IMG/VR virus record: IMGVR_UViG_3300009169_000018
Span: 1 to 64,000 of that record
Length of the DNA stretch: 64,000 bases
Direction: 5' to 3' (one strand)
From: an uncultured virus (IMG/VR IMGVR_UViG_3300009169_000018)
Taxonomy: Duplodnaviria; Heunggongvirae; Uroviricota; Caudoviricetes
Shown: positions 1 to 64,000 of the stretch, in pieces
How positions within the stretch are numbered: position 1 is the stretch's first letter
How the letters are laid out: every line of letters starts with the position of its first letter
Notes under the pieces: generated by a model
What the model was told of the DNA's origin: nothing
What the model saw: the letters and a program-made list of their open reading frames with translations, nothing else
The model's database searches: none
Made by a program: the position numbers and the translations under genes

Positions 1-789
1 AAGAATGACGCAGAGCGTTTCGTTGCATACCGTGAGTCCTTGAAGAAGGGCGAAACGAAGATCAACGCGAAGGGTGTATTCCCTTATGACGTAATCAAGG
101 CTCTCCGCGCAGGCGGCGACCGTGACGTATGTAACGCGCAGTGGGACGCACTGCCTGACTACATGGACGACACCAACGTTCTGCCTCTGGTAGACGTTTC
201 GGGATCCATGCACTGTCCGGTTGGTGGCAACCCTAACTTGCAGTGCATCGACGTTGCACTTTCGCTCGGACTCTACACTTCGGGACGTAACAAGGGTGTG
301 TTCAAGGACATGTTCCTTACGTTCTCCGCAGATCCGGAACTGTTGAAGGTTACGGGTACGCTCTCGCAGCGTATGGATCAGATGAACCAGTCTGAGTGGG
401 GTATGAACACCAATCTGCACAAGGCATTCACAAGAATCCTTGACGTTGCAGTGAAGGGTAACGTTCCGCAGGCAGACATGCCATCGGTTCTGTTGATCAT
501 GTCGGACATGCAGTTTGACCAGTGCGCTCGCTTCGATGACTCTGCTATGCAGATGATCGAACGCAAGTACGCTGCGGCAGGCTACAAGGTTCCTGTCATC
601 GTGTTCTGGAACATCAGTGCCGGTGGTAAGGATAACGCGCCAGTGTCCTTCGACAAGAAGGGTGTGGCTCTCGTTTCCGGATGCTCGCCTGCAATCATGA
701 AGGCTGTCCTCGCGGCAGACTTCGATGACCTCTCGCCTGAGACAATCGTGCGGGATGCGGTAAGTATTCCTCGCTATGACTATCGTTGA
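1..789 (+). CDS. TROVE/Ro60-related vWA-domain protein (DUF2828-like), 5'-truncated by the window edge
   Basis: Open frame from base 1; vWA MIDAS motif DVSGSM, WGMNTN, SDMQFD, FWN and VSG.SP motifs typical of DUF2828/TROVE C-termini. Confidence 0.8.
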   Translation, partial: KNDAERFVAYRESLKKGETKINAKGVFPYDVIKALRAGGDRDVCNAQWDALPDYMDDTNVLPLVDVSGSMHCPVGGNPNLQCIDVALSLGLYTSGRNKGVFKDMFLTFSADPELLKVTGTLSQRMDQMNQSEWGMNTNLHKAFTRILDVAVKGNVPQADMPSVLLIMSDMQFDQCARFDDSAMQMIERKYAAAGYKVPVIVFWNISAGGKDNAPVSFDKKGVALVSGCSPAIMKAVLAADFDDLSPETIVRDAVSIPRYDYR

Positions 790-913
790 TTTCCTCCTCG
801 GTGGTGCCGTCTTCGCCCTAGTAGTTGTAATGGCTATTAGGGTGGAGCGGCGTTACCTAGCCTCTAAACGTCCCCGAGACTAAATATTGCGTTGCAGCAA
901 GAAAGGTGCTATA

Positions 914-1192
914 ATGGACAAAGGGAAGCGTCAGAAAAGACTAATCCAAAAGGTCCGGAATATAACCAAATGGTTGAAACGGGAACGAGTAAAGGCAAAA
1001 GAGGCAGGCGTAAGGTTCACAGTCGAGAATGAGAAAGATGCACACATTGAAGCGAATCACGGTAAACGTTGTTCTTGCGATATGTGCTGTAATCCACGCC
1101 ATTCAAGATTCCATAAGGGAACAGGACGCTTGACTCTCCAAGAGAGGAAAGCAAATGAGAAGGCTAATGACGAGTTTGATGAACAAGGTTGA
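914..1192 (+). CDS. small basic protein with CxCxxCCNPR motif
   Basis: ORF track; Cys cluster. Confidence 0.6.
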   Translation: MDKGKRQKRLIQKVRNITKWLKRERVKAKEAGVRFTVENEKDAHIEANHGKRCSCDMCCNPRHSRFHKGTGRLTLQERKANEKANDEFDEQG

Positions 1193-1336
1193 TTACGAAG
1201 CAGCAACGGTGTTTGCATTGGTAGCGTGTGTCGCTACTTTCGCAGCAGTGTGGCTACACGCATTCAGCCATTTCGGACAATAAAGGGAAACGTGAGAAGG
1301 GTGGAAGCAGTCACCATATTGACTGCATGTTAGAGG

Positions 1337-2266
1337 ATGAAGATTATGAAGTTGAAAGTAATGTTGATGGTCGCGATGCTTGCCCTTTCGGGTACGGCAT
1401 TTGCTGTCCAACCGGTAAATCCCGGTAATAGTGGTGGTGAAGGTAACAACACCAACTGTCAGGGAACGGGCAACCCGAATTCACCTTGCGTGCCTACGCC
1501 TCGCGACCCTCGCGACGGTGGTAATGGCGGCAACGGTGGAAACGGTGGTAATGGCGGCAACGGCGGCGCGGGTGGTGATGCCACTGCGGTTGGCGTTGGT
1601 GTCGGCATCGGCGTAGGCATTGCGAATGCCGAAGCGAGCGCGGCAGCACTTGCCTCCGCATCGAATCGCACAGAAGTTGATGTGCGCAATACCAACACGA
1701 ACCTGAACAGTCAGCTACAGGGTCAGGTACAGGGTCAGTCGCAGACTAACAATGCGTCGGTTGGCAACGTAACGTCGGGTGACGTAACTTCGACAAACAC
1801 CAATAACAACACCGCAACCGGTGGTCAGGGTGGAAGTGCGGTCGCAGCAGCAACCGTTGAATCGGGTGCCGTGTCGGTTGCCGAAGGTGCGGTTCAGAGC
1901 AATCTGAATTACACGTACAAGGAAGTGCGTCAGGCTCCTGCGATTGGTCAGGGTAGCTTCGCCATCAGTGGTTGTAGCGTTGCCGGTAATGCCGGTGCGT
2001 CTAGCCCCGGTGGAGCAGGCTTCCTAGGCTTTGGTTTCACACCTTCGCAGTGCTATGACTTCATGTTGGCACAGGCTTACCAGTCAATCGGTGAGAAGAA
2101 GGCAGTGTGCGATATCTTGAAGAACAGCAAGGCAGGCAAGCGTCAGGCGAAGCGTGGTATCACGTTGCCTGAATGTCTGCCGGAAGTTCAGGAAGTCAAG
2201 ACTGTCGTAGTCGAAGTCCCGAAGACTGTCTACGTGGAAGTCCCTCCTGCCAAGATCAGCGAATAA
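1337..2266 (+). CDS. secreted Gly/Asn-rich protein
   Basis: Signal peptide ending AFA, (GGN)n repeat, paired Cys. Confidence 0.7.
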   Translation: MKIMKLKVMLMVAMLALSGTAFAVQPVNPGNSGGEGNNTNCQGTGNPNSPCVPTPRDPRDGGNGGNGGNGGNGGNGGAGGDATAVGVGVGIGVGIANAEASAAALASASNRTEVDVRNTNTNLNSQLQGQVQGQSQTNNASVGNVTSGDVTSTNTNNNTATGGQGGSAVAAATVESGAVSVAEGAVQSNLNYTYKEVRQAPAIGQGSFAISGCSVAGNAGASSPGGAGFLGFGFTPSQCYDFMLAQAYQSIGEKKAVCDILKNSKAGKRQAKRGITLPECLPEVQEVKTVVVEVPKTVYVEVPPAKISE

Positions 2267-2290
2267 CTCTCGCTAACTCTTAGGAGTATG

Positions 2291-2328
2291 GAGCCTCTGT
2301 CGGCATAACAACTGGCAGAGGCTCTTTT
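2291..2328 (+). terminator. intrinsic terminator
   Basis: GAGCCTCTGTCGG/CTGGCAGAGGCTC hairpin followed by TTTT. Confidence 0.65.
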
Positions 2329-2332
2329 CATT

Positions 2333-2683
2333 ATGGTACTAATCAATCTCACTCTCGCGGTTATCTGCTTCGGCAGTAACATGGAATGCCATCCGATTCT
2401 CTATGGTGACAAAACACCACAGGGCGAATTCAGCATGGTAGTCCGTGTCACTCCCCAAGTTGGTTACGGTGGTGACGTAATTCAGTTCCACGCGGACGAA
2501 AAGCAAATCTACGCGATTCATCGTCTGTGGACTCGCTCGCCACAACAGCAACGCGAACAACGTATATCATCCCCTGATATATCTCGCCGGAAGATTTCAG
2601 CCGGTTGTATCAACGTCATGCCAGAAGTCTATGAGCAGTTGAAAGCATGTTGCTTGAACGAACCATTGAAGGTCATACAATGA
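2333..2683 (+). CDS. L,D-transpeptidase (YkuD-like) catalytic domain protein
   Basis: TPxG, AIH...SAGCINV catalytic motif. Confidence 0.7.
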   Translation: MVLINLTLAVICFGSNMECHPILYGDKTPQGEFSMVVRVTPQVGYGGDVIQFHADEKQIYAIHRLWTRSPQQQREQRISSPDISRRKISAGCINVMPEVYEQLKACCLNEPLKVIQ

Positions 2684-3051
2684 ACAGACTAGAAGAACTA
2701 CTCACCATCCTTTCCGAAGAATGTGCCGAAGTCTCGCAAGTGGCATCCAAGTGCGTGCGCTTCGGATTGGAATCTGAATATAATGATCGCACTAATCGTG
2801 ATCGTCTTGAATGGGAGATTGGTGACTTCATGGCAATGGTGCGATTGCTCACCGAAGAGTATAATCTCAATATGGACAACATCATTGCCGCAGCCGACGC
2901 GAAGCTTGTCAAGGTTGAGAAGTTCATGCGCAACAAAAAGGGATTGAGCGCACCGGAACTCGCGGCAGCATTCTCGCAGCGCACCCTGCCGCCACTGGCA
3001 CCCATCGAAAAGCCGCACAGACGCGGAAAACCCCGGTCAAATAAGCGGTAA
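2680..3051 (+). CDS. MazG-like NTP pyrophosphohydrolase
   Basis: EECAE...EIGD motif. Confidence 0.7.
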   Translation: MNRLEELLTILSEECAEVSQVASKCVRFGLESEYNDRTNRDRLEWEIGDFMAMVRLLTEEYNLNMDNIIAAADAKLVKVEKFMRNKKGLSAPELAAAFSQRTLPPLAPIEKPHRRGKPRSNKR

Positions 3052-3055
3052 TTCG

Positions 3056-3115
3056 TAAGTCCTTGATTCCTAAAGAGTTTCTCTTATTGCTTAGTTCTTA
3101 GTCTTCCTGTAGACT
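3056..3115 (+). promoter_or_regulatory. IHF-like box plus sigma70 promoter
   Basis: TAAGTCCTTGATT at 3056; TTGCTT(3087)-17-TAGACT(3110). Confidence 0.65.
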
Positions 3116-3153
3116 TATCTTATAGGTTGATGATTTCAAGCAAGGACTAACAG

Positions 3154-4032
3154 ATGCCGCGTGGCGTACCGAAAGCGGGTTTCCGCATGACAAAGAATCG
3201 AAAGGCTCGCAAGGGTGGCAAAGTCACCAATTCCGTGACCTTCGACAATGCGGCAATGTATCGCGAGCCTGAGATTCAGGAAACCGAAGACCAGATTCGG
3301 AACAAGCTTGATGAACGCTTTTCGGCAATGACCATGATGGTCGAGTCAGCCATCAAGGGTGACGTTCGCGCCATCATTTTCTCCGGTCCTGCCGGTGTCG
3401 GCAAGTCGCATGAAGTGCACGCTGCACTGGACCGACTCAAGCCGTATCACACGATCATTCACGGTTTCGTTCGCCCGACCGGTCTGTACCGTACCCTGTA
3501 CGAATACCGTCAGCCGGGTTCGGTTGTCGTCCTTGACGATGCCGACTCAATCTTTGGCGACGACATTTCGCTGAACATCCTCAAGGTCGCGTGCGACACT
3601 ACGCGCAAGCGTGAGATTTCTTGGCTCTCCGAGATTCGCATGGAAGATGAAGGTGGCGACAAGCTCCCGCGTTCCTACGAATTCGAAGGCACGATCATCT
3701 TCATTACGAATCAGGACTTCGACTACCTGATCGAAAAGGGCAACAAGCTTGCGCCGCATATGTCGGCTCTTGTTTCCCGGTCCATGTACCTCGACATGAA
3801 AATGCATTCGAAGCGCGACTACATCGTGCGCATCAAGCAAGTTCTCGAAAAGGGCATGTTGAAGGATTACGGTCTTTCGAAGCAGGATGAAACGGAAATC
3901 ATGGACTTCATTACGAAGTATCAGGATACCATCCGCGAACTCTCGCTGCGCATGGTGGTCAAGCTTGCGAACCTCAAGAAGTCGCGTCCGACTAAGTGGT
4001 ATTCGCTCGCTAAGGTCTTCTGCGTCAAGTAA
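3154..4032 (+). CDS. AAA+ family ATPase
   Basis: Walker A GPAGVGKS, Walker B VVVLDDAD, sensor ITN. Confidence 0.85.
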   Translation: MPRGVPKAGFRMTKNRKARKGGKVTNSVTFDNAAMYREPEIQETEDQIRNKLDERFSAMTMMVESAIKGDVRAIIFSGPAGVGKSHEVHAALDRLKPYHTIIHGFVRPTGLYRTLYEYRQPGSVVVLDDADSIFGDDISLNILKVACDTTRKREISWLSEIRMEDEGGDKLPRSYEFEGTIIFITNQDFDYLIEKGNKLAPHMSALVSRSMYLDMKMHSKRDYIVRIKQVLEKGMLKDYGLSKQDETEIMDFITKYQDTIRELSLRMVVKLANLKKSRPTKWYSLAKVFCVK

Positions 4033-4044
4033 CAGGATAAGACA

Positions 4045-4296
4045 ATGGCTCGTCATTTTCTCAAGGAAGCACTTCTGCCGGAAGGCGTAAAGGTAGTGCG
4101 TCTTACATTCACTCCGCACCCATACTTCCAACCGGAATTCGTTGAGGAAGTTATCAACGAACTCTCCGCGAAGGAATTTCTGGTGCGCGGCGGTCTGGAT
4201 GAATTCACCGCAGTAGACAGACTGGCGTTCCGCTTGCTCTACGAATCGGGTGTCATGGCAGGAACGCTACCGGAACTCAAAAAGGAAGGCGTGTAA
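4045..4296 (+). CDS. hypothetical protein
   Basis: ORF with RBS, tightly packed. Confidence 0.55.
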   Translation: MARHFLKEALLPEGVKVVRLTFTPHPYFQPEFVEEVINELSAKEFLVRGGLDEFTAVDRLAFRLLYESGVMAGTLPELKKEGV

Positions 4297-4511
4297 TGTC
4301 ATTCCAGTCCATAGAAATCATTGATGCGGACACGATGGTTTCCATCATTCGCGGTCCCATGATCGCAATCCCGCGCAATAGCGAACAGGTTGTGCTGCGC
4401 GACATGCACTACACCGTGACACAGGTTGTCTACGATTTTCAGGAAGTCAAGCGACTCGGCATCAAGGCAAAGGCTGAACTCGCGATTCGCGTTTACGTCA
4501 AGAGGAACTAA
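4296..4511 (+). CDS. hypothetical protein
   Basis: Stop/start overlap with upstream gene. Confidence 0.55.
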   Translation: MSFQSIEIIDADTMVSIIRGPMIAIPRNSEQVVLRDMHYTVTQVVYDFQEVKRLGIKAKAELAIRVYVKRN

Positions 4512-4852
4512 TACATGTTCACACTCATTGCAACTCTTCTCTTTTTCTTGCTCACTCTCATGTGGCGCAGTGGTGATCCTCTCAATCTGTTCATCAAGTT
4601 CGGACTCGGACTGATGACGGGTTGGGGCGGCTATATCATCTACACAACCGGAGCAATCTAATGGATGACGTTGGCGACATTCTCATGGCGGTTGGTGGTG
4701 TCATGTTGGTTCTCGGATTCGGTGGACTCTGCCTCCTAGGAATCTGGATGGCATTCTCAATCTCACTTCCACTAGGGCTGATCACACTAGCCATCTGTGG
4801 ATTCGGAATCGGTGTCATCGGTTCCATGCTCACACGTTAACGGAGAATTTCA

Positions 4853-5533
4853 ATGGGTACTCGTTCACTCACGTACATTTGGGAAGACAAGGCTGAAAAG
4901 CCGTTCCTGTGCATGTATCGGCAGTTCGATGGATACAAGGAAGGTCACGGCAAGGAACTCGCTGAATTCCTCGCGCCTATCACAATGATCAACGGCATCG
5001 GTGGACAGAAAGCCGGTGAAGCTGCGAATGGCATGGGTTGCCTCGCTGCGCAGTTGGTCACGCATTTCAAGGGACCGCACGGCATCGGCGGCTTCTATCT
5101 GCACGCTCCGGATCTTCCGCAGGATGCAGGACAGGAATACGAATATCACGTTGCGCCGAATCGCGTGACGGTATACGAGATTCACTTCGAAGCACCGAAT
5201 GACTGTATCTTTGTCGGTACGTGGAAGGCATTCGCAGAATGGGCAGGCGCGGAAGTTGTCGCTGCCAAGGTCGCAGTCGAAGATGAACGCACGCTGCCGG
5301 AACTTTTCAAAGCCGGTGAGACTGTGCACGTTCGCTTCCGCAAGGCAGACGGCACGATCCGCGACATGCGCTGCACAAAGAACTTTGACCGCATTCCGGA
5401 AGACATGCATCCCGGCGCGAGCGGTCGCATCGGTCGCAACGATCCGCATCTGTTCAAGGTCTATGACCTCGACAAGCAGGACTGGCGTTCCTTCCGTGAT
5501 AACACGGTCATTTCATTCGGAGTATCATCATGA
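4853..5533 (+). CDS. two-domain protein with C-terminal WYL_2/DUF2693-like (Sm-like) domain
   Basis: VRFRKADGTIRDMRCT...VYDLDKQDWRSFR motif; GGAG RBS. Confidence 0.7.
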   Translation: MGTRSLTYIWEDKAEKPFLCMYRQFDGYKEGHGKELAEFLAPITMINGIGGQKAGEAANGMGCLAAQLVTHFKGPHGIGGFYLHAPDLPQDAGQEYEYHVAPNRVTVYEIHFEAPNDCIFVGTWKAFAEWAGAEVVAAKVAVEDERTLPELFKAGETVHVRFRKADGTIRDMRCTKNFDRIPEDMHPGASGRIGRNDPHLFKVYDLDKQDWRSFRDNTVISFGVSS

Positions 5534-5695
5534 CCGCACGACTTCTTAAGTACGCACTGTACGGACTGTTGGGGTTCGAACTGTCACAGGTGGGCGCGGG
5601 ATTGGATAACCCTCTGTGGTTCTTCGCAATCCTGATCACCGTGCTGATCATCGAACAACTCGGCATCATTCAGGCAACCTCGCGGAGATTCTAAT

Positions 5696-5953
5696 ATGGA
5701 ACCGTATGAAAAGAAAATTCACCGGCTCAAGATTGTCATTCATACAAAGAGTGGCAAGGTCTTCGAATCAATGGTCATGGAATTGGATGAAGACGCTGCG
5801 GGTAGATGGGCAGGACTACTGCGTGCCGGTATCGAAGAACTCTCGACACTCTACATTCCACAGGTTCACGCATTGGGTTGGACTCAGCACGCCTACTTCA
5901 ATCCGACAAACATCGAAGCGGTCGAACTGATTCAGGTTCCGGAGAATATCTAA
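5696..5953 (+). CDS. hypothetical protein
   Basis: ORF with GGAG RBS. Confidence 0.55.
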   Translation: MEPYEKKIHRLKIVIHTKSGKVFESMVMELDEDAAGRWAGLLRAGIEELSTLYIPQVHALGWTQHAYFNPTNIEAVELIQVPENI

Positions 5954-6327
5954 TGGGTTACAATACCACAGTCATCGTCCTGAACGATGCGATTGATATC
6001 ATCCGTGACGATCCGAAGTTCGGTGAGAAACTCTACTACGCGATTCTGGAATTGGCTCGCGGCAAACAGGTAGACATTCCCGCGCACTCGTATCGCGACG
6101 GTAAGATCACTGGCGTTCATTGTAACGCAGCCACCGCAGTCGAAACGCATCATGCAGACGGCACAGCCGTTGTCGCGGTAGGCGGCAACTGCGCATCGGT
6201 ACTCGGTCACGTATTCTACACCGGATACCATGGCGACGAGTCTGGCAAGTTGAAGACGCTACAGCAACTCGCGGAATCCATGGGTTATCGTCTTGTAAAG
6301 AAACCCGCACGTAAGAGAGCCGCATGA
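5953..6327 (+). CDS. hypothetical protein
   Basis: ATG overlapping previous stop; GGAG RBS. Confidence 0.6.
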   Translation: MGYNTTVIVLNDAIDIIRDDPKFGEKLYYAILELARGKQVDIPAHSYRDGKITGVHCNAATAVETHHADGTAVVAVGGNCASVLGHVFYTGYHGDESGKLKTLQQLAESMGYRLVKKPARKRAA

Positions 6328-6551
6328 TCGCTCAATTCGGAATCGCACTGACTGGCACCGTCGCTATCTTTCTCACACAGAGCAAGAGCGCGGAAGCAAG
6401 ACGCTACGCCTGTCTGTTCGGAATCGCCGGTCAGCCGTTCTGGATTTACGAAACGTGGTTCGCAGCACAGTGGGGAATGTTCGCTCTTACGTTCTTATAC
6501 ACACTCGCATGGCTTAAGGGCATTCACACTCACTGGATAACACAATCATGA
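6324..6551 (+). CDS. small membrane protein
   Basis: Hydrophobic segments; ATGA overlap. Confidence 0.6.
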   Translation: MIAQFGIALTGTVAIFLTQSKSAEARRYACLFGIAGQPFWIYETWFAAQWGMFALTFLYTLAWLKGIHTHWITQS

Positions 6552-6793
6552 AACTCTTAGACATTGCACAGACGGCTTACCTCGACTCCATGGACAAGCG
6601 TTCATTCCCCGCGTGCTTCACTGGTTCGCGCCAATTTGAAAACTGGCAAGCCGTAGAATCCATTGCGCACACAAAGCCGCGTGCGCTGCCATGCCGAGAC
6701 TGCACGGTAGACTATCATCGGCAGATGGTCGCTGCCGGATGCTGCGCACTGGCAGGCATCCCGAAGATCACCCGAATCATGGATCGGAGCTAA
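6548..6793 (+). CDS. hypothetical Cys-containing protein
   Basis: ATGA overlap; CxDC motif. Confidence 0.55.
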   Translation: MKLLDIAQTAYLDSMDKRSFPACFTGSRQFENWQAVESIAHTKPRALPCRDCTVDYHRQMVAAGCCALAGIPKITRIMDRS

Positions 6794-6821
6794 CAGGAAG
6801 GCGCACAAGCCACGATCTGCC

Positions 6822-7003
6822 GGTACCCGCTAGGGTAGCCTAGGGTACCCGCAGAAACGCCCCTAGAGGCTCTCAGACAGTCCTAGAGGGCATCCGTAAG
6901 TCCTTGATTCTAAAGGGCTTATTTTGATCAATTCTTAACCATCCTAAGTGCTTGATTCTCTTAGGGTTTTCCCTATTGCGTATTCCACCGGTTTTGCTAT
7001 ACT
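6822..7003 (+). promoter_or_regulatory. palindrome, two IHF-like boxes and extended -10 sigma70 promoter
   Basis: GGTACCCGCTAGGGTAGCCTAGGGTACC; TAAGTnCTTGATT at 6897 and 6945; TTGCGT(6976)-16-TATACT(6998) with TG. Confidence 0.75.
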
Positions 7004-7027
7004 GGTTGTACAAGGTAAGGAAAAGAT

Positions 7028-7738
7028 ATGCTGAATCGCAAAGTCACTGAATGGTCGAGCGCGGAATGCAAGTACGTCGATAAAGGTCGCGTCACTGAGC
7101 ATGTCGGTCGCTCGCTTTACGTGGCGAACGAAACCGTCCAGATCATGTCGGACGTATGGGATACGGAAACGTTCCTGTACTCCGTGCGCGACGACGGCAC
7201 GTTGAGCCGCGATTGCGTCGGCTACTGCGACAATCCGGAAATGAATCCGGTCTACGAAATTGATGCGACCGAAGAGGCGTTCGAACTTTATCGCGCCGCG
7301 CAGGAAGCTCGCCAGTACGAAACTCTGGTGCACAATACGAATGCGGAATACGCGAATCCGGCGCACAAGGGTCGCGTTGTGAAGGTTACGAAAGGTCGCA
7401 ATACGCCCAAGGGTGTTGTCGGCAAGGTTGTCGTAATCATCGAACGTCCGTATGGCATGGGCTATCACTCTTCGATGCGCAAGAAACTCGGTATTGCGAC
7501 CTCGGCTCGCACCGTTGAAAAGGTCATGCCGAATGGTAAGGTCTTCCAGAATCATGCCGACATGGTATGGGTTTGGGCGCACAACTGCGAAGTCGAAAAG
7601 CCGCAGACTGCGGACCTCGCACTCTGCCGCCAGATGGCGCAGGATTTTGCGAAGGGTGCCGTGAACGGTCTTCGCAAGACGCAGGCTGACCGCTACCAGT
7701 ACAATGCGCAAGGCATGAAGGGCTACAAGGCAGCGTAA
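7028..7738 (+). CDS. hypothetical protein
   Basis: 236 aa ORF with AAGGA RBS after strong promoter. Confidence 0.7.
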   Translation: MLNRKVTEWSSAECKYVDKGRVTEHVGRSLYVANETVQIMSDVWDTETFLYSVRDDGTLSRDCVGYCDNPEMNPVYEIDATEEAFELYRAAQEARQYETLVHNTNAEYANPAHKGRVVKVTKGRNTPKGVVGKVVVIIERPYGMGYHSSMRKKLGIATSARTVEKVMPNGKVFQNHADMVWVWAHNCEVEKPQTADLALCRQMAQDFAKGAVNGLRKTQADRYQYNAQGMKGYKAA

Positions 7739-7754
7739 AACAAGGGCTAAAACG

Positions 7755-7813
7755 CAACCCCTTGAACGGCAAAGAGTTTTCGGGGTTGCGTTCTGGTCGA
7801 AAGTCGGTAGAAT
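7755..7813 (+). promoter_or_regulatory. degenerate IHF-like box plus sigma70 promoter inside an inverted repeat
   Basis: CAACCCCTTGAAC 7755; TTGCGT(7786)-16-TAGAAT(7808); AACGCAACCCC/GGGGTTGCGTT. Confidence 0.55.
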
Positions 7814-7820
7814 GGTATAC

Positions 7821-8108
7821 ATGATGAAGCGAAACGTAAAGCGAATGGAAATTAACCTTCCCGCGATTGAAGTTGGCGACCTGATTCGGGCGTATGACTT
7901 CGAACCGTGTCCCGGCAGACCCGACATGTATGTTGTCGGAATCGTGAAGGATATCGGTTGGATCCGGAACGAGTACATCGGCTACACGATTGACTGTGTG
8001 TTCGATTCTCTTTCGAAGGAAATTCCGAAGGCTTCGCGAGTTGGTGCCACGGTGTATGTCCCGGTCCAGACTTCCATGGACTATGACGGTAGGGTAACAA
8101 AGGTATGA
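7821..8108 (+). CDS. hypothetical protein
   Basis: ORF track; start uncertain. Confidence 0.6.
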   Translation: MMKRNVKRMEINLPAIEVGDLIRAYDFEPCPGRPDMYVVGIVKDIGWIRNEYIGYTIDCVFDSLSKEIPKASRVGATVYVPVQTSMDYDGRVTKV

Positions 8109-8296
8109 GTCAAGACGCTAAGAGTATCGTGCGCGAAGTCGCAACGGAACTGTCGATGCAGGGTTTCCTGCTAGAGCATGAGGTTACGCTGCGCGGCGAT
8201 TGGGATTCGGCTAAGATGGATAAGACTGTGCTGTATGCCGTCGCGTCCAAGTTGCAGGATCAGATTGCGGCACTTTTGAAGGCAGCTTCAAATTAG
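8105..8296 (+). CDS. hypothetical protein
   Basis: ATGA overlap. Confidence 0.5.
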   Translation: MSQDAKSIVREVATELSMQGFLLEHEVTLRGDWDSAKMDKTVLYAVASKLQDQIAALLKAASN

Positions 8297-8298
8297 AC

Positions 8299-8435
8299 TT
8301 GACAGGGTTTGAATTAGAGAGTATACTGTATGGACTAGGCAAGGTGCGGACCCGCAAAACGTCCGCAGGCATAGGTAGATGTAGCAAAAAATATTTGCAA
8401 AATCGCTTGACTTAGAGAGATTTTTCAAGTAAACT
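8299..8435 (+). promoter_or_regulatory. tandem sigma70 promoters driving the RNA island
   Basis: TTGACA(8299)-17-TATACT(8322); TTGACT(8407)-17-TAAACT(8430). Confidence 0.75.
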
Positions 8436-8773
8436 GTGCTATATATTGTAGAGAGTGGATTCGCCGCTCCCGCGTAGTCGGTAGGGTCATAGACCCCAAG
8501 CTGCCCCTCAACGGGTATGTGTAAAAGGCGAATGTTGATACTGGTAAACTTGGCTTAGTCCCAAGTTTTTTTGCCCCTACGAAAAGTAGGGATGCCGCAA
8601 AAGGTTCTTTGTCAATTAGATTGATATTAGTGATTGGGCGCACTTACTGCCCTGCGAGGACTTTTTGCTCGCTAAATTGTAAGGTAAATCACTTCCTGTC
8701 TTCGGATGGGCGTGCCTATCAAGGGTGCCATGACTACGTAAATGTCATCCCGCATGTGGTAAGCGGGAACTAT

Positions 8774-8850
8774 GCAAAGGTCGTCTAACGGTTTAGGATA
8801 CTAGACTTTCAATCTGGAAGATGCGGGTTCGAATCCCGTCCTTTGCTCCA
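8774..8850 (+). tRNA. tRNA-Glu(TTC)
   Basis: Cloverleaf, GGTTCGAATCC, CCA. Confidence 0.9.
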
Positions 8851-8880
8851 ATTCTCAGAGCGCGACTAAATGCGCGTTCG

Positions 8881-8963
8881 GTAATGTGTCGGGAAAAGAG
8901 CGGTGCAATTCCGCAGTCACCTTCGGGTGTCAGTAAGTGTAATCAGGTGCACGTTCCCATTGT
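8881..8963 (+). ncRNA. circularly permuted tRNA-like RNA (YrlA-like topology)
   Basis: GGGAA/TTCCC closing stem; T-arm, then TTCG-capped acceptor-like stem, then D-arm. Confidence 0.6.
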
Positions 8964-8969
8964 TTCTAT

Positions 8970-9045
8970 TCCGGGTTGACTAGAGTGGTAATAGCCGCGA
9001 CTGTTAATCGCGTACTCGTAGGTTCGATCCCTACACCCGGAGCCA
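8970..9045 (+). tRNA. tRNA-Asn(GTT)
   Basis: Cloverleaf, CCA. Confidence 0.9.
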
Positions 9046-9049
9046 ACAT

Positions 9050-9125
9050 GCGTAGGTAATTCAACGGCTAGATTGCTTCCCTGTCACGGAAGATTATGCG
9101 GGTTCGAATCCCGTCTTACGCGCCA
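9050..9125 (+). tRNA. tRNA-Asp(GTC)
   Basis: Cloverleaf, CCA. Confidence 0.9.
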
Positions 9126-9236
9126 ACTTCGTAGTATGACCTACGTAAGATGTATTCCCGCTCGCAAAAGCGTAGGAGCATCCGGTGTCAAAGTCGCAGG
9201 GGGTTGCGTATCCTGATAAAACGCAAGACGAATTCC

Positions 9237-9310
9237 GGGGAGTTAGTATAACGGGATTATTTCTCGCTTGCACCGAGAAGACAAGGGTTCGATTCCCTTA
9301 CTCTCCACCA
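9237..9310 (+). tRNA. tRNA-Ala(TGC)
   Basis: Cloverleaf, G3:U70, CCA. Confidence 0.9.
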
Positions 9311-9315
9311 ACAAC

Positions 9316-9392
9316 GGGTCTGTCGTATAACGGCATATTATATCCGGCTCTTAACCGGTAAGATTAGGGTTCGATTCCCTACAGACCCACCA
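9316..9392 (+). tRNA. tRNA-Lys(CTT)
   Basis: Cloverleaf, CCA. Confidence 0.9.
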
Positions 9393-9397
9393 ATCAT

Positions 9398-9484
9398 GAG
9401 CGTAACACCCAATAGGAAGGGTATCGGGCTGTAACCCCGAAGTCGGCTAGTTCCGTGTAGGTTCGACTCCTACTGCGCTCACCA
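9398..9484 (+). tRNA. tRNA-Tyr(GTA)
   Basis: Cloverleaf with long variable arm, CCA. Confidence 0.9.
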
Positions 9485-9489
9485 ATTTT

Positions 9490-9584
9490 GTTCCTGTAGT
9501 TTAACGGTAGAACACCACCCTTATAAAGTGGCATTGTCGCCAGATTAGCGAACGGTCTAGGTTCGAATCCTAGCAGGAACACCA
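9490..9584 (+). tRNA. tRNA with TAT anticodon (Ile) and long variable arm
   Basis: Loop CTTATAA; ~25 nt variable region; CCA. Confidence 0.8.
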
Positions 9585-9592
9585 GTAGATTT

Positions 9593-9669
9593 CGGAGTGT
9601 AGCTCAGTCTGGTAGAGCACTGCGTTTGGGGCGCAGGTGTCCAAAGTTCGAATCTTTGTACTCCGACCA
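9593..9669 (+). tRNA. tRNA-Pro(TGG)
   Basis: Cloverleaf, CCA. Confidence 0.9.
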
Positions 9670-9675
9670 ATTTTT

Positions 9676-9754
9676 GCGAGTGTAGCAGAATCGGCATATG
9701 CGGGACACTTAAAACGTCCGTCACTTGTGGGTTCGACTCCCACTACTCGCACCA
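9676..9754 (+). tRNA. tRNA-Leu(TAA), short variable region
   Basis: Cloverleaf, CCA. Confidence 0.85.
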
Positions 9755-9974
9755 GAACTTGCGCGAACGCTAGGGATGACAACCCAAGGTCTTGCTCGTC
9801 ACAAGACTGTTAGTAACGCAACGTATAAAGCGGAGCGCGGAAATCGCGTTCGCAAACAGAATGATAGAGCCACCGGTAAAACTCCGGTCCTTGATAGACT
9901 AGCAAGCTACAAGGTAGTTCAAGAGGTCAACGCTTCGCAGCAAAGACCGCGACAGAACACTATCGCATATTTAC

Positions 9975-10048
9975 GCGGGGTTGGCATAATGGTTGTGTCC
10001 AAGTCTTCCAAACTTGTTACGCGGGTTCGATTCCCGCACTCCGCTCCA
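9975..10048 (+). tRNA. tRNA-Gly(TCC)
   Basis: Cloverleaf, TCCA end. Confidence 0.9.
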
Positions 10049-10052
10049 ATTC

Positions 10053-10128
10053 GCCCTTATAGCATAACGGAAAGTGCGTCGGGTTTCTACCCCGTTCGGT
10101 GTGGGTTCGATTCCTACTGAGGGCACCA
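10053..10128 (+). tRNA. tRNA-Arg(TCT)
   Basis: Cloverleaf, CCA. Confidence 0.9.
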
Positions 10129-10138
10129 ATTATTCAAT

Positions 10139-10215
10139 GCGCCTGTGACGGAACTGGCATACGTGTTAGTCTTAGAAGCTAAATTTTGTGGGTTCGACTC
10201 CCACCGGGCGCACCA
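10139..10215 (+). tRNA. tRNA-Leu(TAG), short variable region
   Basis: Cloverleaf, CCA. Confidence 0.9.
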
Positions 10216-10222
10216 ATTTCAT

Positions 10223-10296
10223 GTGGGATAAGTGTTACGGTAGCACAATAGTCTCCAAAACTACTAGCGGGGGTTCGACTCCCTCATCCCACGCCA
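10223..10296 (+). tRNA. tRNA-Trp(CCA)
   Basis: Cloverleaf, CCA. Confidence 0.9.
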
Positions 10297-10301
10297 ACAT
10301 C

Positions 10302-10377
10302 GGGTCCATGACGTAACGGCTAGCGTATCGGGCTTTTACCCCGTAAAGTCAGAGTTCGAATCTCTGTGGACCCACCA
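10302..10377 (+). tRNA. tRNA-Lys(TTT)
   Basis: Cloverleaf, CCA. Confidence 0.9.
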
Positions 10378-10556
10378 AAAAAGGTAGCTCGTAGCTTCCT
10401 AGAGAGTTAGTGCCGCTGCCGGTGCGAGTAGTTAGCCAACACTACTGCGCAGCAGAGAACGGTACTAACGATCTTCAATAGCGCGATAGATAGCTTCGCG
10501 GGTGTTAGCGGGTATGGTAGGAAATGACCGTATCAAAAACCCGCCGCGAATTCAAT

Positions 10557-10631
10557 GCCGGTGTCTTCTAATGGCTAGGAACGTCAGCCGATTACTGACT
10601 AATGGGGGTTCGATTCCTCTCACCGGTACCA
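10557..10631 (+). tRNA. tRNA-Ile(GAT)
   Basis: Cloverleaf; atypical loop CCGATTA; CCA. Confidence 0.8.
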
Positions 10632-10636
10632 ACTTT

Positions 10637-10711
10637 GCCCTTGTATTTCAACGGACAGAATACGACGCTACGAACGTCATGATGGGGGTTCGATTCCCTC
10701 CGAGGGTACCA
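10637..10711 (+). tRNA. tRNA-Arg(ACG)
   Basis: Cloverleaf, CCA. Confidence 0.9.
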
Positions 10712-10716
10712 ACTTT

Positions 10717-10791
10717 GTCTCTATAGTGTAATGGATAACACGCAACTCTCCGAAGGTTGTAATTCAGGCTCGACTCCTGATAGGGACACCA
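10717..10791 (+). tRNA. tRNA-Arg(CCG)
   Basis: Cloverleaf, CCA. Confidence 0.85.
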
Positions 10792-10835
10792 AACACAATG
10801 CCGCAAAAATGGGGAAACCTGTTGCGTGGCTCTCC

Positions 10836-10910
10836 GGTGATATCGTACAACGGCTAGTACAGGAGTCTCATAAGCTCTTAATGATGGTTCGATTCCATCT
10901 TTCACCACCA
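10836..10910 (+). tRNA. tRNA with CAT anticodon (Met or Ile2)
   Basis: Cloverleaf, CCA; not initiator-type. Confidence 0.85.
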
Positions 10911-10917
10911 ATTCAAT

Positions 10918-10992
10918 GCCGTCATAGTATAATGGCGATTACGTCTGTCTTGTAAGCAGACTATCTCAGTTCGATTCTGAGTGACGGCTCCA
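10918..10992 (+). tRNA. tRNA-Thr(TGT)
   Basis: Cloverleaf, CCA. Confidence 0.9.
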
Positions 10993-10997
10993 AATAT

Positions 10998-11073
10998 GTA
11001 AGCGTGGCAGACCGGCAGATGCATCGGATTGCAAACCCGATTTAAGCGAGTTCAATTCTCGCCGCTTACTCCA
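10998..11073 (+). tRNA. tRNA-Cys(GCA)
   Basis: Cloverleaf, U73, CCA. Confidence 0.9.
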
Positions 11074-11079
11074 AACAAT

Positions 11080-11153
11080 GCCCGATTCGTAAAATGGTAT
11101 TACCTCGCTTTTACACGGCGAAGTCGGCAGTTCGATCCTGTCATCGGGTACCA
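11080..11153 (+). tRNA. tRNA-Val(TAC)
   Basis: Cloverleaf, CCA. Confidence 0.9.
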
Positions 11154-11162
11154 ACAAACAAT

Positions 11163-11238
11163 AGCGAAAGAGTGAAACGGTTTACATTCTAGCCTCATAA
11201 GCTAGAGACATTGGGTTCGACTCCCATGATCGCTACCA
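11163..11238 (+). tRNA. tRNA with CAT anticodon (Met or Ile2), imperfect acceptor stem
   Basis: Cloverleaf, CCA. Confidence 0.75.
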
Positions 11239-11243
11239 ACAAC

Positions 11244-11317
11244 GTCCGATTAGCTTAAAAGTGAAGCACAGACCTGATAAGTCTGAGAAGTAGGAGCATT
11301 ACCTACATTGGACACCA
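11244..11317 (+). tRNA. tRNA-Ile(GAT), non-canonical T-loop
   Basis: All stems pair; T-loop AGCATTA; CCA. Confidence 0.8.
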
Positions 11318-11403
11318 ACTACATTCAGCGCACGAAAAGGTAAGTAGTGCGGTCTTGCGTCAACAAGGCGAGTTGTATCTTGACGGATATGATGACTGCG
11401 TGC

Positions 11404-11478
11404 GCCGCCATAGTATAACGGTTATTACAAGGTCTTGGTAAGACTTGAATCACAGTTCGATTCTGTGTGGTGGCACCA
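11404..11478 (+). tRNA. tRNA-Thr(GGT)
   Basis: Cloverleaf, CCA. Confidence 0.9.
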
Positions 11479-11561
11479 ATTCAATTCAGCACTCGTTCAT
11501 TTTCGCGAATGTTCGAAGCTACTGTGAAAGTCAGTCGTCGGTAGCGCGATAGCTACGCCAT

Positions 11562-11635
11562 GCGGGTATGATGTATTGGTTGCCTAGAACTTTGCCAAAG
11601 TTCATGAACGGGTTCGATTCCCGTTACCCGCTCCA
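11562..11635 (+). tRNA. tRNA-Gly(GCC)
   Basis: Cloverleaf, TCCA end. Confidence 0.9.
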
Positions 11636-11637
11636 AT

Positions 11638-12252
11638 TCAACACGGATCGTATCTGTAATCCAAGCGATACAGGTCTTCGATCCCGCGTCTTAGATCGTC
11701 GGTAACAACGAGGTCTGTTATGAAGTTCGGCTTCTCGTTCTCAACGGGAATGTCGATTGCCGTATCACCACCGAAGATGCCGATAAGTCTTCTGGCTTCC
11801 GATTCGAAGTCATGATAGTTGAGTACGTTCATGTTCGGATGGTCAAACCATGCGGACTGCGGCTTGAAGCCGAGAATGTTAGTGCGGTTGATCCGCTCCA
11901 ACAAATCCACCGGCTGACGATTGATCTTCTCTCTTAGGTGTTGCGGCAGCGCGTTGAATGACTCTTCATCCAATGGCTCTGGCATGACGACACCAGAGAA
12001 GTCTTCCGGAAAAAGTTTGAACAGGACGGTTCGATACGTGCGCAGAAAGTTGTACGTGGATACGAAACGTTCTACAGGGTCGCGCCAGAAAGCGTAACCC
12101 GTCAGTGCTAAATACGCGGGACTTGGAGTGTCATGAATGTGAACAGCAACATTCGTCCCAAGCGGTCTTAGCAGATTTCGAATGGTAGTCGAACCAGTCT
12201 TCGGCACCAGATAGAAAATGTATTTGTTATCGTGACTGACGATCATACTCAT
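11638..12252 (-). CDS. sulfotransferase family protein
   Basis: PAPS-binding motifs PKTGSTT and RDPVERFVS. Confidence 0.8.
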   Translation of the reverse strand: MSMIVSHDNKYIFYLVPKTGSTTIRNLLRPLGTNVAVHIHDTPSPAYLALTGYAFWRDPVERFVSTYNFLRTYRTVLFKLFPEDFSGVVMPEPLDEESFNALPQHLREKINRQPVDLLERINRTNILGFKPQSAWFDHPNMNVLNYHDFESEARRLIGIFGGDTAIDIPVENEKPNFITDLVVTDDLRRGIEDLYRLDYRYDPC

Positions 12253-12374
12253 ATTTAGGGGAAGAGAAATGTTCCAAGAAAGAAATAGAGCATACTACCT
12301 AAGACAAGCGCGAGCATGTTTCAAGGCAGGCTTGATCTTTCTGAAACGTTCGGTCTTCCTCCCCAAGAGATAAT

Positions 12375-12450
12375 GTCCTCTAAACTAATCTAGTGAAAGT
12401 GCAAGTTTGAAAAACTTGAGAGGTTGGAGCGTAACCAACAGAGGACACCA
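12375..12450 (+). tRNA. tRNA-Phe(GAA), non-canonical T-loop
   Basis: T-loop AGCGTAA; CCA. Confidence 0.8.
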
Positions 12451-12556
12451 CATTTCCTACGTCACTGAAATTGAACGTAGCGTAATAGAGTCAACAGATG
12501 AAACGACCTCCCTAGTGGTGCACTCAATAGTGCTGAAAAAATCTGTCGAATACAAT

Positions 12557-12633
12557 GCACCGGTCTTCTAACAGGATAGGAAAACAGATTCTCAATCTGT
12601 GCAATGACGGTTCGAATCCGTTCCGGTGCGCCA
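12557..12633 (+). tRNA. tRNA-Glu(CTC)
   Basis: Cloverleaf, CCA. Confidence 0.85.
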
Positions 12634-12708
12634 ACCAATCGTCCCGCGCATAGCTCGACAGCGCATGTGTACACATGGGCAGAATCAACTGCCGGGATGA
12701 CCAGATAA

Positions 12709-12783
12709 CAGGATGTAAGTCAAAAGCAGACGACCTCGCTTGGAACGAGGAGGTAGGTGGAGCGTTACCACCCATCCTGACCA
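12709..12783 (+). tRNA. tRNA-Pro(TGG), non-canonical T-loop
   Basis: T-loop AGCGTTA; CCA. Confidence 0.8.
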
Positions 12784-12926
12784 ACATCTTGCGTACATTT
12801 TCTAGAGGGTGTACGTGAGGACTTGAAAGTAGCCGACTGGCAAATTACGATTCAAGCGTCACGCCCTTTACGATACAGGGCGACTCATTCAGAAAGTAGT
12901 TCATATGGACTACTAAGTAGATCAAT

Positions 12927-13003
12927 GGTGCCGGTAGCATAATGGTTAATGCCCAAGACTGTGAATCTTGAAGATGCGGGTTCGAATCCCGTCCAGCACC
13001 CCA
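12927..13003 (+). tRNA. tRNA-His(GTG)
   Basis: G-1:C73, cloverleaf, CCA. Confidence 0.9.
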
Positions 13004-13022
13004 AACACAAACGGAGTTTCCC

Positions 13023-13202
13023 ATGGCAGCGAAGAACGATGTAACAGGCGATAGCATAAAAACTAAGACCGGCAACTCTAATGCATATGCAAAGGGTTGG
13101 GATCGTATCTTCAAGAAAGGGAAAGCCAAGAAAGGTGAAGAACTAACAGTGTGCGTTGCAAAGCGCGGCGTTGGTAAGTCAACCTTCAACAAGAACAATT
13201 GA
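13023..13202 (+). CDS. 59-aa small basic protein (MAAKNDVTGDSIKTK...GWDRIF)
   Basis: Read by hand; GGAG RBS; below ORF-track cutoff. Confidence 0.65.
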   Translation: MAAKNDVTGDSIKTKTGNSNAYAKGWDRIFKKGKAKKGEELTVCVAKRGVGKSTFNKNN

Positions 13203-13277
13203 CCACATGCGGTACCGGTATCTGCACCTTGTCTTTGAAACAAGATTTTCTAGGTTCGAATCCTAGGTGGTCAGCCA
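13200..13277 (+). tRNA. tRNA-Gln(TTG)
   Basis: U1-A72, G73, CCA. Confidence 0.8.
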
Positions 13278-13409
13278 ATTTCTCTCGCGAGGAAAAACAA
13301 CGAATCGTACTACGTTGTAAAACAAGGGTACGCAACCATGTGCTGAAAGCAGACGGCTAACGTGCTGTCTCTTCCTTCGGGAAGTGGAGTAAGAGTGGTG
13401 GTAGTAAGC

Positions 13410-13486
13410 GATTCTAAGATAGTTCAATCAGGTAGAACAACCTCACGCTAAGAGGGAGACAGAGGTTCAAATCCTCACTAGAATCC
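13410..13486 (+). ncRNA. aberrant tRNA-like element (no CCA)
   Basis: D-arm and GGTTCAAATCC T-arm present; offset acceptor stem; loop ACGCTAA. Confidence 0.55.
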
Positions 13487-13524
13487 GGACGCAGCTTCCA
13501 AGAATGCCAAATGCGTCCAACTTT

Positions 13525-13598
13525 TCTCGGCTCGTCTAACGGCAGGACGCAACACTCTGAATGTTGCTATCGAGGTTCGAATCCTTGGCTGAGAACCA
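13525..13598 (+). tRNA. tRNA-Gln(CTG)
   Basis: Cloverleaf, CCA. Confidence 0.9.
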
Positions 13599-13638
13599 AA
13601 CATACATACTCTTGAGTGACCCTCAAGAGGATTACAAG

Positions 13639-14181
13639 ATGGAACCGATTCAAGTGATGTACGAAGGCGACCTCGCCCCTCTGATTGAGTGGGCTGAGAA
13701 TGGCGACAGGGATCGCGACGGATTAGGCTTCGCGCCTGAACCGTTCTACTCATGGGTGCGCAATCACATGCCGCCCTACTGTCGCGGATTCGTTACGAAC
13801 ACCATCGGGTACATAACGGAGAATGGAATCTTCGACGGTGATTGGGTTAAGGGATATCCACATATCCATACCACAACGATGTTTTGGGAACCCGAGATAT
13901 ACACCATCATCACCTATCTGATCGTACCCGAAGAGGGTGGCGAATTCGCGATGGGTGGATTGGAACGGAACGATCCGTACACTTTGATTCCGGTCAAGCC
14001 GGGATTGTCCATCGGGTGTGATTCAATCACATGGCATGGAGTCAAGCAAGTACGAAAGGGAAAGCGCGTTGCGATAGTGACGGCAGGCTTTCCATCACAA
14101 GAGTACCAGAAGAAATGTCTGGCACTGAGAAACGAGAACAAAGGAAGGTTGCGCGAGAGGCTTATGCGCCCTGTTTGCTAA
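13639..14181 (+). CDS. 2OG-Fe(II) oxygenase-like protein
   Basis: YL...GGEF, WHGV...GKR motifs; GAGGA RBS. Confidence 0.7.
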   Translation: MEPIQVMYEGDLAPLIEWAENGDRDRDGLGFAPEPFYSWVRNHMPPYCRGFVTNTIGYITENGIFDGDWVKGYPHIHTTTMFWEPEIYTIITYLIVPEEGGEFAMGGLERNDPYTLIPVKPGLSIGCDSITWHGVKQVRKGKRVAIVTAGFPSQEYQKKCLALRNENKGRLRERLMRPVC

Positions 14182-14230
14182 ACAGAGGGATGTAACAGTC
14201 ACAGAGGTTCGAATCCTCTACCTTCCGCCA
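14143..14230 (+). tRNA. tRNA-Ser(GCT)
   Basis: Long variable arm, G73, CCA. Confidence 0.9.
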
Positions 14231-14235
14231 AATTT

Positions 14236-14325
14236 GGAAGATTGACCGAGAGGCTTATGGTTCCCGCTTGGAAAGCGGTGAGTGGGGAAACCTACACACA
14301 GGTTCAAATCCTGTATCTTCCGCCA
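14236..14325 (+). tRNA. tRNA-Ser(GGA)
   Basis: Long variable arm, CCA. Confidence 0.9.
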
Positions 14326-14330
14326 CATAT

Positions 14331-14404
14331 GGTTCTGTCGTATAGAAGCAATACACGGCATTGACATTGCTGAAAAGATGGAGCGTTACCATCCAGAACC
14401 ACCA
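14331..14404 (+). tRNA. tRNA-Val(GAC), non-canonical T-loop
   Basis: T-loop AGCGTTA; CCA. Confidence 0.8.
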
Positions 14405-14410
14405 ACTAAA

Positions 14411-14498
14411 GGAAGGTTGGCAGAGAGGCTAATTGCCGCTGTTTCGAAAGCAGATGGGTGTAAAAACCACACAGGTTCAAATCCTGTACCTTCCGCCA
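14411..14498 (+). tRNA. tRNA-Ser(CGA)
   Basis: Long variable arm, CCA. Confidence 0.9.
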
Positions 14499-14504
14499 GA
14501 CAAT

Positions 14505-14581
14505 GCGAGTGTGATGTAACTGGCAAACGTGATCGGCTCAAACCCGATTTTTTGTGGGTTCGAATCCCACCACTCGCACCA
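14505..14581 (+). tRNA. tRNA-Leu(CAA), short variable region
   Basis: Cloverleaf, CCA. Confidence 0.9.
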
Positions 14582-14585
14582 ATAC

Positions 14586-14662
14586 GCGCCTATGACGGAA
14601 CAGGCATACGTCTAACGTTGAGAACGTTAGTTTTGTGGGTTCGAATCCCACTAGGCGCACCA
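14586..14662 (+). tRNA. tRNA-Leu(GAG), short variable region
   Basis: Cloverleaf, CCA. Confidence 0.9.
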
Positions 14663-14778
14663 AACATTGAGAGTATGGAAATTACTCAATGAAATTGGAC
14701 TAGGTGAGGATGGAACGTTGCTAGTACGTACACGGAATACCATAACTGTTTAGTCGCCGGAACCATAACCGGAACAAT

Positions 14779-14974
14779 TTACTGAGTCGAGCTAACGCAG
14801 GCAACTGAGGAAGTTCGCGACTCTCGCCAAGGTCGCGTGGGAGGCTAACGCCGTCTAACCACCGTGACACAGAGAGCAACACAAACAGAACGTGGGAAAC
14901 CTTGGCTTATACGTTCGGGTTGTGGCAAAGATGAATGTTAGCATAGAACAGAATCGCGGCTACGGACTCAGTAA
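14779..14974 (+). ncRNA. rnpB: minimal RNase P RNA
   Basis: P1 TTACTGAGTC/GACTCAGTAA; CR-I GAGGAAGTTCGCG and CR-V AACAGAATCGCGGCTA forming P4. Confidence 0.8.
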
Positions 14975-14982
14975 TTTCAATA

Positions 14983-15059
14983 GCTGACCCATACGTGTCG
15001 AAAGCTCTTTAGGCAAGACTTGCGGAAGTCGAAATACGCAAGTTAGACGGTGGGTTGGC
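14983..15059 (+). ncRNA. Y-RNA-like small RNA candidate
   Basis: Terminal stem GCTGACCCAT/GTGGGTTGGC with GTCGAAAG opposite TAGAC. Confidence 0.45.
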
Positions 15060-15068
15060 GGTACCTAT

Positions 15069-15145
15069 ACCCTTGTAGTTTCAACGGACAGAACACCCCG
15101 GTCCTAACGGGTCCAATGCAGGTTCGAATCCTGTCGAGGGTACCA
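15069..15145 (+). tRNA. tRNA-Arg(CCT)
   Basis: Cloverleaf, CCA. Confidence 0.9.
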
Positions 15146-15152
15146 CATATTC

Positions 15153-15227
15153 GCTGTCATCGTATAATGGCTATTACGGATGTTTCGTAAGCATCCTATC
15201 TCAGTTCGACTCTGAGTGACAGCACCA
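15153..15227 (+). tRNA. tRNA-Thr(CGT)
   Basis: Cloverleaf, CCA. Confidence 0.9.
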
Positions 15228-15231
15228 GTTT

Positions 15232-15319
15232 GGAAGACTAACTCAACAAGGTTGGGACTCGCCTTGAAAGCGATGGGATGCCTAACGGCATTGGGGCGCG
15301 ATACCTCAGTCTTCCGCCA
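15232..15319 (+). tRNA. tRNA-Ser(TGA), atypical T-loop
   Basis: Long variable arm; T-loop CGCGATA; CCA. Confidence 0.8.
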
Positions 15320-15324
15320 AGTTA

Positions 15325-15386
15325 GGGGAAACTTTCAGCAAATCAAACAAACTTTACCTGTAATAAAGCAAAAGCGTTTCCCGCCA
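15325..15386 (+). ncRNA. stem-CAGCAAA small RNA with anticodon-like hairpin
   Basis: GGGAAAC/GTTTCCC stem, CAGCAAA, CTTTA-CCTGTAA-TAAAG, ends GCCA. Confidence 0.5.
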
Positions 15387-15390
15387 AATT

Positions 15391-15508
15391 AGAAAGCGTA
15401 CAGCAAACCAAAATTCTCTACGAAAGACCTAGACCGGTTCGACTCCGGAATGCTCCACCAATGCGAAGGGGCTTTAGTGTAACGGCAGCACATGAAAAAA
15501 CGCTTTCT
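15391..15508 (+). ncRNA. stem-CAGCAAA RNA enclosing a circularly permuted tRNA
   Basis: AGAAAGCGT/ACGCTTTCT stem; anticodon-like loop, T-arm, 3' acceptor with ACCA, 5' acceptor, D-arm in permuted order. Confidence 0.7.
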
Positions 15509-15554
15509 GTCTTTCCTAAATAGCCCTATAGTTTCGACTTTGAGGGCTATCCCA

Positions 15555-15872
15555 ATGACCACAAAATTCTCTCCCATGACCATCCTAGGGTCTGTCATGT
15601 CGCTCGCGGCATTCGCAAGCCTTGTGATCGGGTTCAATTCCTACTTCATGCCCCGCGCCGAAGCCGACGAAATCATCGGTAAGGTGACACGGCAGCAACA
15701 GGTAGACCGCGTGGAGACTGACCTCACCGTGATCGAACTGGAAATGAAGTTTCTAGAAGAGACTCTGGAAGACGATCCGGACAACGCGAAGGCGCGGAAG
15801 CGTCTGGAATATCTAGAGAAGCGTCTTCTGGTTCTGGAAGAGTACCAGTTAGAGCTACAGAGCGGCGACTAA
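15555..15872 (+). CDS. membrane-anchored coiled-coil protein
   Basis: N-terminal TM, heptad Leu pattern; CTAAATA upstream. Confidence 0.6.
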   Translation: MTTKFSPMTILGSVMSLAAFASLVIGFNSYFMPRAEADEIIGKVTRQQQVDRVETDLTVIELEMKFLEETLEDDPDNAKARKRLEYLEKRLLVLEEYQLELQSGD

Positions 15873-15916
15873 ATACTACACTGATATCAATCTAATTGCC
15901 AAAGGATCCAACCACC

Positions 15917-17032
15917 ATGCTACGCTTCAAAGAACACCTGATTGAGAAAGAGATTTCGGAGTATGCCTACACGTTTGAGGATTTCGTCGCCCTAGGCGAG
16001 CAGTCCTTGGATGAAATGAAGCTGACCGATATTCCTGTCAAGGTTGAGGGTCCGAAGGCTAATCGCGAAGCAACCCCGGCTCATGGCGTTCCTACCGAGA
16101 AGCAGAAGGGTGGCAACCACTGGCAGAAGCTCCGCAAGGGTGCTGCGTCTTACTTCTCTAAGTCTCCCGAAGAGCAGAAGAAAGCTCATGAGGAAGCGCA
16201 TAAGGTTCTAGGTCACACGGCTCTAATGGGTGACGAAGCATCTAACCCGAAGCTAGCCAAGAGCGGTAAGACGATGCCTGAGTTCCGTACTAAGGGACTC
16301 ACCCTAGCACCGTCCACCCATTCCGGCATCGACGTATGCCCTAACGCATCCTCTGAGTGTAAGGCAAGCTGCCTAGGCTCCGAAGCCGGTCGCGCACACA
16401 TGGCAAAGGATGCGCGAGTCAAGCGTACCCACAAGTTGTTTGACCATCCAGAACACTTCTACGCCAAGCTCGACCATGAGATTTCCTCTGCGAAGAGCGC
16501 GGCACACAAGGCAGGGCAGAAGCTAGCCGTAAGACTGAACGTGGCTTCCGACGTTCCGCATGAGCATCTTGCTCGCGGTCTGTTCGACAAGCACAAGGAC
16601 GTTCACTTCTACGACTATACGAAGATCACCGGTCGCGCCAATCACGCGAAGAAGCCTGACAACTATCACCTGACGCTATCCTCGACGGGATTGAACCACA
16701 AGGAAAGCAACTGGTCGCACGTTCGGAAGCATTTGGACAAGGGTGGTGTGGCAGCAATGGCATTCCACATCAATGCGAAGAGCCACGCAGGAAAGGCAAC
16801 AGCCCTACCGTCGCATGTGCATGATGAAGAGACAGGAAAGAAGTATCGCGTGATTGATGGTGACGAACACGATCATCGTCACTTGGACAAAGCCTACCAT
16901 GGCATCGGAGAACACGAAGGCGTGATTGCCGGTCTTAAGTTTAAGGGCGGCGAAGGTAACATGGAGAAGGCAGGCAACTTTGCGGTGAAGCATGAAGGCG
17001 GCATTGCGGTTGCGAAGAAAGGGCAGAACTAA
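15917..17032 (+). CDS. His/Lys-rich protein with CxxxxxxCxxxC cluster (GP88-like)
   Basis: VCPNASSECKASCL, VRLNVASD, FYDYTK motifs. Confidence 0.6.
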   Translation: MLRFKEHLIEKEISEYAYTFEDFVALGEQSLDEMKLTDIPVKVEGPKANREATPAHGVPTEKQKGGNHWQKLRKGAASYFSKSPEEQKKAHEEAHKVLGHTALMGDEASNPKLAKSGKTMPEFRTKGLTLAPSTHSGIDVCPNASSECKASCLGSEAGRAHMAKDARVKRTHKLFDHPEHFYAKLDHEISSAKSAAHKAGQKLAVRLNVASDVPHEHLARGLFDKHKDVHFYDYTKITGRANHAKKPDNYHLTLSSTGLNHKESNWSHVRKHLDKGGVAAMAFHINAKSHAGKATALPSHVHDEETGKKYRVIDGDEHDHRHLDKAYHGIGEHEGVIAGLKFKGGEGNMEKAGNFAVKHEGGIAVAKKGQN

Positions 17033-17044
17033 GTCAAATTAGTC

Positions 17045-17073
17045 TTGCCATCCGGGGCAGGACATGATATAAT
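17045..17073 (+). promoter_or_regulatory. sigma70 promoter
   Basis: TTGCCA-17-TATAAT with TG extension. Confidence 0.7.
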
Positions 17074-17107
17074 GATCTTGCTTCTAATATGAAGAAGAGT
17101 AAGTGTT

Positions 17108-17686
17108 ATGACGGCTACAGCAGTTCAAATTCTAATCGCAGACAGCGCAGGCAACCCTAAAGATTGGGTTACGCTCGACTATGCATCCCATTACCTCGCA
17201 TCCGATAAGGTTGTGTGGCAAGCCGGTTCGGTTGTCAAGACCTATCGCGGCGGTTTCAACCATGTGACCGGACTGCGTTCGACTCTGGACATTCACTCCA
17301 TTCTCGGTATCTCCGGTAAGTTGCTAGGCGACAAGTTCTTCACCAGAACGACCGTCTACACGGATCGTGAGATTCTGTACGCTCGCGACAGATACCTCTG
17401 TGCGTACTGCGGCGACGAGTTCAATGCTTACAAGCTAACCATTGACCACGTTCATCCTCAGTCTCGCGGTGGTAAGAACGTCTGGCAGAACTGCGTCACC
17501 GCATGTAAGACTTGTAACCACAAGAAGGGTGACAAGACTCCGGAAGAGGCAAAGATGCCATTGCTCTATGTGCCATACGCGCCAAACATGTTCGAAAAGA
17601 TGATTCTAAAGAATCGCAACATCCTTTCGGATCAGATGGACTTCCTCAAGGCGCGGGTTCCTAAGACTTCCAGAGTCTTCCTGTAA
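17108..17686 (+). CDS. HNH endonuclease (McrA-like)
   Basis: RD..CAYC...TIDHVHP.SRGG...N.VTACKTCNHKK. Confidence 0.9.
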   Translation: MTATAVQILIADSAGNPKDWVTLDYASHYLASDKVVWQAGSVVKTYRGGFNHVTGLRSTLDIHSILGISGKLLGDKFFTRTTVYTDREILYARDRYLCAYCGDEFNAYKLTIDHVHPQSRGGKNVWQNCVTACKTCNHKKGDKTPEEAKMPLLYVPYAPNMFEKMILKNRNILSDQMDFLKARVPKTSRVFL

Positions 17687-17701
17687 GCCGTTCGGCAGGC
17701 T

Positions 17702-17831
17702 CCCTAGGCTACCCTACCGGTGCCTAGGTGCGCCTCACCAGAGGCTTCCTAGAGCGTTCTAGGGCATATCGTAAGTCATTGATTTGTAAGGGGTTGGGAA
17801 GGTTGACTTCCCGCCCCTTTTTGCTTATAAT
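17702..17831 (+). promoter_or_regulatory. inverted palindrome core, IHF-like box and sigma70 promoter
   Basis: CCCTAGGCTACCCTA; TAAGTCATTGATT 17772; TTGACT(17803)-17-TATAAT(17826). Confidence 0.75.
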
Positions 17832-17837
17832 GGTTGT

Positions 17838-18194
17838 ATGACTGATCATCACACTCCATTCTGGATTGAAGGGCTGTACGTTCTCAACGAGGGCGAGCTT
17901 GCCCGTCAGACTCTTACCGAGACTCGCATCTATCGCGGCAACGATCCGCGATGCGTAATTCTCGGCGGCGATGCCTATTGGCAGTGGAGCGAGTTCGGTC
18001 CCTACAGAAACCACAATCAGGGTTTTTGTTGGACTCAGGCTCTTCACGATGGACTTGAGGGTTGGCATTCGACCATCTTCCATGCGGACGAGAATCCCCG
18101 ATTCTGTGTGCATCCGCAGCATCCCGACTATGCGCACGTTGCGCGGATTTGGGATTTGGTCAACGCGAACGTGTTCGTTCCGAAGGATTGGTAA
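17838..18194 (+). CDS. hypothetical protein, probably leaderless
   Basis: ATG begins 7 nt after the -10 hexamer, no RBS. Confidence 0.55.
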   Translation: MTDHHTPFWIEGLYVLNEGELARQTLTETRIYRGNDPRCVILGGDAYWQWSEFGPYRNHNQGFCWTQALHDGLEGWHSTIFHADENPRFCVHPQHPDYAHVARIWDLVNANVFVPKDW

Positions 18195-18198
18195 GATT

Positions 18199-18651
18199 AT
18201 GGCTATCCTATATATTGTGAGGGGCGTGTCCGGTTCGGGCAAGTCTACTCTGGCTCGCGAAATGGCATCTAAGCTTGGCTTGGAACACTATGAAGCGGAC
18301 CAGTGGTTTGAGCGGGATGGAGTCTACAACTTCGATCCTCGCGAACTACAGAATGCGCACGCGGCTTGCTTGGAAAATGCAATGTACGCTATGCGACATT
18401 TGGGCGGGTGTATCGTGTCCAACACGTTCACTCGCCTTTGGGAGATGCGAAACTATCTCGACTTTGCCGCAGAACTCGGCTGTCAGATTCGCATCATAAC
18501 GTGCCGTGGGCAGTATCAGAATACGCACGGCTTGAGTGACAAGGACGTTGAAAAGCAGCGTGCGCGTTTCCAGAGCAATCTACAGATTGCCAAGGAATTG
18601 CAGTATGATCGGCAACGGTTCGGAATGATCGTCTTTTCGAACCATGGATAA
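18199..18651 (+). CDS. polynucleotide kinase-like P-loop protein (AAA_33)
   Basis: RGVSGSGKST, EAD, VSNTFT motifs. Confidence 0.8.
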   Translation: MAILYIVRGVSGSGKSTLAREMASKLGLEHYEADQWFERDGVYNFDPRELQNAHAACLENAMYAMRHLGGCIVSNTFTRLWEMRNYLDFAAELGCQIRIITCRGQYQNTHGLSDKDVEKQRARFQSNLQIAKELQYDRQRFGMIVFSNHG

Positions 18652-19540
18652 TGAAATGCACTTAGTTGATAGACAGTTGCGTGAGTTTGCTGAGTCCCAT
18701 CCGGACTTAGTTTCCGTTCGCATGTCAGTTCGCCATCCGCGTCTGCGAGTGGTGAAGTACAAGCCGAAGGTTTTCTACAAGGCACTCTGGACTCCTGAGT
18801 TGTGCGAAATGCGCGGCTTAGTTGTGGACGAGGATTGGAACGTCATCGTGCGCCCTTTCCGCAAGATCTTCAACCGCTTCGAATCCGGTACCGATTTCCC
18901 GTTGGATGCCGAAGTTGCGGCTGCGCGTAAGGTCAACGGCTTCATGGCAGCGTTGACGATGGATGATGAATACGGCTTGATTGTTTCGACAACGGGTTCG
19001 TTGGATTCGCCATTCGTTACCATGGCTGAGAAGTATCTGCTGCCGTTGAAGGATTCCGGTCTGATCAACGGTGTTACGTATCTCTTCGAAATCGTGGATC
19101 CAGAGGATCCGCACATTGTCGAAGAGAAGGTTGGCGCATACCTGATTGGTGCGCGTGCGGTCTGTTCAAAGATCACGCTCCTAGAGTGTGACCTAGACGA
19201 GATTGCAAAGGGAATGGGTGTGTTGCGTCCGGAATGGAAGCGTGCATCGTTTCGCGAGATAGTCGAAGAGACTAAGACTTGCAAGCATGAGGGATTCGTT
19301 TGCTACAACGTAGAGAACGGACATGCTCTTAAGATCAAGTCTCCATACTATCTGGTTAAGAAGTTCTTCGCTCGCGTGCGTGCGGAGAAGCTAACGGCAG
19401 ATTGGCTACAGGCTAATCGCCACAACTTTGATGAAGAGTTTTACGGATTGATTGACTATATCTCGGACAACCGGGATCAGTTCACCACAATGGATCAAGA
19501 GGGGCGCAAGTCCTTCATCGAACACTTTTTGTCGTTATGA
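18644..19540 (+). CDS. T4 Rnl1-type RNA ligase
   Basis: EMRG, PF.KIFN, KVNG (motif I), FEIV, EGFV, KIKS..Y. Confidence 0.85.
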   Translation: MDNEMHLVDRQLREFAESHPDLVSVRMSVRHPRLRVVKYKPKVFYKALWTPELCEMRGLVVDEDWNVIVRPFRKIFNRFESGTDFPLDAEVAAARKVNGFMAALTMDDEYGLIVSTTGSLDSPFVTMAEKYLLPLKDSGLINGVTYLFEIVDPEDPHIVEEKVGAYLIGARAVCSKITLLECDLDEIAKGMGVLRPEWKRASFREIVEETKTCKHEGFVCYNVENGHALKIKSPYYLVKKFFARVRAEKLTADWLQANRHNFDEEFYGLIDYISDNRDQFTTMDQEGRKSFIEHFLSL

Positions 19541-20169
19541 CTGAACATTTAGGTATATGGATCGGGCAGAATGTGGTGTCTGTCCGCTTCCCTGAGAGAG
19601 AAAGAAAAGTGGAAAAGATTTGGTTTACTTCCGATACTCATTTCGGACACAAGAACATTTTGAAGTTTTGCCCTAACTCCCGTCCTGTGAAGGACGTTGA
19701 AGAGCATGATGAACGATTGATTCGCAACTGGCAAGAGCAAGTTGCGCCGCATGATCGCGTCTATCACTTGGGCGACTTTTTCTTCTGCAACGGCGACCGA
19801 GCGCGTAAGATCCTCGACCGTCTGCCGGGACAGATTCACTTCATTCACGGCAACCACGATAAGGTGATTTCGTCTAACCACGATATCCGCTCGCGGTTCG
19901 TTTCCGTGTCCGACTACAAGGAACTGCGGATTGACGAAATCAAGGTCTGCCTGTTCCACTTCCCGATTTACGAGTGGCATCATATCCACTACGGATCGTT
20001 CCATCTGTACGGTCACGTTCACGGCTCCGTACAGGTACCGGGTCGCGCAATGGACGTAGGCGTGGATACCCGTCCCGGTGGAGACATGAAGCTTTGGTCT
20101 TGGCAAGAGGTCAAGGCAAAGCTATCGGCGCGTGAGGTTCGCACTCACCACAACAACGTGAGAATGTAA
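19537..20169 (+). CDS. calcineurin-like metallophosphoesterase
   Basis: DTHFGH, HLGD, GNHD, GHVH motifs. Confidence 0.9.
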   Translation: MTEHLGIWIGQNVVSVRFPERERKVEKIWFTSDTHFGHKNILKFCPNSRPVKDVEEHDERLIRNWQEQVAPHDRVYHLGDFFFCNGDRARKILDRLPGQIHFIHGNHDKVISSNHDIRSRFVSVSDYKELRIDEIKVCLFHFPIYEWHHIHYGSFHLYGHVHGSVQVPGRAMDVGVDTRPGGDMKLWSWQEVKAKLSAREVRTHHNNVRM

Positions 20170-20170
20170 C

Positions 20171-20494
20171 ATGAGCTTAGACGTATACTTGAAGAAAGTG
20201 ATGCCAACCGAAATCTATTCGGACAACATCACTCACAACCTCGCGCCCATGGCGAAGCAAGCCGGTATCTACGAAGTCCTCTGGCGACCAGAAGACCTCG
20301 GACTCAAATATGCGCGAGACTTGATTCCGTTCCTTGAAACGGGATTGCTTGAGTTGTCTCGGCATCCGGAACTCTACGAGCAGTTGAACCCCGCGAATGG
20401 GTGGGGCAACTATGTCGGCTTGAAGGTATTCGTTCGCGAGTACCTAGAAGCCTGCCGTGCGAATCCGGATGCGGAGGTAGAGGTTTCACGATGA
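20171..20494 (+). CDS. hypothetical protein
   Basis: NITHNL...NP.NGWG motif, tight packing. Confidence 0.65.
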   Translation: MSLDVYLKKVMPTEIYSDNITHNLAPMAKQAGIYEVLWRPEDLGLKYARDLIPFLETGLLELSRHPELYEQLNPANGWGNYVGLKVFVREYLEACRANPDAEVEVSR

Positions 20495-20724
20495 ACAAGA
20501 ATGAAGCAATCGAAGAGTGTAACAGATACCTCGCACGCAACGAAGCGCAACGCGCCCGTTCGGTAAGACTACAAGAGTTGGCGAGCATGGCGCGTAACGG
20601 TAAGCCAGAAGAGGCGAAGCGTGCGCTGCGCGAGCTAGACGCAGACCGCATGAACCTGACAGTTTATGACGGTGCGAATCTAGAATTAGCCATCAAAACA
20701 CTGCTAAAACTCGTAAGTGCTTGA
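20491..20724 (+). CDS. hypothetical protein
   Basis: ATGA overlap, GAGG RBS. Confidence 0.55.
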   Translation: MNKNEAIEECNRYLARNEAQRARSVRLQELASMARNGKPEEAKRALRELDADRMNLTVYDGANLELAIKTLLKLVSA

Positions 20725-20773
20725 ACTAAAAGGTGTTCTAATAGTTGCGTTTTTCGATGTTAAGTGAGACAAT
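20714..20773 (+). promoter_or_regulatory. IHF-like box plus sigma70 promoter
   Basis: TAAGTGCTTGAAC 20714; TTGCGT(20745)-17-GACAAT(20768) with TG. Confidence 0.55.
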
Positions 20774-20779
20774 AATAGT

Positions 20780-21670
20780 ATGAGTAAAGCATTCAAACCG
20801 ATTCTTGCCGGTAAGTTCGACGCGAGCAAGCAGAAATTCCCGGTACTCGCATCCGCAAAGCTCGACGGCGTGCGGTGTATCGTCATTGACGGCGTGGCAA
20901 TGTCGCGCAGTCTCAAGCCGATTCCGAATGAATTCGTTCAGAAGCAAATCGGCAAAGCCAAGTACAACGGACTCGACGGCGAACTCATGGTAGGATTCGT
21001 CGGCGGCAAGGATGTTTACCGCAATACCGTTTCGGCAGTCATGTCCGAAGACGGCACGCCTGCGTTCACCTTTTGGGTGTTCGACAAGGTTCCGCAGAAT
21101 CCAGAACGCGCCGAAGGCTATGCCGACCGGCTTGCGTCAATCCAGAAGTTCGACGGCGACGGCGCAATCAAGGTGCTGCCGCATACACTGATCAAGGATA
21201 TGGACTCGCTCGACCGGTTCGAAGCGAAGCAACTTGAGCGTGGCTTGGAAGGCGTGATTCTTCGCGCCCCGAAGGGTCCGTACAAGTTCGGCAGATCGTC
21301 CACCAACGAAGGCACGCTACTGAAACTCAAGCGATTCGAAGACTCCGAAGCTGAGATTATCGGCGTGGAAGAGTTGCTTTCCAATCAGAACGATGCGAAC
21401 AAGAATGCCCTCGGTCACACTGAGCGCAGTTCGCACAAGGCTAACATGGTGCCAATGGGAACCATGGGCGCACTCAACGTTCGCGACCTCAAGAGCAAGG
21501 TGGAATTCTCCATCGGCACCGGTTTCGATGCGGACACCCGCGCCGAATTCTGGAAGACGCGCAAGAGCGTCATCGGCAAGATCGTGAAGTACAAGTATTT
21601 CGCGAGCGGTTCGAAAGACAAGCCGCGTTTCCCGGTCTTCCTCGGCTTCCGTGACAAGAGGGACATGTAA
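20780..21670 (+). CDS. minimal ATP-dependent DNA ligase
   Basis: KLDGVR, LDGEL, EGVILR, LLKLK, PRFPVF. Confidence 0.95.
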   Translation: MSKAFKPILAGKFDASKQKFPVLASAKLDGVRCIVIDGVAMSRSLKPIPNEFVQKQIGKAKYNGLDGELMVGFVGGKDVYRNTVSAVMSEDGTPAFTFWVFDKVPQNPERAEGYADRLASIQKFDGDGAIKVLPHTLIKDMDSLDRFEAKQLERGLEGVILRAPKGPYKFGRSSTNEGTLLKLKRFEDSEAEIIGVEELLSNQNDANKNALGHTERSSHKANMVPMGTMGALNVRDLKSKVEFSIGTGFDADTRAEFWKTRKSVIGKIVKYKYFASGSKDKPRFPVFLGFRDKRDM

Positions 21671-21836
21671 TGGAATGGCTTCTAATCCTGCTTGCAATCC
21701 CGGTAGCACTCGGAATCGCAGCCGCAATCGTGTGGTTCTGTGTTAAGGTCTTTTGGGTTATCGGTGTAATCGTGTTCCATGTTGCTATGATTGTTCTGGC
21801 AATCGCAGCATTCGTTGGGCTAATAATTCTACTGAC

Positions 21837-22295
21837 ATGATCATCACAATCCTAGCATGGTTCACCGTCGTCGGTCTGCCAATTCTAGGATTGGTGGGTA
21901 TCTGGTTTCTCTGGAAAAAGATCTTTCCCAAACCGATTGACCCGCCTGCGCCGCTACATGATCTGAGATACTCTTACACCGCGCCGCCGCCTGACTACGT
22001 GGAGCCTACTGTTACTATGACTACATCAAAAGACATGCCCGATTGGACTTCAATAAACGAGGAAGCGTTCCTAGAAGGTGAAGATGATCCTGTAGTGGAC
22101 TGTCGCAAGATCGTGGATCCCGGCACTCGCGTCTGGCGTATCTATCGCAGCGTAGACCGAATCCATTGGGCTGAGTGTGACCCTGCACTGACTGAACGCG
22201 CAGCCTGTAACTACGCAGACTACATAAAGAGAAGCAACCCCGAAGAGTTCGTGCGTTGCAATGATCCAAACGGCGTGATTCTCTTCTATGAATAA
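21837..22295 (+). CDS. membrane-anchored hypothetical protein
   Basis: N-terminal TM. Confidence 0.5.
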   Translation: MIITILAWFTVVGLPILGLVGIWFLWKKIFPKPIDPPAPLHDLRYSYTAPPPDYVEPTVTMTTSKDMPDWTSINEEAFLEGEDDPVVDCRKIVDPGTRVWRIYRSVDRIHWAECDPALTERAACNYADYIKRSNPEEFVRCNDPNGVILFYE

Positions 22296-22755
22296 AGACC
22301 TGTGTAATCGTGTGCTTTCATTCTGCGACTCGTTGCCGTGGAAGCGATACGATTTTCAGAGTCCTAGCGGTATACCATTCCACTATAGCGGCTTTCATGT
22401 CCGCAGTGAGCATCCAATCTATCCGGAGCTATTGGACTATCTACTCAAGGCAGCACCAGAATTTGAACAGTTTGACCTCAACATATCCATCAACAAATAT
22501 GAAGTTGGCGACTATATGGGTAGGCATCGTGATAACATGCCTATCAGGTGGAGAACTTTTCTTGTCCAGTTGAGCGAACCCGATTCTTACGAAGGTGGCG
22601 ACTTGACGGTAGACGACAAACCAAGTTCAAGAGAGCAAGGCACGACTAACTTGTTTGATTCACAAACTGTCTGGCACTCCGTAGACAAAGTGACCAAAGG
22701 AACCAGATATAGCATCGTCTATTGGGGTTACGAGAAAGAGGTAGAAAATGAATAA
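22288..22755 (+). CDS. 2OG-Fe(II) oxygenase
   Basis: HRD, YEGGDL, WHSV..VTKGTRYS. Confidence 0.85.
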   Translation: MNKDLCNRVLSFCDSLPWKRYDFQSPSGIPFHYSGFHVRSEHPIYPELLDYLLKAAPEFEQFDLNISINKYEVGDYMGRHRDNMPIRWRTFLVQLSEPDSYEGGDLTVDDKPSSREQGTTNLFDSQTVWHSVDKVTKGTRYSIVYWGYEKEVENE

Positions 22756-23122
22756 GCTAGACCATCTAATCGGCGCAACGGGACTCGCCCTGTTCATCTT
22801 CGCAGGCTTTCTTGCCGGATGCGAGCCGAAGCCGCACGGTCCACCTTTGCTGACCGAATGCAAATTCGAAACGCCCCTGAACGTCAACATCATCGTGTTA
22901 GACGACAAAGCCATGCGCGAGAAGTGGGAATACTACAATCGCACAAAGCTACCCGAAGCTGCGAAAGTCGAAGGGTTTGCCATCTATAACAAAGCCACCG
23001 GTCTTCATACCTTATTTGTATTAGAGATAAGAGGGCAGGCTGATCATGACCGGATTGAAACCATCGGGCATGAGCTAATGCATTCTTTCTGCGGCGACTG
23101 GCATCCGCGAAATTATGGTTGA
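22748..23122 (+). CDS. lipoprotein with HExxH zinc-peptidase motif
   Basis: Lipobox LAGC; HELMH. Confidence 0.65.
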   Translation: MNKLDHLIGATGLALFIFAGFLAGCEPKPHGPPLLTECKFETPLNVNIIVLDDKAMREKWEYYNRTKLPEAAKVEGFAIYNKATGLHTLFVLEIRGQADHDRIETIGHELMHSFCGDWHPRNYG

Positions 23123-23147
23123 CAAATCGACTAAATAGTAGTAGACT
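23119..23147 (+). promoter_or_regulatory. sigma70 promoter with nested late-promoter motif
   Basis: TTGACA-17-TAGACT; CTAAATA at 23131. Confidence 0.7.
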
Positions 23148-23151
23148 ATAA

Positions 23152-23197
23152 GGCAGAGGATAGACCTCTACCATATTAACTCTAAGGGAGCCTTAGA
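23152..23197 (+). promoter_or_regulatory. two-hairpin leader motif, copy 1
   Basis: ATAGA-loop hairpin plus RBS-sequestering hairpin. Confidence 0.65.
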
Positions 23198-23200
23198 AAC

Positions 23201-24259
23201 ATGAGCAAGCAAACACACATGTCCGTGTTCATCGGACGCTTTCAGCCGCCACACAAGGCGCACATCGAAACCATCACTCGCGCATTGGAATTCTCCGACA
23301 AGGTGCTAATTCTAATCGGTTCGGCATTCAAGCCATCCGACACGCGCAATCCGTTCCCCGCAGCAGAACGCCGGGAAATGATCCAGACTTGCTTTAATCT
23401 GGAAACGCAAAAGCGACTCGTATTCGACTATATCTCCGACCATCCATACAACGATCTTGCGTGGGTGAAGAATGTCCAGACCGCAATCGACAAGGCTTAC
23501 TATGACAACTTCGGTTGGCAGGACAAGGCTGACATTACGCTGATCGGACACCACAAAGACGAGTCCACGTATTATCTCGACCTCTTCCCGTCTTACAAGC
23601 AAGCGGAAATGGAGAACATCTACGGTCTGGATTCCACGACCATCCGTGAACTCTACTTCGCAGGCAAGGATGCGTGGAAGAACAGCAACATGAAGCGTGT
23701 CGCGCAGTTCGTTCCGCAGCCGGTCATGAACTACATCACCAATCACATGAAGCTGATCGCGTATGATCGTCTTGTGCGCGAATTCGAATTCCTTCGCACC
23801 TACAGGCTACAGTGGTCGCAGGCTCCGTATCCACCAGTGTTCGTCACTGCGGATGCCGTTGTCACCAACATGGGACACGTTCTACTCGTTCGCCGCAAGT
23901 CCGCACCGGGAGAAGGTCTGTGGGCAATGCCGGGAGGTTTCCTCAATCAGTACGAAACGCTGCGTGAGTGTGCGAATCGCGAACTAGAGGAAGAGACTAA
24001 GATCAAGGTTCCGCCGCGAGTCCTCGACGGTTCAATCGTCAAGGAAAAGCGATACGATCATCCCGGTCGCTCGCTGCGCGGACGCACGATCACAACCGCA
24101 TTTCACTTCGATCTACATGAACGGACTATGCCGAAGGTTCGCGGCTCAGATGACGCTGCGCAAGCCAAGTGGGTTCCGTTGGCTGAATTCATCAAGATGC
24201 AAGCCGTCATGTACGAAGACCACTATTCAATCATCACCGACCTTCTAGGTTTGGGCTGA
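23201..24259 (+). CDS. nadM: bifunctional NMN adenylyltransferase / ADP-ribose Nudix hydrolase
   Basis: [19 protein letters not shown]; Nudix box GG...E....A.RELEEET. Confidence 0.95.
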
Positions 24260-24301
24260 GATAGACTTAGCCCCGTTTCAACAGCAGATAAGGAGTTTAT
24301 C
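24253..24301 (+). promoter_or_regulatory. two-hairpin leader motif, copy 2
   Basis: ATAGA-loop hairpin plus RBS-sequestering hairpin. Confidence 0.65.
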
Positions 24302-25675
24302 ATGCGTACCAATCTTCTACTTAACACCGACTCGTACAAGGCTTCCCACTGGCTCCAATACCCACCGGGAACAGAGTACGTCTATTCATACATCGAATCT
24401 CGCGGCGGTCTTCATGACGCGACCGTGTTCTTCGGTCTACAGGCATTCGTAAAAGAATACCTGATCGGCGGCGTGTTTACTCAGGATGACATTGAGGAAG
24501 CCGCAGCGTTCTTTGCCGCACATGGCGAACCGTTCAATCGTGAGGGATGGGAATACATCCTGCGCGAATACGGTGGCAAGCTGCCAATCGAAATCAAGGC
24601 ACTGCCAGAAGGTCTGCGCGTTCCTGTGCGCACTCCGCTAGTCACCATCGTCAACACAGACCCGAAGTGCTTCTGGTTGACCTCGTATCTGGAAACCGCA
24701 CTGCTTCGCGCAGTCTGGTATCCGACGACTGTTGCGACAATCTCACACTACATCAAGACCATCATCAAGCGTGAACTGGAAGAGACAGGCGACCTCGCCG
24801 GTCTGCCGTTCAAGCTACATGACTTCGGTGCGCGTGGCGTATCGTCCAACGAATCCGCAGCCCTCGGTGGCATGGCGCATCTGGTCAACTTCCAAGGCTC
24901 CGACACGGTTCAGGGTGTAGTCGCGGCGGCTCGTTACTACAACGAGAAGATGGCAGCGTTCTCCATCCCCGCAGCCGAGCATTCCACGATTACTACGTGG
25001 GGTAAGACTCGCGACGGTGAGACTGCGGCATACTACAACATGATTCAGAAGTACAGCAAGCCGGGAAGCATCTTCGCAGTTGTTTCTGACTCCTACGATA
25101 TCTTCAAGGCGTGCGAAGAGATTTGGGGTGGAAGCCTCAAGGATGCCGTAATTGCTCACGGTGGTACTCTGGTCATCCGTCCTGACTCCGGTGATCCGGT
25201 TGCTGTCACACTTCGCTGCGTCCAGATTCTTGACGAGAAGTTCGGCAGCACTCGCAATGACAAGGGATTCAAAGTCCTCAATCACGTTCGACTCATTCAG
25301 GGTGACGGTGTGAATCCTTCAAGCATCGAAGCCATCCTGATGAACTTCAAGGCACATGGCTACAGCGCAGACAACATTGCGTTCGGCATGGGCGGCGCGT
25401 TGCTCCAACACATGAACCGTGACACACAAGAGTTCGCAATGAAGGCGAGCGCAGTCATGGTCAACGGTGAATGGCGGGACGTATCCAAGTCACCTGTCGG
25501 TCAGGCTTCGAAAAAGTCGAAAGGTGGACGTTTCTCGGTGGTTATGGAAGGCGGTCGCCTGATAACCATCGGTTATGACGAGACTGAGGAAGACTACTTG
25601 AGAACCGTTCTCATCAACGGGAAACTGGTACGGGACATGACACTAAGCCAGATTCGCTACAATACGAGCCTCTAG
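24302..25675 (+). CDS. nadV: nicotinamide phosphoribosyltransferase (NAMPT)
   Basis: TDSYKASH, HDFGARG, PAAEHS, RPDSGDP, QGDG, FGMGG. Confidence 0.95.
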   Translation: MRTNLLLNTDSYKASHWLQYPPGTEYVYSYIESRGGLHDATVFFGLQAFVKEYLIGGVFTQDDIEEAAAFFAAHGEPFNREGWEYILREYGGKLPIEIKALPEGLRVPVRTPLVTIVNTDPKCFWLTSYLETALLRAVWYPTTVATISHYIKTIIKRELEETGDLAGLPFKLHDFGARGVSSNESAALGGMAHLVNFQGSDTVQGVVAAARYYNEKMAAFSIPAAEHSTITTWGKTRDGETAAYYNMIQKYSKPGSIFAVVSDSYDIFKACEEIWGGSLKDAVIAHGGTLVIRPDSGDPVAVTLRCVQILDEKFGSTRNDKGFKVLNHVRLIQGDGVNPSSIEAILMNFKAHGYSADNIAFGMGGALLQHMNRDTQEFAMKASAVMVNGEWRDVSKSPVGQASKKSKGGRFSVVMEGGRLITIGYDETEEDYLRTVLINGKLVRDMTLSQIRYNTSL

Positions 25676-25700
25676 AAGCCTAATATGAGCCGTTTGGGGA

Positions 25701-25870
25701 GTACCCGCTAGGGTAGCCTAGGGTACCCCCAAATAGCCCCAAAACGCCTCTCAGGGGGCTTACAGAGGCTCTCGTAAGTGCTTGATTCTATTAGGGTTAT
25801 TAGGGCTAATCTAAGTTACTGATTCTTAAAAGCTTTTTCGTGTTGCATTCTCGGTCCAGTCTGATATACT
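25701..25870 (+). promoter_or_regulatory. palindrome, two IHF-like boxes and extended -10 promoter
   Basis: GTACCCGCTAGGGTAGCCTAGGGTACC; boxes at 25775 and 25812; TTGCAT(25843)-16-TATACT(25865) with TG. Confidence 0.75.
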
Positions 25871-25876
25871 GGTATT

Positions 25877-26215
25877 ACAGAGTGAGGAAACGGGCATGAG
25901 TTAGTAGACACAGTAACGGTTGCGTTCAAGGGTAAGTTACCATGACACTTGAATAACCGCGCACAGCATGGTGACTCGGCATAGCAAAATGACCCCGCTA
26001 TGTCGGATACAAAGAGAGCCGACTCATTAACCGGTGGGGTGCGCAACTGGCACAAGGCGTTAACAAAAGTTGAAACTGCCACGGATGGGAACCTGAATCG
26101 CGCAGTGCGGTCCCTACCATCTAAGAATAGACCGCAACTGCGCACTTGGGAAAGGATACACTGACGACGACGGGACAGATGGTAGCTTTGTAAAGCACTG
26201 TCCCGTCGAATTTCA
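25877..26215 (+). ncRNA. large structured ncRNA or 5' leader of unknown class
   Basis: No + strand ORF in the track; many stems and long-range complementarities. Confidence 0.55.
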
Positions 26216-26223
26216 GATCGAAT

Positions 26224-26640
26224 ATGGCATACATGAGTCAAGAGCGCAAGGCGCAACTCTCCCCGGCTATCAAGGCGCATTGCGCCAAGTATGGCATCAA
26301 GGCTTCGATTGCCGTGCGCCATCATTCGACCCTTGTGGTCAACATCAAGTCGGGCAAGCTCGACTTCTGCCAGAATTTCTACGATACGCAGGCTCCGGTT
26401 CATGCGCATCGTTATCCGCATCATGAAGCCATGATGAAGCCGAATGCCATTCAAGTCAATCCGCACTGGTGCCATGAGCATTTCTCTGGCAAGTGCAAGA
26501 CGTTCATCGTGGAACTCATTCGCCTGATGAACATCGGCAACCATGACCGTTCGGACATTCAGACCGACTACTTTGATGTGGGTTGGTACAAGGATGTGAA
26601 CATTGGTACGTGGAACAAGCCTTACGTGGTGACGAAGTAA
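26224..26640 (+). CDS. hypothetical protein (conserved-looking phage early protein)
   Basis: MAYMSQE...DRSDIQTDYFDVGWY..V.IG.W.KPY. Confidence 0.7.
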   Translation: MAYMSQERKAQLSPAIKAHCAKYGIKASIAVRHHSTLVVNIKSGKLDFCQNFYDTQAPVHAHRYPHHEAMMKPNAIQVNPHWCHEHFSGKCKTFIVELIRLMNIGNHDRSDIQTDYFDVGWYKDVNIGTWNKPYVVTK

Positions 26641-26975
26641 TGAAAATCTACAATCGCAACGATGGCAAGGCTCGCAAGGTTCTTGCTGCTGTTAAGCGTC
26701 TTGCTAAGAAGAGCAAAGACGACAGCGTGATGCTTGTCGATATCTACGCGAATTGTCGCGAGCAGGGTTTCCACCTTGCGTCCTGCGACGACTGCGCCGT
26801 GTCGTTTTCCGAATTCCGGCGCAGCGACAACATCGTTGTCTACGTCGGCAAGCGCAAGGATTTTGCGTTCAACACGCACATCCCCTCTGAGGAAGTTTAC
26901 GAGAATGCGAAGTTCTTCGCTCCTGACGGCTACGAAGCCGCTGCGAAGTTCATCGTCAAGCATCTGGAAGGCTAA
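26640..26975 (+). CDS. hypothetical protein
   Basis: TAATG coupling. Confidence 0.6.
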   Translation: MKIYNRNDGKARKVLAAVKRLAKKSKDDSVMLVDIYANCREQGFHLASCDDCAVSFSEFRRSDNIVVYVGKRKDFAFNTHIPSEEVYENAKFFAPDGYEAAAKFIVKHLEG

Positions 26976-26976
26976 C

Positions 26977-27216
26977 ATGGCTAAGATTAAGAACAGTTCG
27001 ACTTATCACTCCCGCGTCCGTTACGGCATCATGGATGAAAACGGTATGCAGTTTGGCGACCTGAGTGACCCGACGCTTTTCAATCTGCCGACTGCGCGAA
27101 AGTTGTTCGAAGAGAATTTGAACGACCTCGGACAGTGTGCGCAGATCGTGAAGGTCCGCGTTACCTACGAAGTCCTCGACTATGACGATGACGCATTCCG
27201 ACTGACGGACGACTAA
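26977..27216 (+). CDS. hypothetical protein
   Basis: Tight packing. Confidence 0.55.
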   Translation: MAKIKNSSTYHSRVRYGIMDENGMQFGDLSDPTLFNLPTARKLFEENLNDLGQCAQIVKVRVTYEVLDYDDDAFRLTDD

Positions 27217-27217
27217 T

Positions 27218-27526
27218 ATGGCTCTTACACTCTTAACTCCGCGTCAGGAAACCCTGATCGTCAATAACGTTGTGGCAGCGTGTCGCGATATCGAACGTCT
27301 GAATCGCACCGGCTACAAGTTCATCAATCTGTGCGCCGGATTCATTGCGCACTATGACCTGTACGGCTTCCGCGCCGCGTATGGCTATTCGGGCAAACTC
27401 GCTGCGGATATCATGCGCAACCGTTTCGCAAACGAGTGGAAGAACTTCCACGTAGGCGAGCGCGATTACGACTACTATCAGCAAAAGGCGCGGGTGTACG
27501 CTCGCATCGTTGAGGCAATTCGATAA
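27218..27526 (+). CDS. hypothetical protein
   Basis: Tight packing. Confidence 0.6.
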   Translation: MALTLLTPRQETLIVNNVVAACRDIERLNRTGYKFINLCAGFIAHYDLYGFRAAYGYSGKLAADIMRNRFANEWKNFHVGERDYDYYQQKARVYARIVEAIR

Positions 27527-27741
27527 TGGGTATCGGTGACGACAGCGAATTCCGTTTGGCGCGTGCCGCGTTTCTTTCGAAGTCTCTCAAGGCATCGGCT
27601 ACCGCAGGCGTGGCAGAAGATCAAGTAAACAACGTGTACGCAGGCTACTGCGAATCGTTCCTCATGCTTCTAGCCACTCGCTATCCGGAAGTCCGCAAGG
27701 AAATGGAAGAGCGCATTCTCTACAAGGGATTCCGTTCATGA
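27526..27741 (+). CDS. hypothetical protein
   Basis: TAATG coupling. Confidence 0.55.
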   Translation: MGIGDDSEFRLARAAFLSKSLKASATAGVAEDQVNNVYAGYCESFLMLLATRYPEVRKEMEERILYKGFRS

Positions 27742-27950
27742 AGTCTTACGTTCTACGTGCCGGTTCGAAGTATACTCTCATGCAAGAGACTCCGACCAAA
27801 ATGCTGATCATTCCGGATGTTGCGGATCGTGACATTTCGTTCGATGACAGCGAATTGATCGAAGTGGATACCGTCACAAAGATGCTTCACTTCAAGGTTG
27901 GCAATCGGCACTACTATGCCAACAACAGCAACGTGAGCATCGTTCACTAA
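27738..27950 (+). CDS. hypothetical protein
   Basis: ATGA overlap. Confidence 0.55.
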   Translation: MKSYVLRAGSKYTLMQETPTKMLIIPDVADRDISFDDSELIEVDTVTKMLHFKVGNRHYYANNSNVSIVH

Positions 27951-28168
27951 TGATCTTCAACGACACATTGACGGCTGACTCATTGCAGGAAGAGTATCTT
28001 GCATGGGCGAAGGATTGGAGTCAGGGTAAGACCTCGCTCCGCTTCGGGCAGCACATCTGTAATAAATACCTAGTCTTAGGCAAGTCCGCACCTGAGATTT
28101 TCTATGCCGAAAACGTAGGGGATGCCTACTGGCTAATCGCGGACGTTTTAGTAAATCAGGAAATTTGA
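27950..28168 (+). CDS. hypothetical protein
   Basis: TAATG coupling. Confidence 0.55.
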   Translation: MIFNDTLTADSLQEEYLAWAKDWSQGKTSLRFGQHICNKYLVLGKSAPEIFYAENVGDAYWLIADVLVNQEI

Positions 28169-28348
28169 GCATGTCACGCACATGGAAACGGGATGATTCT
28201 GGTCGCAAGAATCAGGGCGACTCTCTTAGAGATAAGAGGCGAAACAAGTACAATAACACGCACCGCGAGGATGCCGTAAATCCGGATTCCTACGACCGCA
28301 TGAAATTGAATCAGGAGTTCCGGCGTAACTCTAATTTCAATTATGGGC

Positions 28349-28377
28349 TTGACAACGACTCAGATTAGTGCTATACT
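28349..28377 (+). promoter_or_regulatory. sigma70 promoter
   Basis: TTGACA-17-TATACT with TG. Confidence 0.75.
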
Positions 28378-28420
28378 GATCCCGTCGATTTGATTTATCA
28401 TTTGAATTTGAGGTTTTGTA

Positions 28421-28864
28421 ATGTCTAAGTCTACCAAGTATTTCGAACTCTTCTCGGCTCTCCGCGCAGGCGGCGACAAGGGAGTTTCCCCGGCAGCGTT
28501 GCAGAAGGCGACCGGTTTCAATCAGGGTGCGCTCGCCGTCTACATTCACGCACTGCGCCATCAGTTCGGTGCTGTCATCGAGTCCGTCCGTAACGGTCGC
28601 ACCGTGACCGCATACCGGCTCACCAATGCGGATGAAGTGACCATCACTGCGGCACGCAAGCCGCGCACGCTCAAGACGAAGGCGAAGGCATCGGCTAAGA
28701 AGCCGGTCAAGATGAAGACCGTCAAGCCTACGCTTCGCACCGCACAGATTGTCAAGACCTCCAAGGTTGACGACGGTTCGATTCCGGTTCTCGACGCGGA
28801 CCTCGACATTGCCGAAATCGGCGCGTCGGAGTTGGACGACATTCGCCACTCTCTCGGTATCTAA
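28421..28864 (+). CDS. putative winged-helix DNA-binding protein with basic linker and acidic tail
   Basis: HTH-like N-terminus, Lys-rich middle; GAGG RBS. Confidence 0.55.
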   Translation: MSKSTKYFELFSALRAGGDKGVSPAALQKATGFNQGALAVYIHALRHQFGAVIESVRNGRTVTAYRLTNADEVTITAARKPRTLKTKAKASAKKPVKMKTVKPTLRTAQIVKTSKVDDGSIPVLDADLDIAEIGASELDDIRHSLGI

Positions 28865-29012
28865 TCATGAAGAATCATCAGTTCTTCGCGCTACAGTGTA
28901 GCATCTGGATCGTCGGCTCGACGGCAGCACAGACTCCGGTTGCCAAGATCGGATTCCTTGTGATCGGTATTGTCTACCTGATCCTGCAATTCATTGCCAT
29001 CAAGAGTGAAGT

Positions 29013-29279
29013 ATGACAAGTCTCCGTAAAGATGGTCTGCCCGTAGTTCCCGTTTGCATTGAATGCGAGCATTGGTATGATTCCGTGTTCGATGCCTGTA
29101 ACTCCCCCAACAGGGCGCGAGACTTCGACCCCGTTCACGGCTATACGTACAAAACGATACGCTGCCGCGATGCGCGTGCCGACAACAATCTGTGCGGAAC
29201 TGCCGGGGCATGGTACGAGCCAAGGAAGGTGGTCAAGCCGACACTTCGGCAGCGCATTCGGCGGTGGCTCTTCTCGTAA
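29013..29279 (+). CDS. Cys-rich hypothetical protein
   Basis: CxxC and further Cys. Confidence 0.55.
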   Translation: MTSLRKDGLPVVPVCIECEHWYDSVFDACNSPNRARDFDPVHGYTYKTIRCRDARADNNLCGTAGAWYEPRKVVKPTLRQRIRRWLFS

Positions 29280-29498
29280 TCCCTAAATATGGGAGCAGGG
29301 ATGCTCCCTCGGGAGGATGACATGTTAAGTTTCACACGCGAATCGACTCATTACTACATCATTTCGAACATCTGGATCGCGACGAGCATTCTCGCTGACC
29401 AGTGGTACGACATGTACTTCGCAGGCGCGATGGGTCTTATCTGGTTCCTGTATGGCTTGTGGATGGGTAAGAAGGAAAAGGACAGCGAAAGCTAAACT

Positions 29499-30032
29499 AT
29501 GAATGTGTTTTTCCTCGACCGTGATCCTCAGATCGCGGCGCAGTTTCATAATGACAAACATGTGGTAAAGATGATTCTGGAATCCGCACAGTTGCTCTCG
29601 ACTGCGCATCGGGTTCTGGACGGCGACTCAAAAGGAGTGCTGAGTGATGCGCGAAATGACGTTCTCTATAAGGCTACCCACCGTAATCACCCGTCTGCTG
29701 TATGGGTTAGACGCGAACTTGATCACTATCGTTGGGTTCATGATCTACTGTATTTTCTTATTGGTGAGTTCCGCTATCGCTACGGCAAGCCGCACGCCAC
29801 AGAACGTCTACAGCCCTTTCTTCTAGACGCACCGCACAACATCCCCATGGACGGTCCTTTCATCATGGAAGACCCTCCGCAGTGTATGCCGGATGACTCC
29901 AAGCATGAAGATTGTGTGACAGCGTACCGTACATACTACGCTAGACATAAATACCATATCGCGGGTTGGAAACGTCGCGGCACTCCGGAGTGGTGGAATG
30001 AAACGGTTCAAGGAATTCATATCGGAAAGTAG
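29499..30032 (+). CDS. denV: pyrimidine dimer DNA glycosylase / endonuclease V family
   Basis: MNVF.LD..P..AA...DKHVVKMILESAQLL; TH.NHP. Confidence 0.8.
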   Translation: MNVFFLDRDPQIAAQFHNDKHVVKMILESAQLLSTAHRVLDGDSKGVLSDARNDVLYKATHRNHPSAVWVRRELDHYRWVHDLLYFLIGEFRYRYGKPHATERLQPFLLDAPHNIPMDGPFIMEDPPQCMPDDSKHEDCVTAYRTYYARHKYHIAGWKRRGTPEWWNETVQGIHIGK

Positions 30033-30606
30033 TCTTCATGTCTTCGACATAGATGACACGCTGTTCCATACGACCGCAAAAGTCCACGTAAAGAAAGGTG
30101 GCAAGACGGTCAAGACCCTCTCTTCGGCTGAGTATAACAGCCATACGCTCCCACCGGGACACTCGTATGACTACCACGAATTCCACTCAGCCCACAAATT
30201 CGACACCGAATCCAAGCCTGTTCATCGGATGATGGACAAGCTGAAAGGCGTTCATGCCTCCGTGAAAGCGAAGGGGAACGGACGAGTCATTCTCAATACC
30301 GCAAGGCAGGACTTCGATGACCGAGAAACGTTTTTGGGAACCTTTCGCAAGCATGGTGTTGAGATTGATGATATTCACGTACATCGTGCGGGTAACATTG
30401 CTAGGGAGAAAGGAATCTCCGTTGGACACGCCAAGAACGAAGTCATACGAAAACACCTAAATACAGGTAACTACAAACACGTAAGCCTATACGACGATTC
30501 CGAAGAAAACCTGAATCACTTCAAAGAGTTATCCAAAGAGCATCCCGACGTAAAGTTCAAAGCATACCACGTTCAACCAGACGGGCGAATTAAGCATCAC
30601 AAGTGA
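29998..30606 (+). CDS. HAD-superfamily phosphatase
   Basis: FDIDDTL (motif I), TAR, K, YDDS. Confidence 0.8.
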   Translation: MKRFKEFISESSLHVFDIDDTLFHTTAKVHVKKGGKTVKTLSSAEYNSHTLPPGHSYDYHEFHSAHKFDTESKPVHRMMDKLKGVHASVKAKGNGRVILNTARQDFDDRETFLGTFRKHGVEIDDIHVHRAGNIAREKGISVGHAKNEVIRKHLNTGNYKHVSLYDDSEENLNHFKELSKEHPDVKFKAYHVQPDGRIKHHK

Positions 30607-30615
30607 GACTACACC

Positions 30616-30972
30616 ATGGCAACCTACACCTTCCGCAATAAGAAAACAGGCAAGAAGAAAGAATATGAAATGTCTATCAAGGAATACGACCAATTCAAGA
30701 TCGACAACCCGCATCTAGAGCGCATCATGGACGGAGTGGGTATTGCATTCCGTGGCAGAGGCGACAAGACCGTATCAGAACTAGCAGCAAAACGTGATCC
30801 CGCATGGGGCGAAGTATTAGCCAAGATCGGACAACAGAATCTAGACAGCCCATTGAACTCAGATTTCGCAAAGAACAAGACCATCAAGAGACTCAGAGCA
30901 GAGGCGGTAGTTGAGAAACATGCCAAAATGCAAGAAAAGCAACGCCAAGAACGTGCGCGTAAAGTCAAGTAA
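30616..30972 (+). CDS. FmdB-like protein of T4-like phages
   Basis: MATYTF.N..TG...E..MS..EYD.F..NP pattern, upstream of phoH. Confidence 0.55.
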   Translation: MATYTFRNKKTGKKKEYEMSIKEYDQFKIDNPHLERIMDGVGIAFRGRGDKTVSELAAKRDPAWGEVLAKIGQQNLDSPLNSDFAKNKTIKRLRAEAVVEKHAKMQEKQRQERARKVK

Positions 30973-31003
30973 GAAATTCGACATTGTAGAAGGTGAATCA
31001 GCC

Positions 31004-31036
31004 AAGGCAGGCATCCGAGAGGGTGCCTGCCTTTTT
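31004..31036 (+). terminator. intrinsic terminator
   Basis: AAGGCAGGCATCC/GGGTGCCTGCCTT plus T run. Confidence 0.8.
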
Positions 31037-31063
31037 CATTTCCGTAAGCCAAAAGGGAATCCC

Positions 31064-31753
31064 ATGTCATCAAGCAAAAAGCAGAAGCGTCCGGAACACT
31101 TCTCACTTCGAACCATCAAGCCGTTGAACTATGCCCAACAGACGGCATTCGAAGCATGGTATGCTGACCAACACCTGTTGCTCCATGGAGTCGCAGGCAC
31201 CGGTAAGACCTATCTCGCCCTCTATCTAGCCCTCAAGGAGATTCTACGCAACGACAGCAAGTACAATCAGATCATCATCGTCCGTTCCACTGTTCCCTCG
31301 CGAGACATGGGATTCCTACCGGGAAAGGTGGACGAGAAATCGAAAGTCTATGAAGAGCCATACCGCGAAATCTGTGACGACCTGTTCGGACGCGGCGACG
31401 GTTACGACATTCTCAAGATGAAGAGAATGGTTCACTTCACCACCACATCCTTCCTGCGTGGCTTGACCTTCAAGGACGCAATCGTGATCGTGGACGAGTG
31501 TGAGAACATGACGCTACAGGAACTCGACACCGTGATTACTCGCGTGGGCGACAACACTCGCATCGTGTTCTGTGGCGACTATCGGCAGAGCGACCTCCAA
31601 AAGCGTTCTGACCGGGAAGGACTCCACACGTTCCTGCGGATTCTGGATGACACCAAATACTTCGAACGGGTGGAATTCGGTCCAGAGGATATCGTGCGCT
31701 CCGGTCTGGTGAAAGCCTACATCTTATCCAAATTAGAGTTAGGGATTACTTGA
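31064..31753 (+). CDS. phoH: PhoH family ATPase
   Basis: GVAGTGKT, GFLPG, FLRGLT, DECEN, GD..QSDL, DIVRS. Confidence 0.95.
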   Translation: MSSSKKQKRPEHFSLRTIKPLNYAQQTAFEAWYADQHLLLHGVAGTGKTYLALYLALKEILRNDSKYNQIIIVRSTVPSRDMGFLPGKVDEKSKVYEEPYREICDDLFGRGDGYDILKMKRMVHFTTTSFLRGLTFKDAIVIVDECENMTLQELDTVITRVGDNTRIVFCGDYRQSDLQKRSDREGLHTFLRILDDTKYFERVEFGPEDIVRSGLVKAYILSKLELGIT

Positions 31754-31879
31754 CAAGTAACTTTTGACTCTGCAAGTACCAACGCCGGTTAATGTACCTT
31801 AAATGATACCTTAACCGGCTTAAGGTGCTTTTTATGATACATTATCGGGCTACTATAGCGAACTTATTTCGAATTAGAC

Positions 31880-31908
31880 TTGACAGGACTCTAAAAGACT
31901 GGTATAAT
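31880..31908 (+). promoter_or_regulatory. consensus sigma70 promoter
   Basis: TTGACA-17-TATAAT. Confidence 0.85.
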
Positions 31909-31954
31909 GTCTGTGTGGACTTTGAATGGTAACTTTTAGAGATATAGGATCATT

Positions 31955-32641
31955 GTGACATTTCTACACGTAAAGCATGAGTTTCCTACTCTCTTGAAGG
32001 AAGAAACCGAAGATGGTCAACGAGTGTATTGCACTCCGGATGGGAAACGATATCCGTCTGTAACGACTGTCATTGCTCCACACAACAAAGATGCTATCGA
32101 CCGGTGGAAGGCACGTATCGGTCATGCCAAGGCTAAGAAGATATCCGAGAATGCCTCAGAGCGTGGAGATATCGTTCACTTAGCATTAGAAGCACTCCTC
32201 AACAATTACTCGACCGGTGAAATCGTCAAACAGATGATGCCGCACGCTAAGGCTGTCTATCTCAATATGAAGACTGAGCTAGAGCGTCGGCTGACAGAGG
32301 TTCACGGATTAGAACAACCCATGTTCTCGCACAAACTACGATTAGCGGGAACCACCGATTGTATAGCAAAATATGACAATCTCTTGAGTATCGTGGACTT
32401 CAAGACCGCTCTTAGACTCAAGAAAACCGAATACGTTCAAGGCTACTTCATGCAGCTTTCGGCATATGCGTTCATGTTTGAGGAAATGACCGGTCTGCGC
32501 ATTGAACAGGGTGTAATCCTGATTGGCGTGGACAATGAGACATTTGCACAGACCTTCCGGCTTCCCCGCGAGAAATTCGGTCCTCACCTGAAAGAGATAG
32601 TTTCGTGGAGAGATAAATACGAGCAGGGGCTAGCCGCATGA
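31955..32641 (+). CDS. PD-(D/E)XK exonuclease
   Basis: YPSVTT, AGTTD, DFKT, QLSAY. Confidence 0.85.
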   Translation: MTFLHVKHEFPTLLKEETEDGQRVYCTPDGKRYPSVTTVIAPHNKDAIDRWKARIGHAKAKKISENASERGDIVHLALEALLNNYSTGEIVKQMMPHAKAVYLNMKTELERRLTEVHGLEQPMFSHKLRLAGTTDCIAKYDNLLSIVDFKTALRLKKTEYVQGYFMQLSAYAFMFEEMTGLRIEQGVILIGVDNETFAQTFRLPREKFGPHLKEIVSWRDKYEQGLAA

Positions 32642-32734
32642 CACTTCTGACGCAGACAATGATTCTACTCATAGGTGTGGTGATGATTGCCACCTTTCTC
32701 TCCAACGACGATGATGACGACGAGGAATAGTAAC

Positions 32735-32884
32735 ATGGAATACGTAAGCACAGCATTAGCAGTATTGGTAGTTCTTGCATTTGGATACTTCATCTACAAG
32801 AAAGTCACTGCGCCTAAGAAGCCTTCAACCGGCACTGGCGGCGGTGGAGTCGGCGGCAGCGATAGCAACACTCAGCAGCACTAA
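32735..32884 (+). CDS. small single-pass membrane protein
   Basis: TM plus Gly-rich tail; AGGA RBS. Confidence 0.5.
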   Translation: MEYVSTALAVLVVLAFGYFIYKKVTAPKKPSTGTGGGGVGGSDSNTQQH

Positions 32885-33708
32885 TGATTGTTGACGACTC
32901 TGCGGGTCCGCAGAAAGCTTGGGCGAATTATAGAATGGAACTGCGAGAAGAAATTCAGCGGCGCGAGTATCCTAGGAAACTAGCCGAAGTGGGCAGAGTC
33001 GCATTGGTCTGTATTGCGAAGGATGAAGATGACTACATTCAGGAGTGGATTGACTATCACTTCAAGTTGGGTGTAGACGATATCTTCATCTATGAAAATG
33101 ATTGGCGGTCTGGCATCTGGCAGGAACGAGTACACACGATTCCGTTTGACGGCAAACACCGTCAGGTCTATGCGTACAACGACTTCCTGTTTCGGCGTGC
33201 GAATGATTACAAGTGGGCAATCTTCATTGACGTTGACGAGTTCATCGTATTGAAGAACCACTCGTACATTCAGGGATTCCTGCGAGCCTATGGCAATCTC
33301 CCCGAAGGCGTGGATGCGATTGCGGTGAACTGGATGATGTTCGGTGACAATGGCGCAGCCAGTGAGGGTTCCGTAGTGGAACGATTCACACGGCGCGGCG
33401 CGATTCCCGAAAGGCACATCAAGAGCATCGTGCGGCTGAATGGCGACCGAATGATGTTGACAACGCACAACACGTTCGGCTACTGGATAGACCCGAATGG
33501 TAATATCGGAGCAGGACAGAATAATTTTGACGGTAGCAATGATGTGATTCAGATCAATCATTACTACACTAAGACAGAGAAAGAGTTTGAACGAAAGATG
33601 AATCGCGGCAGGGCTGACTGTGGATTGCGTCGGACAAAGGACGATTTCCACCAATTCAATCAGAACGAAGTTGAAGACCTAACAGCACTCAACTTCTACA
33701 GGGGATAA
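32884..33708 (+). CDS. GT-A glycosyltransferase (GT2/GT92-like)
   Basis: KDE..YI.EWI.YH, DVDEF, NHY. Confidence 0.85.
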   Translation: MIVDDSAGPQKAWANYRMELREEIQRREYPRKLAEVGRVALVCIAKDEDDYIQEWIDYHFKLGVDDIFIYENDWRSGIWQERVHTIPFDGKHRQVYAYNDFLFRRANDYKWAIFIDVDEFIVLKNHSYIQGFLRAYGNLPEGVDAIAVNWMMFGDNGAASEGSVVERFTRRGAIPERHIKSIVRLNGDRMMLTTHNTFGYWIDPNGNIGAGQNNFDGSNDVIQINHYYTKTEKEFERKMNRGRADCGLRRTKDDFHQFNQNEVEDLTALNFYRG

Positions 33709-33709
33709 C

Positions 33710-33946
33710 ATGGAAACGACAGTATCAGAAGACACTCGCTACATGAGCCGCAAGTTTCGGTTCTCTGTGGCGGCATGGATCGCAGGCACGATTGCGTATG
33801 CGACAGGGTTCTTCACCGAGGTTCCCATGATGACGACGGACCAGTGGATTCTGTTCACGCAATGGATCGTCGGTCTGTACCTCGCAGGCAACGTCGGTGA
33901 CACACTCGTTACCGGTCTAGCCAACGTATTCACGGTGAAGTCATGA
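33710..33946 (+). CDS. two-TM membrane protein (holin-like)
   Basis: SRKF then two hydrophobic helices. Confidence 0.5.
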   Translation: METTVSEDTRYMSRKFRFSVAAWIAGTIAYATGFFTEVPMMTTDQWILFTQWIVGLYLAGNVGDTLVTGLANVFTVKS

Positions 33947-34428
33947 GCCTCTTCAAGAACCCTTGGCAAGCGGTCATTGCCATCGTCATCTTCATCAGTC
34001 TCTTCCTGTTTCTATTAAGTCGGGAAGCGCGAAGTGAAGAAATCTACTTCGACGGCGGTTCAACCATCGTGCGCGGATATGCTCCGGTCATCGGAATCAA
34101 TGTCGCGTGGAAGGAAGAAGGTCCGAAGAAGACTGACTACGAATTAGGATTCAAGCTTATCGGTGAATCTGAGTTCAAGGAAGAGGATCAGAGCAATCAG
34201 TTTGTCGTTCACGGCATGTTGGTTGACGGATACAAGAATGCGGAAATGGGAATCGGGTTTGCCTACTTCAACGTAGAATCAGACTACAATTGCCAGTTCA
34301 CATTCTCGTTGCTTGCGCGTTATCGGTTCACGGAACGGATTCACGTACAGGCTCACCACTTCTCTACCGCAGGGTCATGTCGCCCGAATTATGGCAGAGA
34401 TTTACTCACCGTAGGATGGAGGTTCTAA
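33943..34428 (+). CDS. outer-membrane beta-barrel, PagL-like lipid A deacylase
   Basis: Signal peptide; HFSTAG...N.G catalytic-like motif; terminal WRF. Confidence 0.65.
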   Translation: MSLFKNPWQAVIAIVIFISLFLFLLSREARSEEIYFDGGSTIVRGYAPVIGINVAWKEEGPKKTDYELGFKLIGESEFKEEDQSNQFVVHGMLVDGYKNAEMGIGFAYFNVESDYNCQFTFSLLARYRFTERIHVQAHHFSTAGSCRPNYGRDLLTVGWRF

Positions 34429-34429
34429 G

Positions 34430-34540
34430 ATGGAACTATTACTAGGATTTGTCGCAGGCGCATTGGTGGGATGGCACTTCCCGCAGCCTGCATGGGTTAA
34501 GACTCTGATTGCGGCAGTGAAAGCCAAGCTAGCGGAGTAA
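34430..34540 (+). CDS. 36-aa membrane peptide (MELLLGFVAGALVGWHFPQPAW...)
   Basis: Read by hand; GGAGG RBS. Confidence 0.6.
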   Translation: MELLLGFVAGALVGWHFPQPAWVKTLIAAVKAKLAE

Positions 34541-34858
34541 TCGGTTATAGTGGTATGATGTGAAGTGAAGGTATTCTGGACGCGGGTTCGACTCCCGCCT
34601 GCTCCACCACGAAAGACTCTCACCCGAGATGCGCAGAAGTTGAGTTCTTACTGCGATACAAGGGAACAACACTCTGAGAGTCTTTCGTAATGGGGCAGTC
34701 AAGGTTTCGACAGGGTAAGATAGCGGAACGGACCACTAGAGAGGCGACTGACTTAATCAGCGCAAACACTACAAATGCAAACGCAGATGTATACGAGGAA
34801 GTGCGCCTAGCGGCGTGACCCTCCGGGGCAGGAAATGCCTTGTTACCAAAACCACCAG
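34541..34858 (+). ncRNA. ssrA: circularly permuted two-piece tmRNA; tag ANADVYEEVRLAA
   Basis: T-arm and CTGCTCCACCA end at 34609; intervening hairpin; GGGGCAG at 34692 (G3:U70); tag frame 34777-34818; outer ends approximate. Confidence 0.9.
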
Positions 34859-34909
34859 AAGGGGAGAGGGCAACCTCTCCCCGTCTTTACATGATGAAAG
34901 TCGCAACAC

Positions 34910-35605
34910 ATGGAGGAAAATAACATGCGCCGACTAACGATGATGATACTTGCTATGATACTTGTGGGCTGTGCGTCAATTCCGACCTCGACACAGCAAC
35001 TCTCCCAACTCCCCGACGCAACGGAAGCACTGGAAGAACTCTCATTCAGAGCCAGTCTGGAACTCTATGTGATTGAACACCAGTACGACATTGAGCGTAT
35101 GCTCGCTAACATCAGTCTGGAACTTCCCGATTTTGTGCGCGTAGCCACTGCCGAAGACCGCAAGGCTATTCAGTGCCTCGCGAAGAATATCTATTGGGAA
35201 GCCACTGGCGAACCACTGCGCGGTAAGAAAGCCGTCGCACAGGTCACTCTCAATCGCACCGAGGATGTGCGCTTTCCGGCTGATATCTGCGGTGTAGTCT
35301 ACGAACGCGACAAGGTGAAGAAAGACGGGCGCATGAAGACCATCTGCCAGTTCTCATGGACTTGTATGAGCGTCAAGAACAAGACTCCGCGCCATCCGGA
35401 AGAGTGGGAACATGCGCAGGAAATCGCTGCTAAGTTTATCCTCGACGGATATCACATACCTGAATTAGACGAAGCACTGTTCTATCACGCCGACTACGTT
35501 CGCCCTAAGTGGGCTAAGAAGATGGTCAAGATCGAAAAGATCGGGGCGCATATCTTCTACCGTGAGAAGGTCAAGCAGAATGGGATTTACTTAGCGTCCA
35601 ATTGA
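34910..35605 (+). CDS. SleB-like cell wall hydrolase (Hydrolase_2), possible lipoprotein
   Basis: CLA.NIYWEA.GE, VAQVTLNR, CQFSW, FYHADYV.P.W, HIFY; LVGC. Confidence 0.9.
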   Translation: MEENNMRRLTMMILAMILVGCASIPTSTQQLSQLPDATEALEELSFRASLELYVIEHQYDIERMLANISLELPDFVRVATAEDRKAIQCLAKNIYWEATGEPLRGKKAVAQVTLNRTEDVRFPADICGVVYERDKVKKDGRMKTICQFSWTCMSVKNKTPRHPEEWEHAQEIAAKFILDGYHIPELDEALFYHADYVRPKWAKKMVKIEKIGAHIFYREKVKQNGIYLASN

Positions 35606-35642
35606 TGCTATACTAAGACCATGAGTTCACTGCGAGTGTATA

Positions 35643-35864
35643 ATGCCAACTAGAGAAGAAAAGAACGAGTTCTCCGAGAAGATCATGCTGCGAATGCAAG
35701 ATCTGAATACGGACTGCCTCGACGCAATGGTAACATATTGCGAAGAGATTGGTCTGGAAATGGAGGTCGCGGCAACTCTAGTGAACGATATCCTCAAAGA
35801 GCAATTAGAGGATGCATTCGCAGAACTCAACTACATTGAGAAGAGTGGCAAGCTGCCGCTATGA
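35643..35864 (+). CDS. gp33: late transcription coactivator gp33
   Basis: DA...YCEE...LKE.L...A..LN; synteny with 59 and 32. Confidence 0.8.
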   Translation: MPTREEKNEFSEKIMLRMQDLNTDCLDAMVTYCEEIGLEMEVAATLVNDILKEQLEDAFAELNYIEKSGKLPL

Positions 35865-36142
35865 AGCTTCCGAAGGATTACACCAAGCTGAACGGCAAGC
35901 AGCGCAGACTTGTGCGTGAAGAGTACGTCAGAATACAGGACGAGAAGTGTTGGTACTGTAGCGAGAAGCTCGACAGACCACCTAGGGCTGACGTTTCAAT
36001 GAAGCCTATCAATTGGGGAATGTTCCCCCCCGGTTTCATGGATCATCCTGTCCACCTACAACACGATCATGATACGGGTATGACAGAGGGCGCAGTTCAT
36101 TCCCTTTGTAATGCGTATCTGTGGCAATACCATGGGCGATAA
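35861..36142 (+). CDS. endonuclease VII-like small protein
   Basis: CWYC...HLQHDHDTG...H.LCN. Confidence 0.65.
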   Translation: MKLPKDYTKLNGKQRRLVREEYVRIQDEKCWYCSEKLDRPPRADVSMKPINWGMFPPGFMDHPVHLQHDHDTGMTEGAVHSLCNAYLWQYHGR

Positions 36143-36343
36143 GATCAGACTCGCTGCGAAGGATTTGCTTGACGCATCCAAACGATTCCGCGATGCGTGT
36201 AACGCAGTCTATTGCGCACAGAACCCCGAAGACTTTGCGGACCATGTGAACATCCCACCGGAGGATGAAGCCATGGAGAGTCAACACGAAGCCTACCTCG
36301 CGCTAGAGAGTGCTGAATACTACATGAAGAAGGCATTGAAGAA

Positions 36344-36592
36344 ATGAGCGACAACAAGACAGAACTATTGAAAGAGACACTCAGCCTGTTTAACATGTTG
36401 GGTGTCATTCCCGGTCAGGGAGCAGACGGCAAACTCATGAGTAAGATCATGGACGAGCTATCAGGCGATGCGCCGCCGAGAGTCACATTCACCATGCCGC
36501 GTGGACGCTGCCCTTGTTGTGGCGCACCAGACCTCATGAATTGCGACTGTAATCCAGACGACCAATTGGCGGCATTCGAAGCGCGAAAGTAA
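36344..36592 (+). CDS. hypothetical Zn-finger protein
   Basis: CPCCG...CDC. Confidence 0.5.
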   Translation: MSDNKTELLKETLSLFNMLGVIPGQGADGKLMSKIMDELSGDAPPRVTFTMPRGRCPCCGAPDLMNCDCNPDDQLAAFEARK

Positions 36593-37203
36593 TGAACGGC
36601 TACGAAGTATTCTGCACCTATCAGGCTATCAAGCTGCACTTCACCACCGACACCTATTGCTTCTTCAAGTACAATGGTAAGGTAGCAACGAAACCCGCAG
36701 GCTTTGAGAAGCGCAAGGACAAGTATATGTTCCACCGGCTCGCTCGCAATCTACGCGACGAGGAAGTGGTGGGATTCTTTGTTTCCAACTTCCTCATGAA
36801 GCAGAAGGCGTGGACGCAGGATTTCCTTGAACCGGAAGCGAAGGAAACGTATCTTGCATGGCGCAAGAAAATAGACTCGCTCTCTTACACGTTCGATCAG
36901 GACATGACTAAGATCATTGAGGAAATGGACAAGCGCGACATGGGAATCGGCGCGATGTTCAAGCCACCGGCAGACGGATCGTATCCTCTAATCTGGACGA
37001 TGATGAATCAGGGTGACATTGAGTTCGAAACCATGGTCATCCTGCACGGCATGACCGGCGTACTCGACTTGTGGGATGCGAAGTATAATTCGGATTTCAT
37101 CTACGAGAAGACTTCTAAGCTCATACGCAAGTATGAACCTTTCTTGGGACTGGACGTACCCAAGTTCAAAAAGATCGTCCAAAAGCACTTGACTACATGT
37201 TGA
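36592..37203 (+). CDS. gp59: helicase loader gp59
   Basis: Y.AIKLHFT...FFKYNGK, F.KRKD; synteny. Confidence 0.9.
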   Translation: MNGYEVFCTYQAIKLHFTTDTYCFFKYNGKVATKPAGFEKRKDKYMFHRLARNLRDEEVVGFFVSNFLMKQKAWTQDFLEPEAKETYLAWRKKIDSLSYTFDQDMTKIIEEMDKRDMGIGAMFKPPADGSYPLIWTMMNQGDIEFETMVILHGMTGVLDLWDAKYNSDFIYEKTSKLIRKYEPFLGLDVPKFKKIVQKHLTTC

Positions 37204-37286
37204 AAATCGTGGTATACTAAATACCATATATTATGAATACTGTGGATAAGCTTAATACATCAATACTCCTATAAGGAAATACGCAA

Positions 37287-38186
37287 ATGGCATTAGATTT
37301 CAAATCTCTCAAAAAGTCCTCTGGACTCACCGAAAAACTCACCAAGGCAATCGAAGACAAGAACAAGGGTTCTTTCGCCAAGGATGACGAGCGGTTCTGG
37401 CAACCCGAAGTAGACAAGGCAGGAAACGGTTACGCAATCGTTCGCTTGCTCGACGCTCCCGCAGTGGACGGCGAAGATGGTCTTCCGTGGGTACAGGTGT
37501 TCAACCATGGCTTCCAAGGTGGAGCGGGTTGGTACATCGAAAACTGCCCAACGACTGTGGGTGGCAAGTGTCCTGCTTGCGAACACAATAACAAACTCTG
37601 GAACTCCGGTATCGAATCCAACAAGGATATCGTCCGTAAGCAGAAGCGTCGGCTCACCTACATTTCGAACATCCTTGTCGTAGCTGACAAGAATCGTCCG
37701 GAAAACGAAGGTAAGGTCTTCCTCTGGAAGTACGGTAAGAAGATCTTCGACAAGATTCAGGAAAAGCTGACTCCTCAGTTCGAAGACGAAACGGCAGTGA
37801 ATCCGTTCGACTTCTGGAAGGGTGCTGACCTCAAGATCAAGATCCGCAACGTGGAAGGCTATCGTAACTACGATAAGTCCGAATTCGCTGACGCGGCTCC
37901 GGTCTACGAAGAGGACAAGAAGATCGAAGCACTCTGGAAGAGCGCACACTCCCTCAAGCAGTTCGTTGCTCCGAAGGAATTCAAGACCTACGATGAACTG
38001 AGCGAGAAGCTCAATCGTGCCTTGGGTGCCGGTGGTGCGGTCGCGGCTCGCGCAGCCAAGATCGAAGACGACTCTGCACCGTGGCAGGAGCCGAAGGCAG
38101 CAGAGGCTCGCGCTCCACGCGCAACAGCCGAAGCGGTCAGTGTCGATGACGACATGGATTACTTCAACAAGCTCGCGCAAGAGTAA
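37287..38186 (+). CDS. gp32: single-stranded DNA-binding protein gp32
   Basis: DERFW, GNGYA, WYIENC.T, YGKKI, NYDKSEF, acidic tail. Confidence 0.97.
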   Translation: MALDFKSLKKSSGLTEKLTKAIEDKNKGSFAKDDERFWQPEVDKAGNGYAIVRLLDAPAVDGEDGLPWVQVFNHGFQGGAGWYIENCPTTVGGKCPACEHNNKLWNSGIESNKDIVRKQKRRLTYISNILVVADKNRPENEGKVFLWKYGKKIFDKIQEKLTPQFEDETAVNPFDFWKGADLKIKIRNVEGYRNYDKSEFADAAPVYEEDKKIEALWKSAHSLKQFVAPKEFKTYDELSEKLNRALGAGGAVAARAAKIEDDSAPWQEPKAAEARAPRATAEAVSVDDDMDYFNKLAQE

Positions 38187-38215
38187 GTCCTAACCTGCGA
38201 AAGCGGGAACATGGC

Positions 38216-38247
38216 AGGGGAGGCAGGGATGCCTCCCCTTTTTATTT
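38216..38247 (+). terminator. intrinsic terminator
   Basis: AGGGGAGGCA/TGCCTCCCCT plus TTTTATTT. Confidence 0.85.
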
Positions 38248-38264
38248 GCGTCCTAAATAAGTGC

Positions 38265-38687
38265 ATGGCATACTCTGGACGCTTTACACCGCAGAACCCG
38301 CAGAAGTACCTCGGCAATCCGACAGGCATCATCTACCGCAGCCTGTGGGAGCGTCGAGTCATGGTCTATTGTGACACCACTCCGGAAGTCCTAGAATGGT
38401 CTTCGGAAGAGATTGTGATTCCCTACGTGTCGCCTCTGGACAATCGGGTTCATAGGTACTTCCCCGACTTCTTCGTAAGAACTAAGACGGGCGCGACTAT
38501 CATGGAAGTGAAGCCGCACGCCCAATCCGTACAGCCCAAACCGGGAGCCAAGCGCACCCGCCGCTATCTACGGGAAGTCATGACGTTCGGGGTGAATGAA
38601 GCCAAGTGGAAAGCAGCCACGGAATACTGCCTAGATAGGGGATGGAAGTTCAAAGTCATCACCGAGAAGGACTTGGGGATTAAGTAA
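38265..38687 (+). CDS. gp4: head completion nuclease gp4
   Basis: YRSLWE, WSSEE..IPY, YFPDF, EVKP, N.AKW.AA. Confidence 0.92.
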   Translation: MAYSGRFTPQNPQKYLGNPTGIIYRSLWERRVMVYCDTTPEVLEWSSEEIVIPYVSPLDNRVHRYFPDFFVRTKTGATIMEVKPHAQSVQPKPGAKRTRRYLREVMTFGVNEAKWKAATEYCLDRGWKFKVITEKDLGIK

Positions 38688-39235
38688 TGGCAGCATCAGT
38701 ATGGGAACGCCTGCGTCAGCAGATGAAGACAGCCGGAATCGCTCCTCGGACGGTAGCGGCGCGTCAGTGGTATGGAGCGGTCATCAATCGCGTCAAGATT
38801 CCCACTAATCGGTCTAATATTCTTAATGATCCCCGAAAAGCGACAGCACACGCTTTGATCGGACGGATGTACTGCTATCACTATATTCCCAAATATGAAG
38901 ACACATTACCAGTATGGGATCAGTTTCCCCTTGTTTTGCCTATGGAAATTTACCCTGATGGATTCCTCGGATTGAATTTGCACTATTTGGACCCCTTCAA
39001 CCGGCTCGCCCTGTTGGAACTCCTGCACGATTTCATCACTAACACTAAATACAACGATTCGACTCGCTTTAAGTTGTCTTACAGTGTTCTCAATGGTATC
39101 AAGAAGTACGATATCATGCGACCTTGCATCAAGCGATACCTGTTGGAATACATGGAGTCGCCCATGATCTACGTCGAGCCGGATCAGTGGGAACTAGCTT
39201 GCCTGCTCCCATTCGAACGGTTCCACCACAACTAA
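38687..39235 (+). CDS. gp2: DNA end protector gp2
   Basis: LP.WD.FPL, GLNLHYL, PCIKRYL. Confidence 0.9.
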   Translation: MAASVWERLRQQMKTAGIAPRTVAARQWYGAVINRVKIPTNRSNILNDPRKATAHALIGRMYCYHYIPKYEDTLPVWDQFPLVLPMEIYPDGFLGLNLHYLDPFNRLALLELLHDFITNTKYNDSTRFKLSYSVLNGIKKYDIMRPCIKRYLLEYMESPMIYVEPDQWELACLLPFERFHHN

Positions 39236-39244
39236 GGTACGCCC

Positions 39245-39982
39245 ATGTTTCCAGATGCATTCCTCGCCCATCACGCCCTCCACTTCGACTTTTCCAAGGC
39301 GGCAAAGTTTGGAGTTCTAATCTTTCAGCCATCGGGGTTGATCGCAGGCGGTCTATTGGGTGGTCTGATCGGACAGACCGCAGCCACCCGCTTCGCAATG
39401 AAACCACTCAATACGGCAGGCTTGGCATTCCAGTGCGAACAGGCTTCTCTTCCCGGCTACAGCCTCAACACGGTAGACCAGAAAATCTATGGTGCGCCGT
39501 GGAGTATCGCAGCCCAATCCGGAGACTATCCTCCACTGGAACTGACGTTCATCAGCGCAGGCGACCTATGGGAGCGCAAGTTCTTTGAGGACTGGATGGA
39601 GTTCATTGTACCAAAGGGTACAAAGCGTTCTGCGATTGATTCGTTTGTGGGCAACTTCACTGAGCAATTGGTCAATGCTAGTGGCACCCGCCGCGCAGCA
39701 GGCTCGGCAACCTACCGCAACGAGTACATTTCTACCATTCAGGTTATTCAGTTTCACGATACAGGGATCCCATCTGCTCGTTACACATTTGAAGAAGCCT
39801 ATCCAGTCTCTATTGCTCCCACACCTCTCAGTTGGGGTGATGATAGCATCAATCGTGTTAACGTCACTTTCAAATACACGAATTGGGGTCGCGAATCTAA
39901 TGTCGCCAGAACAATCTATGATCAATTTACTGCTCGCACAGGGGTAGTTATCGCGCCGGATCCTGCATTCGGTCCATTGTAA
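39245..39982 (+). CDS. tail tube-like baseplate protein (gp54-like)
   Basis: LPG, FFEDW, EAYP.SI...LSW, VTFKY tube-fold pattern. Confidence 0.7.
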   Translation: MFPDAFLAHHALHFDFSKAAKFGVLIFQPSGLIAGGLLGGLIGQTAATRFAMKPLNTAGLAFQCEQASLPGYSLNTVDQKIYGAPWSIAAQSGDYPPLELTFISAGDLWERKFFEDWMEFIVPKGTKRSAIDSFVGNFTEQLVNASGTRRAAGSATYRNEYISTIQVIQFHDTGIPSARYTFEEAYPVSIAPTPLSWGDDSINRVNVTFKYTNWGRESNVARTIYDQFTARTGVVIAPDPAFGPL

Positions 39983-39997
39983 TATAAGGTGAAAAAT

Positions 39998-40723
39998 ATG
40001 GCATTGCCAAAGATTGAATACTCGGTTTATGAATTCTATGTCAAGAGCTTTGACCGCAAGCTGAAGTTCCGCCCATTTCTTGTCAAGGAAGAGAAAGTTC
40101 TCCTCATGGCAAAGGAATCGAAGGATCCAGAATCCATCAAGCTCGCAATCAAGCAGATCATTCAGAACTGCGCATTGGAAGAGTTCGATGTGGAAACGAT
40201 TCCAATGTTCGACGTTGAAATGATCTTCCTCAAGCTTCGCGCCAAGAGCGTAGGTGAGTCCGTCAAACTGGTCTTCAACTGCAAGAATGAGGTTGAAGAA
40301 GGTAAGCCATGTGACACTAATACGGATTATGTGTTGGATCTGGAAAAGGTTCAATACGAGAGTCTGGAAGGTCATGATCCAAAGATCATGATTACAGACA
40401 AGATCGGCATCAAGCTCAAGTATCCAACCCTCAAGTCTCTGGTGAATCTAGACTTTGAGGGCGACGAATTCACTACGTTCGTGGCAACCCTGCTTGCGAA
40501 CATTGAGTACATCTTCGATGATGTGTCTGTGTACAAGCCAGACGACACCAGTAAGGAAGATGTATCCGAATTCCTGTTGAACCTCAAGCCGGAACACCTG
40601 ATGCAAATTCGGGAGTTCTTTGAGTCTTCTCCCAAGGTCATTCTTGAAGACACTGTTACCTGTAAGAAGTGTGGATTTGTCCACAAACTGCATACGGAGA
40701 ACCTACTCGATTTTTTTATTTGA
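39998..40723 (+). CDS. gp26: baseplate hub assembly protein gp26
   Basis: MALPK, FRPFLVKEEK.LLMA, LRAKSVGE, CxxC. Confidence 0.9.
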   Translation: MALPKIEYSVYEFYVKSFDRKLKFRPFLVKEEKVLLMAKESKDPESIKLAIKQIIQNCALEEFDVETIPMFDVEMIFLKLRAKSVGESVKLVFNCKNEVEEGKPCDTNTDYVLDLEKVQYESLEGHDPKIMITDKIGIKLKYPTLKSLVNLDFEGDEFTTFVATLLANIEYIFDDVSVYKPDDTSKEDVSEFLLNLKPEHLMQIREFFESSPKVILEDTVTCKKCGFVHKLHTENLLDFFI

Positions 40724-40914
40724 CCTTTGGACATGATAGCCTTGAGAATTTTCTGCGCACTATTTGGGCAATGGTGCAGCATCATAAGTGGGATTATGAT
40801 GCGATTATGAATATGGTTGCGTGGGAACGACAGGTTTTCACGATGATGACTATGGTTTACTTGAAGGAAGAGAACGAACGAATCAAACTGGAACAGCAGA
40901 CTAGAAGACGCTAA
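40718..40914 (+). CDS. gp51: baseplate hub assembly protein gp51-like (probably reached by -1 frameshift)
   Basis: HDSLEN...QHHK...M..WER motif; no good own start. Confidence 0.75.
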
Positions 40915-43172
40915 TGACAACCAATGCAAACCAAGTCCTATTACTGATTCAAAATCTGCCTGCCGAAGAGCAGAGCACTTTGATGAATGCCATGCGTATG
41001 TTGGAAGTCAACGCGCAGGATGAACAGTATTTCACCAACGTTACCAAGGCAATGCAGGCTGCGGGGTGGAACCCTGCCAAGCGTGCGACGGCGGGTGTCA
41101 AGGCTGCGTTGCGCAACAGGATGGAAACCACGAAGGGTATCAATTCTCGTAAGACAGCAAGAATGATGCGTCTGTTCGGTATGCGCAAGTCGGCTGACTT
41201 CATGGACCGGTGGTTCACCAGTTCACCCAAGAAAAAGCTAAAGCCAATCAAGCTTCCAGCACAGACAAGATCCGGTGCTAGCAGTGGGTCATCCTCCACC
41301 GCAATGTCGAGCATCAAGACTCAGCTAAACGAGATTCAGATTCGGGTAATGGATATCGCTGACGATATCACCGATATCAAGACCCTACTCATGCCGAAGT
41401 TCTTCAATGCGAAGGGGCAGAAGGGAACCAAGGATGCCGGTAGTAATGAAGCGGGGATGTACAATCCACTCGCCCCTTCCGGAAGACAGTACAACAAGAT
41501 TGATGATCGTACCGGAGAACTGCGCGGAGCCACCGGAAAGAATTTCAAGAACTCGGCTGAAATGAGAGTTGCCCTTGAAACGGCTAAACTCGTTCTCAAG
41601 ATCAAGCAAAAGGATGACGCTAAGGTAGAACTCAAAAAGAAGTATGCATTCAAAGAAGAGTTGGAAACCTACGGCAAAGAGGATTCTGTAGAAGCACTGC
41701 GCGTCCATCTTGACGAACGCCTCGACAAGATTGAGGGTATGTTTGAAAAGAGAGGTGGTCTGTTCGAAGCAATCACCAGTGCCATAGGATCGGTACTAAC
41801 ATCAATTACCGCGCTTCTGACACCGTTCCTCAACACAATCAAGAACATCTTCGGTGAGGTCATGAAGATCGGCAGATGGGCAATGCAGTTCGGCAGGCTT
41901 ATCGGCAAGGGTCTGTATGGTCTTGTGCGCGGAATCTTCCACTCCGTCAGGCTGCTCAAGTATCTGATGAACCCTGTCGGTATGGCAGCAATGATGGCAG
42001 GAGCAGTCGTCACCGGTCTAGGCATGTTCTTTGATATGGGTATGAAGGCAGCAGCAAACAAGGCAATTGACGGTCTTGTGGGTGATGTAAGCAAGAAAAT
42101 TGCAAAGGATCAGGCACAGTTTCCGGACCACCCATACAGCGAAGACCAGAAGTACATGCAGTACAAGAAGGCTTTGGAATTGGGAGACAAGCAGGCGGCG
42201 GCTCGCGGACCTGAATATGTCTCTTATCAGAAGCAGCGTCTATTGACCAGTCCAAATCTGTCCGAAGAAGAACGAAAGTACGTCACGCGATACTACGAAG
42301 AGAAAGACGGCAACGTTGCCGGATTCCTTGACCAGCTTGCGGCAGAAGATGGTCAGTACGAGGAATATGGTCACGGCTCATTCCCCATCGGTGAGTCTGG
42401 CGCACCTTCTGCACCGGCTGAAGGTGGAACCGGCGCACTTACGACCAACGTTCCGATTCCCGCAGGCATGTCCAAGAAACAGTGGGAAGTGTACCGCAAT
42501 ACCATTGGCTCCATTGAATCGGGTGGTGATTACAAGGCTGTCGGCGGTTCGAATGATCATTACGATGGTAAGTATCAAATGGGTAAGGATGCAAAGACGG
42601 ACGCGGCTAGAGTGTTAGGCATTCCAGATCCCGGTCATACGCCAGAAGCGCGGGAGGCGTTCCGCAACAATCCTGAACTACAGGAGAGAATGTTCGCGGC
42701 TTATACACAAGCCAATCACGGCTACATGCAGAACAATCCAAAATATCGCTCTATGACAAAGAATCAGCAGATTGAAACCTTGGGATATGCTCACAATCAG
42801 GGACATGGTGGAGCGAAGAATTGGCTCAACACAGGTGAGGTTGGTGAGGATGGATTCCATACGAAAGGAACCAAATACTCCGAGGCTCTAGCCAAGAACC
42901 TCAAGAGTGTTCCGGATGAAGAGGTCTTGATGGCTCAGAACCTAAGTCCTGCTACCACCATTCCCGGCGATAGCTTCGACAAGGAAGCCAGACAACATCA
43001 GTCCGGTGGTAAGGGTGATCAGGGTGTGACTGTGGTTAACGCACCAACCGTGAACAACGTCAACAATAACACCGTGGGTAAGCGTCCTGCTCCAAAGGCT
43101 GATGTTCTGGCTCAAGACAAGTCTCTGGTTCGCACAATCGGTCAAGATGCACAACATCCAGTGTACGCCTAA
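40914..43172 (+). CDS. tape-measure/hub-like protein with lysozyme-like domain
   Basis: Helical amphipathic region; IESGG.Y...GKYQM; position between gp51 and gp48. Confidence 0.6.
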   Translation: MTTNANQVLLLIQNLPAEEQSTLMNAMRMLEVNAQDEQYFTNVTKAMQAAGWNPAKRATAGVKAALRNRMETTKGINSRKTARMMRLFGMRKSADFMDRWFTSSPKKKLKPIKLPAQTRSGASSGSSSTAMSSIKTQLNEIQIRVMDIADDITDIKTLLMPKFFNAKGQKGTKDAGSNEAGMYNPLAPSGRQYNKIDDRTGELRGATGKNFKNSAEMRVALETAKLVLKIKQKDDAKVELKKKYAFKEELETYGKEDSVEALRVHLDERLDKIEGMFEKRGGLFEAITSAIGSVLTSITALLTPFLNTIKNIFGEVMKIGRWAMQFGRLIGKGLYGLVRGIFHSVRLLKYLMNPVGMAAMMAGAVVTGLGMFFDMGMKAAANKAIDGLVGDVSKKIAKDQAQFPDHPYSEDQKYMQYKKALELGDKQAAARGPEYVSYQKQRLLTSPNLSEEERKYVTRYYEEKDGNVAGFLDQLAAEDGQYEEYGHGSFPIGESGAPSAPAEGGTGALTTNVPIPAGMSKKQWEVYRNTIGSIESGGDYKAVGGSNDHYDGKYQMGKDAKTDAARVLGIPDPGHTPEAREAFRNNPELQERMFAAYTQANHGYMQNNPKYRSMTKNQQIETLGYAHNQGHGGAKNWLNTGEVGEDGFHTKGTKYSEALAKNLKSVPDEEVLMAQNLSPATTIPGDSFDKEARQHQSGGKGDQGVTVVNAPTVNNVNNNTVGKRPAPKADVLAQDKSLVRTIGQDAQHPVYA

Positions 43173-43199
43173 ATAATCAACCAACTAACGAGAACTAGA

Positions 43200-44333
43200 A
43201 TGAGCTTTATCGACAACGTAAAAAAGACCGTAGGACAGGTTGGTGATGTTATCAAGGAAACCTATGGTCCGCTCTCACCATTGGATAGTGGTCCCAATAC
43301 CAATACCATTTGGCGTTACCCTCTTGATGTAGGTAACAGTCAGAGGTACCCACACACCGTCGAATTTCAGACATGGATTCCCGACCAGATTTCGATTGCA
43401 GACCTAGGCATCGGCAACAGTGGAGCAACCGTAGGTGGAGTCTTCGGAAGTGCTTTGGATTTGGGTAAGAGCGTAGCCAAGAAATTACCCGGTGGATTGG
43501 GTGAATCATTCACTGATTCTAGCGGATTGGAAGAAATCAATGTCACCGCAAGACGCATGGTGGATCCAACTGAACCACAGATGAAGGTCAATCAGAATCA
43601 GATGTACAACGACCGAGCATCCGACTGGACGCGCCGCGCTACCCCATCTGACCTGATCGCGATGTACATGCCTGCCGGTGGGTGGATGGATCGTATATCC
43701 AACCAGTACGCACAACAGTCCATGACCTCGGCTATGGGTACGGCAGGATTTGTTCTGGAAGCCGGAAGTGGTCTTCTGGATGCCTATCGTGATAGTGGCG
43801 GCAAGATCCCTTGGGGTAAAGCCATGGACATGATCAAGGGTCCAGAAGGCATGGAAATCATCGGCAAAATGTCTTCTATGGCAGGAATGGATGCCGGTAT
43901 CATGACGGATGCCGGATTGAATGCCTTGGGATATGCGCTCAATCCTCAGTTCGAAATGCTATACTCTGGCACGGATCTGCGTGAGTTCCAATTCGAATTC
44001 ACCATGACCCCTCGTTCGCAGAAGGAAGCCGAAACGATTCGCATGATCATCAAGAAGTTCAAGTACCATGCATCCCCGGCATATGTCTCGGGTCAGGGTC
44101 GCTACATCGTTCCACCTTCCTACTTCGACATTACGTTCAACTTCAACGGCGCACGTTCCAGATGGTTGCCTCAGATTTCGACCTGTGTGTTGAAGTCCTT
44201 TGACGTTGATTACACCGGAGGATTGGATCAGTGGTCTACGCACGCGGACGGTTCGCCAATTCAAGTCAAGATGGTCATGGTATTCGCAGAACTGGAAATG
44301 ATGCACAAGACGCTCCGTAGAAAGGGTTACTAA
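43200..44333 (+). CDS. gp48: baseplate tail tube cap gp48
   Basis: YPL, NP..E.LY....R.F.F.F...PRS..EA. Confidence 0.85.
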   Translation: MSFIDNVKKTVGQVGDVIKETYGPLSPLDSGPNTNTIWRYPLDVGNSQRYPHTVEFQTWIPDQISIADLGIGNSGATVGGVFGSALDLGKSVAKKLPGGLGESFTDSSGLEEINVTARRMVDPTEPQMKVNQNQMYNDRASDWTRRATPSDLIAMYMPAGGWMDRISNQYAQQSMTSAMGTAGFVLEAGSGLLDAYRDSGGKIPWGKAMDMIKGPEGMEIIGKMSSMAGMDAGIMTDAGLNALGYALNPQFEMLYSGTDLREFQFEFTMTPRSQKEAETIRMIIKKFKYHASPAYVSGQGRYIVPPSYFDITFNFNGARSRWLPQISTCVLKSFDVDYTGGLDQWSTHADGSPIQVKMVMVFAELEMMHKTLRRKGY

Positions 44334-44334
44334 G

Positions 44335-45024
44335 ATGAGTTACTTTCAACAGATCCCTCGGGTAGTCTACCCCTCACTCACGGATGCCGTGGGAGAGAAT
44401 ACGGCAGTCATCCTCACTAATATCTTGACACGCTCTGCTTTCTTGCAGGAGGTTGTCGGAAACATATCCCTTTTCTACGATTATCAAGTCAAGGATGGGG
44501 AAACGGCTGAAATCATTGCCGACAAGCTTTACGGGGATGTGAACCGCGCATGGATCGTTCTTCTGTTCAACCAGATCAACAATGCGTTCTATGAGTTCCC
44601 ATTGGTCACAGAACAACTCCACAACTTCATTGAATCCAAGTATGGACAAACCATTGCACAGTCTCAGATCACGGTACATCACTATGAGACTAAGGTAACT
44701 CGCACGGTTCTATACAACGGGGTAGTGCAGTCTCTCAGTGAAGAGATTTTCACCATCAGTGAACAGCAACAGAATGATGACTCCGGAATGGCAGAGACTC
44801 GCCCAAATCTCCCAACCCTAGGCACCGATATCGACGGCGACTCTTTCACAGAAAGCTTCGGATCTGGCATCACGGTCACGACAAAGTATGTGTATCATGC
44901 TGTCTCTAACTACGATTATGAGCTACTAGAGAACGAGAAGCGTCGTTCTATCAAGCTACTGGATGCCGCATTCGTGGGTAATGTTGAGAGTGAATTGAGG
45001 AAGTTGATGCGCGATGGAAACTGA
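44335..45024 (+). CDS. gp53: baseplate wedge gp53
   Basis: YF...P, GET.E.IA.KLYG..W..LL.N, YE..ENE.RR.IK. Confidence 0.9.
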   Translation: MSYFQQIPRVVYPSLTDAVGENTAVILTNILTRSAFLQEVVGNISLFYDYQVKDGETAEIIADKLYGDVNRAWIVLLFNQINNAFYEFPLVTEQLHNFIESKYGQTIAQSQITVHHYETKVTRTVLYNGVVQSLSEEIFTISEQQQNDDSGMAETRPNLPTLGTDIDGDSFTESFGSGITVTTKYVYHAVSNYDYELLENEKRRSIKLLDAAFVGNVESELRKLMRDGN

Positions 45025-46300
45025 ACTAGAAGAAATTGTCGTCACTGCTAAACCGCTACCTACAGACGCACATGTAGATACACGCGATTTTCGCGTGCAT
45101 TCTGTTGCTCTCGTTGCAGCCAATGCCGACGCTTATGAAATCGGTGGCATGGTTTCCGAAATTCAACTTCGGCAGGACATGTACCTAGGCATTATGAGTG
45201 GTGAAATACTCGTAACAGACGGTCGCGACATGATCGCAAAGACCGGAGCGCATGGCGGCGAATACCTTTATTTGCACCTAGAAGTTCCGGAACAGAACAT
45301 CTTCATCAAGAAAGCATTCCGCATCTACAAGATCGGAAACCGCTCACCGGCAGATTCGACACAGCATTACGTGATCTACTTCATGTCAGACGAGTTGTTC
45401 AACTCTCATACGATCAAGATCAATAAGGCATATCAGAACACGACCATATCCGAGATTGCTCGCGATATCATGGTCAACTATCTGAAAATTCCAGCCAAGA
45501 GGACGTTTATTGATCCCACCTCTGAGCCAATCTCACTGATCATTCCGAATTGGCGACCAATTGAAGCACTGAATTGGTTGGCTTCCAGAGCATACACCGA
45601 GTCGGATACGTGCTACATGTTCTATGAGAATTTCTACGGATTCCACTTCCGTTCTATTCAGAGCATCTACCGCTCACCAACTCTTATCAAGGTTCCGTTC
45701 AGCTTGGAAAATAAGCGCGGTATGAAGCAGTTGGACATGGACAAGTTTGCCATTGATGAATATCAAGCCGTGCGGGACTTTGACATTCTATCCACAGTTA
45801 GTTCTGGTGGATATGCTATGTCGTTGTTGGGTGTGGATCCTATCAATCAGTCGATGACGAAGAACACGTACAATCCTAACCAGATCAAAAAGCTCTACCC
45901 AAATGCTCCAATGAGCGATGGTGGAGAGCTATTCAAGAAATACAGCACTCATGCGCTCACCTATCTACAAGCAGACGGTATTGAAAATTGGATCAAGCGT
46001 ATCATGAGTCTTGCTCTTCTCAACAGTTCCGTTTATGAAGTAACTGTTCCCGGTAACATGGGATTGAATGTCGGAACCATGGTCAACCTACGTATTCCAT
46101 ACACCGTGACACCGGCTGAAGGTGACATGTGGGATAAGAACAAGGGTGGTAAATTCATGGTTGCCGCAACCAATCACAAATTTGATCTAGTCAACCATAA
46201 GTACAGTTCCCTCATGATGGTGGCTAGGGATTCCCTACCGGAATCCGTTCCCGCCTATGATAAGACTCTACCTGACAAAATTGCGAAGATGAACACATGA
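45014..46300 (+). CDS. baseplate hub protein (gp27-like)
   Basis: IIPN..P, FYE...GF.F.S, PGN..L.VG; position before gp5. Confidence 0.65.
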   Translation: METELEEIVVTAKPLPTDAHVDTRDFRVHSVALVAANADAYEIGGMVSEIQLRQDMYLGIMSGEILVTDGRDMIAKTGAHGGEYLYLHLEVPEQNIFIKKAFRIYKIGNRSPADSTQHYVIYFMSDELFNSHTIKINKAYQNTTISEIARDIMVNYLKIPAKRTFIDPTSEPISLIIPNWRPIEALNWLASRAYTESDTCYMFYENFYGFHFRSIQSIYRSPTLIKVPFSLENKRGMKQLDMDKFAIDEYQAVRDFDILSTVSSGGYAMSLLGVDPINQSMTKNTYNPNQIKKLYPNAPMSDGGELFKKYSTHALTYLQADGIENWIKRIMSLALLNSSVYEVTVPGNMGLNVGTMVNLRIPYTVTPAEGDMWDKNKGGKFMVAATNHKFDLVNHKYSSLMMVARDSLPESVPAYDKTLPDKIAKMNT

Positions 46301-47343
46301 ACGACATGCGCTACTTTCTAGGCAAGGAAGGATTCATCTGGTGGATGGGTGTGGTCGAAGACCGCAACGATCCGGAACAGTTGGGTCGCGTGCGCGTGCG
46401 CTGCTTTGGCTGGCACACGGATGATAAGAGTTTGATCCCCACAGATGCATTGCCTTGGGCGCATCCTGTGCATCCGGTTTCTGTGCCAGCCTCTTACACT
46501 CCGAAAGAGGGTGATTGGGTTGTGGGTTTCTTTGCGGATGCCAACTCCGCGCAACACCCGGTCATTCTCGGCGTACTCACCGGCAAGCCTAAGCTCAAGC
46601 CGGATACCGGGCTAGGCTTCTCTGATCCCGCAGGCGTGTATCCAAAGCGGCTGAATGAGTCTACGATGAACCGTCTGAGCCGTGGTCGCAAGGACGGTAC
46701 GATTCATGAGACTCGCTCGCGCAATCTCAAGCAGGGAGTGAAAGTAGTCGGTGGTTCCACATGGAACGAACCAGAGCCTACCTTTGCTCCGCAGTATCCA
46801 TTCAACTTCGCGATTGAGTCTGAGTCAGGTCACTCATTTGAACTGGATGATACCACAGGCGCAGAGCGCGTTCACCTAGCACATAAGAACGGAAGCTACA
46901 TTGAGTTCGATGCGCAGGGCAACCGTGTCGAGAAGATTGTCAAAGACAAGTTCACAGTAGTCGTCGGCAACGATAGCGTTTCCATCGACGGCGTGTGCAA
47001 CATCACGGTCACTGGCGACTGCAACCTCAAGACGGGTGGAAGCCTCAATATCGAAGCGGCTAAGAACGTCAATATCTCCGCAGGCAAGGATGTTCGCATC
47101 AAAGCCGGTGGCAAGTTCATGGCAGAAGGCAACACCGTGGACGTAAAGGGCAAGGGTGCCGTCAAGGTAGGCGGCGGTGGCAAGTTGTCGCTCAAGGGCA
47201 AGTCCACGGCTGTCCAAGGATCGTCCGTCACTCTCGGTGGCAAGGTATCCAACAAGGTCAAGACTAAGCATGGCATTGGCAAGATTCTGCCGACCGGCTC
47301 CGCAGCCTCTCCATCTAACACCGGCTTGAAGAGTCCATCATGA
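46297..47343 (+). CDS. gp5: baseplate central spike gp5 (no lysozyme domain)
   Basis: GVVEDRNDP..LGRVRVR, ESGH.FE.DDT...ER, beta-helix repeats. Confidence 0.9.
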   Translation: MNDMRYFLGKEGFIWWMGVVEDRNDPEQLGRVRVRCFGWHTDDKSLIPTDALPWAHPVHPVSVPASYTPKEGDWVVGFFADANSAQHPVILGVLTGKPKLKPDTGLGFSDPAGVYPKRLNESTMNRLSRGRKDGTIHETRSRNLKQGVKVVGGSTWNEPEPTFAPQYPFNFAIESESGHSFELDDTTGAERVHLAHKNGSYIEFDAQGNRVEKIVKDKFTVVVGNDSVSIDGVCNITVTGDCNLKTGGSLNIEAAKNVNISAGKDVRIKAGGKFMAEGNTVDVKGKGAVKVGGGGKLSLKGKSTAVQGSSVTLGGKVSNKVKTKHGIGKILPTGSAASPSNTGLKSPS

Positions 47344-48983
47344 TGAAGACCATCTACGAACAAGCAATCGCCGCTCAGAAAGCCATCTTCGATATCATGA
47401 ATGGTCGTCGGGGTGGTTTGACTAAGGCTGACGTAATTCCGTTCGAAGACACCATGAATGGGCTGTCGGGTGAAATCGTCAATCTGGAACCGGACCTACA
47501 ACGAGTCATTCAGAACAACAACGTCGAGATTATCGCAAGAGGCAACTCTGCGGGTGTGTCCGTCGAGCTTCATGACTCCGTGCTGCCGAAGGAAGACCGT
47601 GCCAAGACCGAGTTTGATGTAACCACACTCACGGCAAAGCAGTTGTATCCACGCACCGAAAGTGTGCAGATCATACGGGATGATATGGGAGACAGTCCGA
47701 CTGTCACCGTAGCAAATGTAGCTACATTTGTTGCAAATGTTACTACGGATACCATCGTCCTTTCCGAAGAGGACGAGATTGATCCTGTGTTCGAAGAGAT
47801 AGATCAGGAAGCCGAGGATCAGGTCGAAGAGCCTCTCGCAACGCAACAGAATGAAACCGTACCGTATCTCTCGGATGCGATGACGCAGCTTGCTCTGACA
47901 GCCGCAGCCAATGCCAATGGGTTGCAAGCAGGTCTGACTACCTTCTCGTACAACCCGCTCGCATCACTGATTGACAACACTAAAGCACTACTGCTCTACT
48001 ACACCGAGAACAACTACGCCAATCTGAATACTGCGTTGTCGGGTGTGAACAACGATCCGTCCCTATCCTCTCAGTGGAAGGAGCTACAGAACTCCATCGG
48101 CGGTAACGATGGTCTGTCAGCCGCCGTCGCTCAGTTGGACAACTTCAAGGATCACACCGACCGGCTATCCGGACTGGTGTTGGATGAAGACTCTCCGAAT
48201 GCCGAGCCGACCGACGATTCGGTGGACGACTTCCTCACCCTGAATGACTTCTCGGGTGGTCCAACCCTGATCTTCTCGTTCAACGCTCGCAAGTTCCGTA
48301 GCGCAAAGTATCTCATTCAGGCATCGGCTGACCTCACGGATCGTGGGCATCAGGGTACGGAAATCTACATTCTGCATGACAATCACCACGCATTCACCCG
48401 CGAAGTGACTGGCATCTATACGCAGGAGCCGTTTGTCACGTACACCACGCGCCTTTTGAACAATAACGTGGAGGTCTTTGCCACTTCCAACGTTTCTAAC
48501 ACTAATTTCGTGATCACTGGCACCCGTCTACAGATTGCGAAGGCATCCAAGACCTATGCCGAAATGAGCCAACAGAAGGTCATCGAACTCCACGAACTCA
48601 TGGCAGTCTATCTGGACGACGGCGTGGACTACGTTGCCCTTTGCTCTGCGTCCTTGCTCATGCCGTCCCTTGTGGCTAATCTCGGTCGAGAGTTCCGCGA
48701 CATGTTGAACACCATATCGAACGGTGGATTCTTGTCTCAGTCTACGCCTCAGAAGCAGGCTGGATTGCTCCAATGGGCATCTACCCTGCGCACTCGTTGG
48801 GGAGAGATTCAGGCTCAGATGGATGCCGACTGGAACAACTTTGTGGAAACGCGGCGCAAGACGGAAGCGTTCGACATTGCCTACAACCTGACGGTCGCAT
48901 ACACCGACGAGAGTGGCAATGCCATTCCGTCAGCAACGCTAAATAGTGCGACAATCCAAGCTATTGAAGCAGATGAGGAATGA
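47340..48983 (+). CDS. hypothetical structural protein
   Basis: 547 aa, coupled within baseplate cluster; FRSAKYLIQ motif. Confidence 0.6.
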   Translation: MMKTIYEQAIAAQKAIFDIMNGRRGGLTKADVIPFEDTMNGLSGEIVNLEPDLQRVIQNNNVEIIARGNSAGVSVELHDSVLPKEDRAKTEFDVTTLTAKQLYPRTESVQIIRDDMGDSPTVTVANVATFVANVTTDTIVLSEEDEIDPVFEEIDQEAEDQVEEPLATQQNETVPYLSDAMTQLALTAAANANGLQAGLTTFSYNPLASLIDNTKALLLYYTENNYANLNTALSGVNNDPSLSSQWKELQNSIGGNDGLSAAVAQLDNFKDHTDRLSGLVLDEDSPNAEPTDDSVDDFLTLNDFSGGPTLIFSFNARKFRSAKYLIQASADLTDRGHQGTEIYILHDNHHAFTREVTGIYTQEPFVTYTTRLLNNNVEVFATSNVSNTNFVITGTRLQIAKASKTYAEMSQQKVIELHELMAVYLDDGVDYVALCSASLLMPSLVANLGREFRDMLNTISNGGFLSQSTPQKQAGLLQWASTLRTRWGEIQAQMDADWNNFVETRRKTEAFDIAYNLTVAYTDESGNAIPSATLNSATIQAIEADEE

Positions 48984-49375
48984 TGGCAGTCACCAAACGA
49001 CAATTCAGCGACATTGACCTCAACTTTACGGCTCACCCTATTACCGGGGATGTGGCTAAGAAGGTGGGTGACGATGCCATTATTCAGTCGATTGTGACCC
49101 TTCTGCTTTCTGGAAAGTATGAGAGGTTGATGCAGCCGAATATCTATTCCAACCTCAAAAGAAATCTGTTTGAGCCGTTGGATAGTATTACCGCATCGTC
49201 CCTCAAGAATGAGGTCGAGTCTGTTATCGGTAAGTATGAGCCTAGAGTCAGTCTGACCGAGGTTAATGTGACACCAGACTATGACAACAACGGATACACA
49301 GTTACCATAACCTTCTTCATTGTCAATCAAACGAATCCTATTACGATTGACCTATTCCTAGAGAGAATTCGATAA
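48980..49375 (+). CDS. gp25: baseplate wedge gp25
   Basis: DIDLNF..HP.TGD, ER..P, LFEP, YEPRV. Confidence 0.92.
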   Translation: MMAVTKRQFSDIDLNFTAHPITGDVAKKVGDDAIIQSIVTLLLSGKYERLMQPNIYSNLKRNLFEPLDSITASSLKNEVESVIGKYEPRVSLTEVNVTPDYDNNGYTVTITFFIVNQTNPITIDLFLERIR

Positions 49376-49527
49376 TGAAAACGTTCAAACAACTAAGAGA
49401 AGGCTTGATGTATCAGGGTAAGCCTATGCTACCCAAGACCAAAAAGCCAGAACAGACGGTCAAGAAAGCCACTGTCGGTGGTCACAAGACGTTCCAGAAG
49501 AGAGCAAGTAGGAAGATCGGACAATGA
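49375..49527 (+). CDS. 50-aa basic peptide (MKTFKQLREGL...)
   Basis: Read by hand; coupled to gp25 stop and gp6 start. Confidence 0.6.
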   Translation: MKTFKQLREGLMYQGKPMLPKTKKPEQTVKKATVGGHKTFQKRASRKIGQ

Positions 49528-51578
49528 CCACGCCAACCAAGATCACAGAACTGGACTTTGACACGATCAAAGCCAACCTCAAGGAATACCTCAAGACGCA
49601 GCCGGAATTCACCGACTACAACTTCGACGGTAGTGGCTTGAGTATTCTGTTGGACGTTCTAGCCTACAACACGCACTACATGGGCTACTACATGAACATG
49701 ATGGCTAACGAAATGTTCATCGACACCGCACAACTGCGGCAGTCGGTGGTTAGCCATGCAAAACTTTTGGGTTACACGCCTCGCTCTCGCGTGGCATCCC
49801 AAGCAACGATCAATGTCGCGTTTCAGGAAGTCATGGGCGGTTCCAACTCCGCAATGACCCTGCCTAAGTTCACCAAATTCACCTCGGCACCCAAGGATTC
49901 CAAGTCCTACACGTTCGTCACGGTCGAGCAGCGAGTCGCTTCTAAGAACAACGCAGGCTACTTCAACTTCGAAAACCTACAGATCAAGGAAGGCAACCCT
50001 GTCTCCTATGTCTTCACCTATGACGCTCAGACTAATGAGAAGCAAGTGTTCGTTCTGCCAGATGTGGGCATTGATACGTCCACGCTGACCGTTCAGATCC
50101 AGAAGAGCGCAACGAACTTCTCACTGGAAACCTTCGAACTCGCGCAGGATGCCACCACGGTTGTCTCAGATGCGCCAGTCTATTACCTAGAAGAGAATCG
50201 CAACGGTCGCTATCAGATCAGCTTCGGTGACGGTATTCTAGGTGCAGCCCTAGAGAACGGCAACATCGTGATCGTTTCCTACGTGGTGACTTCCGGTGAC
50301 TCAGCCAATGGCATTCGCACCTTCAAGCTCTCCGACAATCCAATGCCGGGAGCAGCCGTCACCATCGTTCTCTCCACTGAGTCTTCATCGGGTAAGCTAG
50401 AGGAAACCACCGAGAACATCAAGTTCACCGCACCCAAGAGCTTCATTGCTCAGAACCGTGCCGTAACTAAGAACGATTACGTAGCACTAATCAACAAGAA
50501 CTATCCTTACTTCGACTCGGTTGCGGTATGGGGCGGCGAAGAGAACGTTCCGCCTGTCTACGGCAAGATTTTCTTCTCGGTCAAGCCTCGCGGCAACTAC
50601 GAAGTCACTCAGTCCGAGATTCAGCAGCTAAAGGATGAAGTCCTTGCGCCTATCTCCGTACTGACCGTCACGCCTGAGTATGTCGCACCTGACTACAACT
50701 ACATGAACTTTGTGGTTGATGTGGTCTATGACCCTCGCAAGACCACTAAGACCGCAGGCGGCATTCAGACAGCCGTGTACAACGCAGTTCTAGGATTCTC
50801 CGAAGACTATCTGAATACGTTCAACAACACGTTCAAGATGAGCAAGCTGATTCGTGCGGTGGACGATGCGGATCCTTCCATTGAGAACAACTCCATTCGC
50901 GTCCTCATTGAGAAGCGGTTCCGTCCATTGCTCAATCAGGCTAAGTCCTATAAGATCGACTTCTACGTGCCTCTCAAGAAGGGAACGGCACTGGATCGAC
51001 TCTACTCCGAGCCATCGTTCGGATATGTGGACGAGTTCAACATCGAACGTGTCGCATTCATCGAAGAAGTTCCTCAGTCCTTCACCGGCATTGACGAAAT
51101 CGAAGTGCTTGCGACCGGCGACCAGTATACCTCCATCCCTACGATCACTATCGAAGGCGACGGGCAGGGTGCGGTTGCGCAAGCCGTCATCGTCAACGGC
51201 AAACTCAAGAGCGTAGTCGTAACCAACTCCGGTTCAGGATACTCGGCTGCGGTGGCGCGTGTCGTCGGTGGCGAAGGTTCTGGCGCAGAACTCCGTTGCG
51301 TATTGCAGGGTAAGAAGGGTTCGCTACGAATCTTCTACTACGATGCGAACAACATCAAGCGCGTGATCAACCAGAATGCAGGCACGATCTACTATGACGA
51401 TGGCTATCTGGTTCTGGATAGCTTCATGCCAACCTCCATTTCGGACCCGTTCGGCACGCTAGTCTTCAAGGCAAATCCAAATACGAACGTCTTCTCCACG
51501 ACCCGAAACGCAATCCTGACTCTGGACACCACAGATCCAGCCGCAATCGACATTAGAGTTAGCGCGGTATCGCAGTAA
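49524..51578 (+). CDS. gp6: baseplate wedge gp6
   Basis: LDFD.IK.NL, DYNFDGS, LAYNTHY, QNRAVT..DY, WGGEEN.PP.YG. Confidence 0.95.
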   Translation: MTTPTKITELDFDTIKANLKEYLKTQPEFTDYNFDGSGLSILLDVLAYNTHYMGYYMNMMANEMFIDTAQLRQSVVSHAKLLGYTPRSRVASQATINVAFQEVMGGSNSAMTLPKFTKFTSAPKDSKSYTFVTVEQRVASKNNAGYFNFENLQIKEGNPVSYVFTYDAQTNEKQVFVLPDVGIDTSTLTVQIQKSATNFSLETFELAQDATTVVSDAPVYYLEENRNGRYQISFGDGILGAALENGNIVIVSYVVTSGDSANGIRTFKLSDNPMPGAAVTIVLSTESSSGKLEETTENIKFTAPKSFIAQNRAVTKNDYVALINKNYPYFDSVAVWGGEENVPPVYGKIFFSVKPRGNYEVTQSEIQQLKDEVLAPISVLTVTPEYVAPDYNYMNFVVDVVYDPRKTTKTAGGIQTAVYNAVLGFSEDYLNTFNNTFKMSKLIRAVDDADPSIENNSIRVLIEKRFRPLLNQAKSYKIDFYVPLKKGTALDRLYSEPSFGYVDEFNIERVAFIEEVPQSFTGIDEIEVLATGDQYTSIPTITIEGDGQGAVAQAVIVNGKLKSVVVTNSGSGYSAAVARVVGGEGSGAELRCVLQGKKGSLRIFYYDANNIKRVINQNAGTIYYDDGYLVLDSFMPTSISDPFGTLVFKANPNTNVFSTTRNAILTLDTTDPAAIDIRVSAVSQ

Positions 51579-54500
51579 TGGCAACAGCAGAGAAAACAGT
51601 ATCCGCGTTGATCAACCGGCAGTTGCCGGATTTCATTCGTGCGGACCATCCTAAGTTCAAGCAGTTCCTTGAAGTCTACTACCGTTGGCTTGAGGACGAG
51701 AGCAAGGGTAATACTGTCTATCACATCATGCGGTCTGGTGAGTATCGGGACATTGATACCACGTTGGATCCGTTCATTCGCCTGTTCAAGCAGGAACTCC
51801 TACCGTACTTTCCTGAACGCTCTGAGCTTGATCTGATCAAGATCCTCAAGGGTGCGCGTAGCTTCTACGTCAAGAAGGGTTCCGAAGAGTCCGTCAAGTG
51901 GCTGTTCCGGGTTCTGTTCGGGCAGGATGTAGAAGTCTACTATCCTAAGCAGCAGATTCTCATTGCCTCGGACGGTAAGTGGAAGCAGCCCAAGGCATTC
52001 CAGTTGACGCTATCGCAAGCCAATCAGGGCATCGACGCGAACCTTCTGGAACGTCACAAGGCTACCGGTTCTATCTCTAAGGCTACTTGCGTCATCGAAA
52101 GCGCGAATCGCACCATTGACCGTACCTTCGGAACAGAAATCCTTGAACTGTACGTGTCGAACGTTCAGAAGACATTCACCAATGGTGAGAACCTTGAGAT
52201 TCCTTACGTCGATGAAAACGGCGTGGAACAGGTATTCATCGAAAAGATCATCGGCGCGATTTCGAACATTCTTGTCGATTCCAACATTCGTACAGACCCA
52301 CAGCAGAAGCGCAGAGGTCTTACGTACAACGTGGGCGACCCGATTGTGGTCTTTGGTGGTCTGGCTAACACTGCCGAAGCGAAAGATGCTGTCGCAGTGG
52401 TTGGCAACGTCACCGTGGGATCCATCGAAGGTCTACAGGTCATCTTCCCCGGCTACGGCTATCGCGTCTACTCCAACACAGAAACGGTAGTCTATCGCAG
52501 TACGGGTGACGATCCCGCAGCCAACACCTCGACCGACATTCGCGTTGTGGGTATCAATACGTTCGATTCAGGTACCAACTCACAAGCCAAGTTCATTGAG
52601 ACTGTCTCGGTAGACAAGCTGCCGATTGAGTACATGGCATCCGTCCTGATCAATGCCGGTGACTATGCGGTGATGACGGGTAACAACCGCAACATCGTGT
52701 TGTCTGTAAACAACGACGGCGACCCATGGTACAACAACGAACGAGTCTATGCGAACGGTGCTTCCTACGAGACTGCGAACTTCACCGCACAGGTTCTTAC
52801 CGCGAATAGTGGTTGGGCAGGCGGTCCTGCGCAGATCATTCTCTACAACGTAGCGAACACCGTTCCTCTCACGACCTCGGGCTTCCTTGTCGGCACAGAC
52901 AAGCTTATCTCGACCGAATCAGGTTCCGTCTTCAATGTCGCGTCCGTGGTGGCTCAGAGCATTCCAGCCAACTCGGATTCGCAGATCATTCAAGCTCTCA
53001 CCTACGAGTCCATTGAGACTGGTGGTGTCGCGCTCTACAACATCATCAACGGTGGCTATGGATTCAGATCTACGCCTCAGATTACCACTAAGTCCTATTA
53101 CGATACTTTCTTATCGGAAAACTATGCCTACGGAACTGCGAACAACGCACTCTACCGGCAGGAGATTGGAGTCTTCGGTAAGGTCGCGCACATCTACATC
53201 AACAACCCCGGAACCGGCTATGCGAACGGACAGGCAATCGTAGTCACCGGTCGCGGCTATGGCTTCACTGGTTACGTCAACGTCAATGCGACTGGCGCAA
53301 TCATGACTACCACGATCACCAATCGCGGCGAAGGCTATACGGGAACGAGAAGCGTTTCCATCACTGGCGGCGGATCGGGCGCGGCACTCACGGCATACGG
53401 CTTCGGAGAGGGTGTGACCATCGGTGTCGAAACGGGTGCAATCGGTCGCGTCCGTGACGTTCGACTCACCTATCGCGGATTCGACTATATCAACACGCCT
53501 CTCGTTTCGTTCAAGGTCATGGACATGATCATCGACGGAATTCTGGAAGCAGAATCCCTGTCCGAAGGCGAGCGCGTCTATCAGGGTGCGACTCTTGAGA
53601 CTGCAACTTTCCAAGGCATCATCAAGTCCTACAACCGTTCGACTCGGCTATTGCGCCTCTTCAACTTCTCAGGTGCATCCTACTCTTCCTTCAACAAGAC
53701 GCTAGAGTTCACCTCTGAGGGTGGCGTGAAGTTCTTTGTCGATCCGGATCCTGCTTCGCGAGTTCCGGCACCGGCAGACTATCCGCCTAGTGTCGTTTCA
53801 GCCGGTCTAGACAATCCATGGTTCTACGGCAACGGCAAGGCTAAGGGTATCGCAGAGTTCTTTGCCGGTCTGATTCAGTTCACCGGCTTCTACCTCAACA
53901 CGGACGGCTTCCTCTCTTCGGACAAGAAGATGCAGGACGACAAGACTTATCACAATTACTCCTACGTCATTGAGTCTGAGAAGAGCCTTGCTGAGTACGA
54001 GAACACGATGAAGGATATCGTCCACCCTATCGGCATGTCCATGCTCGCGAAGATGGTCGCTCGTTCGGAACTGAGAGAAACGATTCTCACCAACTCCATC
54101 GTTTCCATCAATCCGGTCAACCCTGTGGGTTCGACGGTTTCCGTGGCTAACTCAGCCAATGCGAAGGTCACAGGAACCTCCACTGAATTCACGGATGCAA
54201 CCGTGGGTGACATGCTCTGGATCATCGACACGGATAACGAACTACGGAGTCAAGCCAAGGTCATCGTAGCCATCGACTCGGATACCTCGCTCAACGTGGA
54301 ATCCAACTTTATCTACGTCGGGCAGGGCAAGTTGAGCATTACCTCGGCTTGCACCACAGCATACATCACCGGCAATGTGAATGTAGTCGGACACTTCATG
54401 CAGACGGGCGACCGCATTCGCTTCAATGTCGGCAACACCACGAATCCGGTCTTCGAAAGCTATACCATTACCCTCGGATCCGGTAATGCAATCTCCCTAA

Positions 54501-54598
54501 ATAATGCAGCGAACACGACCAATACGGGTCTGGTCTATCTTGTGGTGCCAGATTACACCGGCAACTATGACTATGAAATCATCAAGGTAACGGAATAA
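51578..54598 (+). CDS. gp7: baseplate wedge gp7-like
   Basis: QLP.F...F..FL..YY, FY..KG...S, QD..Y..YSY, HP.G. Confidence 0.75.
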   Translation: MATAEKTVSALINRQLPDFIRADHPKFKQFLEVYYRWLEDESKGNTVYHIMRSGEYRDIDTTLDPFIRLFKQELLPYFPERSELDLIKILKGARSFYVKKGSEESVKWLFRVLFGQDVEVYYPKQQILIASDGKWKQPKAFQLTLSQANQGIDANLLERHKATGSISKATCVIESANRTIDRTFGTEILELYVSNVQKTFTNGENLEIPYVDENGVEQVFIEKIIGAISNILVDSNIRTDPQQKRRGLTYNVGDPIVVFGGLANTAEAKDAVAVVGNVTVGSIEGLQVIFPGYGYRVYSNTETVVYRSTGDDPAANTSTDIRVVGINTFDSGTNSQAKFIETVSVDKLPIEYMASVLINAGDYAVMTGNNRNIVLSVNNDGDPWYNNERVYANGASYETANFTAQVLTANSGWAGGPAQIILYNVANTVPLTTSGFLVGTDKLISTESGSVFNVASVVAQSIPANSDSQIIQALTYESIETGGVALYNIINGGYGFRSTPQITTKSYYDTFLSENYAYGTANNALYRQEIGVFGKVAHIYINNPGTGYANGQAIVVTGRGYGFTGYVNVNATGAIMTTTITNRGEGYTGTRSVSITGGGSGAALTAYGFGEGVTIGVETGAIGRVRDVRLTYRGFDYINTPLVSFKVMDMIIDGILEAESLSEGERVYQGATLETATFQGIIKSYNRSTRLLRLFNFSGASYSSFNKTLEFTSEGGVKFFVDPDPASRVPAPADYPPSVVSAGLDNPWFYGNGKAKGIAEFFAGLIQFTGFYLNTDGFLSSDKKMQDDKTYHNYSYVIESEKSLAEYENTMKDIVHPIGMSMLAKMVARSELRETILTNSIVSINPVNPVGSTVSVANSANAKVTGTSTEFTDATVGDMLWIIDTDNELRSQAKVIVAIDSDTSLNVESNFIYVGQGKLSITSACTTAYITGNVNVVGHFMQTGDRIRFNVGNTTNPVFESYTITLGSGNAISLNNAANTTNTGLVYLVVPDYTGNYDYEIIKVTE

Positions 54599-54599
54599 T

Positions 54600-56216
54600 A
54601 TGAGCAAAGCAGCCATCACTCCACTTCTCAAGTTTGAGATTGTGGAAATCATCAAAGCGAACGTGTTCCCTACCTATGCGAACACGTACCTCTGCATTGG
54701 TCGCCCTACCCGTTGGGGTGACGATGCTGACCCTGAACTCGCCACTGAAATCGAAGATGTGGTCTACTCGACCAACTACATCAACCAGACCTTCCGCGAC
54801 ATGATCGCAATGAAGCGAGTCGCTGCGGCTGACACAGCCCTCGTTGTGCCTCGCGTGGATTGGGTCACTGGAACCCGCTACGACGAATATCGCGACGGTC
54901 TGGAACTCTTCTCCCATACCGACAAGCTGACTCTAGGCGGCACGGTCAATGCTTCCGCGAATCTGATCACCACCAACACGGCTGTCTTCACCGGCAGTAT
55001 CTCGGTAGGCAACACGATCACCCTCAATGCCGAGAGCAGGCAAGTAGTGGGTGTGAATGCCACGCACATTGTCGTCAACACTAATTTCACTTACGCTGTC
55101 CTAGACGGCACCGTTGTCCGCACCGACAACACCTATCCTCACTTCGCGAACACGTTCTACGTGCGCAACTCCAAGGATCAGGTCTTCAAGTGCCTGCACA
55201 ATGGCGCAGACAATGGTGTAGGCTTGCAATCCACCATTGAGCCTACCATTGACATTGACGGGCAGTTGCCTGAGAACCCATGGATTTCAACCTCGGATGG
55301 CTACAAGTGGAAGTATCTCTACACGATTCCTTACGGCTTGAAGCAGAAGTTCTTCACTCGCACATGGATGCCTGTGGTGGACGACAACGCGGTGGTCGCA
55401 GGGTCTACTTCCGGACGTATCGACATTGTGGAAATCCATGATGGCGGCACCGGCTACTTCCTCGACAACGGCGAATCGGGTAACGTCAGTTCCCTATCCA
55501 TCATCACGATTGAGGGTGACGGTGTAGGTGCGGTGGCTACAGCCAGAATCGCATCGGGTGTCATCACCGAAGTCAACATTCTCAACGGTGGATCGGGCTA
55601 TACCTATGCCGAAGTGGTGGTGAACGATCCTGACCAGTTGCCTACGGGTAATCTAGCCAACCTAGTCGCATCCATTTCTCCTCCGGGTGGACACGGATTC
55701 AATCCTCGCAAGGAACTCGGATGTTACTCAGTCATGACCTCGGTTGACTTTGTGGGAACCGAGACTGACACGATCCCGGTTGGCACGGACGTAGTTCCGT
55801 TCGACTTCCGCCAGATTGTTCTGTTGCGCGACCCTATGCTCGCTAACGGTATCTTTGCCAACGGCAGTGTGTATCGCACAACGACCAAACTGAGCCTGAC
55901 GGACCCCGGTACATCCAACTACACCAACGACGAAACCGTGTACATCGGAACGAGTGAGGAAGACTCCACGTTTACCGCAACGGTGGTCAATTGGGATCCT
56001 AATACGAATGAGTTGTTCGTCAACAACATTCGGGGCGAGCCGACCATCGGATCTACCCTGACGGGTGGCGTTTCAGCCGCAACCTCGACCGTTCTTGGAG
56101 TCGAAGATCCTACCGTAGCCCTGTTTACGGGAGATCTCCTATATATTGAGAACAGAGACAAAATCGTTCGCGATGCCGACCAGACCGAGCAAATCAGACT
56201 CGTTCTATCATTCTAA
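54600..56216 (+). CDS. gp8: baseplate wedge gp8
   Basis: PRVDW..G..Y, VFKCL.N, DGYKWKYLYTI, YIENR. Confidence 0.85.
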   Translation: MSKAAITPLLKFEIVEIIKANVFPTYANTYLCIGRPTRWGDDADPELATEIEDVVYSTNYINQTFRDMIAMKRVAAADTALVVPRVDWVTGTRYDEYRDGLELFSHTDKLTLGGTVNASANLITTNTAVFTGSISVGNTITLNAESRQVVGVNATHIVVNTNFTYAVLDGTVVRTDNTYPHFANTFYVRNSKDQVFKCLHNGADNGVGLQSTIEPTIDIDGQLPENPWISTSDGYKWKYLYTIPYGLKQKFFTRTWMPVVDDNAVVAGSTSGRIDIVEIHDGGTGYFLDNGESGNVSSLSIITIEGDGVGAVATARIASGVITEVNILNGGSGYTYAEVVVNDPDQLPTGNLANLVASISPPGGHGFNPRKELGCYSVMTSVDFVGTETDTIPVGTDVVPFDFRQIVLLRDPMLANGIFANGSVYRTTTKLSLTDPGTSNYTNDETVYIGTSEEDSTFTATVVNWDPNTNELFVNNIRGEPTIGSTLTGGVSAATSTVLGVEDPTVALFTGDLLYIENRDKIVRDADQTEQIRLVLSF

Positions 56217-56227
56217 GAGAGTAACCC

Positions 56228-59200
56228 ATGGAATTCAACGTAGATCCGTACAATGACGACTTCGAACAGAACGCGAGAGATAACAACTATCTGAAGATCC
56301 TGTTCAAGCCGGGATTCTCGGTACAGGCTCGCGAACTGACTCAGATTCAGTCGATCCTACAGAACCAGATCAAGGCATTTGGCGACCACATCTTTCAGGA
56401 TGGCTCACCTGTCATCGGCGGAAACATTTCGCTCGACAACTCTGTTACGTACATCAAGCTAGATGAAACGTACAACAACGAAGACGTAGAACTCGACCTA
56501 TTCGTAGGTCAGGTCATTCTGCGCGACTCCGACTCTCTGGTTCAAGCCAAGGTTCTAGCCTCGTACTTCCCTTCGGGCGGAACGCCTACCCTGATGGTCA
56601 AGTACATTTCGGGTGTGGACTTCTCGGACGGTGACGTATTCCGTGTCGCAGGCACCACAACCCGCGCAAAGCTGATCGACTCTTCCGCATCCGGCAAGGG
56701 TACGATTGCATCCATCAACGACGGTATCTTCTACGTTGACGGATATTTCGTCACCGTGACCCCTCAGACTGCGGTTGTCGCAGCCTACAGCCAGAACGCA
56801 AACGTAAAGATCGGTTTGGAAGTAACGGACGAAATCGTTGACTACGCGATTGATGCCACGTTGCTTGACCCTGCGCAGGACTCCTTCAATTATCAGGCTC
56901 CCGGCGCAGATCGGTATCAGTTCGGGCTGACCCTCTCCACTCGTCCACTCGACACCGCAGTTGACGAATCGAAATACTTCGAACTCATGCGCGTAGAGAA
57001 CGGCGCAGTTACGAAGCAAGTCAAGTACGCAATCTACTCTGAAATCGAAAAGACGCTCGCACGTAGAACATTTGACGAATCGGGTGACTACACGGTTGTC
57101 CCATTCCGCGCATCGGTAGGTCCGTCGCAGGATGCCAACAACTACATCATCAACCTTGAGCCGGGAAAGGCTTACGTCAAGGGATTTGAGTTTGAAACCA
57201 TCGGTACGGTCAAGATGGAAGTCCAGAAGCCTCGCACGGACGGCATCGACACTCGTTCGCTTGTGGACATTGACTTCGATACCTCTTACGGCAATTACCT
57301 CAAGTTCAAGAACGTCTACGGCTCCAATGCCGCATCGTTCATCAATACGACCACGTATGACACGGTAGACCTTCACTGCACGCACGCAGGCAACGTCCAT
57401 ATCGGCAACGCAAACCGCTACGCCAACACGAAGATCGGTACAGCCAAGATTCGTGCCATCCGCCGCGACATTCCCGCACAGGACGGTGTAGCCAATGTAG
57501 ACACCAACGGTGTGTTTGACTTCTACTTCACCGACATGCGCATTCAGCCTAGAGTGCTTGTGTTGGAAGATGGATCAACCTCGACCACACTCAAGTTCCC
57601 TGATGACGCGAGCGTGCGCGAGAACGCATATCAGAACACCACGATTACGGTTCTGCCGATTTCGTTGACTCCGTTCAGCACGGTCAACACAGCCAACGTC
57701 TACATGAACTCCACTCGCGTCAACGCAGAGTCTTCCCTTGCATCAATTCAGGTTGGACAGATCATTCGCGTTGCCGACGAAGTTCGCCAAGTCGTCAATG
57801 TATCCACCAACCACCTATTCGTCAACTCCGCGTTCACGAAGACAGTCATCGGCGGCACACCAAACGCAAACGTCCAGATTCTTCTACAGAACACATACTC
57901 TTCGAACGTCACTAACCAGACTCGTAAGATCGTATCCTACGTGGGAGGCACTCAGACTGCTACCCTCGACCGAGCATTCGATGAAGGCGCGGTTCCTGCG
58001 AACAACACCGTCATTCAGTTGAACTTCGGCGTGGGTGATCTTGAGTCTTGGGTCAAGCCAAACGCAACGTTCGGTGCAGCCAATGCATCCGCAAACATTG
58101 CCGTACAGTCCACATTGCTCGACGGTTCCACAGAACTCTTTGAGCCATCCGACAAGCGATTGATCTATCCTCTACCTCAGAACACGATCAAGCGTGGCTC
58201 GCTCAACAACGTAGACTACAACTCTTGGAAGTATGTACAGGCAACCGGTGCTGCCGGTGTCTTCACGCTGTCTCTGGAAGCCTACGAGTCGATTCCTTGG
58301 AGCATCACTAACTCTAATCTGGAAGACAACCTGATCGTCATCGTCCGCGAAGCATCGGGAACCTACGCAAATGGCACGGTCCTCAAGCTCAATACGGGCG
58401 AAGTCACTACGGGCATCGGAAGCCTTGTGGTCACGCTGCCTGCTACTATCGGCAAGATCGACGCATACCTGATCGTCAAGCAGAACGATGCCGAAGATCG
58501 TAAGCGCACGAAGACTTTCCGTAGCAATCCTCTAATCACTACGGGACCGTTTAATGTTCCTACCGATACGGATGTTAACAACGAGCATACCGTAAACGTT
58601 CCTAACGTCGGCAACGTGGCTAAGATCAACGTAGCCAACGGGCTGATCTTCATCATCGAACCATCGGTCACGAACGTCTTCCCCGGCGACTCCATCAGTC
58701 TCTATGTTCCCGACGTAGTGAACATCCGTGCCATCCTCAAGGGTAACACCACCCATGTTGCAGATGCAACAAATTATGAGGATATCACCGACCACTTCGC
58801 AATCGACCTCGGACAGACGGAAGAAGTCTACGAACACGCCAAGATCACGCTAAAGAGTGGATACCCTTCCCCTAATGCGCGTCTGACGATTCACTGTGAC
58901 TTCTACGACCACACGTATCCCGCAGGCGCAACCTACTTCTCGGTAGACTCGTATGATCAGACCATCTACGAAGCCGGTCAGATTCCTATCTACTTCTCCG
59001 AAGTGACGGGAACCTACTTCCTGCGTGACTGCTTGGACTTCCGTGCGACCCGTCGCATCGGTACCGCTGCCGGAACGCTCGACACTGGCATTCTGCCGGA
59101 TCCTAACTCCGCAACGGAACTGAGCTTCAACTACTATCTCCCTCGCATCGACAAGCTTGTTCTCTCCAAGAACAAGGAGTTCCGTGTGATCAAGGGCGTG

Positions 59201-60220
59201 TCGTCGCCTGCTCCAATTCCACCGGATGACTCCGAAGACGCAATGACGCTCTACAACATCTACCTTGCACCATTCTGTGCGTCCACGGAAGATATTCGCC
59301 TGCGTTACGTCGAGAACCGTCGCTACACCATGAAGGATATCTCGCGCATTGACAAGCGTGTTCAGTCTCTTGAATACTACACTTCGCTGAACAACATTGA
59401 AGGGTTGGCACTCGCTGACCCATCCAAGTACGCAGACGGTACGGACAAGACGAAGTACGGTATCATCGGTGAAGGCTTCAAGAACTTCAACATTGCTGAC
59501 TACAAGGATCCTGACTTCAACTGCTCCATGGAAGAGGGTGAAATGGGTCCATACGTGGGCAACATGCCATTCTCGCTCAATGCATTGACTCTAACGGGTC
59601 TTAGACAGAATGATCGTACCGTGACCCTCGACTTCACCGAAGAGGAAATGCTTGCGCAGCCAGTGACTAGCAACAAGCTTGTCTCCGTGCAGCCGTTCCT
59701 GTTCGCTCAGTTCATGGGTGACATGAAGCTTTCGCCTGAAATGGACTTTTGGGTATCCGAAGAACTCAAGCCTGATGTGCTACGCGCACCAGAGATTGAC
59801 GACCGTGTACGTGAAATCTACAACTCCGAGCGTGCGGCTGAAAGAGCGCGGGAACCGGCAGCACAAGCCCAAGTTCCTACACCTACGGTTGACGCGGGTT
59901 CGATTATCTCCACGGTTCCGGGTACCAACCCACCGGCTGCGAATACGTTCTGGAACGTTCCTGTGACTGTACCTACCGCGCCGCCATTGGTTCCTTCTCT
60001 TGCATTCCAGCTAATTACAGCAGCGAACGTGAAGAAGAACAAGAAGCGCAGTCTGTTTGACAACATCAAGCTGCTCTTCCCTGTGGTCAAGAACACGGCA
60101 CCGGCACCAATTCCGCCTGCACCAAGCTCTTCGCTACCTGTTTACACTTCGCCAATTCGCATTAGCGGTGGTGGCGGCGGTGGATTCAAGGGCGGAATGA
60201 CCCAAGTGAATATGGTCTAA
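56228..60220 (+). CDS. large virion structural protein (VrlC/DUF4815-like), N-terminal part
   Basis: FN..PY.DDF, VQARELTQ.Q.ILQNQ, APGADR, LARRT.DESGDY, RRYTM.DI. Confidence 0.85.
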   Translation: MEFNVDPYNDDFEQNARDNNYLKILFKPGFSVQARELTQIQSILQNQIKAFGDHIFQDGSPVIGGNISLDNSVTYIKLDETYNNEDVELDLFVGQVILRDSDSLVQAKVLASYFPSGGTPTLMVKYISGVDFSDGDVFRVAGTTTRAKLIDSSASGKGTIASINDGIFYVDGYFVTVTPQTAVVAAYSQNANVKIGLEVTDEIVDYAIDATLLDPAQDSFNYQAPGADRYQFGLTLSTRPLDTAVDESKYFELMRVENGAVTKQVKYAIYSEIEKTLARRTFDESGDYTVVPFRASVGPSQDANNYIINLEPGKAYVKGFEFETIGTVKMEVQKPRTDGIDTRSLVDIDFDTSYGNYLKFKNVYGSNAASFINTTTYDTVDLHCTHAGNVHIGNANRYANTKIGTAKIRAIRRDIPAQDGVANVDTNGVFDFYFTDMRIQPRVLVLEDGSTSTTLKFPDDASVRENAYQNTTITVLPISLTPFSTVNTANVYMNSTRVNAESSLASIQVGQIIRVADEVRQVVNVSTNHLFVNSAFTKTVIGGTPNANVQILLQNTYSSNVTNQTRKIVSYVGGTQTATLDRAFDEGAVPANNTVIQLNFGVGDLESWVKPNATFGAANASANIAVQSTLLDGSTELFEPSDKRLIYPLPQNTIKRGSLNNVDYNSWKYVQATGAAGVFTLSLEAYESIPWSITNSNLEDNLIVIVREASGTYANGTVLKLNTGEVTTGIGSLVVTLPATIGKIDAYLIVKQNDAEDRKRTKTFRSNPLITTGPFNVPTDTDVNNEHTVNVPNVGNVAKINVANGLIFIIEPSVTNVFPGDSISLYVPDVVNIRAILKGNTTHVADATNYEDITDHFAIDLGQTEEVYEHAKITLKSGYPSPNARLTIHCDFYDHTYPAGATYFSVDSYDQTIYEAGQIPIYFSEVTGTYFLRDCLDFRATRRIGTAAGTLDTGILPDPNSATELSFNYYLPRIDKLVLSKNKEFRVIKGVSSPAPIPPDDSEDAMTLYNIYLAPFCASTEDIRLRYVENRRYTMKDISRIDKRVQSLEYYTSLNNIEGLALADPSKYADGTDKTKYGIIGEGFKNFNIADYKDPDFNCSMEEGEMGPYVGNMPFSLNALTLTGLRQNDRTVTLDFTEEEMLAQPVTSNKLVSVQPFLFAQFMGDMKLSPEMDFWVSEELKPDVLRAPEIDDRVREIYNSERAAERAREPAAQAQVPTPTVDAGSIISTVPGTNPPAANTFWNVPVTVPTAPPLVPSLAFQLITAANVKKNKKRSLFDNIKLLFPVVKNTAPAPIPPAPSSSLPVYTSPIRISGGGGGGFKGGMTQVNMV

Positions 60221-60251
60221 ATAGATGATCAACGAACAAGGTATTCTCTAA

Positions 60252-63200
60252 ATGGCTGACCAAACCCAAGCAACAGTAGTAGGCGAATCCACCCTGATTC
60301 CGTACATGCGGAGACAGGACGTTGCGTTCGATGCAAACAACCTTCGCCCTCAGAAGTTGGCTCGACTATTCGTAGATGAAATCGCAATGAATGGCTTCTC
60401 GCAGAAGGGCAACAAGATTGTCCTCAACTCCGAGAAGGTTCTGACTGTTGTTGCTAACTCGGCTTACACTGTTCAAGCCGGGGACTGGCTCTATCAGGGA
60501 TCGTCCAACGCATCCCCTACCTTCTCAGCCAACCTCAAGTCCTACGTGTCTGGAACGGGTACGCTGATCATCAATGGAATGAGCGGTAATTTCGATAGTT
60601 CAGCCAAGATTTACATCGAAAAGATCAATGGCATCACTACGTTCGAAGCGACGGTATCCAAGGAAGTCAACTCTAATACGTCTGACATTTTCGTGATGAA
60701 CGAAGGTCTGATCAACGCGAACACTCGCACCTTCATGAAGTGCATCGGCTCGTCGGGTGAGAACATCCTGTATGTGTCGCAGAACTTTGTCAACATCAAC
60801 GTTGCGGTCATCGGCGCAAACTCCATTGCCGCAACCACGTTCGGCGTAGGTGATCTTGTCTATCAGGCAGCTTCCGGTAGCATGTTCGATACGTCCACGT
60901 TCACTGCTAAGGTCGAATACTACGATTCATCCACCGGTTCGCTAGCACTCACTCCGTTATCCGGCACGATCAACATTGCCGCATCCCCTACTCAGACCTC
61001 GACTCTCTGGAACTCGTCTAACACTTCTTCCAAGGGTATGCGCGTCGGCGGCTACAAGCAGATCGACATTGCGACCAACAACCGTATCGCGTCTGTCACT
61101 ACCGCATCCAAGAACGTGTCGGTTGTCACGTATACGCATCACTCTGGCGCAATCGCAAACGTGGCTGCGAGCCTATCCGAGATTCACCTGAATGCGCTCG
61201 CTAACACGGTCGCAGTCGGTAACGTGATCTATCTGACCGCAGGCACAGGCTTGGGGCAGTTCCGTCGCATCACATCTATCAGTGGCAAGACCGTCACACT
61301 ACATGCCGACCTGAGTGTTCGCCCTACTTCTAATACCAAATACTCTATCGGCAACCACATTGTCGATGAGAATGGATGCCTCAACGGTATCGTCAACATT
61401 CCGGAAGAGCCTAACTTCAAGTTCAAGACCGGCGAGCGTCTGATTACAATCACCGACGTTGACTACCTTGAGTCTGATGACTACACGATGAAGGCTTCCG
61501 CACGGTTTGCCTCGGGTGGTCTGCGCAACTCCATGCAGCGTATCAACCTTACGCCTATCATGCGTCCATTGCCAGAAGTTCCTGCGGCAATTCCGGTTGT
61601 TCCGCCTCCACCAACTTCGCGTCCGATTGCGCCTGCGCCACCGGCTCCACCAGTTCCACCTACGCGCCCTGCACCAGTCCGTCCACAGAATCGTGGTAAG
61701 GATCCTGTTGCTCAGACCTTCTGGACTCCAAAGCCAGATACCAACAAGGTTTCGTATGGCGTGTTCGTGACTTCCGTAGACCTGTTCTTCGGTGCCAAGC
61801 CATCGGTCGCTCGCGGATCGTTGCAGCTTCCTATTCAGGTCAAGATTGCCGAAGTCGTCAACGGCTTCCCAACTCAGAACTACCTTGCCGAAGCTACGGT
61901 CAAGTGTAAGGACGTAAAGGTTTCCTTCTCTCCTTCGCTAGAGGATCCAGACACGATCACGAAGTTCACCTTCCGTGATCCTATCTACCTACAGCCAGAC
62001 ACCGAATATGCTCTGATCGTTATCTCCGATTCTCCGGAATACGAAGTCTATATCGCAGAACTCGGCGGCAACGTGCTAGGCGCAGATCCTCCTCAGAGAA
62101 TCTCGGAACAGCCATATGCAGGCTCGTTCTTCCGCTCGCAGAACTCTTCGACTTGGACTCCATACCAGAACGAAGACCTCATGTTCCGCATCAACAAGGC
62201 TCGCTTCTCTGGATCGGGTTCGGCATCGTTCAACCTCAAGAACGTGCCTGACTTCGACATGAACGTAGACCGTATGTTCATCAACGCAGACAAGCTCACG
62301 TTCCCTGTCTCGGCAATTGATTTCAAGGTCAAGGGTGTCTTCAAGTCCAACTCCGCGTTCGACAACTACACCAACATCAAGCCACAAGAAATCTTCAAGT
62401 ATGGCGACCTGATGGACTCTTCCAACAAGGAAACATCGGGAAGCTTCAACAATGCTCGTAAGTTGATGACCGGCAATGCCAACTCGGTACAGATCCTCAC
62501 GGAACTGGTTACGACGGACCCTGACGTATCGCCAGTGTTCAACATGGAAACGCTCGCAGTCGTACCGGCTGACCATGATATCAACAATGCCGGTGTCTCC
62601 AACACCATCATTTCGATCACGAATCCCGGCGCAGGCTACAACGCAGTCATTTCTGCCGCAGATCACACAGCATCCAATCTGGTCATTCGGGGCAGTGACA
62701 GCAACAGCATGAACAATGCCGCGCAGTTGTTCCGTGAGACTTATCTGGCTAACAACTTCAACATCGGCTTCTACAACGTTCGCGTGGATACGGATGGCTA
62801 TGGTTCGGGTGCAGCAGGCTTCGCAGTGGCAAACACCACCGGATCCAACACCGTCGATTACATCGTCATCACTTCCGAAGGTTCGGGCTACCTCAAGACT
62901 CCTGTTCTGGATATATCCAACGGCAACGCAGCATCGGGTGTCATTCGGGCATCGGCTGTCGCGCAGGGTGAAAACGGATCGCGTGGTGGTAACATGGCTT
63001 GCCGTTACATCACCCGCCAGATTGCTCTGGAAGATGGCTTCGAAGCAGGCGACCTCCGCGTGTTCATGGATGCCGTCCGTCCTAACGGCACCGATATCCA
63101 TGTCTACTACAAGGTTCTAGGATCCGAAGATCCCGGTCGCTTCTCCGACAAGTCTTGGGTGCTGATGCACAAGGTCAAGGATACGAAGTCGAAGGATGCC

Positions 63201-63392
63201 CGTCAGGTCATTGAGCTTCAATTCCGTCCAGACCTTCTTGAGAATGAACTCAAGTACACCGAGAACGGTCAGCAGTACCCAATCGGCGGCAAGTTCAAAT
63301 ACTTCGCAGTCAAGGTCTGCCTCACCGCAGTCGATACCTCCATTGCGCCATGGATTCAGAACTTGAGAATCACGGCAACGCCAGAAGGCTAA
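60252..63392 (+). CDS. large virion structural protein (VrlC/DUF4815-like), C-terminal part
   Basis: IPYMR, DPVAQTF, TSVDLFF, QPY.GS.F.SQN.STW. Confidence 0.8.
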   Translation: MADQTQATVVGESTLIPYMRRQDVAFDANNLRPQKLARLFVDEIAMNGFSQKGNKIVLNSEKVLTVVANSAYTVQAGDWLYQGSSNASPTFSANLKSYVSGTGTLIINGMSGNFDSSAKIYIEKINGITTFEATVSKEVNSNTSDIFVMNEGLINANTRTFMKCIGSSGENILYVSQNFVNINVAVIGANSIAATTFGVGDLVYQAASGSMFDTSTFTAKVEYYDSSTGSLALTPLSGTINIAASPTQTSTLWNSSNTSSKGMRVGGYKQIDIATNNRIASVTTASKNVSVVTYTHHSGAIANVAASLSEIHLNALANTVAVGNVIYLTAGTGLGQFRRITSISGKTVTLHADLSVRPTSNTKYSIGNHIVDENGCLNGIVNIPEEPNFKFKTGERLITITDVDYLESDDYTMKASARFASGGLRNSMQRINLTPIMRPLPEVPAAIPVVPPPPTSRPIAPAPPAPPVPPTRPAPVRPQNRGKDPVAQTFWTPKPDTNKVSYGVFVTSVDLFFGAKPSVARGSLQLPIQVKIAEVVNGFPTQNYLAEATVKCKDVKVSFSPSLEDPDTITKFTFRDPIYLQPDTEYALIVISDSPEYEVYIAELGGNVLGADPPQRISEQPYAGSFFRSQNSSTWTPYQNEDLMFRINKARFSGSGSASFNLKNVPDFDMNVDRMFINADKLTFPVSAIDFKVKGVFKSNSAFDNYTNIKPQEIFKYGDLMDSSNKETSGSFNNARKLMTGNANSVQILTELVTTDPDVSPVFNMETLAVVPADHDINNAGVSNTIISITNPGAGYNAVISAADHTASNLVIRGSDSNSMNNAAQLFRETYLANNFNIGFYNVRVDTDGYGSGAAGFAVANTTGSNTVDYIVITSEGSGYLKTPVLDISNGNAASGVIRASAVAQGENGSRGGNMACRYITRQIALEDGFEAGDLRVFMDAVRPNGTDIHVYYKVLGSEDPGRFSDKSWVLMHKVKDTKSKDARQVIELQFRPDLLENELKYTENGQQYPIGGKFKYFAVKVCLTAVDTSIAPWIQNLRITATPEG

Positions 63393-63397
63393 GACCA

Positions 63398-63610
63398 ATG
63401 AGAATGAAAGTACGAGAGAATGAGCGTCTGGTTCGGGAATCGTCCAACTTCGCCATTCTGAACACCGACAGATCCGCGCTCTCTTCTCATGATCAGAAGA
63501 TGGCACGGCTTCGCCGGGATCAGGCTCATGAAGAGGAACTAAATAATATCAAGCGCGATGTGACAGAAATCAAAGACCTGTTGCAACAACTTCTACAACA
63601 GAGTAAGTAA
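63398..63610 (+). CDS. small coiled-coil protein
   Basis: LVR...S.AILN...K.DV.EIK.LL pattern typical after VrlC-like genes. Confidence 0.65.
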   Translation: MRMKVRENERLVRESSNFAILNTDRSALSSHDQKMARLRRDQAHEEELNNIKRDVTEIKDLLQQLLQQSK

Positions 63611-63613
63611 CCC

Positions 63614-64000
63614 ATGACAAGTAGCGTAAACGTTTCCACAGTCGTAGTCGCCAACACCTTCGACCAATGGCGCATTCAGACGAATCTTCTCAAAGATGAC
63701 GTAAACGAGATTGCGCGTGGTGATTTCGTCAAGCCTACGGGTAATGTCACCCTGACAGTCGGACGTTTGGTTCTTCCTAACGCAACCGGCACCATGTTGG
63801 ACGTTACGGCTGACGCTCGCGTTTCCGGTAAGATTTCGGTCAAGAACATCGAACAGGACGGCGGCGCGGCATACCTCTATTCCGACTCTCTGGATATCAA
63901 GTTCCGCGCAGGCGACGGCACGATTCATGCCAACGGCAACACTCGTACTCGCTTCCTCTACAACAACACGTTCTTCTCGGCAGCGAACATCAACGCAACC
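63614..64000 (+). CDS. tail fibre-like protein, 3'-truncated by the window edge
   Basis: Read by hand: MTSSVNVSTVVVANTFDQWRIQTN...; open to window end. Confidence 0.65.
   Translation, partial: MTSSVNVSTVVVANTFDQWRIQTNLLKDDVNEIARGDFVKPTGNVTLTVGRLVLPNATGTMLDVTADARVSGKISVKNIEQDGGAAYLYSDSLDIKFRAGDGTIHANGNTRTRFLYNNTFFSAANINAT

Follow-up and report, generated by a model that had tools for sequence, protein, structure and literature searches.

A putative miniature RNase P RNA of bacterial lineage encoded within the tRNA array of a T4-like phage

The stretch of DNA analysed here, referred to below as the window, comprises 64,000 nucleotides of an uncultured virus and belongs to a 75.5-kb IMG/VR virus contig estimated to be 44% complete. 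The record carries T4-like markers recognised by Pfam (gp32, gp59 and the baseplate proteins gp5, gp6, gp8 and gp53), together with genes for an Rnl1-type RNA ligase, an AAA_33 kinase-like protein, NAD salvage and PhoH. An array of tRNA genes extends over 8774-15227, all on the plus strand, with 35 genes called by ARAGORN and 36 by Rfam; the tRNA-Ile(UAU) at 9490-9584 is, with 95 nt, unusually long among class I tRNAs. The phage has about 40 tRNA genes in total, and within this cluster, near the 3' end of the array and on the same strand, lies the gene of a putative mini RNase P RNA (14779-14974, +, 196 nt), flanked by tRNA-Leu(GAG) upstream (14586-14662) and tRNA-Arg(CCU) downstream (15069-15145). 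The Rfam family RF00373 matches it over 14780-14973, and R1, a covariance model built from its relatives, matches it over 14779-14974 with 217.5 bits. Positions within the element, given in brackets after window coordinates, are window positions minus 14778.

The surroundings of the array hold further genes connected with RNA and nucleotide metabolism. Directly past the array, an AAA_33 kinase-like gene and a T4 Rnl1-type RNA ligase gene adjoin each other, and farther downstream there are a NUDIX/cytidylyltransferase-like fusion and a NAMPT-type phosphoribosyltransferase (17971-19540 and 23201-25675 for these genes together). The kinase-like protein and the ligase are a possible tRNA repair pair, and the fusion and the phosphoribosyltransferase possibly serve NAD salvage. 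At 34485-34886 (+) the window encodes a permuted two-piece tmRNA of betaproteobacterial type (RF04321, 124.1 bits; RF01850, 109.7 bits), whose tag peptide is ANADVYEEVRLAA; its type hints at a betaproteobacterial host.

The element proves to be a genuine gene for a structured RNA, homologous to RNase P RNA. When the 411-base spacer was scanned with cmscan under relaxed settings, the whole archaeal RNase P model (RF00373, positions 1-288) aligned to 14780-14973 with 49.3 bits and an E-value of 4.7e-13, which arithmetic rescaling to the whole window turns into about 7e-11. The type T model RF02357 gave a weak full-length match (26.3 bits, E 3.2e-5), and the bacterial class A model RF00010 gave no match on the record at E<=10. 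The gathering scores of these families are 84 (RF00373), 60 (RF02357) and 100 (RF00010), so that both scores of the element stay under gathering and no RNase P family was reported for it at the Rfam gathering threshold, although the E-values are nevertheless significant. The agreement greatly exceeds what could be expected by chance. The conserved blocks CR-I, CR-IV and CR-V are present in the correct order and follow the RF00373 consensus at 14807-14821, 14928-14937 and 14948-14963, and the corresponding blocks of a larger relative, L056, align to RF00010. Furthermore, the fold of the element is more stable than those of 200 out of 200 shuffled sequences (z -3.05).

The anatomy bears out every feature that had been read from the letters. 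P1 is the perfect 10-bp helix described there, in which the 5' strand 14779-14788 (1-10) pairs with 14965-14974 (187-196); across 41 sequences 92.9% of its cells are paired and 10/10 pairs change on both sides. P2 (14791-14796 with 14937-14942; 13-18 with 159-164) has 6 bp, is 99.6% paired and changes both sides in 5/6 pairs. It is followed by P3 (14798-14807; 20-29), a 3-bp stem with a GCAA tetraloop, which is 99.2% paired, changes both sides in 3/3 pairs and is drawn by RNAalifold too. The reported CR-I, GAGGAAGUUCGCGAC, is found at 14807-14821 (29-43) and contains the 5' strand of P4 (14812-14820), while the reported CR-V, ACAGAAUCGCGGCUAC, at 14948-14963 (170-185), aligned to the consensus ACAGAA..GGCUUA, contains its 3' strand (14954-14961). 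The compensated P4 pairing of GTTCGCGA (14813-14820) with TCGCGGC (14954-14960) was likewise recovered, and its register is that of bacterial class A: 34 pairs with 183, 35 with 182, 36 with 181, and 38-42 with 180-176, leaving U37 (14815) bulged. The T37 column is invariant in alignments A1 and A2. A register with U36 bulged was considered and dropped in favour of the class A register. This P4 pseudoknot of 8 pairs is 99.7% paired, and 5/8 pairs change both sides.

P5 (14821-14825 with 14872-14876; 43-47 with 94-98) is 97.6% paired, with both sides changed in 4/5 pairs. Next to it starts a second pseudoknot, P6, in which 14826-14832 (48-54) pairs with 14900-14906 (122-128) in the P16/17 loop; its 7 pairs are 82-86% paired and 6/7 change both sides. 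Between the P6 5' strand and the P5 3' strand, the specificity domain has shrunk to a remnant of 39 nt (14833-14871), which holds a 4-bp P7-like helix (14837-14840 with 14859-14862; 59-62 with 81-84; 99.4% paired) and, inside it, a single hairpin (14843-14852; 65-74; 94.8% paired). An extension of P7 (55-89, 56-88, 57-85) was only 59.8% paired and was dropped. The specificity region as a whole measures 46 nt, in place of 117 positions in the archaeal model and 140 in the class A model, and the full RNA 196 nt against 367 class A model positions, so the earlier statements that the RNA is about half the typical size and that most of the specificity domain is missing both hold. P8-P14 are absent save for the one hairpin, and CR-II and CR-III are absent as well.

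On the 3' side of P5, a 3-nt J5/15 linker, CAA (14877-14879), leads to P15 (14880-14883 with 14921-14924; 102-105 with 143-146), which never varies, and to P16/17 (14888-14893 with 14911-14916; 110-115 with 133-138), which is 92.9% paired with both sides changed in 5/6 pairs. The 3' side of L15 reads GGGU (14917-14920; 139-142), and the block 14877-14924 could be matched, by way of L056, to the class A consensus segments GCAA..AAAUAG.. and ..CGGGUa..GC. Among the loci found with the invariant-core pattern described below, L15 GGGU is fixed by the search pattern itself; it also occurs in the four sequence variants among the six homologues retrieved by a pattern that does not specify L15. CR-IV, AAGAUGAAUG, lies at 14928-14937 (150-159) and follows the RF00373 consensus. 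P18 is absent, about 2 nt separating P15 from CR-IV as against 23 positions in the class A model and 39 nt in L056. The core that is kept thus comprises P1-P6, P15-P16/17, CR-I, CR-IV and CR-V, the bulged U of P4 and the L15 GGU. At the level of homology and anatomy, these features support the element as a phage-encoded RNase P RNA of about half the normal size, from which most of the specificity domain is gone.

Relatives of the element are numerous, and they show selection on the fold. A first search pattern, composed of CR-I, CR-IV and CR-V with P4 left free, returned 15 viral loci, of which 6 are evident homologues, one of them identical to the window, and 9 are chance matches in coding-looking DNA (L002-L008, L014 and L016). 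A second pattern, built on the invariant core and including the L15 sequence, returned 63 viral contigs of up to 482 kb and at least 120 metagenome contigs; among 185,579 species genomes it hit only 2 short MAG contigs, L080 and L081. L081 fits R1 at 46.2 bits, L080 does not fit it, and no tRNA genes were found in either stretch. The distribution of the family is virus-specific. A cultured carrier was sought by blastn of the window region, L045 and L056 against 50,697 phage records, and nothing was found.

An alignment of 11 compact forms (A2, made with MAFFT, with helices drawn by hand) has 97.4% of cells paired, and 30/56 pairs change both sides, compared with 2-6 in controls in which the helices were slid. 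R1 was derived from this 11-sequence alignment with nested helices only, P4 and P6 being left out; it matches 63/63 of the core-pattern loci as well as the window, and 0/6 of the chance loci that were given to it as controls (L002, L003, L005, L007, L014 and L016). When 41 distinct strong R1 matches were aligned (A4), 95.2% of cells were paired and 42/56 pairs changed both sides, with a covariation score of 0.525 as against 0.056-0.073 for slid helices and 0/500 shuffles scoring as high. Because P4 and P6 stand outside R1, the fitting of the alignment cannot have favoured either pseudoknot. RNAalifold, unaided, recovered P1, P3, P5, P7, the hairpin, P15 and P16, and drew alternative pairs instead of P2 and P4; nearly all of these alternatives link invariant columns (one varies) and therefore carry almost no information. 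As to size, 21/41 of the strong matches fall within 194-206 nt. What look like "tandem copies" or "160-nt forms" in L088 and L090 are in fact one gene each, interrupted by a long insert in the hairpin and so read as two halves, and the lower bound observed is therefore 194-198 nt. This evidence also disposes of the least credible alternative, in which the element would be what is left of a host rnpB, captured and now decaying without any present function: it does score below all Rfam thresholds and has lost half of the molecule, but it is kept in the 63 viral and at least 120 metagenome contigs, its core motifs do not vary, its length has a sharp lower bound at 194-198 nt, and the compensatory changes in nearly every helix effectively refute decay.

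The larger members of the family indicate where the element comes from. GC-rich relatives, about 336-362 nt long, match class A across the whole model, with 86 bits for L056, 67.4 for L066, 61.1 for L061, 36.5 for L058 and 26.6 for L054, all of them below the gathering score of 100; L067 gave no RNase P match in the Rfam scan. The larger class A-matching relatives retain P18, and P18-like inserts occur in L040, L055 and L056, among others. Since these larger relatives are linked to the element by R1 and score on class A, the element is a reduced bacterial-type RNA that converges with the archaeal type T. The family thus forms a graded reduction of the bacterial class A RNA, and the window RNA stands at its small end. 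In L056, a complete 385-kb phage, the tRNA region also holds a GOLLD RNA (5187-5605, -, 212.3 bits) about 2 kb from the RNase P RNA.

Comparison with known systems is consistent with this placement. With class A (RF00010) the phage RNA shares P1-P6, P15-P16/17, the P4 register with its bulged U, CR-I, CR-V, a CR-IV of the AGAUGAAUG type, the 3-nt linker between P5 and P15 and the L15 GGU. It differs in measuring 196 nt rather than 367 positions, in being without P8-P14, P18 and CR-II/III, in a P3 of only 3 bp, in being a viral gene within a tRNA array and in being missed by the class A model. The type T RNAs of Thermoproteaceae (RF02357) are similar in size and likewise keep the catalytic domain intact with the specificity domain mostly gone. 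In passages of PMC5839562 they are modelled with P6 and without P18, and in passages of PMC3579882 their diagnostics are given as a 3-bp P2, a 2-nt P5/P15 linker and a P15 that has lost one pair. The phage RNA has, on the other hand, a P2 of 6 bp and a linker of 3 nt (CAA), which speaks for convergence with type T and against membership. Furthermore, type T RNAs work with archaeal proteins, whereas the phage RNA, with its class A descent, would use one bacterial protein.

A further parallel is found in the laboratory. According to the deletion work reported in passages of PMC5839562, the catalytic (C-) domain of the E. coli RNA retains activity by itself, but on a model substrate it falls about 500-fold short of the full RNA; no activity was detected there without P15-17, a P6-like contact helps, and P18 is dispensable once the specificity (S-) domain has been removed. 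The engineered Eco CP RPR of the same paper has, as far as those passages describe it, the same parts list as the phage RNA. It is a laboratory deletion, whereas the phage RNA is natural and selected and has a true 7-bp P6 and a P7 stub with a hairpin. In keeping P15-17 and P6 and dropping P18, the phage RNA matches exactly what those passages describe as needed and as dispensable. T4 itself offers a likeness of another kind: its rnaC and rnaD (species 1 and 2) are stable RNAs other than tRNAs and lie where the tRNA array ends, alike in phage type and position but not homologous to the phage mini RNase P RNA. When they were tried as degenerate RNase P RNAs, unfiltered R1 gave at best 9 bits on trivial hairpins, and no Rfam RNase P family matched at E<=10.

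As to the protein partner, no RnpA (PF00825) was found in the record of the window nor in the records of 5 relatives, two of which are 100% complete, namely G001, of 172.6 kb, whose compact form measures 196 nt, and G005, of 385 kb. An ORF of RnpA size past the array (15492-15872) encodes an acidic membrane/coiled-coil protein of no Pfam family and is not RnpA-like. The partner is thus likely to be host RnpA. With regard to expression, contigs of relatives in a sediment metatranscriptome (X1) resemble the window over 14777-14973 only, and in one of them 68 letters replace 10 in the hairpin loop. These contigs were rejected as a sign of transcription, given that depth is similar on nearby coding DNA and that such libraries can hold DNA; in three further runs (X2-X4) nothing was found on the element.

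Taken together, we consider it probable that the element is a mini bacterial-lineage RNase P RNA of a T4-like phage which would work with host RnpA, trim the 5' ends of phage pre-tRNAs and provide the phage with a supply of RNase P that is relaxed about its substrates. The element would probably be transcribed within a long transcript of the tRNA array and then trimmed back to the closed P1 stem. In the complete relative G001 the RNase P RNA gene starts 2-3 nt past the CCA of a tRNA, so that the RNA is likely to be transcribed together with the array and cut back to P1, and a scan of the array for promoters and terminators gave no excess (9 promoter-like sites versus 8.3 in shuffles). The predicted fold corresponds to the catalytic domain only, P1-P5 with the P4 pseudoknot and its bulged U, and P15-P16/17 fixed by the P6 pseudoknot. 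Such an RNA would most likely bind host RnpA, and the holoenzyme would most likely remove the 5' leaders of about 40 phage pre-tRNAs and probably that of the two-piece tmRNA of the phage too. Without an elbow domain, contacts with the substrate would be made through the acceptor stem, through base pairs between the 3'-RCCA and the L15 GGU and through the grip of the protein on the leader. The outcome would be an RNase P supply owned by the phage, with relaxed substrate requirements.

CCA is encoded by all 35 ARAGORN tRNAs of the window, which fits a reliance on L15-CCA pairing. Across the family CCA encoding is a mixed correlate of L15: 477/626 tRNAs flanking family members carry CCA, and 10/61 loci have almost no CCA-encoding tRNAs although their L15 is identical (the search pattern required L15). 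These CCA-poor loci are L019, L020, L023, L037, L049, L050, L060, L063, L065 and L077, with counts such as 0/23 and 1/24; in the clade of the window nearly all tRNAs encode CCA. Two further points weigh against the proposal. P3 is part of the usual protein-binding face of RNase P RNA, and the P3 of the element has only 3 bp. In addition, the roughly 500-fold weaker activity of C-domain constructs in passages of PMC5839562 implies that an enzyme without the specificity domain could be weak.

Whether the loss of the elbow-reading domain is related to particular substrates deserves separate consideration. The sequence-only reading had suggested that the small size suits elbow-variant tRNAs nearby, and five such tRNAs do occur in the window. 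They form cloverleaves with a non-canonical T-loop (AGCRUWA or CGCGAUA) and no D-loop GG, as judged by eye on their folds, and their anticodons were likewise read by eye: Ile-GAU (11244-11317), Phe-GAA (12375-12450), Pro-UGG (12709-12784) and Val-GAC (14331-14404), with the T-loops AGCAUUA, AGCGUAA or AGCGUUA, and a Ser-UGA-like class II tRNA at about 15231-15320 with the T-loop CGCGAUA. The Pro and Ser variants were called by neither ARAGORN nor Rfam, and 2/5 of the variants duplicate canonical tRNAs of the array. The elbow is canonical in 33/35 ARAGORN tRNAs of the window and in both neighbouring tRNAs of the element, and no more than 6/61 distinct family loci have variant T-arms in their vicinity (8 variant versus 453 canonical, counted in 3-kb flanks only), which disfavours elbow variants as the general reason for the family. 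The suggestion therefore stands for the presence of such tRNAs in the window and falls short for the family at large.

A second class of candidate substrates lies within the RNase P RNA genes themselves, since the hairpin loop is the site of inserts in relatives, ranging from 10 to about 200 nt. In L032 (gene 2953-3245, -) a tRNA at 3088-3167 (-; Rfam, 42.8 bits) sits within the vestigial specificity hairpin and is flanked by an 11-bp extension of the stem. Inserts of about 110-156 nt which start with GGGG, end with ACCA and have a 12-bp closing stem occupy the same hairpin in L024 (gene 1957-2298, -), L033 (338-681, +), L073 (2757-3099, +) and L026 (2953-3254, -), with a T-arm in the first three; other long inserts are found there in L028, L042, L048, L088 and L090. 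In the window, a free-standing look-alike of these passengers at about 15322-15470 starts with GGGG, carries a T-arm and ends with GCUCCACCA. Its mean column identity to the L024 and L073 inserts is 58%, its fold is no better than those of shuffles (z +1.0), and its match to the Rfam permuted tmRNA is weak (E 0.95).

These observations bear on the rival that survives best, an active RNase P specialised on substrates that the host would handle badly, namely variant-elbow tRNAs and the tmRNA-like mini-RNAs or tRNAs inside the gene of relatives. Losing the elbow-reading domain would remove discrimination against variants, and five variant tRNAs in the window, the tRNA inside the L032 gene, the tRNA-like passengers of L024, L033 and L073 and the look-alike in the window all speak in its favour. 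We nevertheless regard it as unlikely, in view of the canonical majority in the window (33/35) and the mere 6/61 loci with variant T-arms; most family members, moreover, are without a passenger (194-206 nt in 21/41 strong matches). A broader reading, in which many large phages would possess their own minimal, elbow-blind RNase P that uses host RnpA, treats canonical, variant and tmRNA-like substrates alike and tolerates tRNA or tmRNA-like genes in its hairpin, is offered tentatively, as less likely than not. If it were true, some RNase P genes would hold their own substrates, and the RNA might be cut into a two-piece ribozyme joined by the flanking stem.

Supply of activity by the phage could also be turned around: an RNA that is inactive or a poor catalyst might have the job of binding host RnpA, sequestering or redirecting it so that host tRNA maturation is shut down or reprogrammed. 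The catalytic domain that is kept is the protein-binding half of RNase P RNA, and with no rnpA in the phage any protein partner must be that of the host. The weak catalysis of type A RNAs without an S-domain, reported in passages of PMC5839562, points the same way. Against such a capture of RnpA, conservation is strongest at residues of chemistry and substrate contact (U37, CR-I, CR-IV and CR-V, the J5/15 block and L15 GGGU), and a phage with about 40 tRNAs needs more RNase P activity, not less; we give this reading rather little credence. Less still attaches to a mini-RNA that dispenses with host RnpA and acts either by itself or together with a phage protein that has escaped recognition. The phage records are free of RnpA homologues, the P3 is very short and many phage ORFs have no Pfam family, all of which would suit it, but no candidate partner was found, the ORF at 15492-15872 being unlike RnpA, and bacterial RNase P RNAs are known to need the protein in vivo. 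That makes it a very improbable reading, and a phage-encoded RNase P RNA served by host RnpA remains the one that we prefer.

To our knowledge, RNase P RNA has been treated as a strictly cellular, essential gene. In a literature search covering mostly open-access journals, no paper describing an RNase P RNA of a phage or virus was found. Two papers checked by a term search (PMC12636597 and PMC2996960) had nothing relevant to phage RNase P RNA in the parts covered, and in the searched passages of a 2024 review (PMC11143913) phage tRNAs figure solely among the substrates of the RNase P of the host.

For annotation, the consequence is that the whole family is missed at standard Rfam thresholds. 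Its small size also makes the RNA amenable to direct kinetic, mutational and structural work, for which any bacterial RnpA could be used. Furthermore, the forms of 194-198 nt represent a natural experiment on an old question, that of the smallest bacterial-type RNase P kept by evolution, and the parts that they keep (P4, P6, P15-17) and have lost (S-domain, P18) agree with the published deletion work as described in passages of PMC5839562. Above all, a virus-encoded RNase P RNA, present on at least 120 environmental contigs, would extend the takeover of translation by large phages to the maturation of tRNA 5' ends.

Follow-up and report, generated by a model that had tools for sequence, protein, structure and literature searches.

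A candidate family of pseudoknotted structured RNAs in front of a phrog_10415 gene in a large uncultured phage and its relatives

The locus and its surroundings

The window, the whole 64 000 nt stretch of DNA analysed here, comprises the initial 64 kb of an IMG/VR virus record, 75.5 kb in total length, that was judged to be ~44 % complete, and it is a fragment of a large uncultured phage. It includes 36 tRNA matches spread over 8.7–15.2 kb (8774–15224) and encodes an RNA ligase, a phosphoesterase, a polynucleotide kinase, an HNH endonuclease and PhoH. The ligase, phosphoesterase and kinase genes are at 18644–20169 and 29998–30606, and we take them to be a tRNA-repair set like that of phage T4, used against anticodon nucleases. 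A permuted, two-piece tmRNA of the beta-proteobacterial type is at 34485–34886 and provides a hint that the host is a betaproteobacterium. Closer to the region of interest, the gene for an NMNAT-Nudix fusion (23201–24259) adjoins the gene for NAMPT (24302–25675). Together, these form an NAD-salvage pair (23201–25675), a pair described as a phage NAD+ reconstitution pathway that opposes NAD-depleting defences.

A gap of 548 nt separates the NAMPT gene from the next gene on the + strand (26224–26640), a putative early gene encoding a 138-aa protein that belongs to phrog_10415, for which there is a weak lead to LPD29 (Atlas) and no Pfam family was found. Most of this gap is filled by the RNA that is the subject of this study. 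Reading from the NAMPT side, the gap includes a promoter, a Shine–Dalgarno (SD) sequence with a two-codon ORF (ATG AGT TAG), the structured RNA of ~310 nt and then the ATG of the 138-aa gene, which is not preceded by an SD. Co-oriented small ORFs run from 26224 to ~29300, with the RNA at their head.

Two ORFs in this region were considered as genes and rejected. An antisense ORF of 242 aa (25816–26544, − strand) spans the whole RNA and can easily mislead gene callers; outside the window, it is open in just one homologue (L091), and there in a different frame, and it has no Pfam match. A 54-aa ORF is unconserved and also has no Pfam match.

Homologues of the RNA

Eighty viral loci encoding a relative of the downstream protein were examined for the RNA, and it was present in only two of them, namely a contig identical to the window and L005 (78 % identical over 487 nt). 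In a further locus, L006, the promoter is present and the RNA is absent. Five further distinct copies (L088, L089, L090, L091 and L093) were found in metagenome contigs using a two-motif pattern, and a looser pattern together with a covariance model, R1, built on positions 25976–26143, added L104, giving eight distinct RNA sequences in total. No additional true copy was found when 98 full viral records were searched with R1; three weak matches (11.4, 16.7 and 13.1 bits) were rejected as they were either short or lacked 49–53 central positions. Two matches in Actinomycetota genome contigs, found in the pattern search, were attributed to chance as they had nothing else in common with the RNA profile. 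A further pattern search revealed no new true homologue, scans for exact motifs in viral contigs recovered the two contigs already known and no others, and a blastn search of 50 697 phage records found nothing similar to the RNA.

The RNA family is, hence, rare and, so far, it is always in front of a phrog_10415 gene, the RNA being directly upstream of this gene in all eight distinct homologues. The neighbours on the other side vary, with NAMPT in five cases, a GOLLD RNA in L104 and neither in L088, while the L091 contig ends there. As the downstream proteins of the window and L104 share only 52 % identity, the RNA has been kept across considerable divergence. The GOLLD RNA (RF02032) in L104, a viral contig of 7.9 kb, is at 1992–2448 on the − strand and scored 161.5 bits (gathering score 150). 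It has a tRNA-Pro inside it (2308–2382) and lies ~290 nt upstream of the promoter of the RNA homologue, on the same strand.

Evidence for a conserved fold

The preliminary description of this region, made from the sequence of the window, had proposed a large and ornate multi-pseudoknot non-coding RNA behind a promoter, and all the segments it quoted could be located in the window, displaced by no more than 1 nt from the positions given. A ribozyme, which it named as an alternative, gained no support from the ribozyme and intron models of Rfam, none of which matched even at E≤10. When folded, the + strand reached −107 kcal/mol (z −2.18, with 2 of 100 shuffles as low) and the − strand was weaker (z −1.82). 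Because this is only mildly better than chance, and there was no match in Rfam or in phage sequences, the verdict had to rest on the relatives.

A structure of ten helices, including the pseudoknots, was scored on a plain MAFFT alignment of the eight sequences (alignment A5). Standard pairs were found in 95.9 % of the 566 cells, compared with 83.4 % in shuffled alignments, and both-side changes were seen in 31 of the 71 pairs, compared with 15.7±2.4 in shuffles; neither value was reached in any of 500 shuffles, though the structure was derived from the same eight sequences on which it was scored and the shuffle null ignores the relatedness of the sequences. As the eight sequences are related and partly recombinant, the covariation counts do not represent independent events. 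When the partners were slid by one to three columns, only 34–48 % of cells remained paired and both-side changes were confined to three or four pairs. A version with seven sequences had both-side changes in 28 of the 71 pairs, and an unbiased helix scan of the first seven sequences, with no more than one unpaired or gapped cell allowed in each pair, placed the same helices at the top. A related contig from an RNA library (described below) adds four compensated pairs.

The + strand is favoured by the G·U pairs (32 cells), with 95.9 % paired on the + strand versus 90.3 % on the − strand. There is no conserved reading frame, and six of the eight homologues have at least two stop codons in each of the six frames. 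Thus, the covariation found in the eight homologues bears out the main claim of the preliminary description. The comparative data support a conserved fold of ~310 nt on the + strand, in which three tandem H-type pseudoknots are combined with a hairpin whose loop is invariant and, at the 3′ end, a GC-rich hairpin, with a −10 element upstream.

Elements of the fold

Eight pairings had been put forward in the preliminary description. Five of these are supported, though one only in part, two are not, and the last, ACCCC/GGGGT, is invariant. Pseudoknot 1 (25917–25975) consists of helix H1 crossed by 25936–44/25967–75. The inner 6 bp of H1 (25925–30/25948–53), which had been listed as part of CGGTTGCGTTCAAG/CTTGAATAACCG, covary at four of six pairs, while the outer 5 bp (25917–21/25955–59) show no both-side change (0/5). 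The crossing helix, GTTACCATG/CATGGTGAC, has both-side changes in five of its nine pairs. By eye, L088 and L091 appear to have a different version of this domain that is still pseudoknotted.

Hairpin H2 (25976–26006; stem 25976–85/25997–26006), identified earlier as TCGGCATAGC/GCTATGTCGG, has both-side changes in six of ten pairs, and the RNA-library contig has additional compensated pairs at 25982/26000, 25983/25999 and 25985/25997. Its 11-nt loop, AAAAUGACCCC, is invariant in seven of the eight sequences, the exception being L104, which has AAAAACGACCCC. Beyond H2 is the most conserved single-stranded stretch, GAGAGCCGACUCAUUAACCGGUGGGGU (26014–26040), which is nearly invariant and would contact the H2 loop through ACCCC (25992–96) and GGGGU (26036–40). 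All five of these pairs can form in every sequence (100 % paired) and none covaries (0/5), the contact being invariant in 8/8. A tentative candidate for a mini-hairpin of 3 bp lies at 26014–16/26023–25, where GAG/CUC is replaced by GUG/CAC in L005 and L104.

Pseudoknot 2 (26041–26081), in which 26041–44/26057–60 is crossed by 26048–52/26077–81, was missed in the preliminary description. All four pairs of the first helix covary, as does one of the five pairs in the second, and in the RNA-library contig a C to G change at 26044 is coupled with a G to C change at 26057. In pseudoknot 3 (26083–26143), helix H3 (26100–12/26130–43; GCGCAGTGCGGTC/GACCGCAACTGCGC) has both-side changes in four of 13 pairs and is 99 % paired. 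The loop at 26114–22 had been assigned a downstream partner at 26177–85, and this is replaced by an upstream one, GGAUGG at 26083–88, which pairs with CCAUCU at 26117–22 in the H3 loop (5/6 pairs covary, 100 % paired).

A purine-rich linker beginning GGGAAAGGA (26144–26167) is SD-like, with AGGA or GAGG found in all eight sequences. It was considered as one part of an SD split across the terminal hairpin and rejected, as the spacing, ~26 nt when measured by hand, is too long. The last part of the RNA (26168–26215) holds the GC-rich terminal hairpin and the motif behind it. The hairpin has a base (26168–75/26201–08; CGACGGGACAG/CTGTCCCGTCG) that is 100 % paired, with two of eight pairs covarying, and a distal part of variable length. 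Directly 3′ of it is GAAUUUCA (26208–15), in which GAAUUU is invariant in 8/8 and the next two bases are CA in seven of the eight. The motif GAATTTCA is not enriched in the window (27 matches versus 20.9 expected) and was rejected as a general phage signal; a second exact copy at 43361 is, by eye, probably inside a coding sequence.

The two pairings that fell away are ATGAGTT/GACTCAT, which is 67.9 % paired and no better than shuffles, and CTACCATCT/AGATGGTAG, which is 47.2 % paired, a count that is weaker because the 3′ partner lies in a poorly aligned stretch. Jointly, they are 56.3 % paired compared with 55.3 % in shuffles, a value equalled or exceeded in 211 of the 500 shuffled alignments.

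The promoter

The putative early promoter (25843–25870, + strand) comprises TTGCAT at 25843–48, a spacer of 16 nt and TGaTATACT, with the −10 at 25865–70. A consensus scan missed it because the −35 matches at only three of six positions. The promoter is inferred from conservation of the −10, which is TATACT in L005, L089, L090 and L093 and TAGAAT in L088; the counterpart in L104 is TTGACA-17-TACTAT, and a −10 element is found ahead of the RNA in all seven of the homologues for which upstream sequence is available. Similar cassettes at 6998 and 28372 in the window, and a −60 element held in common with 6945–6968, add to this inference.

Repeats lie ahead of two promoters of this design: the 28 nt at 25701–25728 are identical to 6823–6850, and the 24 nt at 25775–25798 match 6945–6968 with one mismatch. 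A related −60 motif also precedes 17826. From their sequences, these repeated upstream elements look like mobile promoter cassettes.

An orphan SD, a start-stop and a gene start lacking an SD

Between the promoter and the RNA (25884–25904, + strand) is an orphan SD, GAGGAAA (25884–90), followed by the mini-ORF ATG AGT TAG (25896–25904). The same SD cassette serves a normal gene at 7010–7030. All eight sequences keep a start codon with TAG directly behind it or one codon later (ATG AGT TAG twice, ATG AAT TAG once, TTG TAG three times and ATG TAG twice), with a plausible SD located 5–8 nt from it in six of the eight and a weak or absent one in L088 and L091. In L104, the leader is unrelated and a canonical CAGGAGAAAC is followed by ATG TAG. 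The TAG lies 9–12 nt ahead of pseudoknot 1. At the other end of the RNA, 6–17 A/U/C-rich bases separate GAAUUUCA from the ATG of the gene. An SD core (GGAG, GAGG or AGGA at −18 to −4) was found for none of the eight RNA-bearing genes compared with 60 of 65 distinct upstream regions lacking the RNA. A promoter of the form TTGAC-N16–19-TAnnnT was present within 90 nt in 48 of the 78 RNA-less loci. Hence, the normal layout for this gene is promoter-SD-ATG and, in the RNA clade, the SD-start and the ATG of the gene are separated by the RNA.

This arrangement raises the question of whether the RNA is an element whose excision or skipping lets the downstream gene use the orphan SD-start, either as a self-splicing intron of an undescribed class at the start codon or via a ribosome shunt or bypass across ~320 nt. 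The layout, SD-N5–8-(A/T)TG / TAG…RNA…ATG / GCN, is the one expected from insertion at a start codon, and L104 and the window share sequence from the TAG onward and none upstream of the first start codon. The gene lacks an SD of its own and the stop immediately follows the start. In phage T4, a stop lies just inside the 5′ splice site of the introns and also beside the take-off codon of gene 60, where translational bypass across a gap of ~50 nt depends on a nascent-peptide signal. The RNA locus resembles gene 60 in that a codon is followed at once by UAG, with a matching codon downstream: take-off and landing codons match in five of the eight sequences, trivially, as both are ATG read by initiator tRNA, and two of the other three have an in-frame matching codon at the start of the gene (checked by hand). 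However, L089 has no matching landing codon, the gap is 320–370 nt rather than 50 nt, and a nascent-peptide signal is impossible.

For an intron, the 5′ exon would end in G and not U, there is no closing helix joining the two ends, and no model for a group I, group II or other ribozyme matched at E≤10 in the window or E≤0.1 in six homologues. There was no Intron_gpI match, and by hand the covarying helices, which are all local, could not be mapped onto P3–P9, nor do the three local H-type pseudoknots fit the P3–P7 topology of group I introns. A precedent for a large structured RNA between a ribosome-binding site and a start codon is found in Clostridioides difficile, where a c-di-GMP-II riboswitch and a group I intron occupy this position. 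The RNA studied here differs in having no group I core and no riboswitch model match, and in that no spliced form was seen. Overall, we consider excision or skipping of the RNA to be quite improbable.

Possible traces of expression

In two sediment metatranscriptome runs from one study, relatives that are 85–95 % alike were found (four contigs). Two other metatranscriptome runs gave no contig matching this stretch, which does not count as evidence that it is absent there. One of these, of 664 nt, runs contiguously from ~25900 through the RNA and into the gene, and its sequence differs over the variable part of the terminal hairpin. As contigs from RNA libraries may derive from DNA and do not reveal starts or ends, this is only a weak hint that the RNA and the gene are co-transcribed. 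A joint removing the RNA was not seen in this one spanning contig, which is unspliced, and this is a further point against excision, though such contigs drop rare forms.

No terminator was called by the scan behind the RNA. The GC-rich terminal hairpin resembles that of an intrinsic terminator but it has no U tract, as it is followed by AAUUUC with only three U. The position of the RNA right behind an early promoter, heading the small ORFs from 26224 to ~29300, together with its rigid, pseudoknotted fold and lack of a switch, would suit a processive antitermination RNA that acts in cis on its own polymerase and aids transcription through the downstream small genes. RNAs of this kind are put of phage HK022 and EAR of Bacillus. 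However, the RNA is several times larger than put or EAR and had no Rfam match, and the terminator scan gave no downstream terminators that would need to be read through. In addition, antitermination leaves the start-stop and the loss of the SD of the gene unexplained. We consider this role improbable.

Comparison with known RNAs

Nothing in Rfam matched the RNA of the window at the gathering score or at E≤10, and among the bacterial RNase P RNA, GOLLD and ROOL models none matched within the RNA. With the Rfam models at E≤0.1, no match was found within the RNA in L104, L088, L093, L089, L090 or L091, the GOLLD match in L104 being outside it; in all, no match was found in any of the seven homologues scanned. 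A mir-9437 match at 25612–61 is inside the NAMPT gene and was dismissed as noise. In the literature, no account of such an RNA was found in listings and abstracts.

The RNA resembles the pseudoknot-rich body of tmRNA (PK2–PK4) in that both include a string of local H-type pseudoknots of 40–60 nt each, here three with covariation, and the phage, which is rich in tRNAs, also encodes a tmRNA (34485–34886). A 19-nt stretch of the conserved linker, AGAGAGCCGACTCATTAA (26012–26030), is alike at 17 of 19 positions to the stretch preceding the tag in the tmRNA of the same phage (34737–34755, approximate). These likenesses would fit a divergent member or decaying remnant of a known family, be it tmRNA, RNase P RNA, group I intron, GOLLD or ROOL. 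However, the tmRNA similarity score of 21 is not significant when compared with 18.9±2.1 in shuffles (maximum 26), ARAGORN found no tRNA-like domain in 25600–26400, and there was no tmRNA model match at E≤10. There is also no conserved tag frame, indels between pseudoknots 1 and 2 are not multiples of three, and the RNA differs from tmRNA in its position in an mRNA leader. The strong covariation speaks against decay. We therefore regard descent from one of these families as very improbable.

GOLLD and ROOL (RF02032 and kin) are also large and elaborate phage RNAs and, as noted above, there is a GOLLD nearby in L104. The RNA is, however, ~310–340 nt, compared with 416 positions in the GOLLD model, and is tied to a protein gene, not to tRNAs. 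With riboswitch-type cis regulators, the RNA shares its location in a 5′ leader, between a promoter and the same gene in 8/8, but no riboswitch model matched. Among leaders of other kinds, that of Escherichia coli rpsA is structured and lacks an SD, and that of T4 gene 32 is a pseudoknotted phage leader. Compared by description, these resemble the RNA in having a folded 5′ leader before a start lacking an SD, or a pseudoknot in the leader of an early or middle phage mRNA, and differ from it in that the RNA is much larger, with three pseudoknots as well as the orphan SD and start-stop.

Gain and loss of the RNA

In a tree of 73 downstream proteins, from which L004 (identical to the window), L082 and L090 (truncated) and 11 exact duplicates were left out, six of the seven RNA-bearing rows fall in one starred clade (99), which also includes the RNA-less L006. 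The exception, L104, lies outside this clade in the free tree, and that topology involves three changes. In an AU test, a single clade made up of the seven RNA rows and L006 was not rejected (p 0.498), and so one gain and one loss suffice. Homing of the RNA to the same site in unrelated copies of the gene was also considered and was rejected on the basis of this test.

The loss is seen in a comparison of L006 with L088. The proteins are nearly identical and both flanks align, and ~369 nt holding the whole RNA is absent from L006. The RNA is, thus, not strictly required by the gene. Moreover, the deletion was imprecise and left no recreated SD-ATG, and this also counts against a role for the RNA as an element that is removed to join the orphan start to the gene.

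What the RNA may do

At the least, the RNA represents a new structured family, without a match among the RNA families known, that has good support as a candidate for inclusion in Rfam. RNAs of this size with pseudoknots backed by covariation are rare, and most of those known have been identified as ribozymes, as riboswitches or as components of the translation machinery. Beyond this, the reading that we tentatively prefer, with a probability of about 0.4, is that the RNA is a structured 5′ leader of a new kind, acting in cis within an early phage mRNA. That the SD is consistently lost and the motif at the junction conserved points to coupling of the RNA with the gene. It would be co-transcribed with the gene and act in cis, as a rigid folded platform that takes over the start of the expression of the gene. 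Ribosomes recruited by the orphan SD would be halted at once by the TAG and, hence, would not unfold the RNA, and when halted at the start-stop they may also shield its 5′ end. Initiation at the gene would be SD-independent and start from the A/U/C-rich bases 3′ of the terminal hairpin, and the folded leader would set its efficiency. Possible routes are recruitment of the ribosome or S1, stability of the mRNA or an effect on the transcribing polymerase.

The helix scans revealed no conserved alternative pairing of the switch type, and the sole switch candidate, in which 26032–39 would pair with the 3′ side of the terminal hairpin, does not hold in L104 when examined by hand. The accessibility of the two start regions, calculated from partition functions with a model that ignores pseudoknots, gave no clear pattern. 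Several observations weigh against a cis-acting leader. With ~310 nt and three pseudoknots, the RNA exceeds most cis regulators, 58 of the 66 distinct genes of the family that were examined make do with a plain promoter and SD, L006 keeps the gene despite having lost the RNA, and in L088 and L091 the start-stop has little or no SD.

Nearly as good, though in itself on the unlikely side, is the possibility that the RNA is an autonomous, trans-acting, stable non-coding RNA that merely makes use of the early promoter. In this case, it would be an early and abundant product ending at the terminal hairpin through weak termination or cleavage in GA/AUUU. Its target would be some partner in the host or the phage, such as the translation apparatus or a defence system, and the gene would be expressed via read-through. 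The fold, which is elaborate, apparently constitutive and has invariant loops, is consistent with this, as are the failure to find an expression-platform switch and the existence, in L006, of the gene without the RNA. A stable 3′ hairpin and a 5′ SD with a parked ribosome would also fit a long-lived RNA. The neighbourhood is rich in functions for the maintenance of translation and for counter-defence (36 tRNA matches, a tmRNA, and RNA-repair and NAD-salvage genes), and the GOLLD RNA ~290 nt upstream in a relative shows that such phages keep large non-coding RNAs. However, the RNA was never found away from this gene (8/8, with 98 viral records searched using R1), standard criteria give no terminator, the contig from the RNA library reads on into the gene, and the loss of the SD together with the junction motif again point to coupling with the gene.

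The RNA could reveal a new means by which phages initiate or regulate the translation of an early gene. Its layout is unusual and testable, with a start-stop behind an orphan ribosome-binding site, a rigid body of three pseudoknots and a gene lacking an SD, and the gene has done without an SD of its own across relatives down to 52 % protein identity, while almost all other relatives keep one. Alternatively, it could be a new phage non-coding RNA in a region of tRNA, tmRNA, RNA-repair and NAD-salvage functions.

Exchange within the RNA

The proteins of L091 and L093 are 98 % identical, and the 3′ parts of their RNAs are identical. L091, however, carries a pseudoknot-1 domain of the L088 type, not the type found in the window (approximately columns 77–137 of alignment A5). 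Judged from these alignments, this looks like a modular swap inside the RNA, brought about by recombination.
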